A stretch of 62,912 bases of DNA, from NCBI GenBank assembly GCA_965141735.1, contig CBCSOX010000001.1:1-62912 (forward strand), written 5' to 3'. A program made the position numbers and the translations under genes. Under the pieces are notes generated by a model, which was given only the letters and a program-made list of their open reading frames with translations, searched no databases and had not been told where the DNA came from. This document shows, in pieces, positions 1-62,912 of this stretch (within the stretch, counting starts at the first letter, position 1; each line of letters opens with the position of its first letter). Source of the stretch: an uncultured Oscillospiraceae bacterium (lineage in GTDB: Bacteria > Bacillota > Clostridia > Oscillospirales > Ruminococcaceae).

Positions 1-911
1 GGGTCAGGAGTGATGGTTTTGTCGGTGGTTCCCGGGGTGGCGGGCTTGGACTGTGAGGGGAGCTTGCCCTCCATGGTGCCGGTGACGCCGAAGATATTGA
101 CCCCTTTTTTCACATTGGCGGCGGTGAGGTCGGTGTCCCCGTAAACAGTGACGCTCGAAATGGATTTTCCGGGGTTGGGGCTGATGGTCTGCTGGGTCGC
201 CTTTGGGGTGACATAGCGCGGTTCGCCGGGCAGCGCGGGGGAGAGGGAACCGGTGACGTCAAAGATCTTCACTCCGCTGCGGACGTTGGCCGGAAGCAGG
301 GTGGAGGAACCGGCGACGCTGACGCTGCTGAACACCTCGCCGGGGTTGGGTTCGACCAGCTGCTCGGCGGCGGTCGGGGTGATGACCGCCTGGGTCTCCG
401 GCTTGCCCGCGGCAGCGGAACCGGTCACGCCGAAGATGCTTTTTCCAGTGCGGATGTTGGAGGAGACGAGGTTTGCGTCCCCCTTGACGGTCACGGAGGA
501 CAGGGCGTAGCCCGGGTCGGCGGACACCGTCTTGTCGGCGGTGCCGGGGACAACCGGGGGCTTGGTCTGTGAGGGGAGCTTGCCCTCCATGGTGCCGGTG
601 ACGCCGAAGATGTTGACCCCCTTTTTGACATTCGCTGCGGTCAGGTCGCTGTCGCCTGCAACGGTAAATTCGGAGAACACCTTGCCGGACGGCGGCCGGA
701 CGGTGCCCCCCGCCGCTGTTGGGGTGAAGGAGCCGGGCACCTCCGGCTTGGCGGGCTGCGCGGTCCCGGTGGTGAGCCCGGCAGAGGTCACCGCTTTTTT
801 GCCCAAGAGGATGTCGTCCGCCGTCGCCGTCGCGCTGTTGACCGCCTGGTTGATGGAATCGACGGCCGCGTCGATTTCCGCCCCGGTGTGGGACAGGTTG
901 TAGTTGCTCAT
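1..911 (-). CDS. Phage tail fibre-like repeat protein, 3' end runs off the window (not in ORF track)
   Basis: ATG at 911 after AAAGGAGG. Reads MSNYNLSHTGAEIDAAVDS... with ~57-aa repeats of type GDxxLxAxNVKKGVNIFGVTG, open to position 1. Lies distal to the tail genes. Confidence 0.75.
   Translation of the reverse strand, partial: MSNYNLSHTGAEIDAAVDSINQAVNSATATADDILLGKKAVTSAGLTTGTAQPAKPEVPGSFTPTAAGGTVRPPSGKVFSEFTVAGDSDLTAANVKKGVNIFGVTGTMEGKLPSQTKPPVVPGTADKTVSADPGYALSSVTVKGDANLVSSNIRTGKSIFGVTGSAAAGKPETQAVITPTAAEQLVEPNPGEVFSSVSVAGSSTLLPANVRSGVKIFDVTGSLSPALPGEPRYVTPKATQQTISPNPGKSISSVTVYGDTDLTAANVKKGVNIFGVTGTMEGKLPSQSKPATPGTTDKTITPD
51..648. repeat. Near-identical ~80-bp direct repeat (51-132 and 567-648), 516-bp period, inside the fibre gene
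   Basis: ctgtgaggggagcttgccctccatggtgccggtgacgccgaagat occurs at 51 and 567. Confidence 0.85.
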
Positions 912-924
912 CTGCAAGCCTCCT

Positions 925-1185
925 TTAGCTGTTGAGCGAGATCCACGCCGAAAAAAGCGCGTCGATCTCCTGTTCCCGCCAGCGGCTCTGATACGCCGTT
1001 TGGCTGGGAACCGTGTTGTAAACAAATAGATTGGCGCCTCCTCTGTCCGCGAGGTCGTTGCCGGCAGAGCCGCGCCAGGGGATGTAGGATTCGGTCAGCT
1101 CCGCCAGGCGGACGCTGAGGGTGAAGCTTCCCCCCGCGGTCACCGGGTTGGGGGAGAGCTGCACCGATTGGATTTGTAAAGACAT
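925..1185 (-). CDS. Small phage tail-associated hypothetical protein
   Basis: RBS GAGGTG, co-oriented in the tail operon, N-terminus IQSVQLSPNPVTAGGSFTLSV. Confidence 0.65.
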   Translation of the reverse strand: MSLQIQSVQLSPNPVTAGGSFTLSVRLAELTESYIPWRGSAGNDLADRGGANLFVYNTVPSQTAYQSRWREQEIDALFSAWISLNS

Positions 1186-1211
1186 AGAAACACCTCGTTT
1201 GCCCCGCCGCG

Positions 1212-1484
1212 CTACTGCGCGACGACCAGGCCGATGTTGGTTTTGAGAGTTTCCCCTCCGATGGTATAGGAAAGCTTCAGGGTATAGGACCCGATGTTTT
1301 TCGGCTGCAGCTGAGCGCAGATGATGTGGTTCGGCTCCAGGGTGCAGGTCCCTTCTTTTTCGGTTGTGTTTCCAAACAGCAGCTGGTAGCTGGGGTTGGA
1401 AATCGTGAAATCCTCGTTCAGGCTGCTGGTGATCTGCACCCGCACCTTTTTGTTTTCGCCTAAAATAAAGTTTGTTTTATACAC
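1212..1484 (-). CDS. Small beta-rich phage protein
   Basis: GAGGAGG RBS, GTG start overlapping the upstream stop, Ig-like pattern. Confidence 0.7.
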   Translation of the reverse strand: MYKTNFILGENKKVRVQITSSLNEDFTISNPSYQLLFGNTTEKEGTCTLEPNHIICAQLQPKNIGSYTLKLSYTIGGETLKTNIGLVVAQ

Positions 1485-2166
1485 ATTGGCACCTCCTCAT
1501 GATGGTGGCCTGATAGACAGGCTCGAGTAAATTGCAATGATAGTTTTGGAACGCCTCCGCCTTCCAGCCGGGCAGCCTTTTGGCGCACAGCGCGTCGGTG
1601 CGCACCGGCAGGCCGGAGAGCGCCACGGTGAAGGAGCGCGACTGGACCGCGGAGCGGTTGCCGTCGTTGTCCGACACCGCGAGGGTGGTTGTAAAACTCC
1701 CCGGATCCAACTTGGCGGGCGGGACGTAGGTGAGGTCCCAGCCGCCCGCGACGGGGGAAAGAGTCAGCCCGGGACTGCCCTGGGCGATCGGGGTTCCCCC
1801 AAAGGAAAACGAGAGGGAATTCAGGTCAATGCCCGAATTGTCATCCCGCAGCCGCGCGGTGACCGCCGGGCGGGAAGTCGTGAGCGTTGCGCCGGCCGCA
1901 GGGGCCGTGAACACGGCGGCGGGCTTTGCCGTCTCGCGCACCACCAGGCGAAGGGATTCCCCCAGCCCCGGCGTTGCGTCGTCCGCCGCCGCGGTTTCCC
2001 CCCGGTCGGTGCGGGCTGAGAGTTCAATTGGATAGTAGCCTCCCGCAAGCGGAAAGCTTGAACCTGAGGGTGCGGGACCTGTGTATTGGTACAATCCGGT
2101 CTGGGCATTGGGGGTGAGGGCGTATCGTTTGCCGCAAATGACAACCGTTGCTTGCTGAATGGCCAT
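1477..2166 (-). CDS. Ig-like domain phage tail protein
   Basis: AAGGAGG RBS. Ig-like motifs (P..GA.LTTSRP.V...DDNSGID; VSDNDGN.S...FTV). Confidence 0.7.
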   Translation of the reverse strand: MAIQQATVVICGKRYALTPNAQTGLYQYTGPAPSGSSFPLAGGYYPIELSARTDRGETAAADDATPGLGESLRLVVRETAKPAAVFTAPAAGATLTTSRPAVTARLRDDNSGIDLNSLSFSFGGTPIAQGSPGLTLSPVAGGWDLTYVPPAKLDPGSFTTTLAVSDNDGNRSAVQSRSFTVALSGLPVRTDALCAKRLPGWKAEAFQNYHCNLLEPVYQATIMRRCQCV

Positions 2167-2178
2167 GTAAAAACCTCC

Positions 2179-4308
2179 TTACTGGCCGGAGGACTGCGGT
2201 GCGGCTGCGTCGAGCCGTCCTTTGAATGCAGTCACCTGCGTCGTGAGCGATTCGATTTGTTCCTGCTGCTCCTGAATCGCTTTCCAGAGCACGCTGATCA
2301 GGTCATTGAGGCAGAGCTCCGGTCCCTGGCCCTCCTCGCCATCCGCCGGCATCGGCTGGTTCAGAGTGAGTCCAATCCGGCCTGTGGAAGCGCTCTGGAC
2401 AGCCGGCCCGTCGTCTTCAATCGGGACTTCATCGTATTCGTAGACGGTTCCCTGGGCGATGACCGACAAGGCGGAGCCGCTGTAGGCGCGCTGACTGGAC
2501 TTGAGGATGTGGGAATCCCCGATCCAGTATTCCTTGGCGTGCACCGGGGTAAAATACTGGTTTCTTGTCGAAACCACCCGCACACCCGCGTTGGTTGTCA
2601 GAAGGATTTCCTTGATGCCGCGGATTGCCAGGTTGTCCACATCGGTTTTGTACAGCAGAATCCCTCCTGTTTCAGAGGGAATTTCAAGCTGGTTTGACTC
2701 GAGCTTGCCCGCGCACACCAGCCCGTCGTGGTAGATGCGCACATTGGAAGTGCCGATGGTCGAGCTGGTGCCGCCCGCCCAGAAGGCGATGTTGGCGTGC
2801 TGAGGGGTGGCGCACATGCCGGTGCGCCCGTCCTGCCCGATAAATCCCATGCCCGTCAGATCCCAGCCGGCAAGGTTGCCGCTGGTTGATTCGATATGAC
2901 CGCTCATATAGAGGTTGCCATCCTGCAGCGAGAGCTGCCCGTTGTTGAAGCTGAAGCTGCCGTTGTCCATATCAATCCAGGTCTTTCCGCTTCCGGCTGA
3001 AATCCTGCCCGACCGGATCCGGTCCGCGTTCAGCGTCCCCGAGGTGATCCGGTCGGCGACAATTTCGTCCTCTTTGGTCATCGCCATGGTGTATCTTCCG
3101 TTGTAACCGCTCTTGCTGTGCCCGAGGCCGTCAATGTTCCAACGCCAGATGTTCTGCGCGGTTTTGTAGTCCTTCTGGTCAGCGATGATGATTTCGTTTT
3201 TATCCCCTTCCGTCACAAAGGTGATGTAGCTGTCCTCCAAATCGGTGATCAGCCCGGTTGCGCGTTCAATCGCCTGCTCCAGGCTTGATTTGGTGGCGTC
3301 GATTTCCTCCTGCACCTGAGAGTGAACCGAGTCGATCGACCCCTTGATCGTCTTTTTGACGTTGGAGAGGGTGACGACGTTGCTCATCGGGTCGAGGGGA
3401 TACTCTTTGTATTCAACAACTTGGTGGTCAACCCGGGTTTTGCGGACTCGGTCAATCAGGGTCACCACCGAGAAAATGTTGATTTTCAGCGACTGGTAGT
3501 CGCTGTTGAGACGGGCGAGGTCAATCACCCTGCACTCGTAGCTGCGCACTGGAACGGCGAGCTGCTGCAGCTGTTTTTCTGCCGCTTCCTTGAGTTCCTG
3601 GGCGGATTCGATGCCGGTGTCTTTCCAGACTGCGCTCACGATTTCATCCGAATAGCTGTTGTTGTCGAGATAGGGTTTTCCGCTGTTGACCGATTCGATC
3701 GTCAGCCCGTCTTTGCCGTAAGCATACAGACGGGTGACGAACTGGTTGGTATCCCCCTTAAAGGAGACGGACTCCAGGTTGAGCTCATCGGTGAGGTACA
3801 CCCCCTGTGCGGTCTGTTTGTGCGGCTCGATCACAGTCACCGATTTTTCCTTGTGGTTGAAGGCATAGCTGACGCTGTACAGCTCTTGACAGGAGGCGAG
3901 AACATCGTAATCGGTCATTTCCTCAAACTGAACTTCCTGTCTTTGTGTCACTGTTCCGGTTCCAACCGAATGCCAGCCGGTGCGCGCGCAGATATCGTCG
4001 AGAATATCGCCGAACACAACGGAGAGGCCGTTTTTGGAATAGGTTTTGTGGAACGTCTTTTTAAAGTCGTAAAGGTCGAGTTCACAGTCAATGGAAGCTG
4101 TTTCTGTGCGCTCGTTGATCGCTTTGACGATGAAAACTTGGTCTAAGTAACCGATCTTGCATTCCTCCCCGAGCAGCTGATACAGCTGGTGCTGGGGGGA
4201 GATGTCAAACGAGAGGGTGTCGTTCCCATCGTAGAGGCGGGTGATGCATAAATTTGAGACGCCCTCGAGCGGGTAACTCGGGACGCCGCCGCTGTAAAGA
4301 GTAATCAA
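2179..4308 (-). CDS. Tal / tail spike (Prophage_tail-like) with C-terminal chaperone-like coiled coil
   Basis: VTRLYAYGKDGLTIESVN.GKPYL, IWRWNIDGLGHSKSGYNG and ADRITSGTLNADRI motifs. C-terminal LISVLWKAIQEQQEQIESL. Follows Dit. Confidence 0.85.
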   Translation of the reverse strand: MITLYSGGVPSYPLEGVSNLCITRLYDGNDTLSFDISPQHQLYQLLGEECKIGYLDQVFIVKAINERTETASIDCELDLYDFKKTFHKTYSKNGLSVVFGDILDDICARTGWHSVGTGTVTQRQEVQFEEMTDYDVLASCQELYSVSYAFNHKEKSVTVIEPHKQTAQGVYLTDELNLESVSFKGDTNQFVTRLYAYGKDGLTIESVNSGKPYLDNNSYSDEIVSAVWKDTGIESAQELKEAAEKQLQQLAVPVRSYECRVIDLARLNSDYQSLKINIFSVVTLIDRVRKTRVDHQVVEYKEYPLDPMSNVVTLSNVKKTIKGSIDSVHSQVQEEIDATKSSLEQAIERATGLITDLEDSYITFVTEGDKNEIIIADQKDYKTAQNIWRWNIDGLGHSKSGYNGRYTMAMTKEDEIVADRITSGTLNADRIRSGRISAGSGKTWIDMDNGSFSFNNGQLSLQDGNLYMSGHIESTSGNLAGWDLTGMGFIGQDGRTGMCATPQHANIAFWAGGTSSTIGTSNVRIYHDGLVCAGKLESNQLEIPSETGGILLYKTDVDNLAIRGIKEILLTTNAGVRVVSTRNQYFTPVHAKEYWIGDSHILKSSQRAYSGSALSVIAQGTVYEYDEVPIEDDGPAVQSASTGRIGLTLNQPMPADGEEGQGPELCLNDLISVLWKAIQEQQEQIESLTTQVTAFKGRLDAAAPQSSGQ

Positions 4309-4322
4309 AAAAACACCTCCTT

Positions 4323-5021
4323 TTACAAGTAAGACGGATAGAACGAGACGCTCACCGGAACCGACCCAGACAACAGAAGGGTGTTGACGCCTGGATCAAG
4401 CCGGGGGAAATCGATCAGGTTGGTGTTTTGGAAATGGTTGACCCCGTTGAGCGTTACCGTGCACGCTGTTCCGTCGATCACAAACTTCTGGTTCGCCTTG
4501 AGGTTGTTCACAGTGACCGAATTATCCTCTTTTCCGGAAAAGGTGAGTGTGAGCGAGGCGAGGTTCGCTGTGGGAGTGACCGTGACCACACAGCGGCTGG
4601 GAAGGTTCCCGGTGCAGAAAATTTCATGCCTGGTGCCCGAGGCGAACGACACTGTCTGCAGTTCCTTGTGCTGCACCGCGTCAAAGTTGTAGCTCACCTC
4701 CTGGTAGTTGGGCAGGATTTCCACCACCTCCGAGATGCTGGTCAGGATGCAGGTGTAGGTGAAGCCGTCGGGGAGCCAGAGCTCGCTTTTGGACTGCACC
4801 TCGCACGCGAAGGCGGAGATTTTAGCAATGGTGTCCTCCCGGTCCTCCCCCTCAAAGGTGATGGTCACGGTGAGGGGGCGCAGACCGATATCGGTGTGCA
4901 GCAGCACCGGGGCCAAACAGCCCGGCCCGCGCAGGTAGTCGTTGGTCACCGCCGAGCCCCCGAGGGAGTAACTCAGCAGTTTTCCACCGAATTCGGCTAT
5001 TTTTTTGTTGTTGACTAGCAT
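4323..5021 (-). CDS. Distal tail protein (Dit)
   Basis: Between TMP and Tal, C-terminal DFPRLDPGVN. ATG coupled to the TMP stop (TAATG). Confidence 0.8.
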   Translation of the reverse strand: MLVNNKKIAEFGGKLLSYSLGGSAVTNDYLRGPGCLAPVLLHTDIGLRPLTVTITFEGEDREDTIAKISAFACEVQSKSELWLPDGFTYTCILTSISEVVEILPNYQEVSYNFDAVQHKELQTVSFASGTRHEIFCTGNLPSRCVVTVTPTANLASLTLTFSGKEDNSVTVNNLKANQKFVIDGTACTVTLNGVNHFQNTNLIDFPRLDPGVNTLLLSGSVPVSVSFYPSYL

Positions 5022-6988
5022 TACAAATTCCTCCATGCAAGTTCTTCGGACATGTAGTTCGCCGTCGCTACGGCGAACTCCCGCCCGTCAATGTTGAGGA
5101 CTGTCTTGATCTTTCCGGACGCGGGGATGAGGCCGGTGTCCGCGCCCGCGGCAGAAGCGGAGGCTGCTGTGAGGGAACCGTTGGCGGTCACCCCAATCGC
5201 CGCGCTGAGGCGGCCCGCCTGCAGCTCGGTTTCCTGTTTCATTCGCGCATACAGATTGGAAAGGTTGTTTCCTTTGTCCAGATCAAACTGTTTGAGCACA
5301 TTCTTGCTGATCTGGTCCGCCTGTTTGAGCAGGGTGCCTTCCTCGTCCGAAAGGCCGAGCTCCGCACCCTTCATGAGATATCGAAAAATCGAACGGGTTT
5401 TGCGAGAGGGGGAGTGCTCGTCAAACGCGCGTCGGTAGCGGTAGATGATGCCGGTCGCGGTTTCGTCCGCCTTGGCGAACAGGAGGGGCTGCGCCTTTTT
5501 CATCTCGTCGAGCATTGGACCCATTGCGCTTTGGAATGCGCTGCGGGATTCGGGCGGCATGTCGTCGAGGTTGAGCAGGAATCCGTCTTTAATATCTTTG
5601 GACTCGTCTGAAATCTTACCTCCGTAGAGCTCGGAGTCGGCGAGCATGGCCAGCCAGTTGCCCGCCATTCGGGCGGTTTCTTCATCCATGTTGCCCGCCA
5701 TCTGGTCACCAATCGTTTTCATTTTGTCCGCATGGTTTCGATCAAGTTCTTCTTCTCTTTTATTCACATCTTTTAGATGTTCAAGATCTACTTCCCCAGA
5801 TGCCAATGTACATTCATTGCGTTCATTGGCAAGTTGTTTTTTCTGCTGATTGTACCAGTATTCTTCGGAAATGGCCTCCTCGTTGAGCTCTCCGGCCTGT
5901 TCGAGGTGATTTTTGAGTTCCTCGTTTTGGTCGAGATAGCCCTGCGCGACAATTGAGAGGGTTTCGCCGCACTGGGCATTCGCTTCGTCAATTTTTTTCT
6001 GCTTCTGCTCCCGCATGGCCTCAACTTCCGACTCGTACCACGCCTGGGTGTATTCGTCGCTTTTGCCGATCATCTGCTGCTTGAGCAGCAGTTCCTCGGT
6101 GTACTGCTCCTCCGCCTTGGCGATGATTTGGTCCTTGGTCTGCTGGGCCGAGTTCATCACCTTTTTGGCGTACTCCTCGTATTCCATCGCTGACCCCTCG
6201 TGGACGGTGGCGAGCGTCTCCGCCTCAATCCGCACAGCGTCCGCATAGCTCTGCTCCATTTCAATTTCCTGCTGGTTGAGCTCCTGCATCCGCGCGAACT
6301 TCGCCTCGACAGAGGCGAGCTCCTCTTGGTTGAGGGTGTTGTGGGTATTCTTTGCGTTTTGGATGGTCTGGGTGATGGAGTTTTGGACTGCGTCCATCTC
6401 CTCCCCAAGGGAGGCGTAGGTATCGATCGAGAGGACGATGTTGGCGTTTACCCCCTCGAGCACGTTGCCCGCCGAGGCAATCGAGTTGTAAAAATCAGAC
6501 GCAGCAGAGGCCGTCTGGGCATAGATGTTGCCCATCTCGGTAAACGGCGCCTGCATGTTGGCAGCCATTTCCTCCGCCCTTTTTTGTGAGTCCGCAGTGG
6601 CGAGGGAAAAAGCCCCGACCAGGCCGGTGATCGCGAGCCCCGCGATGCCTGCCGCCCCGCCAACGCTAAACAGCTGACCAATGGTGGCTGCCGCGTTGAA
6701 GGCGTTGCCCAGGTTGAACATGTTCTGGCCAAAGTTGTCCACCCCTTGCATCACCGTCTGCATCGAGCCGTCCATCTCTCCCATGGAGCCCTTGAATGCT
6801 TTCGTGAGGTTTTGGGTGCTCAGTCCGATTTTGTAGAAGGAATTGCCGAGTGTTCCGATCTGGTCGTTTAAACTGGCGACCTGTTCTGTGCCCTCAATAT
6901 TGAGTTTGACATTGACGCTGGCCCCCAACTCGTTTTTAATTGCGGTTTCGATGGCTTCACCTATTTTATTAGAATTTTCTGCCATCAT
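5021..6988 (-). CDS. Tail tape measure protein (~655 aa)
   Basis: ATG at 6988 after TAGGAGGTG. Helical, with a hydrophobic Gly/Ala patch, HSPSR motif and C-terminal LNIDGREFA. Confidence 0.85.
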   Translation of the reverse strand: MMAENSNKIGEAIETAIKNELGASVNVKLNIEGTEQVASLNDQIGTLGNSFYKIGLSTQNLTKAFKGSMGEMDGSMQTVMQGVDNFGQNMFNLGNAFNAAATIGQLFSVGGAAGIAGLAITGLVGAFSLATADSQKRAEEMAANMQAPFTEMGNIYAQTASAASDFYNSIASAGNVLEGVNANIVLSIDTYASLGEEMDAVQNSITQTIQNAKNTHNTLNQEELASVEAKFARMQELNQQEIEMEQSYADAVRIEAETLATVHEGSAMEYEEYAKKVMNSAQQTKDQIIAKAEEQYTEELLLKQQMIGKSDEYTQAWYESEVEAMREQKQKKIDEANAQCGETLSIVAQGYLDQNEELKNHLEQAGELNEEAISEEYWYNQQKKQLANERNECTLASGEVDLEHLKDVNKREEELDRNHADKMKTIGDQMAGNMDEETARMAGNWLAMLADSELYGGKISDESKDIKDGFLLNLDDMPPESRSAFQSAMGPMLDEMKKAQPLLFAKADETATGIIYRYRRAFDEHSPSRKTRSIFRYLMKGAELGLSDEEGTLLKQADQISKNVLKQFDLDKGNNLSNLYARMKQETELQAGRLSAAIGVTANGSLTAASASAAGADTGLIPASGKIKTVLNIDGREFAVATANYMSEELAWRNL

Positions 6989-7007
6989 TTCACCTCCTAA
7001 TGGATAG

Positions 7008-7033
7008 AAAAAAGCACGCCGCAGGCGTGCTTT
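7008..7033 (-). terminator. Intrinsic terminator immediately upstream of the TMP RBS
   Basis: Stem aaagcacgcc-gca-ggcgtgcttt followed by a U-run on the minus strand. Confidence 0.65.
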
Positions 7034-7089
7034 GGGAATGTGTGAAAAACAAATGGACCGGACACAAGTCCGATCCATTTCTGGTATTT

Positions 7090-7823
7090 GTTTCAAATTT
7101 TGCTCCGGCTGGACAGGGGTCACATGGATACTGGGGGAGTTTTTGGTGTAGGATTTATTTGGGTCAGCTGCCTGAAACACAGGGCTGATCTCGGTGCCAT
7201 CCAGCGTCGTATTTTTTTCATAGCCTTCCGTTCTGCTTACAGGATCGGTTTCTCTGAGTTCGGAAAGGATCTCTTCGCATTTTTTTCGGATAGTTTGGGC
7301 AAAAGTGTGCGCCGGGTGGCGCGGTTGATTTGATTCCAGGCATCCTCAGCGCCGGGCGCGGCCTCATCGGTGTACAAACTGTTGCTGACCATGAGAATTT
7401 TATCCCTGCCGCCGTCATTCATAATGGAAAAATTGCCCATAGAATCGGCGTAGTCGTATCTGTAGTCAACGATTTTTTCAACGACTCGTCCTGATCGGAA
7501 GCCTGGTCGAGATAAAGCGTATTGGAAACGGATGATACCTCCTGTGTGTCACTTTCTTCCAAAAAGGAGAAGAAACCACCGTCACTTGAATAACGAAAGT
7601 TTGCGGCAATCCTGAACGGATTGATTTCGCCGCCGAAATTGCCATTGTAGTTTGTGACAGAGAGCTCACCGATACGGTGGGATTCGTCCTCGACGAGCTG
7701 GTTGATGGTCTGCTTGAGTTTTTCGGATCCGTCAGCGGATAATTGCTGAGTATTGGCGCCGCAAGCGGTTAAAATCACTAGGAAAAAAGCAAATGCGAGT
7801 GCGCACACTGAAATTTTTTTCAT
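7090..7823 (-). pseudogene. Chimeric, frameshifted remnant of two lipoprotein paralogs of 8067-8681
   Basis: 7823-~7490 has a lipobox (LTAC) and aligns to the N-half of 8067-8681. From ~7479 another frame (EKIVDYRY...GNFSIMNDGG...) re-aligns to the same segment. A -1 nt shift in the A7 run near 7280 precedes CEEILSEL...AADPNKSYTKNS. Confidence 0.75.
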
Positions 7824-7877
7824 ATTGATCTCCTTCCTTTTCCGTTAATAGCCCATACAAACTGCGCCTTTTCATAG

Positions 7878-7905
7878 AGTATACCATAAAAGGATAACAG
7901 CTCAA
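7878..7905 (-). promoter_or_regulatory. Putative sigma-A promoter of the lipoprotein moron
   Basis: TTGAGC-N16-TATACT with an extended TG, ~55 nt upstream of ATG 7823. Confidence 0.45.
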
Positions 7906-8066
7906 TAAACTTCATTTAGAGAATTACAGGGGGATTGGGCTGTGATGGGAAACGGCCGGGAGACCTAATTTCTAAACTTGGGAGGATATCCGTTCCTGTT
8001 GCTTTTATTCTGCAAAAAGAATGGACCGGATTTGCGTCCGGTCCATTCTCTATTAGAAACGCTGTT

Positions 8067-8681
8067 TTATTTGTCTGTCGGCTGAACGGGCATTACATTC
8101 AGTTTGATGGAATTTTCTGTGTAGGATTTATCCGGATCCGCCGCAGTAAACCGAAGGGTAATTGCGACGCCGTCGATCTCCTCGCTTTTTTTGTAGCCTT
8201 CGGTTCTGCTTGCGCTGTCGGTTTCCCCGAGCTCGGAGAGGACCTCCTCACATTTTTGTTCGGAGAGCTTGGGGAGCGCGGTGCGCAGGATGGAGCGGTT
8301 GGTCTCCTTCCAGGCGTTTTCAGCGTTCGGGGAAGCCTCGTCGGTAGATAGGTCACTGCTCATGGACAGCACCTTGTTTTCCCCGCCGTCCTCCATTATG
8401 GAAAAATGGCATGCGCCATCTGGATTGGAATAGGAATAGTAAACGGTTTTTTCCATGTTGGACAGAGCCTTTTCCCCTTCGTTTACACTGGCTTTGAGTT
8501 CACCTATTTTGTTTGAATCGGTTGGAATCCGCTCGTTGATCCGATCCCTGCACTCGCTGACGCTCAAGTTAAATCCAATCCACCCTGATTTAAATTTTGT
8601 GACCAGCCCTTTTTGGCCGCAGCCGGCAAAGGCGGCGATGAAGAAAATTGCGCACAGTGTGAGAGAAACAACCTTTTTCAT
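8067..8681 (-). CDS. Lipoprotein moron between chaperone and TMP genes
   Basis: GGAGG RBS, signal peptide MKKVVSLTLCAIFFIAAFAGC (lipobox). Hairpin at 8020-8047 downstream is paralogous to 7051-7080. Confidence 0.8.
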   Translation of the reverse strand: MKKVVSLTLCAIFFIAAFAGCGQKGLVTKFKSGWIGFNLSVSECRDRINERIPTDSNKIGELKASVNEGEKALSNMEKTVYYSYSNPDGACHFSIMEDGGENKVLSMSSDLSTDEASPNAENAWKETNRSILRTALPKLSEQKCEEVLSELGETDSASRTEGYKKSEEIDGVAITLRFTAADPDKSYTENSIKLNVMPVQPTDK

Positions 8682-8915
8682 TTTCAAAACCTCCAAAATT
8701 TGAATCTGTCAGAATGTATTGCTTTTGGGGTTGCTCAGAAGGCGCTTAAAAAGTTAAATTTTGCAAACTTTCTATTTGTTTTATACTGCATACCACAAAA
8801 ATACAATTATGAAAATATCTGAACAAGAGGAATTTGAAGACAGTTGTTTCTCAACTGGCTGAAAACGGTTACAGCGGATGATGTGCCTGCCGGTGCGGGC
8901 CAAAACCGGGTGGTA

Positions 8916-9512
8916 TTATTTAAACAAATCGCTGAGGTTTCCGCTTCCGAGCAGCACCTCTTCCAGAGCGCTCGCCTTTTTCTTGAGCAGCTTGGACTGC
9001 GGAATCTGGTAGAGCTTTTTCATGCTCCGGTAGAAGGAGCGCTGCTCGTCGCTCATGTTGCCGGTGATTTTGACCGAACGGTAGCCGATGATCTTGGAAA
9101 TCTGGTTATCCTCCCGCAGCCCCTTGAACAGGGCGCGGAAGCACCACCAGTGGAGATTTACCGTCTGCAGGTCAATCCCGTACTGGTCCATAAATGCGGC
9201 GTAGATGTACTCGTGGTCAAAAGAGAAGGAATAGACCGGGCCCTGCTGCCCCTGCGCGGCAGACTGGCCAGTCTCGTCCGGCTCATCGCCGCCGCGGTAA
9301 AACCACAGCAGCTGTTCGAGCGCTTCGGCGGGGTCGGGCGGGATCTCGGGGTAATACAGGGAAAAAGCGCGGATCAGCTTCTCTTCGTCCCCGAGCGAAT
9401 CGTCCTGCATCATGACCTCAAACTCAACCGAGGTGGCAAAGTCCCAATTGATGGGGTACTCCTCCCCGCAGACTTTTACCGTGTGAGGAGGCTGTTCGTA
9501 CAAAAGGTTCAT
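8916..9512 (-). CDS. Gp15-family phage tail assembly protein
   Basis: YSFSFDHEYIYAAFMDQYGIDL..LHWWCFRALF..ISKIIGYR signature. Confidence 0.9.
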   Translation of the reverse strand: MNLLYEQPPHTVKVCGEEYPINWDFATSVEFEVMMQDDSLGDEEKLIRAFSLYYPEIPPDPAEALEQLLWFYRGGDEPDETGQSAAQGQQGPVYSFSFDHEYIYAAFMDQYGIDLQTVNLHWWCFRALFKGLREDNQISKIIGYRSVKITGNMSDEQRSFYRSMKKLYQIPQSKLLKKKASALEEVLLGSGNLSDLFK

Positions 9513-9841
9513 CAGCTGTCAAACCCTTCGCCGCGGCACTGCTCAATGAGCCTGACCATATTTTTTTGCTGTCGGTTGACCTCCAGCAAAATCTCCTCCG
9601 TTGCCGTGAGGCATTTGGTCAAGTTGGTTTCCTCCCCAAAGAGCTTCAGGGAGGTTCCCATTCCAAACAGGGTGTCGAAAAAGGAAAAAACTGCGCTGCA
9701 CTGGGTGCGGATGCTGTCCGCCAGCCGGGTGTTTTCATCCGGCTGCGGGATGGAACGGAGAATGGAGAGCGCCTGTTCGTAGCGCTGCGCGGTATCTGCG
9801 TCATAGAGATCAAAATAGAGTTCTGTGCCATTGATTTTCAT
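9512..9841 (-). CDS. Tail assembly chaperone
   Basis: MKING.EL..D.YDAD...FFDTLFG.GTS.KLFG, between the tube gene and Gp15. Confidence 0.8.
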   Translation of the reverse strand: MKINGTELYFDLYDADTAQRYEQALSILRSIPQPDENTRLADSIRTQCSAVFSFFDTLFGMGTSLKLFGEETNLTKCLTATEEILLEVNRQQKNMVRLIEQCRGEGFDS

Positions 9842-9886
9842 TGTCCGAGATCCTTTCCTGCGGGCCGCCGGCCCTTTTTTCAACGT

Positions 9887-10372
9887 TTACGCTTTGGGGG
9901 TGAAGACCTTTGTGGTGGTGTTGAAGCTGCCCGCGACAACGTCGCCCATGCCGATGAGGGAGCCGGTGCAGGCCATTTCCGCCTCGTTGTTCGGGAAGTC
10001 GGTGACTGCGACCGAGACGTGGAATTTTCTCGCCTCAAAGCTGTTTTCGCCGGTGGCTGCCTTGTCGAGGTCGACGATGACGTAATCGGTCTCAGCGTCT
10101 TTGCCCACGAGCTGCATCTCGCCGATGTTGCAAATGAAATCGACCGCTTTTTCGTCGCGGATCTGGTCGGTGTTGAAGGTGGTGGACCAGTCGTAGCCGG
10201 TGACGCGCTTAATCGGGGATTTTTCGTTGATGTAGCGTTTGGAGGTGGTCAGTGCGGTCGGGGTTTCGATGAGCTCGACAAAGCCCGCGCCCATGAGGGC
10301 GTATTCCTCGCTGCTCGCTGTGCCTACGTTGAGATAGCTTGCCATTCCGTTTCTGTTTTTGATCTGAGACAT
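9887..10372 (-). CDS. Major tail tube protein
   Basis: 161 aa with YALMGAGF..L.E.P...SKRYINE....VTGY, and C-terminal GSFNTTTKVF. Confidence 0.85.
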   Translation of the reverse strand: MSQIKNRNGMASYLNVGTASSEEYALMGAGFVELIETPTALTTSKRYINEKSPIKRVTGYDWSTTFNTDQIRDEKAVDFICNIGEMQLVGKDAETDYVIVDLDKAATGENSFEARKFHVSVAVTDFPNNEAEMACTGSLIGMGDVVAGSFNTTTKVFTPKA

Positions 10373-10373
10373 A

Positions 10374-10802
10374 CTAATTTCCTCCTTGATAATAGGTTAA
10401 ATTGCATTCAATTCTGTATTGGTAGCTGTTTTCGCCTGTTTCCTCAGAATAGCCGGTGGAAGAACAGTACAGGGCCACAGGGTGCTGACCTTCTTCCAGC
10501 GCGGGCAGGTTGCCGAGGATCGCCTGCTGTTCGAGCCAGGCAGCAAAGTGTTCGTAAAAGCCGCTGTCCTGGATCTCGTCGATCACGTCTGCTGGGTGCG
10601 CCTCGCTCGACTCAAACAGGAATGCACAGCGGCGCAGGCTGCTGCCGTCCGCATAGCGGCGGATCACCGGGTCGGCGGACACCGCGCGGATCCGGTAGCC
10701 GGAAGGGGCCTGCGGGTCGTAGGTTCCGCCGATTGCCTGGACGAATTCTGACAGGTGGGGACAGCTTTTTATCAGCGCCTGTGCGCTTTGGATCACTGTC
10801 AA
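10374..10802 (-). CDS. Tail terminator/completion protein
   Basis: RYADGS..R..F.F.S...SGFYEHFAAWLEQQ...NLP.L...YQYRIECNLTYYQ, directly upstream of the tube gene. Confidence 0.8.
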   Translation of the reverse strand: MTVIQSAQALIKSCPHLSEFVQAIGGTYDPQAPSGYRIRAVSADPVIRRYADGSSLRRCAFLFESSEAHPADVIDEIQDSGFYEHFAAWLEQQAILGNLPALEEGQHPVALYCSSTGYSEETGENSYQYRIECNLTYYQGGN

Positions 10803-11122
10803 TCCAGTTTCCTCCTATCGTCTTGTTCTGATGGGCGGAGGAAGGGGCACAGCGGCCCCGTTCCCCCGGCGTGCGGGAGGGCGGTCACGTCCTGCTCGTG
10901 GGGAGCAGCGGTTTCTCGGTCCATCCCGTCGTAATAGAGTTCCCGGGCGAGTCGGTTTGCTTCGGCCTCCCAACGGGACGCCTCTGATTCGAGGGAGCGG
11001 ATCCGCTCGCAGCACTGGGCGTTTTCCCGCTTGTAGCGTTCCACGTCCGCGCTGTAAACCGCCATAATGCGGTTGATCACCAGCTTGTCAAGCCCCATGA
11101 GCTTGAGGAATTCTCGTTTCAT
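10799..11122 (-). pseudogene. Truncated phage scaffolding protein (GP20-like N-terminus only)
   Basis: MKREFLKLMGLDKLVINRIMAVYSADVE resembles GP20-type scaffold N-termini, then diverges. RBS AGGAG. Confidence 0.55.
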
Positions 11123-11439
11123 CGTCCTTCTCCTGCACATCTATATTGATCGGCCCTTCTGCGGCTGGACCGCGCCGGAACTGAAAGGATGGGCAGCGGC
11201 CGTTCTGCTCATCTATTTCATGATACCAGTATAAACCGGGGAGGGGCTGCACAGTACCAATCTTTGCACAGCGTGAATTGCGATTGGTCATCCTCTGTGC
11301 GCTGCTTTTTGAATGGGTCTTTGCAGCCCGGTTTGCATCCCCCTCTGCCCAGGTGGACAGAGGGGGACCAGCGGTGTTTCGCAGAAGCCGCAGCCGGCAG
11401 GCGGCCTTTGCGCGGCAGCTGTGAAACGGCTGCTCCCCT

Positions 11440-11865
11440 CTACAAATGGAGGTTTGACGCAAGGCGGCAGAGAAACCGCCCCCGCCTGCGGTAAAAATCC
11501 ATCCGGCTGAACTCGGTGAGGTTGAGCAGCTCAAAGGGATAGTCCCGCCCGGAGGAACAGTTGAGCAGGATCGCCTGTGCCAGCCGCCTGCGCACCTCCG
11601 AATCCGCAATGTCGCCGCCGATCTCCCGCACAGCGTCCTCCACCGCCCGGATTCGAGCCGCCTCGGGGGAGGCCTCGAGCTGCATCAGCCGCCCGGCCCG
11701 GTCCTCGGTGGGTGTGCTTGTGCGGTTGCCTTTGGGCTGCCCGTCCGGGCAGCTTCCGCCATAGAGAATTTCGAGGTACTGCTTGCGGTATTCCCGCGTC
11801 CGGCGCTCGTGCCCCCGCACAATGCCGATGCAGACCTGTTTGACATCTGGTTCGAGTGGTTTCAT
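11440..11865 (-). CDS. ArpU/RinA-like phage late transcriptional activator
   Basis: DGQPKGNRTSTPTEDRA..L motif and C-terminal SRMDFYRRR.RFL..LA..L. Confidence 0.7.
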   Translation of the reverse strand: MKPLEPDVKQVCIGIVRGHERRTREYRKQYLEILYGGSCPDGQPKGNRTSTPTEDRAGRLMQLEASPEAARIRAVEDAVREIGGDIADSEVRRRLAQAILLNCSSGRDYPFELLNLTEFSRMDFYRRRGRFLCRLASNLHL

Positions 11866-11900
11866 TGGTATCTTCCTTTCTGTTCTGTGTTGGTTCCCCG

Positions 11901-12422
11901 CTAGTCCTGTATCCAGTCCCTCAGGCTGTGCAGCGCCCTTTTTTTGAGCTGGTTCACCGCCTGGCGGCTGATCCCCAGCATCTGCGCGATTTCAGTTTCC
12001 CGGAAGCCCAGGTAAAACTCCAGCAGAATCACCTGCTGCTGCCTCTGGGGGAGCCGGTCAACCAGCCTGCGCACAAAGAGTTGGTCCGGATTTTGCTGCG
12101 CTGCTTGCAGCTCCTGGTAGGGCGCAGTCCGGGCCCGATGCAGCTGGTTTTCTTTTGAAAGGGCGATATAGCGGTGGTGGATGGATTTTTTGACATAGGA
12201 AAGCACTGCCCAGTCTGGATCTTTTTGCGGGAAATCTGCGGCGGGGAGTTTGAGCAGTACTTCAATCAGGCTCAGCCGCAGCTCTTCAAAGCCATCCTCA
12301 AGGGGCAGCAGTCCTGCATAGTGGCGCAGCAGTGGCTGGAAACGCTCAATGAGCGGGGTTGCATCCTGCGCGCCCTGTTGATAGGAGAGGACCATCTGTG
12401 TGAGTCGGTTCATCGGCTTCAC
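11901..12422 (-). CDS. Alternative sigma factor, UviA/BotR/TcdR-like
   Basis: LIERFQPLLRHYA..L..EDG..EL.L.LIE region 2, YVKKSIHHRYIALSK, and region 4 ETEIAQMLGISRQAVNQLKKRAL. Confidence 0.75.
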   Translation of the reverse strand: MKPMNRLTQMVLSYQQGAQDATPLIERFQPLLRHYAGLLPLEDGFEELRLSLIEVLLKLPAADFPQKDPDWAVLSYVKKSIHHRYIALSKENQLHRARTAPYQELQAAQQNPDQLFVRRLVDRLPQRQQQVILLEFYLGFRETEIAQMLGISRQAVNQLKKRALHSLRDWIQD

Positions 12423-12580
12423 AACCTTTATATTTCATTTTCCAATTACTAAAAAGATTCCAAAAATTCTCTGTCAACGCAGAAAACAACAAAATTTACG
12501 AAAAAAACAAGCAATCATTGTATTGTTTCGTTATAAATGGAATATTCGGTATACTCATTAAAAAAACGATAATTTCAGAC

Positions 12581-12624
12581 AAAAAGAAACATCCCTGCGA
12601 CTTTGCGCAGGGATGTTTCTTTTT
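12581..12624. terminator. Bidirectional intrinsic terminator
   Basis: 19-bp stem aaaaagaaacatccctgcg / cgcagggatgtttcttttt. Confidence 0.8.
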
Positions 12625-12928
12625 AAATTGTGGCAGTTCTGGAGGAATACCGCCGCTGCTGGGAAAAGGCAGCGAAAAGAGCGCAGGCTTTGCGCCGATT
12701 GGATGGATGGCAACACGCAAGCGGGGCCTGATGAAATTCAGCTCTGCCAAACCGTTTACCGAATGGACAGCGGAGTGCGTCCCTGCCTGAGCACTGGACA
12801 GAGATCCCCCGATTGCGGATTTGTCGCAGCATGGTCAGTTCCCGGCGGCATTCTTTTTTCTCAGCTGTCTCTGCAATTCTCCGGCAGCAACAGCCTCAAA
12901 GCGATAGGAATGTCTAATTTTCGATATC

Positions 12929-12957
12929 AGTATATGTATTTTGTTACATATTGTCAA
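12929..12957 (-). promoter_or_regulatory. Sigma-A promoter toward the tail cluster with an overlapping operator-like palindrome
   Basis: TTGACA-N17-TATACT, with ATATGTA-N6-TACATAT at 12932-12951. Confidence 0.65.
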
Positions 12958-13160
12958 CTATTATCCGACCCGGCACATCGGTCCTTCTGCCCCTGACAGA
13001 CAGTGGAAGGGAAATCCCACAGCGCCTGGAAAAAAGGGAATTTTGCGTGTCACAGAGTGAAAAAAAGTCCGGTTTGACTGATCAGTATTCCTAATTTTGA
13101 ATGCCAATTTAATCTAGAATGATGAAAAGTCATGAAGTGACCGTTTTATGACCGGATTGA

Positions 13161-13189
13161 TTGACAAATGATCGGACACTTTGTATAAT
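13161..13189 (+). promoter_or_regulatory. Consensus sigma-A promoter
   Basis: TTGACA-N17-TATAAT upstream of the XRE gene. Confidence 0.8.
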
Positions 13190-13239
13190 TAATACATAAA
13201 TTGTCGAATGGTACAAGAGGGAGGGGAAGCAAGCTTCTT

Positions 13240-13518
13240 ATGGAACTGACGGTCGAAACCAAACAGCAATTCATTCAAACACTGACCAAAAATCTGCCCG
13301 TCCTGCGCGCGAAGCTGGGGATGTCCCAGGCCGAGCTCGCCTCAAAGGTGGGTCTTGCGCGGCAGACCATTGCGAGCATTGAGAATGAAAAGCGCCCCAT
13401 GATGTGGCAGACGTTTTTGTCAATTCTCATGCTGTTTTACTGCAATCCAAAAACAGAGCCGCTGCTCAGTGCACTGGGGATTTACAACCAGCAGCTCGAA
13501 GAGTTTTTTGTGAGTTAA
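13240..13518 (+). CDS. XRE-family HTH regulator
   Basis: LRAKLGMSQAELASKVGLARQTIASIENEKR, RBS GAGGGG. Confidence 0.9.
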   Translation: MELTVETKQQFIQTLTKNLPVLRAKLGMSQAELASKVGLARQTIASIENEKRPMMWQTFLSILMLFYCNPKTEPLLSALGIYNQQLEEFFVS

Positions 13519-13712
13519 AATTGATTTGCCTCAACTGCTGATCGGGATGGGAGTGTGTGCGGGATGATCTGCCAAGCCTTTGCAAAGAATCAAAACAGCC
13601 TGCGGGCTGCCTGTGTGTGGGCAGCCCTTGCGGGCGTCGGCGCAGCTGGAGGCGACAGTGAAACAACTGCCGCTGTTTTTGCGTTTGAGGCAAAAGAAGG
13701 AGACGGTAACCG

Positions 13713-14837
13713 ATGAACAAGAAAATCTATCTGTCCTCCCCCACCATGCACGGGGAGGAGCAGGCGTTTGTTCAAGAGGCGTTTGACCAGAACTGGGTCG
13801 CGCCGCTCGGACCCAACGTCAACGAATTTGAAAAAGAGCTCGCCGCCTATGCGGGCGCAGGGCACGCAGCGGCGCTCAGCGCAGGCACCGCGGCGCTCCA
13901 CCTGGCGATCAAGCTCGCCGGGGTAAAGCCGGGGGACCGGGTGTTCTGCTCTGACCTGACCTTTTCGGCCACCGTCAACCCGGTGTCCTACGAGGGGGCG
14001 CAGCAGGTGTTCATCGACAGCGAATACGACAGCTGGAACATGGATCCCCGCGCGCTTGAGAGGGCGTTTGAACGCGGTCCAAAACCCAGCGCAGTGGTGC
14101 TGGTGCACCTGTACGGCACCCCGGCAAAGCTGGATGAAATCAAGCAGATCTGCGACGCCCACGGCGTGCCCCTCATCGAGGACGCGGCTGAGAGCCTGGG
14201 GGCCACCTACCGCGGCAAGCAGACCGGCACATTCGGGCGGTACGGAATCTTTTCGTTTAACGGCAACAAGATCATCACCACCTCGGGGGGCGGCGCGCTC
14301 GTCTCGGACGACGGGGAGGCGGTGGAGAAGGCGCGGTTTTGGGCGACCCAGTCGCGCGACCCCGCCCGCCACTACCAGCACTCCGAACTCGGCTACAACT
14401 ACCGCATGTCCAACATCGTCGCGGGCGTCGGCCGGGGGCAGCTGCTCCACCTCGAGGAGCACATCGCCCGCAAACGGGCGATTTATCAGCGCTACCAGGA
14501 GGCGTTTGCCGACATCCCGGAGCTTTCGATGAACCCCATCCCCGCGGGATGCGAACCCAACTACTGGCTCTCCTGCGCGCTGCTTTCCCCGGACAGCCGG
14601 GTGCAGCCGCTTGACATCCTGCGCGCGCTCGAGCGGGAAAACATCGAGGCCCGCCCCCTCTGGAAGCCGATGCACCTGCAGCCGGTGTTCGCGGACCGGG
14701 CGTTTGTCCAGGTCAAAGAGGGGGTTTCGGTCGGGGAGGATCTCTTCAACCGCGGCCTCTGCCTGCCGAGCGACATCAAAAACACGCCGGAGGAGATGGA
14801 AAAAATCATCTCGATCATACGGGGGCTGTTTGAATGA
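13713..14837 (+). CDS. DegT/DnrJ-family sugar aminotransferase (PglE/EpsN-like)
   Basis: IEDAAESLG, SFNGNKIITTSGGG and GYNYRMSN motifs. Confidence 0.92.
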   Translation: MNKKIYLSSPTMHGEEQAFVQEAFDQNWVAPLGPNVNEFEKELAAYAGAGHAAALSAGTAALHLAIKLAGVKPGDRVFCSDLTFSATVNPVSYEGAQQVFIDSEYDSWNMDPRALERAFERGPKPSAVVLVHLYGTPAKLDEIKQICDAHGVPLIEDAAESLGATYRGKQTGTFGRYGIFSFNGNKIITTSGGGALVSDDGEAVEKARFWATQSRDPARHYQHSELGYNYRMSNIVAGVGRGQLLHLEEHIARKRAIYQRYQEAFADIPELSMNPIPAGCEPNYWLSCALLSPDSRVQPLDILRALERENIEARPLWKPMHLQPVFADRAFVQVKEGVSVGEDLFNRGLCLPSDIKNTPEEMEKIISIIRGLFE

Positions 14838-15889
14838 ACTACCCTCTTTTGAATCTGGGAACGGGGAAGAGGCCGTTTTGGGTCCGCCCGATTCACATCC
14901 AGTGTCTGCGGACGCTGGCCGTTCTGCTGCTCTTTGCCTGTGAGTTTCTCCCGCTGGGCAGGAGTTTCCCGGCTGCGCGGCTTCCCCTGTCCGGCTTTGT
15001 CCTTTTGTCGGGGCTTCTGTTCACAGAGCAACGGATGGAGTCTCCGGGGCGGTGGATCGCGGCCCGCGCCGTCCGGGCGGGCGTTTCGTTCGGCCTGTCG
15101 CTGCTGCTGTTGCTCCTGCTGGTGTGGGACGGAGTGGACGGGCTCTGGTTTGAGATCGAGTCCTATCTGCTCTCCTTGGGCTGCGCCAACCGGCTGTTTC
15201 AGTTGGATGTGCCGCTCGCCGAGCTGCTGTGGCTGTTGCTTTCCGTCCTGCTCTGTTTTCTCATCACCCCCCTTTTGAGTCGGCTGCAGGACTCGGTCAA
15301 CGGGCTGAGCCGGGGGAAAAAAGCCGCGCTGTGCTGCGCCCTGCTTCTGGTCAACATCGGGGTTTCGCTGATTCCCTTTTCCCTGGCCGGGCAGCTGCTT
15401 TTCTCCCTCTCGGTTTATGCGGTCGCCTATTTTGCCCGCCCCGTTCTCCTTTCGCTGGCGGACCGCTTCAAAACCCTGGCGCTGCTGACCCTGACCGCCG
15501 CCGGCTGCCTGCTGTTGGCCAACTGGCTGTCCGCCCTGCTGATGGACCTGCCGTCTCTGTTTTGGCCGTCGTCCGTCGTTGTGCTGACCGCTCTTCGGGC
15601 GGTTGTGTATTTCTGGTTTTTTGCGGTTGCCTTTTTCGTGGTCCGGCGGTTCCGCCGGTTCCCGCGGGCAGTCGCCTGCTTTGTGCGCCTTGTGGATTCG
15701 ATGGTTTTTGAACTCTATCTCGTCATTTACCTTGTGCGCAACAGCCGGTTGGATCTGCTTTCGCTCACGTCGTTTGAGGGGGTCAACCTGCTGCTTTCGC
15801 TGCTCGCGGCCTTTGCCGCCGCGTTCTGTCTCAGCCGGGCCGGCCGGTGGGCTGGCTCCAAGGTGGAACAACGATCAAAACTCAGTTGA
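14834..15889 (+). CDS. Polytopic membrane protein, possibly a divergent acyltransferase-3
   Basis: About 10 hydrophobic segments, IQCLRTLAVLL near the N-terminus and FELYLV near the C-terminus. Confidence 0.5.
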   Translation: MNYPLLNLGTGKRPFWVRPIHIQCLRTLAVLLLFACEFLPLGRSFPAARLPLSGFVLLSGLLFTEQRMESPGRWIAARAVRAGVSFGLSLLLLLLLVWDGVDGLWFEIESYLLSLGCANRLFQLDVPLAELLWLLLSVLLCFLITPLLSRLQDSVNGLSRGKKAALCCALLLVNIGVSLIPFSLAGQLLFSLSVYAVAYFARPVLLSLADRFKTLALLTLTAAGCLLLANWLSALLMDLPSLFWPSSVVVLTALRAVVYFWFFAVAFFVVRRFRRFPRAVACFVRLVDSMVFELYLVIYLVRNSRLDLLSLTSFEGVNLLLSLLAAFAAAFCLSRAGRWAGSKVEQRSKLS

Positions 15890-15899
15890 GGGAGCGCTT

Positions 15900-16541
15900 A
15901 TGTACCAAAACTATATCAAAAGAATGCTAGACGTTGTCTGCGCCCTCGCGGCAATCCTCGTCTTTTGCTGGCTGTTTGCCCTCGTCGCCCTGCTGGTGCG
16001 GCTCAAGCTCGGCAGTCCGGTGCTCTTTGCGCAGGACCGGCCGGGCAAGGATGAAAAAATCTTTAAGCTCTACAAATTCCGCACCATGACCGACCAGCGG
16101 GACGGGGCGGGGAACCTCCTGCCCGACGAGGTGCGGCTGACCAAATTCGGGAGACTGCTGCGCAAGACCAGCCTCGACGAACTGCCCGAGGCGCTCAACA
16201 TCCTCAAGGGGGACATGAGCGTGGTCGGGCCCCGGCCGCTGCTGGTCAAATACCTGCCGCTGTACAACGAGACCCAGCGCCGCCGCCACGAGGTGCGCCC
16301 CGGCCTGTCGGGGCTCGCGCAGGTCAACGGCCGCAACGCCTGCACCTGGGAGGAAAAATTCGCCTACGACGTGCAGTATGTCGACCACATTTCCTTTCTC
16401 GGGGACGTCAAAATTATTCTGCAGACGGTGAAAAAGGCGTTTGTCCGGGCCGAGGGGATCAGCGCCGCGGGCGTGGCCACCATGGAGGAATTCCGCGGCA
16501 CCCCCGCGCCCGAGCCGCACAAGGAGGAACTGCATGTCTGA
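15900..16541 (+). CDS. Initiating phosphoglycosyltransferase (PglC/EpsL-like)
   Basis: KRMLD, FKLYKFRTM, SLDELP, GDMSVVGPRP. RBS GAGGGAG. Confidence 0.92.
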   Translation: MYQNYIKRMLDVVCALAAILVFCWLFALVALLVRLKLGSPVLFAQDRPGKDEKIFKLYKFRTMTDQRDGAGNLLPDEVRLTKFGRLLRKTSLDELPEALNILKGDMSVVGPRPLLVKYLPLYNETQRRRHEVRPGLSGLAQVNGRNACTWEEKFAYDVQYVDHISFLGDVKIILQTVKKAFVRAEGISAAGVATMEEFRGTPAPEPHKEELHV

Positions 16542-17145
16542 GATTGTCATTCTAGGGGCCGGGGGCCACGCCAAGGTGCTCGCCGATCTGGTTGTGAAAA
16601 CCGGTCACACCCTGCTCGGGTTTTTGGACGACACCCCCGGCCATCCCCCTGTGCTCGGGTTTCCCATCCTCGGGCGGATTGAGGAGGCCGGGCGGTTTGC
16701 AGAGCAGGCGCAGTTTTTGATCGGCATCGGCTCGAACCAGACCCGCAAACGGTTTGACGGGGAGCTCCCGGTGCGCTGGGCGACGCTTGTCCACCCCGCC
16801 GCCTCGGTGGGGCTCGGGGCGCAGATCGGGGAGGGGACGGTGCTGCTCGCCGGCGCGGTGGTCAACCCCTGCGCCCAGGTCGGGAGGCACTGCATCCTCA
16901 ACACCGGCTCGGTGGTCGAGCATGACTGCCGCGTCGGGGACTACGTGCACCTTTCGCCCAACGCCACCCTCTGCGGCACCGTGACCGTTGGGGAGGGCGC
17001 CCACGTCGGGGCGGGCGCGGTGGTGCGCAACAATTTGACCATTGCCCCCGGCTGCGTGCTCGGCGCGGGCTGCGCGGTGGTGGGGGAGATCACACAGAGC
17101 GGCACCTATGTCGGGGTGCCTGCAAGGAGACTGGAACAGAGATGA
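16534..17145 (+). CDS. Sugar acetyltransferase (PglD/NeuD-like)
   Basis: ILGAGGHAK, EHDC, hexapeptide repeats, GVPAR. Confidence 0.9.
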   Translation: MSEIVILGAGGHAKVLADLVVKTGHTLLGFLDDTPGHPPVLGFPILGRIEEAGRFAEQAQFLIGIGSNQTRKRFDGELPVRWATLVHPAASVGLGAQIGEGTVLLAGAVVNPCAQVGRHCILNTGSVVEHDCRVGDYVHLSPNATLCGTVTVGEGAHVGAGAVVRNNLTIAPGCVLGAGCAVVGEITQSGTYVGVPARRLEQR

Positions 17146-18248
17146 AACGGGTGTTAATTCTCGCCAACTTTGACGTTGGCCTCTACAAATTCCGCAAGGA
17201 ACTCATTGCCGAGCTGCTCAGCCGGGGAAACGAAGTATATCTCTCCCTGCCGGACGGGGAATTCATCCAGCCGCTCACCGCAATGGGCTGCAAATTTCTC
17301 AACACCCCGGTCGACCGCCGGGGGATCAACCCGGCCACGGATATGAAACTCTTCCGGCGCTACCAAAAGCTGATCCAGCAGGTGCGGCCGGATCTCGTGA
17401 TCACCTACACCATCAAGCCGAACATTTACGGCGGCATCGCCTGCCGGCTCGCAAAAGTCCCCTATGCGGTCAACATCACCGGGCTCGGCACCGCCTTCCA
17501 AACCGATGGGCTGCTCAAGCGCCTGATTGTGCGGCTGTACAAAACCGCCTGCAAACGGGCGAAGGTCGTCTTTTTTGAGAACGAAGAGAACCAGCGGATT
17601 TTTGTGGAGCACCGCATCGTCCCGCAGGAACAGACCTGCAAGCTCAACGGCGCGGGGGTCAACCTCGAGGAGTACCCCTTTTGCGAATATCCCCCGGAGG
17701 ACGGAGAACTGCGTTTTCTGTTCGTCGGGCGGGTGATGAAGGAAAAAGGGGTGGACGAGCTGTTTGAAGCGGCCCGCCGGATCCGGCGGGAACACCCCTC
17801 TGTATCATTTGACGTCGTCGGGCCCTTTGAGGATGACTACAAAGAAAAAATTGACCGGCTCGTCGGCGAAGGGGTCATTCGCTACCACGGCTTTCAGTCC
17901 GACGTCCGCCCGTTCTACCAGCGCTGCCACTGCTTTGTGCTCCCCTCCTACCACGAGGGGATGGCAAACACCCTGCTCGAGGCGGGCGCGACGGGGCGGC
18001 CGCTCATCACCAGCGACATCCCCGGCTGCCGGGAGGCGGTTGTGAACGGCCGTTCTGGAATTCTCGCCCCGCCCCGTGAAGAGGCTGCGCTGTATCGGCT
18101 GCTCAAAGAATTTATCCAACTGTCCTACAAGGAGAAACAGGATATGGCGCAGGCTTCCTATCGCCATGTTTCAGCGTCGTTTCACAAACAGGCGGTCATT
18201 GCGCAAACGCTGCGCAGGCTGCCCCAGGACGGCGGAGTTGTGGAATAG
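17142..18248 (+). CDS. GT4 glycosyltransferase
   Basis: YTIKPNIYG, ITGLG, PSYHEGMANTLLEA. Confidence 0.9.
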   Translation: MKRVLILANFDVGLYKFRKELIAELLSRGNEVYLSLPDGEFIQPLTAMGCKFLNTPVDRRGINPATDMKLFRRYQKLIQQVRPDLVITYTIKPNIYGGIACRLAKVPYAVNITGLGTAFQTDGLLKRLIVRLYKTACKRAKVVFFENEENQRIFVEHRIVPQEQTCKLNGAGVNLEEYPFCEYPPEDGELRFLFVGRVMKEKGVDELFEAARRIRREHPSVSFDVVGPFEDDYKEKIDRLVGEGVIRYHGFQSDVRPFYQRCHCFVLPSYHEGMANTLLEAGATGRPLITSDIPGCREAVVNGRSGILAPPREEAALYRLLKEFIQLSYKEKQDMAQASYRHVSASFHKQAVIAQTLRRLPQDGGVVE

Positions 18249-18303
18249 AGACAGTGTGAAACAGCTGCTGAGATAGAGCCGCGCAGCATGAGAAACAGGA
18301 GAG

Positions 18304-19362
18304 ATGCATTTGAAAACACCATTGATCAGCGTAATTGTACCGGTTTACAATGTACAGGACTACCTGGAGCAATGTCTGGACAGCCTATTGTTACAGACCT
18401 ATCCAAACTTGGAGATTCTCTGTGTCAACGGGGGATCGACCGATCAGAGCGCAGAGATCCTCAGCAGGTACGCGGACCAGGACAACAGGATTCAGGTGAT
18501 TGACACACAAAACCGCGGGGTTTCTCACTCCCGCAACCTCGCGCTCGCGCAGGCTTCCGGCGATTACTGCATGTTTGTTGACAGTGATGATTGGATCGAT
18601 CCCCAAACCTGTGAGGACGCAGTGAGCAAAGCGATTGAGACGTCGGCGGACGTGGTCATGTGGTCCTATGTCCGGGAGTACCAAGGAGCTTCTCTCCCCA
18701 AGGACAGCTTTACAACAGCAGAAACCGTCCTCAGCGGTGAGGAGGTTCAAACAACGCTCCACCGGAGGATGATCGGCCTTTTGGGGGAAGAGCTGCGGCA
18801 TCCGGAAAATGCGGACGCTCTGTGTCCCATCTGGGGCAAGCTCTACCGGAGCAGCCTCGCGAAGGCGCACCGATTTATTGACCTTCAGGAAATTGGGACC
18901 TATGAGGACGGGATGTACAACCTCGAATTGCTCAAGGAGGCTCAACGGGTATGCTGCTGTAATTGGCACTACTACCATTACCGCAAGACAAATCAAGGTT
19001 CGCTGACCAGCCGGTATAAAAAGGATCTGGCAAAGCAGTGGGAGAACCTGTTTGAGCGAATGCGGCGCTACATTGAGGACAATCAGCTCGGCCAAGACTA
19101 CTGTCAGGCGCTGGACAACCGAATCTGCCTGAGCGTCCTCGGCCTTGGCCTGAACATACTCTCCTCCGGTCAGGGGATTGTGCAAAACACAAAAGACATC
19201 GGCCAGATTCTCCGGAGTTCCCGTTACCGCCAGGCCTACCGGTCGCTGACCTTCCGGTATTTTCCGCTGCACTGGAAGCTTTTTTACGGCGCGGCAAAAT
19301 ACCGCTGCTCCATTGCGGTTGCGTGCCTGTTAAAGTGCATCCAAAAAATGATTCAGAAATAG
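18304..19362 (+). CDS. GT2 glycosyltransferase
   Basis: ISVIVPVYN and FVDSDD. Confidence 0.9.
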   Translation: MHLKTPLISVIVPVYNVQDYLEQCLDSLLLQTYPNLEILCVNGGSTDQSAEILSRYADQDNRIQVIDTQNRGVSHSRNLALAQASGDYCMFVDSDDWIDPQTCEDAVSKAIETSADVVMWSYVREYQGASLPKDSFTTAETVLSGEEVQTTLHRRMIGLLGEELRHPENADALCPIWGKLYRSSLAKAHRFIDLQEIGTYEDGMYNLELLKEAQRVCCCNWHYYHYRKTNQGSLTSRYKKDLAKQWENLFERMRRYIEDNQLGQDYCQALDNRICLSVLGLGLNILSSGQGIVQNTKDIGQILRSSRYRQAYRSLTFRYFPLHWKLFYGAAKYRCSIAVACLLKCIQKMIQK

Positions 19363-19380
19363 AAAATAGAGGACTCTGAA

Positions 19381-20391
19381 ATGACAAAGATTCATTTTAG
19401 CATTATCGTGCCTGTCTACAAGGTAGAGGAATATCTGCCCACCTGTGTGGAACACCTGATGGCGCAGGAATTCTCTGGTTTTGAGGTGATCCTGGTGGAC
19501 GACGGCTCGCCCGACCGCTGCCCCCAGCTCTGCGACGAATACGCGCGCAGCGAGGAGCGCGTCCGGGTGGTGCACAAGCCAAACGGCGGCTCGTCGAGCG
19601 CCCGAAACGCGGGGCTCGCGCACGCCGAGGGGGAGTACGTCATTTTCCTTGACAGTGACGACTACTGGGAGGGGGAGAACTGCCTCAGTTCCCTCTTCTC
19701 CGCCCTCCCGCAGTCCGGTCCCCCCGCAGACGTTGTCCTGTTTGGCTGCAAGGATTACAACTGCAAAACCGGACAGATGAGCGTTGTCCGGGACGGCTAC
19801 GACCTCGCGCTGCTCGCCTCAGCCGGAAGGGACGAGGCGCTGCGTTACCTCTTTGCGTCCGGCCTGTTTCCGGGAGCGGCCTGGATCGTCGCGGTGCGCA
19901 GGGAACTGCTGCTGCGCCACAGCATCACCTTTCAGGAGGGGATCAAAGGGGAGGACTACGACTGGCTGCTCAACGTCTTTGTGCACGCCGAAGTGTTCCG
20001 GGCGGTGAATCACCCCTTTTACATCTATCTCAAATACCGGACGGACTCCGTCACCGGAAAGCCTGATCTGAGCAGCATTCAGGGGCTGCTCTTCACGGTG
20101 GACAAGTGGGAAAAGCGGATGCGGCAGCGAGAATTTGCTTCGATTCGCGACGGGGTGACGGCTTACCTCGCCTACATCCTCGCCACCGCGTTTGTGACGA
20201 TGAGCAAGATGGGGCGGGACGACCGCGCCCAGGCGGTCCGGCTAGTGAAGCCCTATTTTCACATCCTGCGGTGCGGGACGGACCGCAAATCCAAGATGGT
20301 GAGCCGGATGCTGCGGCTCTTGGGCAGCCGGATCACCATCCAGCTGTGCGGGGCCTACTATAAAAACAGAATGAATGCGAGAGAACAATGA
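19381..20391 (+). CDS. GT2 glycosyltransferase
   Basis: SIIVPVYK, VDDGSPD, FLDSDD. Confidence 0.9.
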   Translation: MTKIHFSIIVPVYKVEEYLPTCVEHLMAQEFSGFEVILVDDGSPDRCPQLCDEYARSEERVRVVHKPNGGSSSARNAGLAHAEGEYVIFLDSDDYWEGENCLSSLFSALPQSGPPADVVLFGCKDYNCKTGQMSVVRDGYDLALLASAGRDEALRYLFASGLFPGAAWIVAVRRELLLRHSITFQEGIKGEDYDWLLNVFVHAEVFRAVNHPFYIYLKYRTDSVTGKPDLSSIQGLLFTVDKWEKRMRQREFASIRDGVTAYLAYILATAFVTMSKMGRDDRAQAVRLVKPYFHILRCGTDRKSKMVSRMLRLLGSRITIQLCGAYYKNRMNAREQ

Positions 20392-21686
20392 AAATCTTAG
20401 TGTTGTCCGCCGAGGTATGGCGGGATGATCAAAACGGAGGGAATGTCCTTTCCAATATCTTCCGCGGGATGGACGCCGAGTTTGCCCAGGTCTTCTGCAA
20501 CCCGGGGCAGCCCTCCAACACCATTTGCAGGCGGTACTACCAGCTGACCGACAGCATGATGCTCTCCGGCCTGTTTCAAAAAGGGGTTGCAGGCAGGCTG
20601 CTCGAATACGACGAATATCCGCAGGACGGGGCCGCCCCCGCCTTGGCGCAGACGGAGAACCGCACCTTTTATTCCTTTTTCCGCAGGTTCCGGCTGGAAA
20701 GCTTTGTCGTCGCCAAAGAGCTGCTGTGGAGAATGGCGCGGTGGGACACCCCCCAGCTGCGGGAGTTCATCACCTCGTTTGACCCGGACATCATCTTTGC
20801 CCCCTGCTACGCGAGCCAGGCGATGCTGCGGCTGACCCGCATCGCCGCCTCTGTGACGGGAAAACCGGTGGTGTCCTACATTTCAGACGACAACTACACC
20901 CTCAGCCAGTTCCGCCTCTCCCCGGTCTACTGGGGGAACCGGCTGGCGCTGAGGCGGCAGATGCGCAAGACCTTTCCGCTTTACAGCTTTGTGTACACCA
21001 TGACCCGGGAACAGAAGCTGCAGTGCGAGCGGGATTTTCACGCGGACATGCGGCTGCTCTGCAAGAGCGGCGATTTTAGCAAGGGGTTCGACGGGGGCGA
21101 GGCGCACCAGCCGATCCGGATGGTGTACGCGGGAAGCGTGTACCAAAACCGTTGGAAAACGCTTGCAAAGATCGCCGACGCGCTCGCGCAGATCAACCAG
21201 GGCGGCAGCAGGATGGTGCTCGACATTTACACCGGCAGCGCGCTGAGCACCCGCCAGCGCAAAAAACTCGCCGGGGGCGGCAGCGTTACCCTGCACCCGG
21301 TCGTGGATTCCGCCACCCTCAAGCAGATCTATGCGCAAAGCGACCTCGCGCTGCACGTCGAGTCGTTTCAGCTCAAAAACCGGCTTGCGGTCCGGCTCTC
21401 CTTTTCGACAAAAATCATCGACTGCCTTGACAGCGGCTGCGCCGTCCTGGCGGTGTGCGATGAAAAACAGGGCGGTTATTCCTATTTAAAACGGGAGGAC
21501 GCCGCCCTGTGCATCGGCAGCCCGGACCGGATTCTGCCCTGTTTGCAGCAGATTGCGCAGCAGCCGCAGGTCATCGGGGAATACCGGAAAAAAGCGGTGG
21601 ACTGCGGCAGGCGCAACCATCTGAGAGAAACGATTGAACGCCAGATACAGGGTGATTTTAACCGATTACTGGAGCAAACGAAATGA
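20388..21686 (+). CDS. Putative GT-B glycosyltransferase
   Basis: MVYAGS, LHVESF...SFSTKIIDCL.SG, operon context. Confidence 0.7.
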   Translation: MKILVLSAEVWRDDQNGGNVLSNIFRGMDAEFAQVFCNPGQPSNTICRRYYQLTDSMMLSGLFQKGVAGRLLEYDEYPQDGAAPALAQTENRTFYSFFRRFRLESFVVAKELLWRMARWDTPQLREFITSFDPDIIFAPCYASQAMLRLTRIAASVTGKPVVSYISDDNYTLSQFRLSPVYWGNRLALRRQMRKTFPLYSFVYTMTREQKLQCERDFHADMRLLCKSGDFSKGFDGGEAHQPIRMVYAGSVYQNRWKTLAKIADALAQINQGGSRMVLDIYTGSALSTRQRKKLAGGGSVTLHPVVDSATLKQIYAQSDLALHVESFQLKNRLAVRLSFSTKIIDCLDSGCAVLAVCDEKQGGYSYLKREDAALCIGSPDRILPCLQQIAQQPQVIGEYRKKAVDCGRRNHLRETIERQIQGDFNRLLEQTK

Positions 21687-22900
21687 AAGTGATGCAAATT
21701 AACACCGTGGCGGACGCCGGGAGCACCGGCCGGCTGGTGCGCCAGCTCGCCGACGAGCTGCGCCGGCAAGGGCACAGCTGCCTCACCGCCTATTCGGGCG
21801 GATCTTCCTCCGATCCAGACAGCTTTCGGTTCGGCAGGGGCGCGGGGCAGAAATGCCACGCCCTGCTCTCCCGGCTGACCGGGCTGCAGGGGCATTTCTC
21901 CCACTTTGCTACCGCCTCGCTGCTGCGGCGCATCGCGCGGGAAGCCCCTGATGTCGTCCATCTGCACAATCTGCACAGCAACAACATTCATCTGCCCATG
22001 CTGCTGCGCTTTTTGGGCAGTCGGGATATCCCGACTGTCATCACCCTGCACGACTGCTGGTTTTACACCGGAAAGTGCTGCCACTACACCGCTCAGGGCT
22101 GCGGGAAGTGGCAAACGGAGTGCGGGGAGTGCCCCCTGCTGCGGGCGGACAACCCGAGCTGGCTGTTTGACTGCACCCGCCGGCTGCACCGGGAAAAAAA
22201 GCGGCTGTTCCAGGCCATCCCCCGCCTCGGCGTGGTGGGTGTGTCCCGTTGGATCACCCAAGAGGCGGGCCGGTCATTTCTCCAGTCCGCCGCCCTGATC
22301 GAACCGATCTACAACTGGGTGGACTTCTCTCAGTTTTACCCCCGGGAGGTGGAGCCCTCCTGTCCTGACAAAATTTCCGCGCTGAGCGTGGCCTCGGAGT
22401 GGTCCGACCTCAAGGGCCTGGGGGATCTGCTGCAGCTCGCCGAACTGCTCGAGGAGGAGATGGAGTTGTTGCTCGTCGGCGCGCTTCCGCCGCAGGCCGG
22501 GCCTTTGCCGCAAAACGTGCGGCACGTCGAGCGCCTCCACTCCCCCGAAGAACTTGCACAGGCGTATTCCGAAGCGGACGTCTATCTCAATTTGTCCCGG
22601 CAGGAAACTTTTGGACTGGTGTCAGCCGAGGCGCTCGCCTGCGGCACCCCCCTCGTCGCCTACCGGGCCACGGCCAACCCCGAGCTGGTGGGTGAGGGCT
22701 GCGGGCAGGTTGTGGCGGCAGGGGATGTGCAGGGTGCTGCAGAGTGTGTCAGACAGGTCCGCCGACGGGGGAAGCAGGCCTATTCCCCCCACTGCCTCGC
22801 GTTTGCCCGCGAGCAGTTTGACGCTCAGACAAACCTGCGCAAGCAGATTGATTTTTATGAAAGGTTGCTGCGCACGCAGCCGTTGAAAAAACAGCCATGA
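21683..22900 (+). CDS. GT4 glycosyltransferase
   Basis: HLHNLH, TLHDCW..TG.C, ETFGLVSAEALACGTP. Confidence 0.9.
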   Translation: MKVMQINTVADAGSTGRLVRQLADELRRQGHSCLTAYSGGSSSDPDSFRFGRGAGQKCHALLSRLTGLQGHFSHFATASLLRRIAREAPDVVHLHNLHSNNIHLPMLLRFLGSRDIPTVITLHDCWFYTGKCCHYTAQGCGKWQTECGECPLLRADNPSWLFDCTRRLHREKKRLFQAIPRLGVVGVSRWITQEAGRSFLQSAALIEPIYNWVDFSQFYPREVEPSCPDKISALSVASEWSDLKGLGDLLQLAELLEEEMELLLVGALPPQAGPLPQNVRHVERLHSPEELAQAYSEADVYLNLSRQETFGLVSAEALACGTPLVAYRATANPELVGEGCGQVVAAGDVQGAAECVRQVRRRGKQAYSPHCLAFAREQFDAQTNLRKQIDFYERLLRTQPLKKQP

Positions 22901-24006
22901 TGTATTTTATCAACCTATTTCTGCTCATCGCCGAAGGGATGTTTTTCCTTCTCTACCTGCCGCAGAAGCGCAGCCAAACGGCCCCCCTGGGCGCGGCTCA
23001 GCCGTCGGCAAGAGGCTATGTCAAGGTGTTCTGCGTGTTGGCCAGCCTGCAGTGGATTTTGCTCTCCGGTCTGCGTCACCTCACGATCGGCGCAGATACC
23101 TACGAGTATGTCAGCAGCTTCCATCGGGCCAAAGCGGTCTCCTGGCAGAGCTTGTGGACAAACTTCACCGACGTCCTGTTCAAAGGGGTGGAGGGGAAGG
23201 ACCCTGGATTTTCCTTTTTTGAAAAATTCTGCAACACTGTTTTGGGGGATCAGGCGCAGCTCTATCTGCTGCTGATTGCGCTGCTGTTCTTCATCCCCAT
23301 GGGGTATTTTGTCTACAAGTATTCGGCGGAGCCCTTTACGAGTTTTCTGCTGTTTTCCTGCCTCTTTTACGCTTTTTTTGCCATCACCGGCATCCGGCAG
23401 ACGATTGCGACCGCCTTTTCGGTGCTCGTGGGGTACCACTTTGTGGTCAAGCGCAAATTCCTGCCGTTTTTGCTGCTCATCCTGCTGATGGCTACGGTGC
23501 ACAAGTCCTGTCTGGTGTTTTTGATCTTTTATTTTATCGCGAACAAAAAGCTGACAAAGCCCTACTGCGCGGTCATGCTCGCGCTGATCCCGATTGTCTT
23601 TTTGTTCAAGACCCAAATCAAGGTGTTCTTTGTCCAGCTCACCGGCTATGAGGATTACCTGAAAAATTTCGAGGGCGCCGGCACCTACACCTTTACCCTG
23701 GTGCTGATCCTGGTGCTGATCGTCGCCCTCTGGAGGAAAAACGCAATTTTGGAGCGCAACCCACAGGCTGTTCACTACTTTAACGCCCTGTTTTTGGCCG
23801 CTGTAATCGTCCCCATCACCTTTGTCAACCCTTCGGCGATGCGGGTGGTGCAGTATTTCTCCATCTTTCTGATGCTGCTGATCCCCGAGATAATCCTTTC
23901 GTTCAAAGAAAAGGAGAGGCCGTTTGTCCTCGTCCTCATCGCAACGGTGCTGATTGTCCTGTTTGCCAGGACAAATCCCACCTATCTATTCTTTTGGCAG
24001 AGGTGA
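22897..24006 (+). CDS. EpsG-family membrane protein (probable Wzy polymerase)
   Basis: GLR...IGADT..Y, IRQTIA, HKS, many TM segments. Confidence 0.85.
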   Translation: MMYFINLFLLIAEGMFFLLYLPQKRSQTAPLGAAQPSARGYVKVFCVLASLQWILLSGLRHLTIGADTYEYVSSFHRAKAVSWQSLWTNFTDVLFKGVEGKDPGFSFFEKFCNTVLGDQAQLYLLLIALLFFIPMGYFVYKYSAEPFTSFLLFSCLFYAFFAITGIRQTIATAFSVLVGYHFVVKRKFLPFLLLILLMATVHKSCLVFLIFYFIANKKLTKPYCAVMLALIPIVFLFKTQIKVFFVQLTGYEDYLKNFEGAGTYTFTLVLILVLIVALWRKNAILERNPQAVHYFNALFLAAVIVPITFVNPSAMRVVQYFSIFLMLLIPEIILSFKEKERPFVLVLIATVLIVLFARTNPTYLFFWQR

Positions 24007-24010
24007 TTGT

Positions 24011-24913
24011 TTGGTTTCGAAAATAGGTACAGTCGTCCTGAATTATTTGAATTATCGTGACACGATCGACTGCGTTGCGTCGCTGCTCAAACAGCGGTAC
24101 TCCAACCACGCGATTGTCGTTGTGGAAAATGGCTCGGATAATGAGTCGTGGGAGGTTCTTACCGGTAAATTCAGCGGGAACCCCCGCATCACCCTTCTCA
24201 GAAATCCTGTTAACCTCGGTTTTGCGCGGGGCAACAACACCGGCATTGTCTACGCGAGAGAGGTCTTAGGGTGCGATTATGTATTTGTGCTCAACAGCGA
24301 CACCCTAGTGCCGGAAAATCTGTTTTGTCAGGTACTGAATGCCGCCCGGGAGGAGGTAGGAGTCATCTCCCCCACCGTCCACCGCGTGGATGGGAGCTAC
24401 CAGCTCCCCGCGGAAAACAGCGACGACATTGTCAGGCGGATACGGTTTGTCATTGTGCATATCGCGCTCGCTAAGCTCCTGCAGCTGCCAGGGATCCGCC
24501 GCTGGTACGCCAAGAGGCAGAAGGCGGCGCCCTCTGCCTCCCCCGGCCCGTTGGGTCCGCTCGAGTGGAAGCGCTTTGTGCTGCAGGGCTGTTCCTACTT
24601 TTTAACCCCCTCTTTTTTTCAATATTACTCCTGCCTTTATCCGCGGACGTTTTTATATTGGGAAGAGATCAATTTGCTGATGTATCTGCACAAGGCGGGG
24701 CTTCAATCGGTTTTGGTTGAGACAGATCCTGTGATTCACAAGGAGATGGGGGCGACCAAAGAGGCGTATCGGGATGAGGAGCTTGAAAAAAAGCGCCTCA
24801 AGCTGTCAGTAAGCAGTATGTGGAAATCCATACCCATGTTCTTTCAGCCCTATTCGAAAATCAAGAAAAACTACAGTGTCTGCAAAGGAGAGTCGTATGA
24901 GCAATCCATATAA
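24011..24913 (+). CDS. GT2 glycosyltransferase
   Basis: VVLNY, VENGS, NLGFARGNN, LNSD, FLYWEE. Start taken as TTG after GAGGTG. Confidence 0.85.
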   Translation: MVSKIGTVVLNYLNYRDTIDCVASLLKQRYSNHAIVVVENGSDNESWEVLTGKFSGNPRITLLRNPVNLGFARGNNTGIVYAREVLGCDYVFVLNSDTLVPENLFCQVLNAAREEVGVISPTVHRVDGSYQLPAENSDDIVRRIRFVIVHIALAKLLQLPGIRRWYAKRQKAAPSASPGPLGPLEWKRFVLQGCSYFLTPSFFQYYSCLYPRTFLYWEEINLLMYLHKAGLQSVLVETDPVIHKEMGATKEAYRDEELEKKRLKLSVSSMWKSIPMFFQPYSKIKKNYSVCKGESYEQSI

Positions 24914-25913
24914 ATCAACCGTTCCGGTCATGATGGTGTTTTTCAACCGCCCCGAGCCGCTCAAACAGGTGTTTGAGGCGGTGCGCAGGGCGCGGCCGCA
25001 AAAGCTGTTTTTGGTGCAGGACGGAGCGCGGGAAAACCGCCCCGGAGACGCCAAAAACATCCTCAAATGCCGGGAAGTCGTCTCTCAGGTCGACTGGGAG
25101 TGCGAGGTGCACACCAATTACTCCGAGGAAAACCTCGGCTGCGGCATGCGGATATACTCCGGCATCTCCTGGTGCTTTGAACAGGTGGACCGACTGATGA
25201 TTCTCGAGGACGACTGTGTCCCCGCGCAGGATTTTTTCCCCTTCTGCGAAGAGGTGCTCGAGAGATACCAGGATGATCAGCGGGTCAACCAGATCTGCGG
25301 CATGAACCACCTCGGCGAGTACGACAAGACGGACAACAGCTATTTCTTTTCCCACATGGGCTCCTGCTGGGGCTGGGCCACCTGGAAACGGGTGTGGGAC
25401 CAGATGGAGTACAACATGGAGTTTATGCAGGATCAGGAGGCGATGCGCAACATCAGCCGGATGCCCTACCCGCCCGGGGAGGGCAAAACTCTGGTCCAAA
25501 CAGCGCAGGAGCGCTACCGCATTTTAAAGAGCGGAGGAAAACTGACCGCATGGACCATGCAGTTCGGCTTTGCGCGGTATTTGCAGTCCCAGCTGCTCAT
25601 CATCCCCCGGAAAAATCTGATCCAAAACGTCGGCCTCACCCAGGACAGCGCTCACGCGGTCAACTCGATCCGCAAAATACCCAAGCATTTGCAGCCGGTG
25701 TTTTTCGGCAAGCACCACAGCGTGCAGTTTCCGCTCAAGCACCCGAAATACATGATCGCCGACACCGACTACGCCGACGCGGTGATCAAGATCATGAAGG
25801 GCAACCTGCTGCAAAAGGCGGAAGGGCTCGCGCGCAGGGTGGTCTTCTCCGACAAGGGGGAGATTGCGGCCATGGTCAAAAAGATTCCAAAAAAACTCTC
25901 CGGCAAGAGATAG
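24897..25913 (+). CDS. GT-A fold nucleotide-diphospho-sugar transferase
   Basis: FNRPE, QDG.R, NLGCG, ILEDDC, WGWATW. Confidence 0.85.
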   Translation: MSNPYKSTVPVMMVFFNRPEPLKQVFEAVRRARPQKLFLVQDGARENRPGDAKNILKCREVVSQVDWECEVHTNYSEENLGCGMRIYSGISWCFEQVDRLMILEDDCVPAQDFFPFCEEVLERYQDDQRVNQICGMNHLGEYDKTDNSYFFSHMGSCWGWATWKRVWDQMEYNMEFMQDQEAMRNISRMPYPPGEGKTLVQTAQERYRILKSGGKLTAWTMQFGFARYLQSQLLIIPRKNLIQNVGLTQDSAHAVNSIRKIPKHLQPVFFGKHHSVQFPLKHPKYMIADTDYADAVIKIMKGNLLQKAEGLARRVVFSDKGEIAAMVKKIPKKLSGKR

Positions 25914-26269
25914 GCTGCGCCGCCGCATCAGCTTGGCTGGCAGCGGGGGATCCCCCGCTGCACGGCGAATAGGCGCTGTCCGGCGGCCGCTGCAAAAAGG
26001 GGCGGGCTTCGGAGGCGGTTTGACCCTGCCAAAAAAGTGTTTCATCCCTGCGGGATCCCGCGCATACGAGACGGCTTTGCCTTTTCTGCGCATCCACGCC
26101 GTTGGCATCCAGCGCCTGTCAGCCGGCAGGGGACAAATCATGTTGCATGAACTGCCGGATACCCTTAGAAAGACCGTCTTTCTCCGACAGGTTTACCGGT
26201 ATCCAGCCCAAAATAGCAAAAGGGAGATTTTAAATGAACTCAGCATCGAATAGAGGGAAAGGGGACGCC

Positions 26270-27367
26270 ATGAAGATTGGAATTGTCACCAAGCACAACA
26301 GCATCAATTACGGTGCGGTTTTGCAGGCCTACGCGCTGCAGCAGTTTTTGCAGGCAGAGCAGATCGCGTCGGAAATCATTGATTTTGGAGAGAGGACGGT
26401 TTCCGTGCGGCGCGGCCGCCCGTCCAGCCCCCGTGCGCTGCTCGATTTTGCAGTCACGGCGGCGCACTGGCGCGCGCTCGAAACCTCCCTGGCGCGGTTC
26501 AATTCCTTTCTGGACGACAACATGACACTGACCCGCCGTTTCCACACCGAACAGGAGCTGGAAGAGCAGTACAGCCAGCCGGAAATCCTGCTGTCGGGAA
26601 GCGACCAAGTGTTTCATCCGCTGCAGCTCACCCCGCGGTACTACCTGCGCTTTGCCCGGCCGGAAACGGTGCGGGCCTCCTACGCCGCCAGCATGGGGGT
26701 GACCGCAATCCCCCCGCAGAACCGGGAGCGCTATCTGGACGCGCTGCAGCAATTTGATTTTCTCTCTGTGCGGGAAAAGACGGCGCAGCAGCTGCTGCAA
26801 AACGAGCTCTCCCGCCCGGTTTCGGTGCACATCGACCCGATTTTTCTGCCGGAGCAGTGGGAGTCGGTGGAACGCCCGGCGGACCCGGGGTTTCGCTACA
26901 TTCTCTGCTATCTGCTCTACCGACCCAAATGGATCAACGAATACCTGCGGGCGCTCAAAAAGAAGCTGGGGCTCAAGACCGTCCTGATCGACCTGACCGG
27001 GAGTTACCGGGGAATCTACTGTGACAAAACGGTCCGGGACGCGGGGCCGCAGGAGTTTTTGTGGCTGTTTCAGCACGCTGAATACGTGGTCACCTCCTCG
27101 TTTCACGGCGCCGCCTTTTCGATCCGGATGCAAAAGCCGTTCAGCGCGCTTGTCAACCCCAGCGCCCCGATGCGCATCAGCGACCTGCTCGCCACCTTTG
27201 GCCTGGAGCACCGCAGGCTGGACGCCTGCCCCGCGGACAGCTTTCCCCCCGCGGACGGGGAGGATTTGCAGGGCGTCCCGTCGGTCATCCGCAGCCAGCG
27301 GGAAAAGGCGCGGCAGTATGTTGAGCAGATCACCGCAGAGGCGGAAAAAAGGAGGCGTTTACAGTGA
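26270..27367 (+). CDS. Polysaccharide pyruvyltransferase family protein
   Basis: NYGAVLQAYAL, GSDQV, SVRE, SSFHG. Confidence 0.9.
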   Translation: MKIGIVTKHNSINYGAVLQAYALQQFLQAEQIASEIIDFGERTVSVRRGRPSSPRALLDFAVTAAHWRALETSLARFNSFLDDNMTLTRRFHTEQELEEQYSQPEILLSGSDQVFHPLQLTPRYYLRFARPETVRASYAASMGVTAIPPQNRERYLDALQQFDFLSVREKTAQQLLQNELSRPVSVHIDPIFLPEQWESVERPADPGFRYILCYLLYRPKWINEYLRALKKKLGLKTVLIDLTGSYRGIYCDKTVRDAGPQEFLWLFQHAEYVVTSSFHGAAFSIRMQKPFSALVNPSAPMRISDLLATFGLEHRRLDACPADSFPPADGEDLQGVPSVIRSQREKARQYVEQITAEAEKRRRLQ

Positions 27368-28506
27368 GCATCACCCATGTGGATCCAAACCTGTGCACCG
27401 GGTGTTCAGCCTGCGCGGCTGTCTGCCCCAAGCGCTGCATTCAACTGGAGCAAAATGAGGAGGGGTTTGTCTACCCCAAAGTGGACCAGTCGCTCTGCGT
27501 CGAATGCGGGCTGTGCGAAAAGGTCTGCCCGGCCCTTGAGGGGCAGCTGGAACAGAGCAGGGTGCAGCAGGTGTTCTATGGCTGGCACCGGGAGGACAGC
27601 GTCCGGCTCGCAAGCTCCTCGGGAGGGGTGTACTCCGGCCTGGCTCAGCGGGTGCTCGAGCAGGGGGGCAGGGTATTCGGCTCGGTGTTTGACCCCGAAA
27701 AACGCCGCGCCGTCCACAGTTCCTCCGCGCAGGGGGATTACGCGCTGCAGCGCAAGAGCAAATACGTTGAGAGCGCGCTGGAGGACACCTTCCGCCAGGC
27801 AAAGTCTGCGCTCGAGAGCGGCGTCCCCGTTCTCTTTTCAGGAGCCCCCTGCCAGATTTACGGACTCTACAACTACCTCAGCAAGGAGTACCCCAATCTG
27901 GTGACCTGTGATTTTATCTGCGGCGGGGTAAACTCCAACCGGGTGTTTCAGGATTACTTGGACGGGCTGGAACGCAGGTACGGCGCAAAGGTGAAAAACG
28001 TCGATTTCCGCTCCAAAAAATACGGGTGGTCCACCCACAGCATCCGGGTGGAGCTGCAAAATGGCAGGCAGTACAACTCCCATTATTACACAGACCCCTT
28101 TTTCCACGGTTTTTTTGACCACTGTTTCCTGCGCAAATGCTGCTACCAGTGTCGTTTTAAAAACGCGCACCGGGCCGACATCACCCTTGCGGACTACTGG
28201 CGCTACCGGGATGTGGAGGGCCTGCGCAACGATGAGCTGGGGATCAGCCTGGTGTCCGCCAACAGCAGGGCGGCCGCGGAGTGGCTGCAGGGCTGCGCTG
28301 CCCTGCAGCTGACCGAAATCAGCCCGGAGCACGCGGCCTACAACTACCGGCCGGCAGAGCTTGACCAAAACGCGCTCAGGAGGAGAGAGCAGTTCTTTTC
28401 CCTCTATCAGCGGGAGGGATTCTCAACTGCCGCCAAAAAGACCTATCTGAAAAAGACGGGGATCTTCCGGCTGAAATTTTGGCTGAAAAGGAAACTGGGC
28501 CGTTAG
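27364..28506 (+). CDS. 4Fe-4S / F420 hydrogenase beta-subunit-like protein of polysaccharide loci
   Basis: Two CxxCxxCxxxCP motifs, SSSGG, SKYV.S, G.PCQ, DITLADYW. Confidence 0.88.
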   Translation: MSITHVDPNLCTGCSACAAVCPKRCIQLEQNEEGFVYPKVDQSLCVECGLCEKVCPALEGQLEQSRVQQVFYGWHREDSVRLASSSGGVYSGLAQRVLEQGGRVFGSVFDPEKRRAVHSSSAQGDYALQRKSKYVESALEDTFRQAKSALESGVPVLFSGAPCQIYGLYNYLSKEYPNLVTCDFICGGVNSNRVFQDYLDGLERRYGAKVKNVDFRSKKYGWSTHSIRVELQNGRQYNSHYYTDPFFHGFFDHCFLRKCCYQCRFKNAHRADITLADYWRYRDVEGLRNDELGISLVSANSRAAAEWLQGCAALQLTEISPEHAAYNYRPAELDQNALRRREQFFSLYQREGFSTAAKKTYLKKTGIFRLKFWLKRKLGR

Positions 28507-28601
28507 GAGCATCCTTCGGCCCCGCGCGGGGAACCTGCACCGCTCGAAAGAGGGACGCACAGGCCGCGCATCCGGTTCCCGTTACACTGAGGAGTAAAAA
28601 C

Positions 28602-30146
28602 ATGAATTCAAATCAAAACAATGCGGGCAGGCAGCTCAAGCTCGGGGCGCTGCTGTCCTATTTTGGGATTGGCTTTAACATCCTGGCCGGGCTGATTTAC
28701 ACCCCCTGGATGATCGGCCAGATCGGGCAGAGCGATTATGGACTCTACTCCCTCGCCCTCTCGTTTATCAGTTATTTTGTAATGGATTTCGGGCTGGGGA
28801 GCGCGATTTCCCGGTTTCTCTCCAAGAGCAGGGCAACCAACGACGAGGAGGAAATTCAAAATTTCCTCGGGCTCATCTACAAGCTCTATCTGGTCATCGC
28901 CTGTGTGATCCTCACAGCGCTCATTGTCTTTTTCTTTTTTATCCAGACAATTTTTGTGCAGCTCACCCCACAGGAGATCGAAAAATTCCGGGTCATCTAC
29001 ATCATTTCAGGTCTGTTCAGCGTGGTCTCCTTCCCGTTTATCCCGCTCAACGGCATCCTGATCTCCTACGAGCAGTTTATCCCCCTCAAGCTGTGCGACA
29101 TGCTCAACAAGGTGCTCACCATTGTTTTCATGGTCGTCTCCCTCCTGCTCGGTTACGGGCTGTACGCCCTGGTCATTGTCAACGCTGTAGTGGGTCTGAT
29201 CTGCATCGTCATCAAGCTGTATGTGATCCGCAAGCGGGTCAACCTCAAGATCAACTGGAAATTCTGGGACGGGAAACTCCTCAAGACGGTCTTTTCGTTT
29301 TCCATCTGGATCACCATCATCGGCATCGCCCAGCAGCTGCTGGTCAACATCACCCCCTCGGTGCTCGCGATCACCTCGGGCACCATCGCGATTTCGGTCT
29401 TTACCGCCGGAAAAACCATACAGGGCTATACCTGGAGCTTTTCCAACGCCCTCAACGGCATGTTCATGCCCAGCGTCTCCCGCATGGACGCGAACGACGA
29501 CAAGGAGGGGATTGACCGGCTGATGATCAAGGTCGGCAGGATCCAGCTGCTGATCATCGGGCTGATCGTCACCGCGTTTGTGGTGCTCGGCAACAATTTC
29601 ATCCTGCTCTGGCTCGGGGAAGGGTTTCAGGACGCCTACTGGGTCGCCGTGCTGCTCATCCTCCCAAGCCTTGTGACGGTGACGCAGGAAATTGCAAACA
29701 CCAAGCTGTATGTGGTCAACGAGGTCAAATACCGGGCGACATTTTTCATCCTCGCCTCGGTGCTGAGCGTGGTCATTTCCTTCCTCCTCTCCCCGAAATT
29801 CGGCGCAGTCGGCTCCTCGGTCGGCATCTTCCTCGCTCTGGTGCTCTGCCATGTGGTGGCGATGAACGTCGTTTACCACCGGGTGCTCAAAATCAATGTG
29901 ATCCGCTTTTTCCGGGAGTGCCACGCAAAGATGCTGATCCCTCAGCTGGTCTGCATCGCGTTCGGGCTGTTTCTCGGCTGGCTGTTCCCCCGCGGCTCCT
30001 GGCTGTTCCTCCTCCTTCAGGGAGGGCTGTACGTGCTGTTCTACGTGGCGGTGATGTGGCTTTCGGTGCTGACAAAAGAGGAAAAGAAACTGTTTTTGCA
30101 GCCGTTTGAGGTGCTGCTCCAAATGATTCGAAAGAGAAAGGGATAA
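28602..30146 (+). CDS. wzx: Wzx flippase
   Basis: About 14 TM segments, YGLYSL...DFG near the N-terminus, RBS GAGGAG. Confidence 0.85.
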   Translation: MNSNQNNAGRQLKLGALLSYFGIGFNILAGLIYTPWMIGQIGQSDYGLYSLALSFISYFVMDFGLGSAISRFLSKSRATNDEEEIQNFLGLIYKLYLVIACVILTALIVFFFFIQTIFVQLTPQEIEKFRVIYIISGLFSVVSFPFIPLNGILISYEQFIPLKLCDMLNKVLTIVFMVVSLLLGYGLYALVIVNAVVGLICIVIKLYVIRKRVNLKINWKFWDGKLLKTVFSFSIWITIIGIAQQLLVNITPSVLAITSGTIAISVFTAGKTIQGYTWSFSNALNGMFMPSVSRMDANDDKEGIDRLMIKVGRIQLLIIGLIVTAFVVLGNNFILLWLGEGFQDAYWVAVLLILPSLVTVTQEIANTKLYVVNEVKYRATFFILASVLSVVISFLLSPKFGAVGSSVGIFLALVLCHVVAMNVVYHRVLKINVIRFFRECHAKMLIPQLVCIAFGLFLGWLFPRGSWLFLLLQGGLYVLFYVAVMWLSVLTKEEKKLFLQPFEVLLQMIRKRKG

Positions 30147-30149
30147 ATT

Positions 30150-31442
30150 ATGAAACTATCAATTGCTGGAACCGGTTATGTCGGGCTTGTCACCGCGGTT
30201 TGCCTCGCCGAAAAGGGGCATCAGGTCACCTGTGTCGACGTGGACGAGAACAAAATTGAACAGATGAAGCAGGGAAAGAGCCCGATTTATGAGCCCGGCC
30301 TGGAAGAACTGATGCTGCGCAATTCCAGCCGCCTGACCTTTACGACGAATTACCGGGAGGCCTATCGCGATGCGGACGCCATTTTTATCGGCGTCGGAAC
30401 CCCGGAGAAACGAGATGGCTCCGCCAACCTCTCCTACATCTACAAGGTGGCCGAGCAGATCGCGGAATCTCTGGAACAGGACTGCGTCGTAGTCATCAAA
30501 TCCACCGTGCCCATCGGCACGAACGATAAGATTGAGGCCTTTTTGAAGAGCCGGCTCAAAAGCGGCGTGCAGATTCGCCTGGCCTCGAACCCGGAGTTTC
30601 TCGCGCAGGGGACCGCGATTCGGGACACCCTTCACGCCAGCCGAATTGTCATCGGGGTGGAGGATGCGGTTTCCGAACAGGTCATGCGGGAGGTTTACCA
30701 GGGGTTTGACGGCATTCCAGTGCTGGTGACCAACCGCCGCAGCGCGGAGATGATCAAATACGCCTCCAACGATTTTTTGGCGCTCAAAATCTCCTACATC
30801 AACGAAATCGCCAACCTGTGCGAGGTGGTGGGGGCCAACATCGAGGATGTGGCCAGCGGCATGGGACTGGACAGCCGCATCGGCAACCGCTTCCTCAAGG
30901 CGGGGATCGGATACGGCGGTTCCTGTTTTCCAAAGGACACCAAGGCGCTCTCCTGGCTTGCGAGCTACAATGACAACGAGCTCAAGACAGTCAAGGCCGC
31001 CATCGAGGTCAACGAGCAGCAAAAGCTCAAGCTGCTCAAAAAAGCGAGAAAATATTACCCCGATTTTGCGGGGCTCACCGTCGCCGTGCTGGGGCTTACC
31101 TTCAAACCGGGGACGGACGACCTGCGGGAAGCCCCCAGCCTGGTGAACATCCCCATCCTGTTGGAGGACGGGGCGCGTGTCAAGGCGTGGGATCCGGTCG
31201 GGGTGCCCAATTACCAAAAGGTATACCCCACTGAACTGACCTACTGCAGCACCATTGAGGAGACTTTGCAGGACGCTGATCTCTGTTTCATCTTTACCGA
31301 GTGGGATCAGGTCAAGCAGCTCACCCCAGAAGTATTCCGCAGCAGGATGAAAAAGGCGCTGATCTTTGACGGCAGAAACTGCTATGATCCCGCCCTCTTC
31401 CACGACTGCGGGGATGTTGTTTACGAGAGCATCGGACGCTGA
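30150..31442 (+). CDS. ugd: UDP-glucose 6-dehydrogenase
   Basis: GTGYVG, NPEFL, GYGGSCFPKD. Confidence 0.93.
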   Translation: MKLSIAGTGYVGLVTAVCLAEKGHQVTCVDVDENKIEQMKQGKSPIYEPGLEELMLRNSSRLTFTTNYREAYRDADAIFIGVGTPEKRDGSANLSYIYKVAEQIAESLEQDCVVVIKSTVPIGTNDKIEAFLKSRLKSGVQIRLASNPEFLAQGTAIRDTLHASRIVIGVEDAVSEQVMREVYQGFDGIPVLVTNRRSAEMIKYASNDFLALKISYINEIANLCEVVGANIEDVASGMGLDSRIGNRFLKAGIGYGGSCFPKDTKALSWLASYNDNELKTVKAAIEVNEQQKLKLLKKARKYYPDFAGLTVAVLGLTFKPGTDDLREAPSLVNIPILLEDGARVKAWDPVGVPNYQKVYPTELTYCSTIEETLQDADLCFIFTEWDQVKQLTPEVFRSRMKKALIFDGRNCYDPALFHDCGDVVYESIGR

Positions 31443-31484
31443 GCTTTTCGGGGCCAGCTCGATTGATAGGAAAGGAATACCGAT

Positions 31485-32531
31485 ATGTCAATTTTTCAGA
31501 ACAAGACGCTTCTCATCACCGGCGGCACCGGCTCGTTCGGCAACGCCGTGCTCAACCGTTTTTTGGACACCGACATCCGCGAAATCCGAATTTTTTCCCG
31601 TGACGAGAAAAAACAGGACGATATGCGCCATGAATTTCAGGCCAAGATGCCGCAGCTTGCCGACAAAATCAAATTTTTCATCGGGGACGTGCGGGACTTG
31701 GCGTCGGTCAAAAATGCGATGCACGGGGTGGACTACATTTTCCACGCCGCCGCGCTCAAGCAGGTGCCGAGCTGCGAGTTCTTCCCCCTCGAAGCGGTGA
31801 AAACCAACGTGATCGGGACCGAAAACGTGCTCACTGCGGCGATTGAGGCAGGGGTGCGCAACGTGATCTGCCTGTCGACCGACAAGGCGGCCTATCCGGT
31901 CAACGCGATGGGCACAAGCAAGGCGATGATGGAAAAGGTCATCGTCGCGAAATCCCGCACCGTTTCGCCGGAAAAAACCAAAATCTGCTGCACCCGGTAC
32001 GGCAACGTCATGTGCTCCCGCGGCTCGGTCATTCCGCTTTGGATTGAGCAGATCAAGGCGGGCAACCCGATCACCATCACCGACCCGTCGATGACGCGTT
32101 TTATCATGAGCCTGGACGAGGCGGTTGACCTGGTGCTGTTTGCCTTTGAACACGGCGTGTCGGGGGACATTCTGGTGCAAAAGGCGCCCGCCTGCACCAT
32201 CGACGTGCTCGCGCAGGCGGTCAAGGAGCTGTTCGGCTCAGCGGCGCCGGTTCAGGTCATCGGCATCCGCCACGGTGAAAAGCTGTACGAGACGCTGCTC
32301 ACCAACGAGGAGTGCGCCAACGCCACCGACATGGGGGATTTTTACCGCGTGCCCTGCGACAAACGCGACCTCAACTACGACAAGTTTTTCAGCGACGGCG
32401 ACCGGGAGCGCAACCTGCTGACCGAGTTCAACTCCAACAACACCCAGCTGCTGACCGTGGAACAGGTCAAGGAAAAGCTTGTGTCGCTGCAGTACATCCG
32501 CGATGAGCTCAGCGAGTGGGAGAACCGATGA
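31485..32531 (+). CDS. capE: UDP-GlcNAc 4,6-dehydratase/epimerase (CapE/FnlA)
   Basis: TGGTGSFG, FSRDEKKQ, AALKQVPSCEF, SRGSVIP. Confidence 0.88.
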   Translation: MSIFQNKTLLITGGTGSFGNAVLNRFLDTDIREIRIFSRDEKKQDDMRHEFQAKMPQLADKIKFFIGDVRDLASVKNAMHGVDYIFHAAALKQVPSCEFFPLEAVKTNVIGTENVLTAAIEAGVRNVICLSTDKAAYPVNAMGTSKAMMEKVIVAKSRTVSPEKTKICCTRYGNVMCSRGSVIPLWIEQIKAGNPITITDPSMTRFIMSLDEAVDLVLFAFEHGVSGDILVQKAPACTIDVLAQAVKELFGSAAPVQVIGIRHGEKLYETLLTNEECANATDMGDFYRVPCDKRDLNYDKFFSDGDRERNLLTEFNSNNTQLLTVEQVKEKLVSLQYIRDELSEWENR

Positions 32532-33700
32532 TGAACATTTTAGTGACTGGGGCCCGGGGATTTGTGGGCAAAAATCTCTGCGCAGCCCTCAAAAACATCG
32601 CGGAGGGAAAGGACCGCTCCTTCCCCCTCAGCCCTGACCTGCGCGTTTTGGAATACGACGTGCAGACCGATCCCGCGCTGCTCGACGGGTACTGCAAAGA
32701 CGCTGATTTTGTGTTCCACCTCGCTGGGGTCAACCGCCCGAAAGAACAAGAGGAATTTATGGAGGGGAATTTCGGCTTTACCTCCACACTGCTCGAGTTG
32801 CTCCAAAAACACCGCAACACCTGCCCGGTCATGCTCTCCTCCTCGATTCAGGCGGAGCTTGACAACCCCTATGGGCAGTCCAAAAAGGCGGGCGAGGACC
32901 TGTTGTTCCGCTATGCGGAGCGCACCGGCGCCAAGGTGCTGATCTACCGCTTTCCCAACCTGTTCGGCAAGTGGTGCCGGCCAAACTACAACTCGGCGGT
33001 CGCGACCTTCTGCCACAACATCGCGCACGGCCTGCCCATCCAGGTCAACGATCCCAGCCACCAGATGACGTTGGTTTACATTGACGATGTGGTCAGCGAG
33101 TTCATCCACGCCCTCTGCGGACAGGAGACGCGGGACGGGAAATTCTGCCGGGTAGAGCCGGAGCATCATGCCACCCTCGGCGAGATCGCAGATCAGATCA
33201 GAGCGTTTCAGCAGTACCCCCAAACCCTCGGGGTGCCCGATTTGACACAAGATTCCCTTGTCAAAAAGCTGTATTCCACCTATCTGTCCTATCTTCCCGA
33301 AAGCTGCTTTGCTTACAAGCTCAAAATGAACAAGGACGAGCGGGGCAGCTTCACCGAGATCCTCCGCACCGCTGCGAGCGGGCAGTTTTCGGTCAACATC
33401 TCCAAACCGGGGATCACCAAGGGCAACCACTGGCACAACACCAAAAACGAGAAGTTCGTGGTGGTGCACGGCCGCGGCCTCATCCAGCTGCGCAGGATTG
33501 GAACCGACGAAAACGGCCAGCCCTATCCGGTGGTGAATTACGAGGTGTGCGGCGAGGAGATCACAGTGGTGGAGATGATCCCGGGCTACACCCACAACAT
33601 TGTCAACCTGTCGGACACCGAGGAACTCGTGACCTTTATGTGGGCAAACGAGGCCTTTGACCCGGAAAAACCGGATACATTTTTTGAGGTGGTGGAGTAA
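32528..33700 (+). CDS. capF: CapF/FnlB reductase-epimerase (SDR plus cupin)
   Basis: LAGVNRP, NLFGKWCRPNYNS, KGNHWH.TK.EKF. Confidence 0.88.
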   Translation: MMNILVTGARGFVGKNLCAALKNIAEGKDRSFPLSPDLRVLEYDVQTDPALLDGYCKDADFVFHLAGVNRPKEQEEFMEGNFGFTSTLLELLQKHRNTCPVMLSSSIQAELDNPYGQSKKAGEDLLFRYAERTGAKVLIYRFPNLFGKWCRPNYNSAVATFCHNIAHGLPIQVNDPSHQMTLVYIDDVVSEFIHALCGQETRDGKFCRVEPEHHATLGEIADQIRAFQQYPQTLGVPDLTQDSLVKKLYSTYLSYLPESCFAYKLKMNKDERGSFTEILRTAASGQFSVNISKPGITKGNHWHNTKNEKFVVVHGRGLIQLRRIGTDENGQPYPVVNYEVCGEEITVVEMIPGYTHNIVNLSDTEELVTFMWANEAFDPEKPDTFFEVVE

Positions 33701-34884
33701 TGCAGAAAAAAACCGACTATTCCCGTGTGCAGTTTCAGAATGACGGCCGGCTCAAGCTGCTCATCATCGTGGGCACCCGGCCAGAGATCATCCGCCTCGC
33801 CGCGACGATCAGCAAATGCAGGCAGTATTTTGACTGTCTCCTCGCCCACACCGGGCAGAACTACGACTACAACCTCAACGGGGTGTTTTTCCACGATTTA
33901 AAGCTGGACGACCCCGACGTGTATATGGACGCAGTCGGCGACGACCTGGGGGAGACGATCGGCAACATCATCGACTGCTCCTACAAGCTGATGAGCCAGG
34001 TGAAGCCGGATGCGCTGCTGATTCTGGGCGACACCAACAGCTGCCTGTCCGCGATTGCGGCAAAACGGCTGCACATCCCGATCTTTCACATGGAGGCCGG
34101 CAACCGCTGCAAGGATGAGTGCCTGCCGGAGGAGACCAACCGGCGGATTGTGGACATTATTTCAGATGTCAACCTCTGCTACAGCGAGCACGCACGCCGG
34201 TATCTGGCGGAAAACGGCCTGCCCAAGGAGCGCACCTATGTCACCGGGTCCCCCATGGCGGAGGTGCTCCGCCAAAATCTCGCTGAGATTCAAGCGAGCG
34301 GCATCCACGAAAAGCTCGGGCTCCAAAAAGGGGGCTATATCCTGCTCTCGGCCCACCGTGAGGAAAACATCGACACCGAAAAAAACTTTCTCTCGCTGTT
34401 TCGGGCGATCAACGCGCTCGCCGAAACATACGACATGCCGATTTTGTACTCCTGTCACCCCCGGAGCAAAAAACGGCTGGAATCGAGCGGATTTGCCCTC
34501 GACCCCCGGGTCATTCAGCATGAGCCGCTCGGCTTCCACGACTACAACTGCCTGCAGATGAACGCCTTTGCGGTGGTTTCGGATTCGGGCACGCTGCCGG
34601 AGGAAAGCTCGTTTTTCACCTCGGTTGGCCATCCCTTCCCCGCGGTCTGCATCCGCACCTCGACCGAACGGCCGGAGGCGCTCGACAAGGCCTGCTTTCT
34701 TCTGGCCGGCATTGACCAAACCTCTCTGCTGCAGGCGGTGAAAACCGCAGTTGAGATGAACCAGAACGGCGATTACGGCATACCAGTTCCCACCTATGTG
34801 GAGGAAAACGTCTCCACCAAGGTGGTCAAAATCATCCAGTCCTACACCAATGTGGTCAACAAAATGGTCTGGCGCAAAAACTAA
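33700..34884 (+). CDS. capG: UDP-L-FucNAc pathway 2-epimerase (CapG/FnlC)
   Basis: GTRPEIIRL, HTGQNYD, MEAGNRC, HREEN. Confidence 0.88.
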   Translation: MQKKTDYSRVQFQNDGRLKLLIIVGTRPEIIRLAATISKCRQYFDCLLAHTGQNYDYNLNGVFFHDLKLDDPDVYMDAVGDDLGETIGNIIDCSYKLMSQVKPDALLILGDTNSCLSAIAAKRLHIPIFHMEAGNRCKDECLPEETNRRIVDIISDVNLCYSEHARRYLAENGLPKERTYVTGSPMAEVLRQNLAEIQASGIHEKLGLQKGGYILLSAHREENIDTEKNFLSLFRAINALAETYDMPILYSCHPRSKKRLESSGFALDPRVIQHEPLGFHDYNCLQMNAFAVVSDSGTLPEESSFFTSVGHPFPAVCIRTSTERPEALDKACFLLAGIDQTSLLQAVKTAVEMNQNGDYGIPVPTYVEENVSTKVVKIIQSYTNVVNKMVWRKN

Positions 34885-34896
34885 GCACATTGCGGT

Positions 34897-34931
34897 AAAA
34901 GAGCCCCGTCTCAGTGTACGGGGCTCTTTTT
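34897..34931 (+). terminator. Terminator of the polysaccharide operon
   Basis: aaaagagccccgt...acggggctcttttt. Confidence 0.8.
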
Positions 34932-35329
34932 GCGCGCTTTTTGGACACGCACCGCGCAGAAGACAGGGTGGGTTCCCCGCCGTCTGTATCGCTCACTCCG
35001 CTCCGATGTGGGCGGTGTGAAAAGAGGGATGGCCGCCATGGCTGTGCCCCAGAAGCCCCTGAACCGCTCTGGTCCTGCCGCCCAACACCTCGGAACCGCG
35101 CAGCACACCGGGGCCGGCCTGACGAACACGGCCTGCGGATGAAACGGCTCGTTTCGGCCTGCTGTCAAAATACCCGGTCCCCCAGGGCCGACACAGGCGT
35201 TTCAGTTGGCAGCTGGAGGTATCTTTATTCAATGTCTGCTAATCTTATTTACTGGACATTCAGTCTCAAACAAAGCTGTCAGCGCGGTTGGGGCAGGGTT
35301 AAAACAGAGACACTAAAAGAGCAAAGAGA

Positions 35330-35365
35330 AAGGGAGCTGCGCCGATTTGGCGCAGCTCCCGTTTC
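35330..35365 (-). terminator. Terminator of the RRE cassette operon
   Basis: gggagctgcgcc-gattt-ggcgcagctccc with U-rich tail on the minus strand. Confidence 0.7.
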
Positions 35366-35393
35366 TGTTGGACGCTTTACCGCCGCTCTCCGG

Positions 35394-37094
35394 TCACAGC
35401 GGTGAGGGCTCGCCCCTCTCTTCGCGGCAGATGATCTTTTGATCCACGATGCGGACCCGTTTGTTGCAGATGCTCAGGGCCGCCTTTTTGTGGGAGACGA
35501 TGACCAGCGTGTAGGCGCGCAGCTCCCTCAGGTTGCGCAGCAGCTGTTCCTCGGTCTGCTCGTCGAGCGCGGAGGTCGCCTCGTCGAGCAGCAGAACCGG
35601 GGCGCCGCTGAGCAGCATCCGGGCAATGGCGAGCCGCTGCACCTGCCCTTCGGACAGCCCGGCCCCCTTCTCCCCGATCACCGTGTCAAGCCCCTGGGGC
35701 AGCTGGCGGACAAACTCCTCGGCGCAGCTGACCCGGATCGCCTCGTCGATCTGCTCCTGGGTGACGCCGGGGCGGATGAGGGTGATGTTCTCCCGGATGG
35801 TGCCGGAAAACAGGTAGTTCCCCTGCGGCACATACCCGAACAGCCTGCGGGTGCTCCGGTCAGCGGGAACCTTCCCCTCCCCGTCTGTCTCGAGGGAAAT
35901 CCTGCCGGCATACCCGGGGTAGAGGCCGAGCAGCAGCTTGAGAAGGGTGCTTTTTCCAATGCCTGAAATCCCCTCGATCGCGACAAAGTCGTATTTGTCA
36001 ATCTGCAGGCCGGCGCCCTCAAACAGCGTCTCCCGGTCGTAGCGGAAGGTCAGGTTCTCAAAGCAGATGCTGCGCAGACCGGCGTAAAGGGCCTGTGCAT
36101 CCCGCTGATCCGCCGCGCCGGCCTCGTCGGGCAGCTGCTCTATCTCGATGATCCGCTCAGCGGAGGCGAGCATGCTGTAGTACTTGGGCAGAAAGCCGGA
36201 GAGGTTGGCAAACGGTTGCTGCACCTGTCCGACCAGCTGAAGCACCGCTGTGAGCGAACCAAAGCTCATGCTCCCCTCAAAGAGGCGGAAGGCGCCCCAC
36301 AACAGGGCGTAGAGATACCCTGTTTGAAAAATCAGGCCAAACCCCGCGTTCGCCAGGATGCCGACGGTGCGGCGCTTCATCCGGGCGCGGTAGTGCTCCT
36401 GCTGGATCCGTTCCGACTTGGCGAGCATGCTGTTTTGAATGTCAAAGACCTTGACAATGGCGAGGCTGCCGAGCACCTCCTGCAAAAAGGAACGGACCTC
36501 CCCGTCCTTTTGCTGCACCTGTTTGTGCATCCGCTTCATCCTGCCCCGGAACACCCGGCTCACCCCAAAGAGGAGGGCGCCCCCGATGACAAAGACAAGG
36601 GCGAACACCCGGTCAAACAGGATGAGCACGCCGAGCGCGCAGCTGATGCGGGTGAGCAGCGAAAAGAGGTTGGGCAAAAGCGTCGCCACCCCATCGCTGA
36701 CCACCACCACGTCGTTTGTCAGCCGGTTGAGCAGCTCGCCGCTGTGAAACTGCGTCACCTCGGAATACCCCTTTTGCAGCAGAGATTCAAACAGGCCGCT
36801 CTTGTAGAGCATCTCGAGCTTCGCCTTGATCCGCTCCTCAAGGGAACGACAGGCCAGGCGAAGGACAAACTGGGCGAGGATAATTCCCAAAAGCGCGGCC
36901 GCGTAAACAGCGAGCCCCTGCCGGTGCCCTGCGACCGCCGAGTCGATCACACCGCGGCAGGCGAGCGCAAACAGCGCCGCCGTTGAGGCGAGGAGGGTGT
37001 TGCCGAGGATCAGCAGCACCATGGGGACAAGCTGCTTTTTGGATGTGCGAAACAGCCAGCGCAGCGCCTGGGCGTTCTCTGAGCGTCGAGCCAT
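35394..37094 (-). CDS. ABC exporter (TMD+NBD, no C39 domain)
   Basis: Six TM segments, GISGIGKST, LSEGQVQR, LLDEATSALD. Confidence 0.92.
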   Translation of the reverse strand: MARRSENAQALRWLFRTSKKQLVPMVLLILGNTLLASTAALFALACRGVIDSAVAGHRQGLAVYAAALLGIILAQFVLRLACRSLEERIKAKLEMLYKSGLFESLLQKGYSEVTQFHSGELLNRLTNDVVVVSDGVATLLPNLFSLLTRISCALGVLILFDRVFALVFVIGGALLFGVSRVFRGRMKRMHKQVQQKDGEVRSFLQEVLGSLAIVKVFDIQNSMLAKSERIQQEHYRARMKRRTVGILANAGFGLIFQTGYLYALLWGAFRLFEGSMSFGSLTAVLQLVGQVQQPFANLSGFLPKYYSMLASAERIIEIEQLPDEAGAADQRDAQALYAGLRSICFENLTFRYDRETLFEGAGLQIDKYDFVAIEGISGIGKSTLLKLLLGLYPGYAGRISLETDGEGKVPADRSTRRLFGYVPQGNYLFSGTIRENITLIRPGVTQEQIDEAIRVSCAEEFVRQLPQGLDTVIGEKGAGLSEGQVQRLAIARMLLSGAPVLLLDEATSALDEQTEEQLLRNLRELRAYTLVIVSHKKAALSICNKRVRIVDQKIICREERGEPSPL

Positions 37095-37118
37095 CCGACA
37101 GACCTCCCTTCCCGTGAC

Positions 37119-38333
37119 TCACAGGTCAAGCGCGCGGTAGAGCTGTTTGAGCTGTGAAATTTCCTGTTCGTCCAGATGTTTGATCGACTGCACCTCGGCG
37201 TTTACATAGTTGGAGCGAAACAGCGCCGTCTTTGCCAGCCGCCCGACCCAGTAAAAGGGCAGCAGGCCGGGCGCGCGCTCGAGCTTTGGAAAGATGTATT
37301 CCATGGCCTGGCGGTCGGGGAAGAGGCGGCGCAGGGTGTAGCGCAGGCGGGACCCGGACGACACCCCCCGCTGCTCGCTGCGCATGAGGTTGAGGCTGAC
37401 CAGCGTCTGCACTGTCCCCATCGCGCCGCTGCGGAACAAAAACGAGGTGAGGGTGTCGAGCACCGCCGGGCTGCACTCCTCTGAGAGAGAGGCGAAAAAC
37501 GGGCTGATTTCCCTGCACTCGGGAAACAGGTGCGGCCCCAGCTCGAGAAAGTGCCGGTGCACCTTGGTCAGGCCGTAGCGCTCGAGCTGGGCATCCATCT
37601 CTTCCCAGTCCAGCTTGTCCGCGTACCGGAGGAGAAACAACATCTGATCGAGCACCGAGCGCAGACCCGCCCCGGCGACGCGCAGATGCTTGCTGGTGTG
37701 CAGCATCAAATAGAGGTAACTGTCTTCCAGGGTGAGCTGGCGCACCGCTTGATACCCCTGGTAGGGTACCGCCCGTTTCCACGCCTGTTTGGAGAACTCC
37801 CGCCAGCTGGACGGGGTGTGAAAGAGTTTGTTGTGGATCTCCACGTTGAGATTGGGCGCCTTGCAGTAGACGTCGTGGCAGCCGCCGCGGTGCTGCAGGG
37901 CGTAACCGAGCGACTCCATCACCTGTTCCACCTGTCCGAACTGGCGGGCGTCGCAGAGGATGTCGACGTCGACCGACAGCCGCAGATAGGGTTTGGGATA
38001 GAGCTCTTTGAGCAGCAGCCCTTTGAGCGGCACGCAGCGCACCCCTGTTTTCTCCAGGGCGGAGAGGATGTTCTGCGCCTCGACCTCCTGTATCGCCTCG
38101 CGGGCAACCGAGCGGTTGCGCATCTCAAGGCTCACCGCGAGAATGTCGGCTGGGACGTCAAACACAGCCCGCCGAAAGCCGTCGTAGAGAAACCCGCTGA
38201 GGGAGGAGTGGGCCGCAAGACGGCACATCTTTTGGTAGTCCATCTGCTGCTGGGGAGGGGCAAGCTCTTTGTCAAAGAGAACCGCCCTGAGGAGCTCGAT
38301 AAAATAGTTTTCTTCTGCCGTCTGACGGATCAA
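37119..38333 (-). CDS. Nucleotidyltransferase (NTP_transf_5-like)
   Basis: LKG..L..LYP....R.S.DVDIL, VEIH, H..KH...G.GLR..D. Confidence 0.85.
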   Translation of the reverse strand: MIRQTAEENYFIELLRAVLFDKELAPPQQQMDYQKMCRLAAHSSLSGFLYDGFRRAVFDVPADILAVSLEMRNRSVAREAIQEVEAQNILSALEKTGVRCVPLKGLLLKELYPKPYLRLSVDVDILCDARQFGQVEQVMESLGYALQHRGGCHDVYCKAPNLNVEIHNKLFHTPSSWREFSKQAWKRAVPYQGYQAVRQLTLEDSYLYLMLHTSKHLRVAGAGLRSVLDQMLFLLRYADKLDWEEMDAQLERYGLTKVHRHFLELGPHLFPECREISPFFASLSEECSPAVLDTLTSFLFRSGAMGTVQTLVSLNLMRSEQRGVSSGSRLRYTLRRLFPDRQAMEYIFPKLERAPGLLPFYWVGRLAKTALFRSNYVNAEVQSIKHLDEQEISQLKQLYRALDL

Positions 38334-38345
38334 CCCGCCGTCACC

Positions 38346-38843
38346 TCACTTTCTTTGCGCAGACCCGCGCCGGAAAATCACCCGACGCACCCAGCGCAGC
38401 CCGCGGATCACCACGCCGCGCAGCGGCCGGCAGGCGGTCCACACCGCGGCGTACCCGCGGTAAAGGGGAGAATCCACCCGAATCTCCCTCTTCCCGCGGG
38501 TGAATTTGATCAGGACGCCCGCGATCTGCTCCGGGCGGACGCCCCGTTCCACTTGGTACTGGTTGTCCCCGCAGAGGGAAAAACAGTCGCCCTCCCGGCC
38601 GACAATGCGGTGCAGCCAAAACTGCCCGTTGTTCCGGCGGTAGAGGACGACGTCATACTTTCTAGGAGGCCTCTTCGCCGGACTGCACAGCAGCACCGTG
38701 TCCCGCCGCTCCCGCAGCATCGGCAGCATGCTCCGGCCGGTGGGGCGGAAGCGGAAGGCGCCGCCCTGTGCGAACACGTCCTCCATGAGCAGGGCGATCT
38801 GCTCCATCTTGAGCGCCTGGGGCTTGGGGTTATTCCTCGACAA
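38346..38843 (-). CDS. Soluble S24/S26-family peptidase (Ser-His type)
   Basis: G.SMLP.L, LHRI, GDN, no TM anchor. Confidence 0.85.
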   Translation of the reverse strand: MSRNNPKPQALKMEQIALLMEDVFAQGGAFRFRPTGRSMLPMLRERRDTVLLCSPAKRPPRKYDVVLYRRNNGQFWLHRIVGREGDCFSLCGDNQYQVERGVRPEQIAGVLIKFTRGKREIRVDSPLYRGYAAVWTACRPLRGVVIRGLRWVRRVIFRRGSAQRK

Positions 38844-39096
38844 GGCCCGCCTCCCGCGCCTTGTGCAAAAACGCGTCCACGTCGTGTGCCGCCCTCTCCT
38901 CCGACACCTCGTAAGCCGCGAGCAGCGCTTGGATCAGCTGCTGCCGGCTGGTTTCCTGCTGCATGGCCTCCCACAGGAAAATGCCGGTTTCGTTGAGGGT
39001 GGCCATCCCGTTAAAATGCTCCGACGCTTTACCAACAGGGGCCACAACCCCCATGCCGTCCATCTTTCTGAGCAAAAAGCCCTCTTTGATCTTCAT
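38830..39096 (-). CDS. PqqD-family RiPP recognition element (RRE)
   Basis: 88 aa, LNETGIFLWE..., YEVSEERAAHDVDAFL...GLVE. Confidence 0.9.
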   Translation of the reverse strand: MKIKEGFLLRKMDGMGVVAPVGKASEHFNGMATLNETGIFLWEAMQQETSRQQLIQALLAAYEVSEERAAHDVDAFLHKAREAGLVEE

Positions 39097-39108
39097 TGTG
39101 CCTGCCTC

Positions 39109-39825
39109 CTAACATTGTTGGCCGCCCGCCATCGCCTCGTGCGCGGTGCGGGCGGCGTCTGTGCCGATGGTGCACTGCATCCGGTAGAGCGGCGCGGTCT
39201 CGAGCACCGATTGCAGCACCCCCAGCAGCCGCTCCATGTCCTGCTGATAGAGCGAGTGGATCGTCTGGTCAAACAAAAACGCGACCGCCTCCCGGGGGGA
39301 AATCCGTCCTATCTTATTTTGACTCCCCCGCTCGAGCAGGCAGATCCCGCCGACCGGGACGCATCGGTTCTGACTGAGGGGGGTTTTGCCCGAAAAAGGG
39401 GTGCCGCAGGCGCACAGCTGCCCCCCGATCCAGCGCAGCGCGGGCTTGTCGTCGTTGAGAATCGCCGCGCGCGCCCCAAACAGCTTCAGCCACTGGGCGG
39501 TGTGGGTCGATTTACCCGTCCCCGAGTGGGCGGTGAACAGGTAGGCGCGCCCATCCAGGGCGACCGCAGACGCGTGCAGCATCATGCCGTCAAACCGCAG
39601 CAGGGAGCGGTAAAAGCAGGAGCCGAACCGGAGATACTCGCACTGGTCCTCCCCGAGCGACGGGTTTGCCTGCTGCATCCTGTCGATATAGCCCTGCGGC
39701 TGGCGGATCACAATATCCGCCCGGCGGCCCGGCGCGGGCAGCTCGTAGGGGGCCGCCCGGCTCAAGAGGGTGGGATGAACCGGCTCCATGTCCACCACAA
39801 GCCCCGCAATTTCATAAAGCGCCAT
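39109..39825 (-). CDS. HPr-kinase-like peptide kinase
   Basis: LHASAV, Walker A SGTGKST, NDD, GTPFSGK. Confidence 0.85.
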   Translation of the reverse strand: MALYEIAGLVVDMEPVHPTLLSRAAPYELPAPGRRADIVIRQPQGYIDRMQQANPSLGEDQCEYLRFGSCFYRSLLRFDGMMLHASAVALDGRAYLFTAHSGTGKSTHTAQWLKLFGARAAILNDDKPALRWIGGQLCACGTPFSGKTPLSQNRCVPVGGICLLERGSQNKIGRISPREAVAFLFDQTIHSLYQQDMERLLGVLQSVLETAPLYRMQCTIGTDAARTAHEAMAGGQQC

Positions 39826-40006
39826 TGGCAAGTTCCTTTGCTAAAAACTGTTGAATATTCATTAAATAAGAATAACAGAAAACAAAGGGAAAATCAATGC
39901 AACCACAAAAATTCTAAAAAAAGGAACCAGAGAAACAGATTCCAGCATCTTCCTGCATTTCCTTTCATTATTTTGCTTTAAAGCCCTGTTTTTATGCAAT
40001 AAAATG

Positions 40007-40035
40007 TTGACAAAAGGATTCAAATCCCTTATATT
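40007..40035 (+). promoter_or_regulatory. Sigma-A promoter of the surface protein/precursor operon
   Basis: TTGACA-N17-TATATT, with a GGATT/AATCC inverted repeat in the spacer. Confidence 0.6.
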
Positions 40036-40109
40036 AAAATAAATAGATATGTGTTCTATATGCATTTCTATATAAGTAGGAAAATCATTCTAGAGGAGGA
40101 AACGAATGC

Positions 40110-42737
40110 ATGAAAAAGATCTCGAAACAACTGCTGTCTTTGATGCTGGTATTTGCATTTGTATTTGTATCGGTGCCAATCACAGCGAATGCTGCCAGCA
40201 GAGTAGAAACCATCACACTAAAAGCAGTGGAAGGGCTCACCTATTACGACCAAGACGGGTTTGAATTTTCTGAAGCGGACAATGATATCTATCAAGAGGA
40301 CTACTCGTATACAATCGCAATCGATCCGTCGAGCGGGGATATTACGTTTACAGCCTCAAACGGTGTGATTCCGAGTTTTGCATTTGGCATCGGCCTTGCG
40401 CAGGACAAGGAGATCAGCATCACCCATGATGCAAGCCGTGCAAACTACACCGAAACCACCGCGACCAACCCAGACCGAAAGGTGTATGAGTTTAATCTAA
40501 ACACCTGCCGTTCCACCGCCTTTACAATCACTCCGGTTGTGGCGAAAGCTCCCCACACAGTGAAAATGCCCTCTGATCCCACGACGCAGTACGAGCTGAG
40601 CGCATACGGCGCGCAGTCGGTCGAGGATGGAGGAAACTACAGCTTTGACCTGACTGTGTACAGCGAATACAGCAGCTATCTGCCGGTCGTCCGGGTGGGC
40701 GGCGCAGTGCTCAACCACTCTTCTGTCAGGGCCGACGAAATGGGCAATCAGATCTACAGCTACACCATTGAATCCGTCACAAAAGACCTCAACGTCGCGG
40801 TGAGCCTCAACGCCCCCGTCATTGTCACACTCCCCTCTGGGAGCGGCTACAAGGCGGAATCCACCAGCGGCTCCAACCTGGTCGCCTACGGCGGTTCCTT
40901 TACATTCACCGTCACAGTGGAAGAGGGCTACGGCGCCCCCGCAGTCGCCTCCAACGGCATCGCGGTGGAACCGGTTCAAACCGCCGGTTCGGTCTACACC
41001 TATCAGCTGGACAATGTGCGCCAGACCCAAAACGTGAGCGTTGCAATTTCCAAACGCAATCACACCATCACCGTACAGCAGCAGGGCGACGGCTTCACCA
41101 CCACTGCTGACCCGTCCACTGTCCTCGAGTACGGCAGCAGCTACAGCTTCACCGTCGCGGCGGCACAGGGCTACAACGAGCCGGCTGTCACTGTGACCAC
41201 CGGCAGCCCCAGCAGCCTGAAACAGTCGGGCAACACCTACACCATCAACAGAGTCACCGAGGACTTTGCCATTCAGATCACCGGCGGGGGCAAGCTCTCC
41301 AGCCAGATCACCTTTAACAACGGCGAAGGCTACACCGTCCTCAATCCAGTTGATGAATCGGTTCTCACAACCGCGTCGGTTGAATACGGCAGCGCTTACA
41401 CCTTCTGGGTCAAGCTCAACGAGGGCTACACCCAGTCCGACCTCAACGTCACCGCCAACAACATCAAGCTGAACAAAACAGCGGTGGAGGGCAAAGACAA
41501 CGTCTACGCCTACACCATTCCCGCCGTGCAGGCAGCGCAGGTCGTTTCGGTCTCCAACGTGATGAGAAATACCTACAAGGCGACCCTCATTCAGGGCGAC
41601 GGCTACACCCTCACCGCCAATACCACTTCGGTGCAGCACGGGGATTCCTTTGAATTCTCGCTGGCCGTTGACCCAGCCTACAACAGCGCTTCCGCTGTCG
41701 TCAAATCGACTGGCGCCAACCAGCCGGTGTACAACGCGGAAACCAAAACCTACAGTGTGACCGTGACCGAAGATATTTCGATTTCGGTGGAGGGCCTGAC
41801 CCCCAACCAGTACAAAGTATCCTACACCCAGAGCGCAAAAGAATACAGCATTTCCACCTCGAGCAGCACTTCGGTGGGCTACAACGGCTCCTTCACCTTT
41901 GCGGTTGAAGTGAACCCCGGCTACATACTCACTGCGGTCAACGCAGTGAGCAATGGGGTCGTATCCCCCCTGAACACCATCGGAAACAACAGCTATGTGA
42001 TCAACAACATCACCGCAGACCAGTCGATTCAGATCGTCACCGCAAAAGCCTCTTACACCGTCTCTTATGTCGACGCGAAAGGGAACGGCGCGGGCACAGC
42101 GGTGTACACTGTGGACAGCCCCGAGGTCAACGCACAGACCGGAGAAATCACCCTGAAGACCCCCTCTGCCAAAAACTATCTTTTTGTCGAGTGGCAGGAT
42201 GGAACCGGAACCGGTGTGAAAAATCTCGCCCTTGGGAACGAAAATAAAGAGATCACCCTGACCGCAAACTGGGAGGTTGACTGGGAGAACCTGTTCACCG
42301 TGCAGATCGGCCTGGATGAAAACGGCTGGAATGATGTCAATGGAAAGTATTCGATCCGTCTGGTGATCCCGTGGGCAGCGGACAACATCGAAGAGCTCGC
42401 CGGCGCGAAGATCGTCAGAAGCGGCGTCTTCTATTCCAACCAGCAGATCGCAGATCAACACGACAACAACGCGCTCAAAGGCTACATTGACCAGTACACC
42501 GTAGAGGGCGCCGGACACAAATCGGTGCAGATCGGGAGCAATCCGCTCTTCCTCTACTACACCCAGTACACCACCCCCTTCACCGACATCAACGGACAGT
42601 TTACCCAGTCCTTTACCGGCATCAAACCGGGACAGGCCCGTTACGCAACGGCGTGGGTGGAAGTTGAAGTAAACGGCGTCCGCTACACCTATTTCAGCGA
42701 ACAGTGGAATGGAACTGCACCCACACCCGCCGCATAA
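40110..42737 (+). CDS. Large secreted beta-repeat (Ig/InlB-B-like) surface protein
   Basis: Signal peptide ending ITANA. About six ~75-85-aa repeats V.YG.S.TF.V....GY. No LPXTG or SLH seen. Confidence 0.8.
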   Translation: MKKISKQLLSLMLVFAFVFVSVPITANAASRVETITLKAVEGLTYYDQDGFEFSEADNDIYQEDYSYTIAIDPSSGDITFTASNGVIPSFAFGIGLAQDKEISITHDASRANYTETTATNPDRKVYEFNLNTCRSTAFTITPVVAKAPHTVKMPSDPTTQYELSAYGAQSVEDGGNYSFDLTVYSEYSSYLPVVRVGGAVLNHSSVRADEMGNQIYSYTIESVTKDLNVAVSLNAPVIVTLPSGSGYKAESTSGSNLVAYGGSFTFTVTVEEGYGAPAVASNGIAVEPVQTAGSVYTYQLDNVRQTQNVSVAISKRNHTITVQQQGDGFTTTADPSTVLEYGSSYSFTVAAAQGYNEPAVTVTTGSPSSLKQSGNTYTINRVTEDFAIQITGGGKLSSQITFNNGEGYTVLNPVDESVLTTASVEYGSAYTFWVKLNEGYTQSDLNVTANNIKLNKTAVEGKDNVYAYTIPAVQAAQVVSVSNVMRNTYKATLIQGDGYTLTANTTSVQHGDSFEFSLAVDPAYNSASAVVKSTGANQPVYNAETKTYSVTVTEDISISVEGLTPNQYKVSYTQSAKEYSISTSSSTSVGYNGSFTFAVEVNPGYILTAVNAVSNGVVSPLNTIGNNSYVINNITADQSIQIVTAKASYTVSYVDAKGNGAGTAVYTVDSPEVNAQTGEITLKTPSAKNYLFVEWQDGTGTGVKNLALGNENKEITLTANWEVDWENLFTVQIGLDENGWNDVNGKYSIRLVIPWAADNIEELAGAKIVRSGVFYSNQQIADQHDNNALKGYIDQYTVEGAGHKSVQIGSNPLFLYYTQYTTPFTDINGQFTQSFTGIKPGQARYATAWVEVEVNGVRYTYFSEQWNGTAPTPAA

Positions 42738-42758
42738 TCCAAAAAGGAGTAATTTGAC

Positions 42759-42893
42759 ATGAAAAAAGCTTACCAAGCACCTGAGTTAGAGGTTGTCCTG
42801 TTTGAGAGCGACTGCCGGATCATGGGAAACGAAGACAGCGTTGTAGACCCCGATCCGTTTGCGGAGTTCTCGGACGAACTCCCGCTTGAATAG
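42759..42893 (+). CDS. Putative RiPP precursor peptide, 44 aa (missed by ORF track)
   Basis: AAAAAGGAG RBS. MKKAYQAPELEVVLFESDCRIMGNEDSVVDPDPFAEFSDELPLE*, with a YxxPxL leader motif, followed by a terminator. Confidence 0.8.
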   Translation: MKKAYQAPELEVVLFESDCRIMGNEDSVVDPDPFAEFSDELPLE

Positions 42894-42925
42894 CCTCATA
42901 CCCAACGTTTATTCTCTGTAGAACA

Positions 42926-42967
42926 CCCGCCCGCCGCAGATTCCTACTGCGGCGGGCGGGTTTCTTT
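42926..42967 (+). terminator. Intrinsic terminator after the precursor
   Basis: 14-bp stem cccgcccgccgcag / ctgcggcgggcggg followed by tttcttt. Confidence 0.85.
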
Positions 42968-43062
42968 GTCTGTCGCCGCGGCTGCTGCTGAAAAAACAAA
43001 TTTTCAGCCCTTTGTTGCTGCCGCTTTGCCTGCCCGGCATCACATTCAGGCCAAAACCCAAG

Positions 43063-43323
43063 CAAGCTCCGACCAAAGCCCTATTCAAAAATCCAGCCGC
43101 GGCACAGACCGCAGCCGGGCAAAGCTCAAACAAAGACCTTATTGACTCCCAATCAAAAAACCAGCCAATCCCCCGGCAAATTTCTGACCAAAGCCCCAGG
43201 CAAAATTTCAGTTATGACACGAATCACAAGCAAGCAAAGCCCAAATAGAGCCACAGCCGAATTCCCGATCAAAGCCTTATTCAAAAATTTAGCTGTGGCA
43301 CGAACTGCAACCAAACAAAGCCC
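43063..43323. repeat. Three degenerate ~70-bp direct repeats
   Basis: ga(c/t)caaagcc....caaaa.t..ag....g.cac....caaagc at about 43063, 43176 and 43258. Confidence 0.6.
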
Positions 43324-43483
43324 TTATGAGATCCCAATGGAAAGCCTGGCTAAACTCCCGGCCGAGGTCCCAGCCAAAGTTCAACAAAGACCCTAGCGCT
43401 GGATGCGGACAAAACAGCTCCACATACCGCTCCGGGCAGAGGCAAAGGCAGCGCAGGCGCGAAAGGAAATGCCGGCGCGGCGG

Positions 43484-43524
43484 TTGACTTTCCCCTGCTG
43501 TCGGGTGTATACTTATTATAAACA
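43484..43524 (+). promoter_or_regulatory. Recombinase promoter
   Basis: TTGACT-N18-TATACT, within GTGTATACT-TA-TTATAAACA. Confidence 0.6.
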
Positions 43525-43582
43525 GCAATTGTCTAATCTGTATTATGTGTATATCAAATACACCGATGAGGAGGGTTTTCCC

Positions 43583-44506
43583 ATGGGCAGCCTGATCCCC
43601 CAAACCGCGCTCACCGACGATCTGTTCGCCCGGTTTGCGCAGTATCTCGACGCGAGCCCCCGCACGGTAGACACCTACGCCCGTGCGCTCAAGCAGTTCC
43701 GCCTGTGGCTGGCGATGCAGGGCACCGGCTCCCCCACCCGGGAGGACGTTCTGCGTTACCGCGACAGCCTGCGCCAAACCCGCAAGCCGGCGACCACCCA
43801 GCTCTACATGGCGGCTATCCGGCAGTTCTTCCGCTGGACCGAACAGGAGGGGCTGTACCCCGATGTGGCGGCTCACCTCAAGGGGGCAAAAATCAGCCGG
43901 GAACACAAAAAGGACGCCCTCACCCCCGCCCAAATACAGGCGGTGCTCAGCGTGCTCTCGGGGGACGACCTCATGAGCCGGCGGGACTACGCCCTTGTAT
44001 CCGTCGCGGTGACAGGTGGCCTGCGCACCGTGGAGCTGGTGCGGGCGGACGTGGGGGATCTGCGCAACCGGGGGGAACACACCGTGCTCTACATCCAGGG
44101 CAAGGGGCAGATGGAAAAGGCCGACTATGTCAAACTCCCCCTCCCGGTGCTCGAGGCGGTCAACGCCTACCTCGCCATGCGGGGAAGGACTCGGCCGGAG
44201 AATCCGCTGTTCGCCAGCCTCTCCCACCGCAACGGGGGCGGACGGCTCACCACCCGCAGCGTGAGCCGCATTGTCAAGACGGCGTTTCGCCGCGCGGGAT
44301 GGGACTCCGACCGGCTCACCGCCCACAGCCTGCGCCACACCGCCGCCACCCTCAACCTGCTCGGCGGCGGCTCGCTCGAGGAGACCCAGCAGCTGCTGCG
44401 CCACAGCGATATCAACACCACCATGGTCTACCTGCACCACCTGGAACGGGAAAAAAACCAGAGCGAGGAGCGGATCGCCGGGGCGATCTTTCAAAAAAAG
44501 GGGTGA
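43583..44506 (+). CDS. Tyrosine recombinase/integrase (XerC/D-like)
   Basis: GGLRTVEL, GKG, HSLRHTAAT, LRH.....TMVY. RBS GAGGAGG. Confidence 0.92.
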   Translation: MGSLIPQTALTDDLFARFAQYLDASPRTVDTYARALKQFRLWLAMQGTGSPTREDVLRYRDSLRQTRKPATTQLYMAAIRQFFRWTEQEGLYPDVAAHLKGAKISREHKKDALTPAQIQAVLSVLSGDDLMSRRDYALVSVAVTGGLRTVELVRADVGDLRNRGEHTVLYIQGKGQMEKADYVKLPLPVLEAVNAYLAMRGRTRPENPLFASLSHRNGGGRLTTRSVSRIVKTAFRRAGWDSDRLTAHSLRHTAATLNLLGGGSLEETQQLLRHSDINTTMVYLHHLEREKNQSEERIAGAIFQKKG

Positions 44507-45092
44507 AATTCCCCTCGCGGCTGCCCCAAAGGGGAAACAGGCCAGCCGGGTGCGCAATTGATACGGTTGTTGCCGTCTCGACTGTTTGGCTTTCGGAGCG
44601 TTTTCCCCCTGCCTTTTTCGCCGAATTGTTCCCACTGGTTTGACCGGGCATTGGTTCCGCCCGCCTCCGCCGACAGCTGGCTATCGGTGCAGTTGCGGCT
44701 GTTTTGCTGCGCCGCGGAACACAGCCGCAACGCGCTGGTTGAACCGACTCCATCCGTTCAACCGATGGGGCAGCCGCCCCTGAAAAAGGCTTCCGGCAAA
44801 GCCACCCACAGGCACAGAGCAACTGTCCGCTGCATCGCCAGCGCTGTGCCTGCCGCGGTTTTTCCGCAGCGTTTCACGCTCAGGCAAACGATGCCTGCCC
44901 GTCCATGCTCGCCTCCAGGGCGGTCTCTCTAGAATCTTGCCGCGCCTTACCTGCGCTGTCAATGCCGACAGTTTGGGGAATGCAGTCCTGCTTTTCTACT
45001 TCTACCCCGCAACCCCCGGACAATCAGGCGTTTCTGCCCGCAACCTGCGGGAGGATCCATTCTTTCGCCCCAAACAGAATCGTTTGGCAATC

Positions 45093-45121
45093 AAAAAAGC
45101 CCGGCTTCTGCCGGGCTTTTT
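45093..45121. terminator. Bidirectional terminator
   Basis: aaaaaagcccggc-ttct-gccgggcttttt. Confidence 0.8.
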
Positions 45122-45154
45122 GTCGGTTGATTCACTTCAAATCGGGGGATATTC

Positions 45155-48100
45155 TTATTTTTTCTTTTTGTTCAGCGCCAGACCAGCTCCTGCCAGCAAC
45201 AGGGCGGCGAGTGCGGCCATGGCTGGTGAAGCGTCGCCTGTCTTGGCCGGGCGGTTCGCGGATACCGCGGTGGTGTCCCCGCGAAGAGGGGCGTCCTCAG
45301 CTGCCGTCTTGTCCGATTCCGTTCCAAGCGCAGCCAGCGAGTCGATCGCCCTTTGCAGCTTGTCCGCCGCGTCGTTTACCTCGGTCTGGGTTGCATTGGC
45401 ATTTTCGCTGACCGCTTTTGCCGCGCCGTATGCCGCGCGGAACGCTGCGACACAGTCGGCTGTATACCCTTCGGTATCGATTTCAGCTGCCCGGCTCAGA
45501 ACCTCTTGCAGCACGCTCTTGTCCGCTCTGTAGCGCAGGCCCAGCATTGCGTCGAGAAGCGCTGACTCGCCTGCCGCGACCTCTTGCTGCATGGCGTTGC
45601 CGTCTTGGTACACCGCTTTTGCTTCGGTCAAAGCAGTCTCAAACGGCTGAGCGGTCACCGGGGTGTAGCGGTCGATTTGTGCGAGGAAGGTCTCGGCCAG
45701 CTGAATCAGTTCGCCGAGGGAGGTCTTGTCCCCGCGGACAAACCCGAGCTTGTGGATTTCCGTCATGAGGGTCTGCCACGCGCTGTCCACCTCCGCCTGG
45801 CTGGCCGCCGCATTCCGTTCCACCGCCTGCGCCGCTTCAAGCGCTGCGGTAAAGGACTGCTGCACCATCTCAATCACCTGTTCAAACGAAGGGTCTTGCC
45901 GCTGCTGCTGCGCATAGGCGATGACCTTTTGCAGGATTTGCTTGTCGGTCTCCTGCGCCCCGACAACGGTGGTCCAGACATAGGGGGTGAGGGTCACCGG
46001 GGAGAGCATGCCGTATTCGTCCGGGGTACGGGTGTCGGCGGGATTGGAGGCGAGCACCGCATTGAGCAGGGTGGAGGCCACCTCCACCGAGATGGTGTTC
46101 TCACCAGCTTTGAGCCAGGGCCCGATGTCAAGGGTGGTGTCGATCTGGTTGGTGGTCAGGGTGGTTCCGTTGACGGTGATCCGGTAGGTGTCGACCACAT
46201 CACCGAGTTCAATGACCGCTCCGGTTCCCTGTTGCCATCCGTTTTCCAGCTGCACCGTGGTGGTGTATCTGCCGATTCCGGACACCTTCTCCAGCCCTTC
46301 GAGCTGGTTCCAGGGGCGCAGTCCGTCGATTGTCCCGACGTCAATGTTTGTTTTTTGGCTCTGCGCCGGTGTCGCGCCCTCGCTCCAGCTTTCCACCGTC
46401 AACTCCCAGTTGGAGAGCGGAATTTCAGCGGGAACTTCACCGGTTACAACTGGGACGACTTCCCCGTTGTCAAGGGTTACCTGCTGGGTTCCGGCCTCAA
46501 AGCTCTTTGCGATCAGGCTGCCGTCCGCGGCGTATGACGTTTGCAGCCCTCCGCTCACGACGTGGCTGCCCACGACCGCGCTGCCCTGATACCAGCTCTC
46601 CGGGGCAATTGCGACCGCCATGGTGTCATTGCCGCCGATCACCGCGTCAAAGGTCACCGTCCCGTTTTGGGAGGTGTAGCTTGCAATCGGGGTGATCTCA
46701 CCCGTCCAGGTGTTGAGGAGATAGGGTCTGCCGTTCCCCTTCAGGGTAATCTTGGCGCTGACGTCGGGGATCTGCTTGGCAGCCGGATAGTTGTCCGCAT
46801 TCCCCTCGTTGTACAGATAGTACAGATCCGCGTCGTCGAGCGTGCGGTGGACGCTCAGAAGGTTCTGCGGCTGTTCAAAACTCGCATCGGGGGAAACGCC
46901 GAGCTCTTTGAGGACATCCGCAACCTGTTCGGCTGTGTCCACGATCCGGACAGAGGGATAGGACGCGAGCTGCTCCATTTTGGAGGCGATGTCCGCCTGT
47001 TCGCCATAGGCGTCCTGACGCGGCATTCCGCCGACAAACAGGAGGGGGAACCCGGCCTGTGCATACTCGAGCAGCCGGTCCGCCGTCCCGCCCGGCAGGC
47101 TGGTTTCGCTGTCAAAGACAAGCGCCTTGTAGGCGGGGCCGTCCGCGTCCAGCCTGCCGCCTGTGACAGCCGCGCTGTCCAAGCTCAGGCCCGCAGGGCT
47201 GACAAATTCATAGGTATACCCGTTTTGCTGCAGCGCCCCTCCGTCCTTGTAGACCTTGTCCGCGCCGGAATAGTCGATGTTTTCCCAATAGCTGTGGTGG
47301 TAGATGGCGACGTCTACCTTTGGGGTGCCCTGGCGCAGCAGGTACTGGTTGCGGGCGATGTAATCGGTGTAGTCCCGCGCGTGCTGCCAGCTCGGCAGCC
47401 GCTCTCCCCAGCTGTTGGACCAGGAGGACTGGCCGAACCCTTCAAACCCCGGCCAGGAGGTGCCGGCGACAAAGCCGTTTTCATTCCCCTCCCCCTCGTA
47501 CTGTCCGTTGTAGGAGTACCCGTGAAAGACGATCTGGTTGACGCCTCCCGCCATGGCGCGCTGGATGTGCCACAGCTGGTCTTCCCAGGTCTGCTGGTAG
47601 TTGCCCGCGCCGTCCTCCCCGTTCCCACGGAACAGGTTGTAGACAAAGCTGCCGAAATTGATCGAAATATTCTGTTCGGGAGACGCCTCAATCGAGTAAA
47701 TTTCCTTGTCGGTCAGGTGGACCGCGCCGGACTGAAGCCGGTAAAAGTCGATGATGTCCTTGCCGTAGAGGGTCTCGGTTTCGGGGATGTCCACATACAT
47801 TGCGGTCTGCGCAAGCTCGAGGCTTTTGCCGTAGGAGGTCTGGTACCGCAGATCCACCCCGATTTTGTCGCAGAATGCAGAGAGGGGCTCCAGGTGGTTT
47901 TGGATGTAGAGCTGGGTCAAAAGGTCTTTGTAGTCGTTTTTGAGCGCCTCGTTGCGCTGGTCAAACTGAAAATCCGGTTTCGGATCGCCCGAATAGTTTC
48001 CCGCTGAATCGGTGTCGTACACCGCGGGCAGGTAGGCCGAAAAGTCGTACTGCTTCGCCGCCTGGAATTCGTCGAGCAGGCCGATGGTCCAGTCGAGGTG

Positions 48101-48988
48101 GGTTTCAAATTCGAGCGAGTCGATAAACAGGGCGGACGCGTTTTTAAAGTCCTCCCCATAATAAGGGAGCAGGTTGTTCTCCCAATAGTCGATCAGCGCC
48201 TGCGCCCCGGCCCGGCCGAAGTGGTCGAGCTGGTAGTTGCCGTATTTCTGGTTGCCCGACGGGTGCTGCCACCAGCCGAACAGGACGTATTCCCCCGCAT
48301 CCTCGGGTGTAAACGAGACGGTGTAGTCGGTGGGGCCGTCCCCACTTTTGACGACCTCGCGGCCCATCTCAAGGGTGCGGGCGGAGTCGTAGTCCAGGGT
48401 TTTGGTCTCCTTGTCCGAATATTTGGCGACCGTCACGGCGAGCAGCTCGGGGGTACCCGCGTCGAGCTCAGAGGCGACCGGGACAGGGCCGGAATAGGGG
48501 GAATCCTTGGTGATTCCGTCCACATGCGCCCCGTCCGCTTCCATCTGCGCGCCCTGGCTCGGGTCGTCCACATCGGTGATGGTGGGCAGCGCGAGCGGCC
48601 AGGCGGGGGTCATGGTGAAGTCAATGGTGAAATCGTATTGCCCGGCGACCTGGAGCATGTGTTTGATCATCTCGTTCCACTGCTCGGTGCCCCAGTCGAT
48701 CGAGTCGCCCCCTTCGCCGCCCGACGCTACCGGGACCACTTCGGCACCCCCAAAGCCCGCCTGCGCCATGGAAGCGATCTCTTTTTCAATTTCCTCTTTG
48801 GTCATGTGGGAGCCGGGCACCCACCACCTGGTTTTGGGCCGCGCTTCGGACGGCGGGCTGGCAAAATCGCTTGCAAAGCTGTGTTCCGCCGCCTGCACAG
48901 GGGACGGGGCCCCGAGTGCGCTGACGCTGGACACCAGCAAAAGCGCGGCGAGACATCCGGCAAGCCCTTTTTTGAACAATTGATTCAT
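45155..48988 (-). CDS. Cell-wall-anchored GH106-like glycoside hydrolase (alpha-L-rhamnosidase family) with FIVAR repeats
   Basis: Signal peptide, PPSEARPKTRWW.P, AGFGGAEV, IDSLE, GVNQIVFHG. DK..L repeats, then PAKTGD + TM + KKKK. Confidence 0.8.
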   Translation of the reverse strand: MNQLFKKGLAGCLAALLLVSSVSALGAPSPVQAAEHSFASDFASPPSEARPKTRWWVPGSHMTKEEIEKEIASMAQAGFGGAEVVPVASGGEGGDSIDWGTEQWNEMIKHMLQVAGQYDFTIDFTMTPAWPLALPTITDVDDPSQGAQMEADGAHVDGITKDSPYSGPVPVASELDAGTPELLAVTVAKYSDKETKTLDYDSARTLEMGREVVKSGDGPTDYTVSFTPEDAGEYVLFGWWQHPSGNQKYGNYQLDHFGRAGAQALIDYWENNLLPYYGEDFKNASALFIDSLEFETHLDWTIGLLDEFQAAKQYDFSAYLPAVYDTDSAGNYSGDPKPDFQFDQRNEALKNDYKDLLTQLYIQNHLEPLSAFCDKIGVDLRYQTSYGKSLELAQTAMYVDIPETETLYGKDIIDFYRLQSGAVHLTDKEIYSIEASPEQNISINFGSFVYNLFRGNGEDGAGNYQQTWEDQLWHIQRAMAGGVNQIVFHGYSYNGQYEGEGNENGFVAGTSWPGFEGFGQSSWSNSWGERLPSWQHARDYTDYIARNQYLLRQGTPKVDVAIYHHSYWENIDYSGADKVYKDGGALQQNGYTYEFVSPAGLSLDSAAVTGGRLDADGPAYKALVFDSETSLPGGTADRLLEYAQAGFPLLFVGGMPRQDAYGEQADIASKMEQLASYPSVRIVDTAEQVADVLKELGVSPDASFEQPQNLLSVHRTLDDADLYYLYNEGNADNYPAAKQIPDVSAKITLKGNGRPYLLNTWTGEITPIASYTSQNGTVTFDAVIGGNDTMAVAIAPESWYQGSAVVGSHVVSGGLQTSYAADGSLIAKSFEAGTQQVTLDNGEVVPVVTGEVPAEIPLSNWELTVESWSEGATPAQSQKTNIDVGTIDGLRPWNQLEGLEKVSGIGRYTTTVQLENGWQQGTGAVIELGDVVDTYRITVNGTTLTTNQIDTTLDIGPWLKAGENTISVEVASTLLNAVLASNPADTRTPDEYGMLSPVTLTPYVWTTVVGAQETDKQILQKVIAYAQQQRQDPSFEQVIEMVQQSFTAALEAAQAVERNAAASQAEVDSAWQTLMTEIHKLGFVRGDKTSLGELIQLAETFLAQIDRYTPVTAQPFETALTEAKAVYQDGNAMQQEVAAGESALLDAMLGLRYRADKSVLQEVLSRAAEIDTEGYTADCVAAFRAAYGAAKAVSENANATQTEVNDAADKLQRAIDSLAALGTESDKTAAEDAPLRGDTTAVSANRPAKTGDASPAMAALAALLLAGAGLALNKKKK

Positions 48989-49133
48989 ACTCTCTCCTCC
49001 TCATTGGTTTTTCTTGGGTTTTGTCCTGTTTTTCTGGACTTCTGAACAACTTTATTATATAATAATGCCAAACCCGAGGCTATTTCAGAATCGGAAGGAA
49101 ATGATGCATTTTCGGCAAAAGGGAGGGAATTGC

Positions 49134-50165
49134 ATGGATCCCGTTTTAGAGACGGTAAACGAATACATCGACCGGCACCGCAGGGGAAGTCTGCCCTCTC
49201 AAAACAAGCCGCACACACCCGAAAATTTGATCCTCGACCCGAGGCCGAAATTCTCCCACAACATCCGGTATTTTACCTTTCTCGAGGACCGTTTTTTCGG
49301 CATTGACGAGCAGATCCACCTCAACATTGACCAGATCACCGAGGTGGATAAAGCGCGGCACATCCTGTTCCGGCAAAAGCTCATGCACAACCACGAGTTT
49401 TTTGAAATTTTTTATGTGTATTCCGGGCGGTGCGTCAGCACGATCAACGGTGAGGACCGGGAATTCTCCGAGGGGGACATCTGTCTTTACACCCCCAACG
49501 CCATCCACTGCATGCAGACGCCGGAGGAAGGGGATGTGGTCATCAACCTTTTGATCCGCAAAAGCCTCTTTGACGAGACCTTTTTAACCCTGGTGCGCAA
49601 CAACGACCTTGTCACCGGTTTTTTTATCGACTCCCTCTACAACACCAACAGTCAGCAGCGCCACATTGTCTTTCACAAAAACCAGGCGACCATTGCCCGG
49701 CCCATCATTTTGCAGATGTTCTATGAGCAGCTCAAGCACGACGGGTTCAGCCAGAACATCCTGCGCTCCTATCTTGTCTGCCTGTTTTCCGATCTCGCCC
49801 GCAGCTATACCCAATCCCTGACCGAAACACCGGCGTTAAACGGCAAGCAGCTCGACATGAAAGAGGTCATCTCCTACATCGAACGGCATTACAAGACCCT
49901 GACCATCGAAGAACTTGCCGCGGCGTTTGGCTATTCGGTGCGCTCAATGAGCGGATTTATCTGCAGCAAAACAGGCAAAACCTTCCGGGACACCATCAAG
50001 AGCTTCCGGCTGCGCAACGCCAGCCGGCTTCTCTGCGAAACCGACCTGCCCCTTGACGCGATTGCCTTTGAGGTCGGCTACACCCAGCGCTGCAGTTTGG
50101 AACGGGCGTTTAAAAACAACTTCCACATCTCCCCGGCGGAATACCGCAAGCGCTACCGGCACTAG
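49134..50165 (+). CDS. AraC-family regulator with cupin domain
   Basis: HNHEFFEIFYVYSG and C-terminal HTH IAFEVGY...F...F..SP.EYRK. Divergent from the GH gene. Confidence 0.9.
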   Translation: MDPVLETVNEYIDRHRRGSLPSQNKPHTPENLILDPRPKFSHNIRYFTFLEDRFFGIDEQIHLNIDQITEVDKARHILFRQKLMHNHEFFEIFYVYSGRCVSTINGEDREFSEGDICLYTPNAIHCMQTPEEGDVVINLLIRKSLFDETFLTLVRNNDLVTGFFIDSLYNTNSQQRHIVFHKNQATIARPIILQMFYEQLKHDGFSQNILRSYLVCLFSDLARSYTQSLTETPALNGKQLDMKEVISYIERHYKTLTIEELAAAFGYSVRSMSGFICSKTGKTFRDTIKSFRLRNASRLLCETDLPLDAIAFEVGYTQRCSLERAFKNNFHISPAEYRKRYRH

Positions 50166-50455
50166 CGCTGCTCCACCAGCCCGGTCAGCCGAAACGCCGC
50201 ATTCGGAATGCCCCACCAACCCAGCCAGCTGAAACGCCGCGATCGAAATGCCCCAAGCGCACGGGCACGGCGCCCTCTGGCAGCAGCGTCCGCACAGGTG
50301 CGCAGCCTGTCGATCCGCAGCCACTTAGAGAAGGGGCTGCGGCTTGCTGTTTAAAAGATATATGTGTTCTTTGTATTGTGTGTACAATACATTTAGTTTG
50401 TATATAAACGCAGTACTCAGACGCTCGGCGGCGGCGTGCGCGGCCGGATGCCCCC

Positions 50456-50794
50456 GGCATTGGTCCGGGCTGTTGCCGAACCAATCGGCGGCAAAATCTG
50501 CCCACGGGGTCTGAAAGAAACGCGATTCCCCTGCCCGTGCGCTGTCCCAGCGACCCTGTTAAACTATATCTGTATAATACAGATTAAAAGTATTGTGTGT
50601 ATTTTCTCTGCACAACAGGCAAACAGGCGGCTCCTTCTGGCGTTGGTTCGGGCTGTTTCCGAACCAATCGGCGGGGAAATCTGCCCATGGGGTCTGAAAG
50701 AAACGCGATTTCACTGCCCACGCGCTGTCCCAGCGGTTCTGTTAAATTATATCTGTATAATACAGATCATATGTATCTTTTCTGCACAACAGGC
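50456..50794. repeat. Tandem duplication (50456-50620 and 50639-50794) carrying TGTATAATACA arrays
   Basis: Colinear copies at a 183-bp offset, copy 1 is 9 bp longer. Confidence 0.85.
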
Positions 50795-50939
50795 GATCCT
50801 CAGGCGCAGCGGCTTTGCGGCTGCTTTGGCTGCCTCCGCCGCGATCTCCACCCAGCCCCGGGCCGCGTCAAAACCACAGCTGCCCCCGTTTGAGCGAACT
50901 TCCCCGCCCCCACTCCCCCAACCGGGCAGCCTGCGGCGC

Positions 50940-50974
50940 AAAAAAAGAACCGGATGTGTTCCGGTTCTTTTTTT
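50940..50974. terminator. 35-bp palindrome, twin of 55982-56016
   Basis: A7-GAACCGGA-tgtgt-TCCGGTTC-T7. Confidence 0.8.
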
Positions 50975-51677
50975 AATCTGCTTTTGCTGTGATCCCGAAT
51001 CGCCGAAGAACCTTTTGTTTGAGCTTGTAAAACCCGTCGATCTGCTGCTGGCTGGTCGGGAAAATCTTGTTGTCCCGCAGGTCCTCGTAATAGGCGAGCT
51101 CAATCCCGGGGTAAAACCGCTGCGCCAGAGTATTGGGCAGGTCGGTCAGACAGAAATAGGGGTAGGAGGTGAGAGAGGTGGTCATGTAATAGCGGTTCCC
51201 GTCGTCCCTCCACCCCTCTGGAATCGGCCAAACGTCCATGACAACGAGATATTCGTAGTCGGGATTCATCAAATTGACTCGGGTTCCGCTGTAGACCTCA
51301 AAGTCAAATGCAATGACATCGGTCTGGAAATAGCTGCGGGAAAGGTACTGGATGACCTCCCCTTCAGCAAGATCCCCCTTCACCACCTCCTTGACCAGCA
51401 GATCGGTGAGGGTGGCGTTGTAGCGCTGTTGAATCCGCCCGGTGGGCTGCACCACCGCCACAATCGGCTGCTCTGCAATCATCTGGAACTCGTTTTGTTG
51501 CTCCGAGTCCTCCATTGTCCCGCACATCGACGCCGGCGCGATCACCCCGGTGTGTCCGCTCAAATCCACCCGGCCGTCTGGGTAGCGGACAATGTCCTCA
51601 TGGGTGGAGACGCCGTACAGCCCGAGCCCGGCTGTGACCAGCACCATGCACAGCGCGATGCTGACAAACACCTTCAT
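50973..51677 (-). CDS. Membrane-anchored extracellular protein, paralog of 55105-55770
   Basis: N-terminal TM. Shares V.EV..GD, VN.M....YL and Y....DN......ID.F..LK......F with 55105-55770. Confidence 0.7.
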   Translation of the reverse strand: MKVFVSIALCMVLVTAGLGLYGVSTHEDIVRYPDGRVDLSGHTGVIAPASMCGTMEDSEQQNEFQMIAEQPIVAVVQPTGRIQQRYNATLTDLLVKEVVKGDLAEGEVIQYLSRSYFQTDVIAFDFEVYSGTRVNLMNPDYEYLVVMDVWPIPEGWRDDGNRYYMTTSLTSYPYFCLTDLPNTLAQRFYPGIELAYYEDLRDNKIFPTSQQQIDGFYKLKQKVLRRFGITAKAD

Positions 51678-52079
51678 GACGCCTCGCCTCTCGGTTGCGA
51701 CCACCCTGCCGTTTTCCATGGTGCAAAGCATAGAACCGAGTGAATCTGCTCTCTTTTGGCATCCTCTTGTCTCTACGCCTGCTGGGAGGAACCGTGCCGT
51801 ATAAAGGGACCGGCACTCATATTTTATTTACAAAATGTTTAATAATGTTATTATTTGGTCATTTGTTATATTTATCTAATTTTTTTTTGTTAAAAACTAG
51901 AATGGTGTTTTTTGTTATAATATGATATATTTAGTTATATAAGGATTATTTGGTGTAAAATAATTGAAATGATATTCTAAAATATATTTTATCTGCATTG
52001 TGGAAGGAGGGGATTCCAATGGGTTATTTCGCAGTTAACCTGTACAAATTGTGACATGCAGAAAAATAGGAGGATTACT

Positions 52080-52496
52080 ATGAAACAAGCACTGAAAAGA
52101 ATGACAGTAATTGTGATGGCTTTGGGCATTTTAGGGGCAACAAGCATTTCTGCTTCCGCAGAGTTGAAAACGCATTACGTACCAGTGGGAAAGGACCTGA
52201 CAAGCACATCATTGACTGACCTCGTCGGCTCTGTTACAAAAACCACCTCAGATCCGGGTCTGCATTTGTATGTGTCAAACGGCCCATCAACCTATTGCAA
52301 TGCACAAGCGTCCATTACTTCCTCCAGCTATCCATTTTCAACTTATACATCACAAAATCTTACAGTAAGTTTAGGCGAAACTAAGTATTTAAACACAGGT
52401 AGAGGAGGAGTTACTGGGTATAGCGCCCGCGTGTTTGCTGCAAAAAGAGGCGGCGATGGGAATTATCGCTTGTCTGGCGGCGCTTATATGAACTGA
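52080..52496 (+). CDS. Small secreted protein heading an ABC operon
   Basis: AGGAGG RBS, Sec signal ending SISASA, Ser/Thr/Gly-rich mature part. Confidence 0.75.
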   Translation: MKQALKRMTVIVMALGILGATSISASAELKTHYVPVGKDLTSTSLTDLVGSVTKTTSDPGLHLYVSNGPSTYCNAQASITSSSYPFSTYTSQNLTVSLGETKYLNTGRGGVTGYSARVFAAKRGGDGNYRLSGGAYMN

Positions 52497-52569
52497 CAGC
52501 TTATTTGAGGAGGGAGAGGGGGATTCCGCTCCCTCCTTTCTATAATCGAGAATACAGGAGGTGCATGCT

Positions 52570-53478
52570 ATGCGCTTTTTACATATGACAGGGATGCAAA
52601 TTGGCCAGCTTGTGCGGCGCAAGGAATTTGCGTTTACGCTGACAGTTGTCCTGCTCTACTGCGTTGGCATCAGCGTAATGAATGCCGTGTATTATATGGG
52701 ATGGGACATCCACCTGATCTCCCCCCCTCATGAGATGTTTGGCGGCAATGAACGCATGGAAAATGGACTATCCTTTCTTTTGTTTTACATCATCATTCTA
52801 TTTGCGTCGGTTCCCTTTGCCATGTCGGCAACCGATGACCGTATCATTCGGGTTGTCCCCCTGCTGCAAACAAGAGTCACTCGCCGCACCTACTGCTTGT
52901 CCAAGCTGACCGCTTGTTTTGTTGGTGCGTTTCTTGTTTTTTTCATTCCGCTTTGCGTCAATATTCTACTGAATTTCGCAACTTTTCCATGGGACGGCAC
53001 CAAAATGCAGGTAAATGGCAGTACCTATGCCCCAGCGATGTCCATATGGCAGGATGGGACAAAAACCTATGGTGAAGCAGGGGCCTACCTCTTTGCCAGC
53101 CTGTACGGATTCTCACCTGTTCTTTATAATTTTTTCTCTGCCGCTGTCATTTCCGCGTTTGCAGGCGCCGCTTCGGTCTTTTCTTGTGGATTTTCATGGT
53201 TGATCCGGCAAAAGAAGTATCTCTGCATTCTCCCACTGTTTGTTTTCTATCTCTCTACTTCTGTATTTGACTCATTGAAAAACTTCCTAATAGGGGCATC
53301 CAAGCTTCCACGCGAAATGGCAATGGCATTTAGCTGGCAATATTATATTTTAGGGAAGAGCCCTCTTGGTGAAAGGTACAGCTGTCCAGTGTGGTACTTT
53401 TGGGTGATTTTTGGCGTATTGATTGGAGTCGGAGTCATCCTGACCCTCGCACAAAGCAAACGAAACTATTTGGATTAG
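52570..53478 (+). CDS. Membrane protein (ABC permease-like)
   Basis: About six TM segments, in an operon with an ABC ATPase. Confidence 0.7.
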   Translation: MRFLHMTGMQIGQLVRRKEFAFTLTVVLLYCVGISVMNAVYYMGWDIHLISPPHEMFGGNERMENGLSFLLFYIIILFASVPFAMSATDDRIIRVVPLLQTRVTRRTYCLSKLTACFVGAFLVFFIPLCVNILLNFATFPWDGTKMQVNGSTYAPAMSIWQDGTKTYGEAGAYLFASLYGFSPVLYNFFSAAVISAFAGAASVFSCGFSWLIRQKKYLCILPLFVFYLSTSVFDSLKNFLIGASKLPREMAMAFSWQYYILGKSPLGERYSCPVWYFWVIFGVLIGVGVILTLAQSKRNYLD

Positions 53479-53496
53479 GTAAGGAGGGCAATTTGA

Positions 53497-54426
53497 ATGA
53501 AAAAAACAGTACAGGTTGTGTTCAGCGCTGCTGGGGTTGCCCTTTTTCAGGTAATCTACAATTCTTTTTATTTTCTCTCAAGCTTGATTCCACCAGATGC
53601 GACGGCAGAAAATTTACAGAGTTTCGGCCTGAACGAAGTGTTTTCGAATAGTTTTTTGATGAATTTTGAACCTGAAATGAGCTTCCTGCCAGGCGCAATT
53701 AATCAAATGGTCTTCTTTTTCGTATTTTGTCTGTTTGCTTGCCGCTTTTTAGCGAAAGATTATTGTCTGACTGGGGTGTATACCTTTACCCGCCAGGTAA
53801 AAAAATCACATTGGTATGTCAAACGTGTGGGTAATCTTGCTGGATTTGCTTTTCTTTACACTGCAGTTTATTTGGGTCTGGGCCTCATCTGCTGTTTTTC
53901 TGTGGCCGGAGGTGAGCTGGTTGACACAAAAGAACTCCTCTATCTCATCCTTTCACCTCTTGTCAACTATACGTTGTTTTTAACAGCGATTTCTCTTCTG
54001 ATCAATCTGATCTCCATCCAATTCGGCTCCTCTGCCGGGTTTATTGGTGTATGGCTGGCAATCATTCTCTGTCTCACCCTGCTGTTCTCTGCCTATCCGG
54101 TGGTTATGGAGCCGCTGCTAAGGTCGGATCCGGAACTGCAGTATTCCGGATATCTGGCAGCACAATTGCCTGTTTGGATGCTGCTTCTTGTGGCAATCAA
54201 CCCTCTCAGCCACGTGATTTTGAATTTTCACGCAGCTCCCTCAGAACTGGTCAACCTTTCCCTGTCAAACCGGATGCAATTAAGCGGAAATATTGAGTTT
54301 ATCAATTTGCCAAGTTGGATGTTTTCCATAGGGTACCTGTTGGTTTTTGCTGTTCTTACGGTAAGCCTGGGATGGCTTTATCTGCGTAAAAAGGATATTA
54401 GTCTTATCAATCACGAAACTTTGTAG
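53497..54426 (+). CDS. Membrane protein (ABC permease-like)
   Basis: About six TM segments, C-terminal RKKDI. Confidence 0.7.
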   Translation: MKKTVQVVFSAAGVALFQVIYNSFYFLSSLIPPDATAENLQSFGLNEVFSNSFLMNFEPEMSFLPGAINQMVFFFVFCLFACRFLAKDYCLTGVYTFTRQVKKSHWYVKRVGNLAGFAFLYTAVYLGLGLICCFSVAGGELVDTKELLYLILSPLVNYTLFLTAISLLINLISIQFGSSAGFIGVWLAIILCLTLLFSAYPVVMEPLLRSDPELQYSGYLAAQLPVWMLLLVAINPLSHVILNFHAAPSELVNLSLSNRMQLSGNIEFINLPSWMFSIGYLLVFAVLTVSLGWLYLRKKDISLINHETL

Positions 54427-54445
54427 GAAAAGAGGTGTCACAATT

Positions 54446-55108
54446 ATGACTGCGATTGAAATCACACAATTAACCAAGGTGATTAAGGGATATACCGTAT
54501 TGGACAACATCAACCTTGTCGTCGATCAACCTCTTGTTTACGGCTTTGTCGGCCGCAACGGGGCAGGGAAAACCATGCTGTTTCGCAGCATCAGTGGGTT
54601 AATTTCTCCTACCTCAGGATCTGTCAAGATCAATGGGAAACAGTTGGGGAAAGAGCTGACTTTTCCGGAAAGTATTGGCCTTACGATTGAAAATGTCGGG
54701 TTATGGTCAGAATTTTCTGGATTTCACAACTTAAAAATGCTGGCAAAAATAAAGAAAAAAATTTCGGATGATCAAATCAAAAAAACAATCCAACGAGTCG
54801 GTTTAGATCCAGCGGATAAACGTCCGGTTCGAAAATATTCCCAGGGAATGAAGCAGCGGATTGTCTTAGCGCAAGCGTTGATGGAACAACCGGAACTATT
54901 GATTTTAGATGAACCTACAAATGCACTGGATGAAAATGGAGTAAAGCTGATCCGAAACATTATCATGGAGGAAAAACAACGGGGGGCAACCGTCTTATTA
55001 TCAAGTCACAGTAAAGAGGATATTGAAATACTGTGCGATGTCATTTATCACATGGATGCAGGAAGAATCATTGACATGACAGTAAGAGATGAGGATGGTG
55101 CAGGATGA
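54446..55108 (+). CDS. ABC transporter ATP-binding protein
   Basis: GRNGAGKT, YSQGMKQR, ILDEPTNALD. Confidence 0.92.
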   Translation: MTAIEITQLTKVIKGYTVLDNINLVVDQPLVYGFVGRNGAGKTMLFRSISGLISPTSGSVKINGKQLGKELTFPESIGLTIENVGLWSEFSGFHNLKMLAKIKKKISDDQIKKTIQRVGLDPADKRPVRKYSQGMKQRIVLAQALMEQPELLILDEPTNALDENGVKLIRNIIMEEKQRGATVLLSSHSKEDIEILCDVIYHMDAGRIIDMTVRDEDGAG

Positions 55109-55770
55109 AAAAATGGCTGATCGGATGGACTTTTCTAGTTCTGCTTGGTTTGGGAATCAACGTCTATGCAAAGAGTACCTATATTAATCCCATCGACTAC
55201 AATAACCTAAAAGAGACAGCGGCAGATTGCTATGTTGTAAGAGATTTTTGTTATTCTGCAGAAAATGAAGAAAATAACCTCGCATTATTTGGTGCGGAGC
55301 CAGACGATATCGTGGCTAAGGTTCAGGCAAAAGGGAACTGCAAGGGTATTTATATGGGCAGCCTTGTGGATATTCAAGTGCTGGAAGTCTATCAAGGAGA
55401 CCGTTCATTTCAAGGGAAAGAGGCAACGCTGATTACAGGCGCTTATGTATTGGTAGACATCAATGGACGTCAGGTAAATTCAAATGTCAATTTTATGGAA
55501 GAAGGAAAAGATTACTTAATTTCAATGAAACACAGGGAAATGCCAAAAAGTTTTGGAAAAAAACTATATTTTACCACCGCATACAATTATAATTATGTAA
55601 GCTGGTTTTTATTCGGTGACAAGCCCGATATGGTTCCTGATAAATTGGAATCTTCTGACTATTGCCGTTATAGAGAAGTTTCGGATAATGAAGTTTTAGC
55701 GATGAACCAGGCAGATATCGATTCTTTTCATCAGTTGAAAAAAATATTAATTGAAAAATTTACGGCTTAA
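55105..55770 (+). CDS. Membrane-anchored extracellular protein
   Basis: N-terminal TM, overlaps the ATPase stop, paralog of 50973-51677. Confidence 0.7.
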   Translation: MKKWLIGWTFLVLLGLGINVYAKSTYINPIDYNNLKETAADCYVVRDFCYSAENEENNLALFGAEPDDIVAKVQAKGNCKGIYMGSLVDIQVLEVYQGDRSFQGKEATLITGAYVLVDINGRQVNSNVNFMEEGKDYLISMKHREMPKSFGKKLYFTTAYNYNYVSWFLFGDKPDMVPDKLESSDYCRYREVSDNEVLAMNQADIDSFHQLKKILIEKFTA

Positions 55771-55981
55771 ACCGAACCTGCCAATTAAGTACAATAAAAT
55801 TTTTCAATACCAATATAAACACCTTGGTGGAGACGTGTACTCAGGCAAATTTGTGCCGATGAGGGTATCGGATGGCTCCTTTCCGGCAAAAGGAAATACT
55901 GTTTTATTTTTAATTACTCCGAATCCGTAATTTTTTGTTTTTTAGGCCTTACAACATCCTGCACAGAAAAATCAGAGCGTC

Positions 55982-56016
55982 AAAAAAAGAACCGGAACAC
56001 ATCCGGTTCTTTTTTT
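55982..56016. terminator. 35-bp palindrome, exact reverse complement of 50940-50974
   Basis: A7-GAACCGGA-acaca-TCCGGTTC-T7. Confidence 0.8.
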
Positions 56017-56103
56017 AACTGAAATTCCCGCCCTAAAAAGGGAATCGATTCTCCATCCTCCTTTTGCAATCCTAAGTCTGATTCTCTGTTCGACTGATTC
56101 TGC

Positions 56104-56144
56104 TTGACAGTACAGACCCATTCTGTGTATACTAGTTATAAACA
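56104..56144 (+). promoter_or_regulatory. parA promoter
   Basis: TTGACA-N18-TATACT, within GTGTATACT-AG-TTATAAACA. Confidence 0.65.
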
Positions 56145-56408
56145 ATATACAGATAAAGTGTATAGAAAACGGGAATGCTGTCGAACCGGGCAAACGGGCA
56201 GCATTTTTTTAAGACAAGCATAGGATCTGTATGATGTGTATCTGTATAAGATGTATTGTCTAACAGGGAAACCCTCTGCCGAAACAGGGCAGCTCGGCCT
56301 TGGCGCCAGCTGCTTTGGCGCCACTCGCGCACAAAGAAGACTGCACCCGGATTGGATCGGTGCGCGCCGGCAGCCGCATGGAACACAATTCACCGAAAGG
56401 GGTACGAT

Positions 56409-57173
56409 ATGAAAGAAATCATCACAATTGCCAACCAAAAAGGCGGGGTGGGCAAGAGCACGACCGCCCACGCCCTCGGCTCCTGCCTGCGCGCGCGGGG
56501 GGAACGCGTGCTGTTTGTCGACCTCGACCCCCAGGGCAACCTCACCTACACGATGGAAGCTGACCCCGCCGGCCCCACTACTTACGAGCTGCTCACCCGC
56601 CAGGCGGAGCTGCCCGACTGCATCCGCCGGACCGAGCAGGGGGACCTCATCCCCGCCTCCGCCCAGCTTGCGGCAGCCGACATGGAGCTCAACTCGACCG
56701 GCAAGGAGTACCGGCTCAAGGAAGCCCTCGCGGCGGTGGCGGAGGAGTATGACATCATCCTGATCGACACCCCGCCCGCGCTCGGCATTCTCACCGTCAA
56801 CGCCCTGACCGCATCCGACAGCCTGCTCATCCCGGCGCAGGCGGACATCTACTCCCTCCAGGGCATCGGGCAGCTCTATTCGACGGTGCAGGCGGTGCGC
56901 ACCTACTGCAACCCCGGGCTTTCCATCCGGGGCATCCTGCTCACCCGCCACTCCGCCCGCGCGGTGCTCACCCGCGACCTCACCGAGATGATCGGGGAGA
57001 CGGCGGCACAGCTCGGCACCCGGGTGTACTCCACTGTGATCCGGGAAAACATCGCGGTCAAGGAGGCGCAGGCGCGGCGGGCCGACCTGCTGCGCTACGC
57101 GCCCAAGAGCAACGCGGCAAAGGACTACGCCGCCTTTGCAGAGGAATTTACAGGAGGACAAGACGATGAGTAA
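56409..57173 (+). CDS. parA: ParA/Soj-family ATPase (type Ib, no N-terminal HTH)
   Basis: NQKGGVGKST, DLDPQGN, IDTPP, IREN...EAQ. Confidence 0.92.
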   Translation: MKEIITIANQKGGVGKSTTAHALGSCLRARGERVLFVDLDPQGNLTYTMEADPAGPTTYELLTRQAELPDCIRRTEQGDLIPASAQLAAADMELNSTGKEYRLKEALAAVAEEYDIILIDTPPALGILTVNALTASDSLLIPAQADIYSLQGIGQLYSTVQAVRTYCNPGLSIRGILLTRHSARAVLTRDLTEMIGETAAQLGTRVYSTVIRENIAVKEAQARRADLLRYAPKSNAAKDYAAFAEEFTGGQDDE

Positions 57174-57528
57174 AAAGAGTTTCCGGGAAAACAACCCCGC
57201 CCTGCAGTTCATCACCCCCGCCCCTGTCCAGGAGACCCCGGCGGGGCAGCCGAGGCCGGCAAAGGAAAAACAGACAGATCACACAGATAATACACATACT
57301 ACATCTTCTACACAAAATACACAAAACACAGATCTTACAACCAAAAAGCAGGAAACCAAGTCCAAGCGCCTGAACCTGCTCATCCAGCCCTCGCTGCACC
57401 AAGAGCTGACCAAAATCGCCTATGTCCAGCGGGTGAGCCTCAATGAGCTGATCCTGCGGGCGTCGCGGGAATACGCCGCCGCGCACCAAGACGCGGTGCG
57501 CAAATACGATGAATTTACCGGGGAGTAA
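57166..57528 (+). CDS. Putative ribbon-helix-helix partition adaptor
   Basis: Overlaps the parA end. N-terminal NPALQFI, C-terminal ETKSKRLNLLIQPSL...L..IA....SLNELI. Confidence 0.7.
   Translation: MSKKSFRENNPALQFITPAPVQETPAGQPRPAKEKQTDHTDNTHTTSSTQNTQNTDLTTKKQETKSKRLNLLIQPSLHQELTKIAYVQRVSLNELILRASREYAAAHQDAVRKYDEFTGE
57274..57339. repeat. Seven 9-bp units beginning ACA inside the adaptor CDS
   Basis: acagatcac acagataat acacatact acatcttct acacaaaat acacaaaac acagatctt aca. Confidence 0.75.
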
Positions 57529-57531
57529 TAT

Positions 57532-58581
57532 ATGAATACACACGATACACATTCTGCGCAGGATGAATATACTACACAGCATTCTTCCAACGCGCGCGGC
57601 AGCGACAGCGGCTATATCAAAAAGGTGACCGGCTATGTCGTCGGCCCAGTCAAGGGCGGCCCGTCGGGGGAGGACGTCGGCAGGCTGATGCTCAAGGACC
57701 TCTGTTGGACCTGGGAGCAGATGAACGCCGGCGACAAGGAGACCCCGCACAGCAGGGACATCTTCAGCGCAGAGGAAAAGTCCGCCCTCGTCTCCAGCCT
57801 GCGCACCGAGGAGGACATCCGGGACTACAACATCTACCGGGAGATTCACACAACGCTTGTGCGGATGCCCGAGCGGTTCTCCCTCGCGCGCACCCGGGCG
57901 GAGCTCGCCTTTTGGCGGCTGCACGCGCTGGTGCTCAACTTTCACCAGGTGGAACAGGAGCACGCCGAGAGCTATGAACACCCCCGCATCCTCACCGAGC
58001 AGCAGTTTGCAGAGCTCACACAACGGTACACCCGGCAGGAGCTCGGCGCCCTCTGCCCCGGCGGGATCGCGGTGCTCCGGGGGCCTTCCCCTCACATCGA
58101 CACTAAGGGCTGCTACGCCCCGCCCCCTTTCCCGGGCAGCCACAACTATGCGGCCGAGCACCTGCTCGCGCTGCACAGCCGGGTGATCCGCGCCCTGTTC
58201 GCCTCCCTGGAATCCGCGCTGCGGGAGTGCTACGCCCTGCTCGAGGGGATGAACCTCATCGCCGAACGGGTGGAGGTGCCCGAGCTCAAGCGCTACATTC
58301 AGGAACAGCCCCCCGAGGAGGACGTCTCGCTGCTCAACCGCCTCATGGAGGACGTGCCCGACCAGATTGTGCGGTTCAACCGCTACCGGCTCGGGGTGGA
58401 TGAGAACGAGACGCAGCGGCTGCGGGAACAGGTCAGGCAGCTGCTTCCCCCGGTCGACCTCGACTCCCTCAAGCCTGCGGCCGAGGCGGTGGAGCGCGCC
58501 CAGGCGTTTCTGGAGGACATCACCGTCATCTACCGCGACACAAGCCGCCTCTTTGAACTGCTGGAAGGGGGCTCGGCGTGA
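57532..58581 (+). CDS. Hypothetical helical protein in the par-rep operon
   Basis: 349 aa ORF coupled to both neighbours, GC3-rich codons. Confidence 0.75.
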   Translation: MNTHDTHSAQDEYTTQHSSNARGSDSGYIKKVTGYVVGPVKGGPSGEDVGRLMLKDLCWTWEQMNAGDKETPHSRDIFSAEEKSALVSSLRTEEDIRDYNIYREIHTTLVRMPERFSLARTRAELAFWRLHALVLNFHQVEQEHAESYEHPRILTEQQFAELTQRYTRQELGALCPGGIAVLRGPSPHIDTKGCYAPPPFPGSHNYAAEHLLALHSRVIRALFASLESALRECYALLEGMNLIAERVEVPELKRYIQEQPPEEDVSLLNRLMEDVPDQIVRFNRYRLGVDENETQRLREQVRQLLPPVDLDSLKPAAEAVERAQAFLEDITVIYRDTSRLFELLEGGSA

Positions 58582-59561
58582 CCGGTCAGTCCAAGAAAAA
58601 ACCAAAATACGAGGCGGTGCTGCTCAAACCGCCCTCCACCTCCCCGCCGAGCACCGGGCCGGATCACTTTATCCCCCCAGCACCCCCGGCCGACTTTTTC
58701 AACACCATCCACCAGGGCGAAGCCACCAACAAGCTCGCCCGCATCAAGACCAAGATCACCGACCCCGGACAACTCGACCTCTACGGCAACGGGGTGGTGA
58801 CCTCGGAGGATTTCAAGGTCTTTATCAAGGAGTACGAAAAGCTCTCGGGCGGGGTGCGCCCCACTGCCAAAAAGCTGCTTGACGCGCTGATCATCACCGC
58901 CACCGAGAGCGGCCAGACCGACACCATGGTGCGGCTCCCCCTCGCCCAGTACATGCAGATGCGGGGGCTACGGGACGTCAAAGAGGCCCGCAAGCAGGTG
59001 CGCCAGGACATCGAGGCGCTCGACGCGATCTCGATCGAGTTCCGGGAAAAGCGGCGGGGCAAAACCGGGGATTACCTCAAGATGAGCATCTCCGGGGGCA
59101 CCAACGGGCTGGTGCGCGGGGTGATCCTCTTTCGGTTCAACACCGATTTTTTCAACGTCATGCTCAACTACCCGGTCATGCCGTTCCCCAAGGAGATTCT
59201 GCGGCTCAACTCCCGCCGCAACCCGAACAGCGAGTTTTTCCTCCGCCGCATCGCCGAGCACAAGAATATGAACATCGGCAAACCCAATGAGGACATCATC
59301 GGGGTCAAAACGCTGCTGCTCTCCTCCCCCGAGCTGCCGCGCTACGCCGACCTGGGGGAAAAGGGACAGGTCTCCCAGCGGATCATCGACCCGTTCGAGC
59401 GGGACATGGACGCGCTCGACATCCTCGAATGGAACTACTGCGGCAAAAACGGAACGCCCTGCGACCCGCCCAAAAGCTACGCCGAGTTTGAGCGCGCGCG
59501 GGTGCGGATCGTGTGGAAAACCTACCCCGAGCGGCTGGACCGGGGAAAAAAGAAAAAATAG
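58578..59561 (+). CDS. Putative replication initiator (Rep_3/winged-helix-like)
   Basis: KKLLDALI...V.LPL.QYM..RG......RKQV...I..L..ISI and FRFN.DF pattern. Downstream of the par genes. Confidence 0.55.
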   Translation: MTGQSKKKPKYEAVLLKPPSTSPPSTGPDHFIPPAPPADFFNTIHQGEATNKLARIKTKITDPGQLDLYGNGVVTSEDFKVFIKEYEKLSGGVRPTAKKLLDALIITATESGQTDTMVRLPLAQYMQMRGLRDVKEARKQVRQDIEALDAISIEFREKRRGKTGDYLKMSISGGTNGLVRGVILFRFNTDFFNVMLNYPVMPFPKEILRLNSRRNPNSEFFLRRIAEHKNMNIGKPNEDIIGVKTLLLSSPELPRYADLGEKGQVSQRIIDPFERDMDALDILEWNYCGKNGTPCDPPKSYAEFERARVRIVWKTYPERLDRGKKKK

Positions 59562-59998
59562 CTTGCAGGCATTGGGGGAGGGGAGACGTTTTATTCCCAC
59601 CCGGCCGATGCCGTCGAGTCATCCGGGCAGCAGACCGCTGGATGACTCATTTTTTGTTCAAGCTGTTTTATGGTCTGTATTCTGTGTAGTATACATTTTA
59701 TACAGACTGTTAGAAACTGCTTTTAATACGAAAAATCCGGCGCACATGTCGCCGGATTTTTTGGCGTTACATGCCGGATTTCCAGCATGTGCGGAGGGGT
59801 TGCTCAAAGGGGCGCCCAAAAGACACGCTCATACAGTGGAATGGCTTGCCGGCAAATCCGGCTGTGCTCTGCGGAAGGTCTGATTCCCATTTCCCGCTGA
59901 AACGGAATTTGTTGCGGGTGCAGCCGCCAGGCTACTCCTTCTGCAAAGTTTTTATGTTTATAGTATGTATTCTATGTATTATATGTAGAATACATAAA

Positions 59999-60030
59999 AG
60001 AGTCCCCGCAGAGAACTGCGGGGACTCTCT
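59999..60030. terminator. Hairpin terminator
   Basis: agagtccccgcag-agaa-ctgcggggactct. Confidence 0.7.
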
Positions 60031-60040
60031 TGCTCTGACC

Positions 60041-60433
60041 TCAGGTTGTCGCGGATTCAATGTACTTGACCGCAAGCACGCCAGAGGTATCCTCCGGCGG
60101 GAGGGTGTCGGCGTAGATGTAGACCAAGTAAGGATAGCGGAGTTTCGCCGGATCTCCCTTCTGCCGGAAGGGGAGGGTCCCGTTGGTGTCGATCCCACCG
60201 CTCGCCGCGACATCTACCGTGTAAATTTTATCATTGAGCGCCTCATTGTCGGGCAGCTTGACCTGCATCTCCACCGTTCCCTCCTGCTCGCTGTAGGAGA
60301 GCAGGAGTGCTCCATACATGATAGGCGTCCCCTTGAGCATCCGGTTTCCAGCCACGAGCAGGAGAAAGATGCTCAGCGCGGCGAGCAGCACCGCAATCAG
60401 GATGCGCTTGATCAAAGAGGACTTGCTTTTCAT
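60041..60433 (-). CDS. Small membrane-anchored hypothetical protein
   Basis: AGGAGG RBS, single N-terminal TM. Confidence 0.7.
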   Translation of the reverse strand: MKSKSSLIKRILIAVLLAALSIFLLLVAGNRMLKGTPIMYGALLLSYSEQEGTVEMQVKLPDNEALNDKIYTVDVAASGGIDTNGTLPFRQKGDPAKLRYPYLVYIYADTLPPEDTSGVLAVKYIESATT

Positions 60434-60445
60434 TCGTCCCACCTC

Positions 60446-61231
60446 CTACCCAGACAACTGCTTTCGGCCGTTCTTCCTCTGTAAAGCCAAACAGACTATA
60501 GAGACCATAGATGAATAGGGGTAATACGCCACCGCAAACTCAGTGGATTCATAATTGGTAAAGTTGTTCCAGTTACCAATGTGATAATAGGTATTGTGCC
60601 GGGATTGATAATAATATGGCTCAGATACCGTATGTCTTCTGTCCTTATAGATATGAGCTAACGCTTCTGCGCGGTTTCCCATAACATATCCATAGTTGGC
60701 TGCAGCAGTACAGAAGCGTACAGCCGCATCATAGATACCCGGAGGGTACTGTGCAAAGTAGAAACCCAATCCCTGCATAAAGCTCACAACAGTATCGACT
60801 GCCAGCTGATTTAGGGTTTCACTTTCATACGTTTCATGCACAAATTGCCAATCACTCCAGGTCCCCCATTTGTCCGAATAACGGAACAGGCTGAAGGGCG
60901 GGTCGGCAATGCTGATTTCCTCGGTATACTCGGGAATTCTAGTCTCAACCAACACCCCGTCATGATAGGTTTCCACCTTTTTGATCACGCCGTTGGTGAC
61001 GGTTGTTTTGATTTCAACAGGAATATGATTTTGCTCAAACGCAATGGATTCGATTGAAGTGCTTGCAGAAAGAATTTCAGTGGTATAGACCGGGCTTTTT
61101 GTGATGCCCACAGCCGCTTCCTCGGCGCTGACCGCGGGCGCGGGCTGTGCCGCGAGGGTGGGGATTGCAAACGCGAGCAGCATACAGATTGATAACAAAA
61201 GACTGACTGATTGTCTGATCTTCTTTTTCAT
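60446..61231 (-). CDS. Secreted hypothetical protein
   Basis: Signal peptide MKKKIRQSVSLLLSICMLLAFAIPTLA, Tyr-rich lower-GC body. Confidence 0.7.
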   Translation of the reverse strand: MKKKIRQSVSLLLSICMLLAFAIPTLAAQPAPAVSAEEAAVGITKSPVYTTEILSASTSIESIAFEQNHIPVEIKTTVTNGVIKKVETYHDGVLVETRIPEYTEEISIADPPFSLFRYSDKWGTWSDWQFVHETYESETLNQLAVDTVVSFMQGLGFYFAQYPPGIYDAAVRFCTAAANYGYVMGNRAEALAHIYKDRRHTVSEPYYYQSRHNTYYHIGNWNNFTNYESTEFAVAYYPYSSMVSIVCLALQRKNGRKQLSG

Positions 61232-61393
61232 AAAAACACTTAATTTTATAGAAATGATTTATAAATAGAACATTGGAACCACCTATTTTCAAAAATTTTT
61301 ATTATTGCTATTGTATTTTTATATTAGCATATATTTACTTAATTATAAACTATTTATTGTATTTTTTGTTAAATTTACCTTATTTTAATTGTA

Positions 61394-61466
61394 TCTTCTC
61401 AACTACAGTTCTCGCCTGTAGTTGAGAAGACATAACAAAACTGCCGCATTTTTGCGGCAGTTTTGT
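61394..61466. terminator. Two adjacent hairpins downstream of the GYF_2 gene
   Basis: tcttctcaactacag..ctgtagttgagaaga and caaaactgccgca..tgcggcagttttg. Confidence 0.65.
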
Positions 61467-61508
61467 CTCAGGTGTTGCCTCTGTTTGAGGTAAGAAAAAT
61501 CGGTAGAA

Positions 61509-62033
61509 TTAATAAACAAAAATCACCTGGTAGACCATGGGGATCAGATAGATGATCAGGGCGATCACGGCAATGGAATCATATTTGCGAATCGCGGATG
61601 CCCGCACAAATAGGTACACCACAGGCAGGATGCAGAACCACAGATATTTTTTTGGAAACAAGCGGCCTTTTTGCCCTAACCTTTTGATGTCCCAAGAACC
61701 AATCAGCGCATCGATTGCGAACAAGACAGCACAAAACAGCAGGGCGGACAGCATTGTGGTCAGCGGAGGAATGATGTGCAGAAAGAGTGTATCGCAGGCG
61801 TTCAAACAAAGCCCCACAACAAAAAGCCAAGCAAAAATATTATCTTTTTGCGTCAACGGGGCTGATAAAATCTCCTGTGCCAGGCTTGACTGGCTAAAAG
61901 ACTTCCAGCCATTGGAACCATCCTGGCAAGTTTTTGTCAGCAGGGTCACCGTCCCGTCCCAATAAAGTTCCTTCATTTGCTGTTCAGTAAACGGCCCGTA
62001 AACCTGTTTTTGCTTTAAATACCACCAATTCAT
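61509..62033 (-). CDS. GYF_2 (DUF4339) domain membrane protein
   Basis: WWY......GPFT...M..L...G.V...T......W, followed by TM segments and PVVYLFVRA. Confidence 0.8.
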   Translation of the reverse strand: MNWWYLKQKQVYGPFTEQQMKELYWDGTVTLLTKTCQDGSNGWKSFSQSSLAQEILSAPLTQKDNIFAWLFVVGLCLNACDTLFLHIIPPLTTMLSALLFCAVLFAIDALIGSWDIKRLGQKGRLFPKKYLWFCILPVVYLFVRASAIRKYDSIAVIALIIYLIPMVYQVIFVY

Positions 62034-62336
62034 ACGGCTTCCTCACAATTAAAGTTTTTTTCATTCTACCACATCAACAAGGAAAAGGCAAAATTAGGCT
62101 GATGTCCGCCATTTAAAACATATAAGACAAGCCCTTTCGCTTCATCAAACGAATTCGGCCCTGTATTGAATCCTTGCTTTTGCGGGAAAAGGCTTTCCAG
62201 AATGTCCTTTTTGAGCTATAATAAAAGAATCATCGATGCATCAAAAAGAGTGATAAAAAACTACCCGTTTTATAGAAATGAAAATCTATCTTGTAGAGTT
62301 CACAATTGTGTATCCCTGAATTGGAGGATTTGTAAA

Positions 62337-62876
62337 ATGGATTGGTGGTATCAGCAGGACGGCAATGTAATCGGCCCATGTTCTGAAGAAAAGATGGAAC
62401 AGCTTTTGAAAAACAACGAACTAGCACCAGAGACATTGGTCCGAAATGAAGAAATGGAGAATTGGCAACCAGTTTCAAAAGCATATCGATCAGGCAAGCC
62501 TCTTTTCGAAGCAGGGAAGGGGCCCAAGACGCGGGTGTTTTTTTTATGGTGCATGGTGCTTGCACCAGCTCTCACCGGATTCATGAACACAATACTACTG
62601 CCCCGTCCTCCGGTCTTTTCCTTCAACGTGGCAGTCACGATACTTGTGTACGGAATTTTATTTTACGGCTTCTGTATCCTGCAGGATATGCGGCTTTTGG
62701 AAAAGCAACAGTATCCTACAAAAAAGTGGTGGCTGCTGCTCGTTTTGTGCCCCCCGGCCTATCTATTTGTCCGCGCCCATCAAACAGACAAAAAATATCT
62801 TCCGGCTATTGTGGATTGTATTTCTATTTCTCTGTTCAATCTCTTGGCTTTTTTCCGTTCTGTCAAGTGGTTTTGA
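62337..62876 (+). CDS. GYF_2 (DUF4339) domain membrane protein
   Basis: GGAGG RBS, WWY......GP.S...M..L......ETLV...M.NW, PPAYLFVRA. Confidence 0.8.
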   Translation: MDWWYQQDGNVIGPCSEEKMEQLLKNNELAPETLVRNEEMENWQPVSKAYRSGKPLFEAGKGPKTRVFFLWCMVLAPALTGFMNTILLPRPPVFSFNVAVTILVYGILFYGFCILQDMRLLEKQQYPTKKWWLLLVLCPPAYLFVRAHQTDKKYLPAIVDCISISLFNLLAFFRSVKWF

Positions 62877-62912
62877 GATACTTTTTGAAAAATCTCCAAA
62901 GCGCATAGCTGT

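Follow-up and report, generated by a model that had tools for sequence, protein, structure and literature searches.

Do phage tail genes that follow a bacteriocin-type regulator and lack head genes still belong to a virus, or do they encode a particle that serves its bacterial host? This question is raised by positions 1 to 12,422 of the window, i.e., the whole stretch of 62,912 nucleotides that was analysed from an uncultured Oscillospiraceae bacterium. Because the tail genes form a full set, head genes are missing, a toxin/bacteriocin-type sigma factor stands ahead and lysis genes probably come after, the cluster was judged from its sequence to specify, with a probability of about 65%, a tail-shaped weapon against rival bacteria, that is, a candidate F-type tailocin, and most likely not a virus.

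Gene content and the point of the cut

Families were assigned to the cluster ORFs with Pfam, PHROGs and NCBIfam and, together with the ORF positions, confirmed the predicted gene order, with all genes on the minus strand and read from 12422 to 1. The sigma factor gene comes first (11901..12422; 173 aa, TcdR/UviA/BotR/TetR group; Sigma70_r4, 2.4e-12; TIGR02937) and is followed, in the position of a late regulator, by the gene of an all-helical 141-aa protein from an uncharacterised phage-associated family (11440..11865). After a 107-aa ORF with its own RBS (10799..11122), the stop of which overlaps the start of the next gene, the structural genes begin with the tail terminator or tail completion protein (10374..10802; phrog_3266, 2.3e-32) and the tail tube protein (9887..10372; phrog_3099, 1.6e-49; PDB 11OK, E 8e-51). 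The two genes in chaperone position encode a DUF6673 protein (9512..9841; PF20378, 1.6e-27) and a Phage_Gp15 protein (8916..9512; PF06854, 5e-55). A 204-aa lipoprotein moron with the lipobox FAGC (8067..8681) and a paralogous lipoprotein gene, broken over three frames (7106..7823), precede the gene of the 655-aa tape measure protein, TMP (5021..6988; phrog_1533, 5e-9).

The tail tip is represented by the distal tail protein, Dit (4323..5036; SPP1_Dit, PF22768, 1e-10; phrog_33, 3e-25), the 709-aa hub/spike protein Tal (2179..4308; Prophage_tail, PF06605, 9e-39; TIGR01665) and a 229-aa Ig-like protein (1477..2166; phrog_11157, 4e-22). Next come ORFs of 90 aa (1212..1484) and 86 aa (925..1185), of which the latter has a homologue next to a fibre gene on contig C47. 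Of these three small proteins, all of which had been predicted as Ig proteins, the 229-aa one is Ig-like, with a Big_7 score of 21.6 bits below the cut-off of 24.1, and the other two are without family match. The 5' part of a repeat fibre gene (1..911; phrog_28171, 1.6e-13) ends the cluster, its 3' end lying past the contig edge; the tandem repeats measure approximately 86–88 aa each, and metagenome contig alignments reveal joints in the fibre that go back 258/266. AGGAGG-type sites are present upstream of the terminator, tube, TMP, Dit, Tal, Ig-like and fibre genes, in line with the good RBSs claimed for the tail genes. The cluster has a GC content of 56.1%, compared with 53.9% for the genome and approximately 29% for Clostridium relatives.

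By Pfam, PHROGs, NCBIfam and PDB comparison, the siphovirus-type tail module is full, comprising terminator, tube, TMP, Dit, hub and fibres. Terminase, portal, capsid, connector, replication and integrase genes, the absence of which between regulators and tail had prompted the tailocin reading, were indeed not found in the cluster with Pfam and PHROGs, and the 107-aa ORF is the single one in between. Head, packaging, replication and integrase genes were likewise not detected by Pfam among 44 greedy ORFs at 12.6–62.9 kb, nor was the same gene set by PHROGs in 30 ORFs from the remainder of the window contig (C1) and from contig C89. None of 16 cluster ORFs matched a sheath family.

The same tube family occurs, at 40–52% identity, in the siphophages vB_CpeS_BG3P of C. 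perfringens and phiCD38-2, phiCD146 and phiCD111 of C. difficile and in two complete prophages (L014 and G358), and the gene order terminator, tube, DUF6673, Gp15, TMP, Dit, Tal, holin and lysin is shared with them. Terminase, portal, scaffold, capsid and connector genes, along with a late regulator of phrog_36, are present in these phages and all missing from the present cluster. In the two complete prophages, the genes of an adaptor, phrog_3366 and phrog_556 lie upstream of the terminator gene; in our cluster and in two further loci (G227 and L016), the terminator gene comes immediately or almost immediately after a regulator. The cut coincides with the border at which head assembly meets tail assembly. 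The 107-aa ORF is a possible remnant of a scaffold gene, its match to PF06810 being below threshold (E 0.2, 12 bits against a cut-off of 35; residues 7–39 on profile positions 1–35) and that to the scaffold protein of a relative being weak (BLASTP E 0.38). Its exact sequence was found on 11 public contigs, along with one 107-aa variant. This possible remnant and the broken lipoprotein gene mean that there is some decay at the cluster.

Regulators at one end and probable lysis genes at the other

The sigma factor scored 45.1 bits against TIGR02937 (cut-off 42.9), an NCBIfam match that indicates the superfamily only. By tblastn, it aligned with UviA of plasmid pIP404 over 96% of its length (25.9% identity, E 2e-6), where the gene after UviA is annotated as 'bacteriocin UviB', and it likewise aligned over its full length with a UviA-like sigma factor of C. 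argentinense (33.8%, E 4e-21) that adjoins a UviB-family holin and a bacteriocin. Matches were obtained in 76 plasmid records, 61 of them from Clostridium. Region 4.2 contains the motif SRQ (ISRQAVNQ), which lines up with TSRQ in UviA and with ISRQ in the homologue from C. argentinense; in the available text of PMC4031146, SRQ is proposed as a marker of the TcdR group. The full-length homology to UviA and this motif uphold the assignment to the clostridial toxin/bacteriocin-type sigma factors.

The 141-aa protein had no match in Pfam, PHROGs or NCBIfam, and the label 'ArpU-like' was not confirmed, there being no match to an ArpU/RinA family model. Among the 71 members of its family, 26 match phrog_11237, which is of unknown function, one matches phrog_248 and one phrog_36, and no Pfam family was assigned. 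The cluster regulators are unrelated by BLASTP to those of the siphophages and prophages named above (E 0.85–9.6 for the 141-aa protein). The exact 141-aa protein is present on 18 public contigs.

The TTTACA −35 element conserved at TcdR and UviA loci was not found in the intergenic regions before the sigma gene, the 107-aa ORF and the TMP gene; the seven TTTACA sites on the minus strand of 1–13200 are all within genes. No LexA box was found at the cluster either, and both negatives count against the tailocin reading. A sigma-70-like promoter, TTGACA-17-TATACT (12929..12957, minus strand; consensus match only), faces the cluster and is divergent from the promoter (13161–13189, plus strand) of an XRE-type HTH gene (13201..13518, plus strand), the product of which is possibly a repressor; this gene is kept in the sister species without the cluster. 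Between the minus-strand promoter and the sigma gene lies a strong, GC-rich palindromic hairpin with a T run, resembling a terminator (12581..12624). A second hairpin with a 9-bp stem (11335..11362) separates the 141-aa gene from the structural genes, and its loop is inverted in one metagenome contig.

At its other end, the window begins at a contig end that is a repeat-induced break, and since contigs C47 and C1 share their first 55 bases, the assembly graph is ambiguous at this point. The end of contig C89 carries a GH25+SH3 endolysin gene and a partial gene for a PF05105 holin, of which the C-terminal 57 aa are present; beyond them, a plasmid-type backbone follows. The sister species G001 has, side by side, a homologous endolysin, a holin of 134 aa (TIGR01593, 'toxin secretion/phage lysis holin', 2.4e-22) and a fibre-like gene. 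As contig C13 of G001 fuses the 3' end of the endolysin gene straight to the XRE flank, the cluster is bracketed between approximately 9170 on C89 and approximately 13000 on C1. C89 thus probably continues the window leftward, with the cluster followed by holin and endolysin, the join being one by synteny with G001 across an unassembled gap. Placed in this way, the sequence left of the window, to which the original prediction had pointed for a check, contains holin and endolysin and no head genes.

Conservation of the headless state and competing explanations

The headless junction was found on single contigs in all four metagenome runs examined, which belong to four studies, with the contigs of two runs at approximately 92% nucleotide identity. 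The contigs span 9900–12553 (X1), 9900–11589 and 11568–12481 (X4) and 8810–12529 (X9 and X13, the latter with a 50-bp hairpin inversion), and those of X9 and X13 run on into the XRE flank. All 12 indels listed, out of 33, are intergenic or 3 bp long.

These data bear on an unlikely alternative, namely that the cluster is a functionless, cryptic prophage remnant in decay, from which two deletions took the head and packaging genes while the tail is intact for want of time. The possible scaffold remnant and the lipoprotein gene broken over three frames would fit this, as would degraded phage pieces elsewhere in the genome, on C47 (a portal fragment and an adaptor, but no capsid gene in between) and on C100, and a headless cluster of C. 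zeae (L015) in which the terminator gene is missing too. Loss is also documented: a 260-bp endolysin scar is all that remains of the locus in G001, and G002 gave a single match, of 104 bp. The cluster is therefore dispensable. The strains of X1 and X4 are 99% identical over the sigma-to-tube segment, with no match of at least 85% likeness over the DUF6673-to-TMP or Tal segments, so the locus exchanges modules, as prophages do, and the resulting mosaic can be counted for a remnant as well.

However, the junction recurs in contigs from four studies, including relatives that are approximately 8% diverged, and regulators at one end and, probably, lysis genes at the other are kept. The TMP has 655 aa in all three full-length close relatives, and its protein identity of 91% compares with 83.7 ± 1.4% in a simulation of neutral drift at 8% nucleotide divergence, in which the frame was still open in 1% of trials. 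The TMP is thus more conserved than neutral drift predicts, the constraint being moderate. The tube is nearly invariant, with 13 variants over 86 contigs as seen at the protein level only; 11 of 12 variants differ by 1–4 residues, and the next cluster of sequences is at 66% identity. Gp15 has 198 aa in 14 of 14 variants. Pairing of protein variants with runs relied on one size match only (P0003, 6999 bp). The headless state is hence kept across strains on the evidence of junction, TMP and tube, G001 being a case of loss. Of the observations that the original prediction would have held against a bacteriocin, relaxed selection was not seen, and patchy presence applies in part: the cluster was lost in G001 and is absent from G002. 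In relatives, the Tal/Ig region is swapped for diverged sequence with the core retained, as expected of specificity determinants, and the region of the broken lipoprotein paralogue shows a joint, 7483->8604.

It is improbable that the cluster instead donates tails which complete the heads of a capsid-forming satellite or a tail-defective prophage in the same cell, so that it would serve gene transfer and not killing. Islands are known that form capsids and borrow the tails of a helper, the cluster encodes the whole tail together with the terminator, i.e., the head-docking end, and portal and minor head genes occur on further prophage pieces of the genome (C100 and C47). Yet, the head-completion genes of the complete prophages (adaptor, phrog_3366 and phrog_556), through which a head is docked to a tail, are missing here, no head-only element was identified, and the tubes on C47 and C100 are of another family (phrog_820).

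A chimeric contig of the metagenome-assembled genome, falsely joining regulators to tail genes, could be suspected in a fragmented assembly of 316 contigs with a window that opens at a repeat-induced break, but is contradicted by independent contigs from four runs crossing the junction without insertion and by the exact 141-aa and 107-aa proteins on 18 and 11 public contigs, which makes such an artefact extremely improbable.

Kinship with known tailocins and toxin loci

Taken as a tailocin, the cluster would operate as follows. A signal would raise the level of the TcdR/UviA-group sigma factor, perhaps with the divergent XRE gene and the hairpin of terminator type in the leader of the sigma gene as intermediaries, and the sigma factor, possibly with the 141-aa helical protein, would direct RNA polymerase to the tail operon. 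Terminator, tube, the two chaperone-position proteins, TMP, Dit, Tal and fibres would form a flexible tube of approximately 100 nm, capped and with no head to dock to. Holin and GH25/SH3 endolysin at the far end would open the producer cell by lysis and so set free the particles, whose fibre/Tal set may bind a surface structure of related strains, while tape measure and tip would breach the envelope.

The tailocin reading is supported by gene content, the headless junction, the sigma family and the tube homology to PDB 11OK, with which residues 4–158 of 161 aligned at E 8e-51 (phmmer against the PDB). According to the available text of the preprint (bioRxiv 10.64898/2026.06.17.733002), 11OK is the tube of an F-type tailocin from Clostridium histolyticum NCTC 503, the particles of which were observed by EM and six proteins of its locus by MS. 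The tube of the present cluster is a close homologue. The C. histolyticum locus is described there as capsid-free and of the same kind, with terminator, tube, TMP, distal tail protein, hub, fibres and lysis genes; the sequence comparison covered the tube, the other genes being compared by description. As differences, it has a duplicated tube gene and our cluster has lipoprotein morons, and the present host, at 54% GC, belongs to another family than the Clostridium carriers. A sigma regulator, present here, is unmentioned in the available part of the preprint, and the regulator is what sets the candidate apart as new among F-type tailocins.

The Listeria monocin ftb locus, as given in the available text of PMC11830787, is alike at the head end (regulatory genes, terminator FtbF, tube FtbG and FtbH/FtbI in chaperone position) and at the tip end (TMP FtbJ, Dit FtbK, hub FtbL, fibres, holin and lysin). 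With an FtbJ of 622 aa and a particle of approximately 103 nm, it fits the predicted tail length of about 100 nm for a 655-aa TMP. By phmmer, none of tube, terminator, Dit and Tal matched a monocin chain in the PDB at E ≤ 1 or 0.01. Unlike the monocin, the present cluster lies on plasmid-like DNA and has other regulators.

With UviA-UviB-BCN5 of pIP404 and TcdR-TcdE(-CwlH) of the C. difficile PaLoc, as described in PMC4031146 and PMC4597214, the cluster shares a group-5 SRQ sigma factor at one end and, probably, a 'toxin secretion/phage lysis' holin with an endolysin at the other. Their cargo is a soluble toxin or bacteriocin, in contrast to a 10-kb phage tail operon here. The sigma/holin/endolysin frame of such loci (TcdR-TcdE-CwlH, UviA-UviB) thus appears to enclose a whole phage tail in the present case. 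A further, doubtful proposition is that the element is a living example of an ancestral arrangement, a group-5 sigma factor being the late activator of a tail bacteriocin, and that the toxin loci are derived from it through an exchange of cargo. If these readings are true, phage structural operons are direct transcription targets of group-5 sigma factors, and the tailocin is spread by a plasmid-like element along with a surface-polysaccharide locus, the latter of which may set sensitivity. The element resembles pIP404 in being plasmid-borne and differs from it in its holin, which belongs to PF05105 and is not UviB.

Gene content and extent of the tail cluster

Sixteen closely spaced consecutive ORFs were found on the minus strand, running from 12422 down to 1, with family matches to a sigma factor, a tail completion/terminator protein, a tube protein, DUF6673, Phage_Gp15, a tape measure protein (TMP), Dit, Tal, an Ig-like protein and a fibre. 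We read this cluster, with a probability of roughly 65%, as a domesticated F-type tailocin under a group-5 sigma factor, that is, the sigma factor group of clostridial toxin and bacteriocin loci. The sigma factor would drive the tail cluster, and a holin and an endolysin would release the tail particles. The gene order of the original prediction (sigma, terminator, tube, Gp15, TMP, Dit, Tal, fibre) was matched by the family searches, and the good ribosome-binding sites it had described were recovered as strong sites upstream of the structural genes. Likewise, the TMP was found to be 655 aa long with its start at 6988, in agreement with the first reading; a longer frame reaching to 7180 was rejected, its extra part belonging to the end of a lipoprotein paralogue that is broken. 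Two predicted labels, 'scaffold stub' for the 107-aa ORF, which is the sole ORF separating the two upstream genes from the terminator gene, and 'ArpU-like' for the 141-aa protein (11440-11865), received no confirmation.

The 141-aa protein belongs to a family of 176 representatives, and 26 of the 71 scanned members matched the unannotated phrog_11237. Its structure model was confident and all-helical (pLDDT 94.3). A Foldseek comparison of the model with the PDB gave no match at E ≤ 0.001, VIA returned generic helical matches only (Z ≤ 5.9), leaving the fold without assignment, and the profile found nothing below E 0.15 among PDB sequences. An atlas look-up yielded unnamed clusters only. Paralogues at 55-57% identity lie outside phage context on another contig of the host genome (C42, 6707-7183) and in the sister species G001 (C11, ~1349.6 kb).

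Between Gp15 and TMP, positions 7106-8696 hold two lipoprotein paralogues, one of them broken; the atlas look-up for the lipoprotein again returned unnamed clusters only. The interval looks like a moron insertion spot, since the paralogues are merged by a joint (7483 to 8604) in relatives and different small genes occupy it in complete relatives. The lipoprotein might conceivably act as a self-immunity factor. A search of 1-14000 against Rfam gave no match at E ≤ 0.1.

The host genome is 95% complete, with 2.84 Mb in 316 contigs, and the window, the first 62,912 bases of its contig C1, starts at a contig end within the tandem repeats of the fibre, its first 55 bases being identical to those that open contig C47. 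Candidates for the lysis genes expected to the left of the window were found, the holin in part, at the end of another host contig, C89: a GH25+SH3 endolysin at 8949-9962 and, running off the contig, a PF05105 holin of which the C-terminal 57 residues are present, the connection to the window being predicted from synteny with G001. The G001 contig C13 (53,966 bp) is collinear with C1:13000-62234 and then with C89:561-8914; the contig itself opens with C89:8911-9170, which is the 3' end of the endolysin, and the flank of the XRE gene follows 48 bp further. From this collinearity, the predicted cluster would extend from C89:~8949 to C1:~12950, which is ~14.5 kb plus an unassembled gap. G001 has an endolysin homologue, a complete 134-aa holin and a fibre-like gene side by side; away from C13, at L038 (C11:430-436 kb), an endolysin, a holin and a fibre-like gene lie beside a Minor_capsid_1 gene and short broken-looking frames, and this locus seems to be a relative, now decayed, of the cluster's phage type.

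The predicted absence of head genes held, no phage head family being detected in the surroundings either, in 44 ORFs with Pfam or in 30 ORFs with PHROGs. Patchy presence, which had been named as evidence against the prediction at strain level, was seen across species: G001 is without the cluster, through a deletion that left an endolysin scar, and genome G002 has a single 104-bp match to the first 13.6 kb of the window.

Sigma factor and regulation

In NCBIfam, the sigma factor was assigned to the sigma-70/ECF superfamily only. Comparison with 72,556 plasmids gave matches in 76 records, 61 of them from Clostridium and 53 at a cover of at least 80%. They include the pIP404 sigma factor preceding 'bacteriocin UviB', i.e., UviA, and a C. 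argentinense sigma factor standing ahead of a UviB-family holin and a bacteriocin, as well as sigma genes on C. tetani and Paraclostridium sordellii plasmids. According to PMC4031146, on a UviA-like sigma factor, the TcdR group is marked by an SRQ motif in region 4.2 and recognises a -35 element TTTACA. At the position aligned with the SRQ motif, the cluster's protein reads ISRQAVNQ, and together with the UviA-type plasmid matches this upholds the assignment to the clostridial toxin/bacteriocin type.

A search of the cluster for TTTACA found none in intergenic regions. The LexA-box search gave 27 two-mismatch matches, fewer than the 33.7 expected, with none in 12423-13200. Neither upstream protein of the cluster showed detectable similarity to the phrog_36 and phrog_248 late regulators of related phages, and three fecal phage contigs with a homologous sigma factor have nothing else in common with the cluster.

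Tail relatives, population evidence and alternative readings

The tube protein matched PDB 11OK, the tube of a Clostridium histolyticum F-type tailocin, with an E value of 8e-51; for that tailocin, the preprint describes particles, imaged by cryo-EM and after negative staining, and the detection of six proteins of the locus by mass spectrometry (bioRxiv 10.64898/2026.06.17.733002). The same tube family occurs in complete phages, namely C. perfringens and C. difficile siphophages, locus L014 and genome G358, where terminase, portal, scaffold, capsid, adaptor and two more connector genes stand upstream of the terminator gene. Three further loci are headless: G227 (L053/L054), with an activator directly before the terminator gene and a holin plus amidase at the end; L016, an IMG/VR contig running from a regulator and the terminator gene onward to holin and endolysin; and L015 (Clostridium zeae), also without the terminator gene. 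All three are low-GC Clostridium-type loci and candidate F-type tailocins in their own right; G227 also keeps an XRE gene plus an ImmA-type protease, replication genes and tail genes. In a small tree of tube, DUF6673 and Gp15, they form one group (support 0.93), and the window sits on a long branch as partner of the complete phage L014 (support 0.84), which indicates that the window cluster probably lost its head genes independently.

The tube scan found two loci in genome contigs and one in viral contigs, and the class-wide tube search was positive in 2/398 other genomes scored. Scanning metagenome contigs with Tal gave 21 distant loci, matched in the C-terminal coiled part only, and no close relative.

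A second tail cluster of the host genome (C47, 1-12000) shares with the window a fibre (70%), an Ig-like protein (40%) and an 86-aa protein (37%), and also carries a 725-aa TMP, Gp15 and a phrog_820 tube. Because a capsid gene is missing between its head-tail adaptor and its 370-aa portal fragment, this cluster looks like another partly beheaded prophage. A third phage fragment, on contig C100, holds a portal, a minor head protein, a terminator (37% to that of the window), a phrog_820 tube, DUF6673, Gp15 (48%) and a TMP of which the beginning is present.

The stretch was partly present in 20 runs of eight studies, with at most 26% of sampled words; the runs were labelled mouse gut, gut or feces metagenome, or were unlabelled, and no RNA run was listed among them. 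Contigs from four runs (X1, X4, X9 and X13) of four studies were compared. In all four, the predicted headless junction is syntenic, leading from tube or Gp15 through the terminator, 107-aa and 141-aa genes to the sigma gene with no insert. Over the junction, X1 and X4 are ~99% identical, X9 differs at 305/3720 positions, and X13 at 169/2514 and 128/1157. In X9 and X13, the 12 indels listed out of 33 either fall between genes or span 3 bp. Both the Tal/Ig region (1617-4663) and the central part of the TMP (5581-5912) are exchanged for diverged sequence of similar length. At 85% likeness, X1 and X4 gave nothing on the DUF6673-to-TMP segment or most of Tal (no cover at 2271-4540 and 5449-9534, except an X4 piece at 8173-9080), which is taken to mean that the sequences diverge beyond 85% likeness or that contigs are missing, rather than absence; by this sequence comparison, the locus is a mosaic.

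Three full-length TMP relatives, at 88, 86 and 85% identity, are each exactly 655 aa long. One of them, P0003, was paired with the X13 record by equal contig size; outside the diverged segment it is identical at 495/544 residues (91%), at a nucleotide divergence of ~7.4-8%. Neutral simulation at 8% gave an identity of 83.7 ± 1.4%, with the frame remaining open in 1% of trials. The 90% cluster of the tube comprises 13 variants on 86 contigs, and 11 of the 12 other variants are 1-4 residues from the tube of the window, a figure for the protein level only; the next tube cluster shares 66% identity. Gp15 has the same length, 198 aa, in all 14 variants.

That the cluster is a functionless prophage remnant is unlikely, as the headless junction is conserved and TMP and tube are under constraint. 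A role as tail donor is more doubtful still, the head-docking genes being gone. A chimeric contig as the source of the junction was rejected, because independent contigs of four runs cross it without inserted DNA.

Comparison with known systems and the plasmid-like carrier

Gram-positive F-type tailocins are described from Listeria and, in a 2026 preprint, from Clostridium histolyticum (bioRxiv 10.64898/2026.06.17.733002). The architecture of the cluster equals that of the Listeria monocin gene for gene (PMC11830787), but sequence searches with the cluster's proteins found no monocin chain; by sequence, the cluster is nearest to the C. histolyticum tailocin and clostridial siphophages. New in the cluster are a TcdR/UviA-group sigma factor instead of the usual late regulator, a plasmid-like carrier, and a host of 54% GC that belongs to another family than the Clostridium carriers found here. 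The frame of sigma factor, cargo, holin and endolysin recalls the mono-toxin PaLoc, the C. difficile toxin locus with tcdR, tcdB, tcdE and cwlH, for which a phage origin has been proposed (PMC4597214), and the cluster offers a testable case for such an origin of the TcdR-holin-endolysin module.

If the cluster is a tailocin, it would extend the F-type to a gut commensal lineage with ~54% GC and link it, for the first time in the literature searched, to the sigma family driving clostridial toxins and bacteriocin BCN5. UviA together with 'phage tail' was absent from that literature, and tailocin was joined with TcdR in a single paper, which by its title and the opening of its abstract deals with C. 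difficile toxins. The cluster is also a candidate narrow-spectrum killing particle of the gut.

To the right of the cluster, a divergent XRE gene is followed by a 21-kb polysaccharide biosynthesis locus (13713-34884). C89 encodes a Toprim-DnaB primase-helicase (6721-8628), which resembles replication proteins from small plasmids of Streptococcus thermophilus (45-48%) and from a 52-kb Anaerotruncus colihominis plasmid (41%), and a 1104-aa polymorphic toxin with Peptidase_C39_2 and Ntox44 (2217-5531). The end of G001:C13 runs on into its own start, and this collinearity suggests a circular plasmid-like element of ~54 kb in G001 and ~73 kb here. Several public contigs with cluster proteins are 68-72 kb long; one is of 1.14 Mb, so an integrated form is possible. 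The neighbours of the cluster on the plasmid-like DNA, a surface-polysaccharide locus and a polymorphic toxin, hint at a mobile competition package.

The stretch at 52000-56000 has a low GC content (41-45% vs 54% for the genome), encodes an ABC ATPase together with several ORFs that match no family, and is absent from the G001:C13 alignment, which jumps from 50973 to 55983. A pair of adjoining GYF_2-domain proteins lies at 61509-62876.
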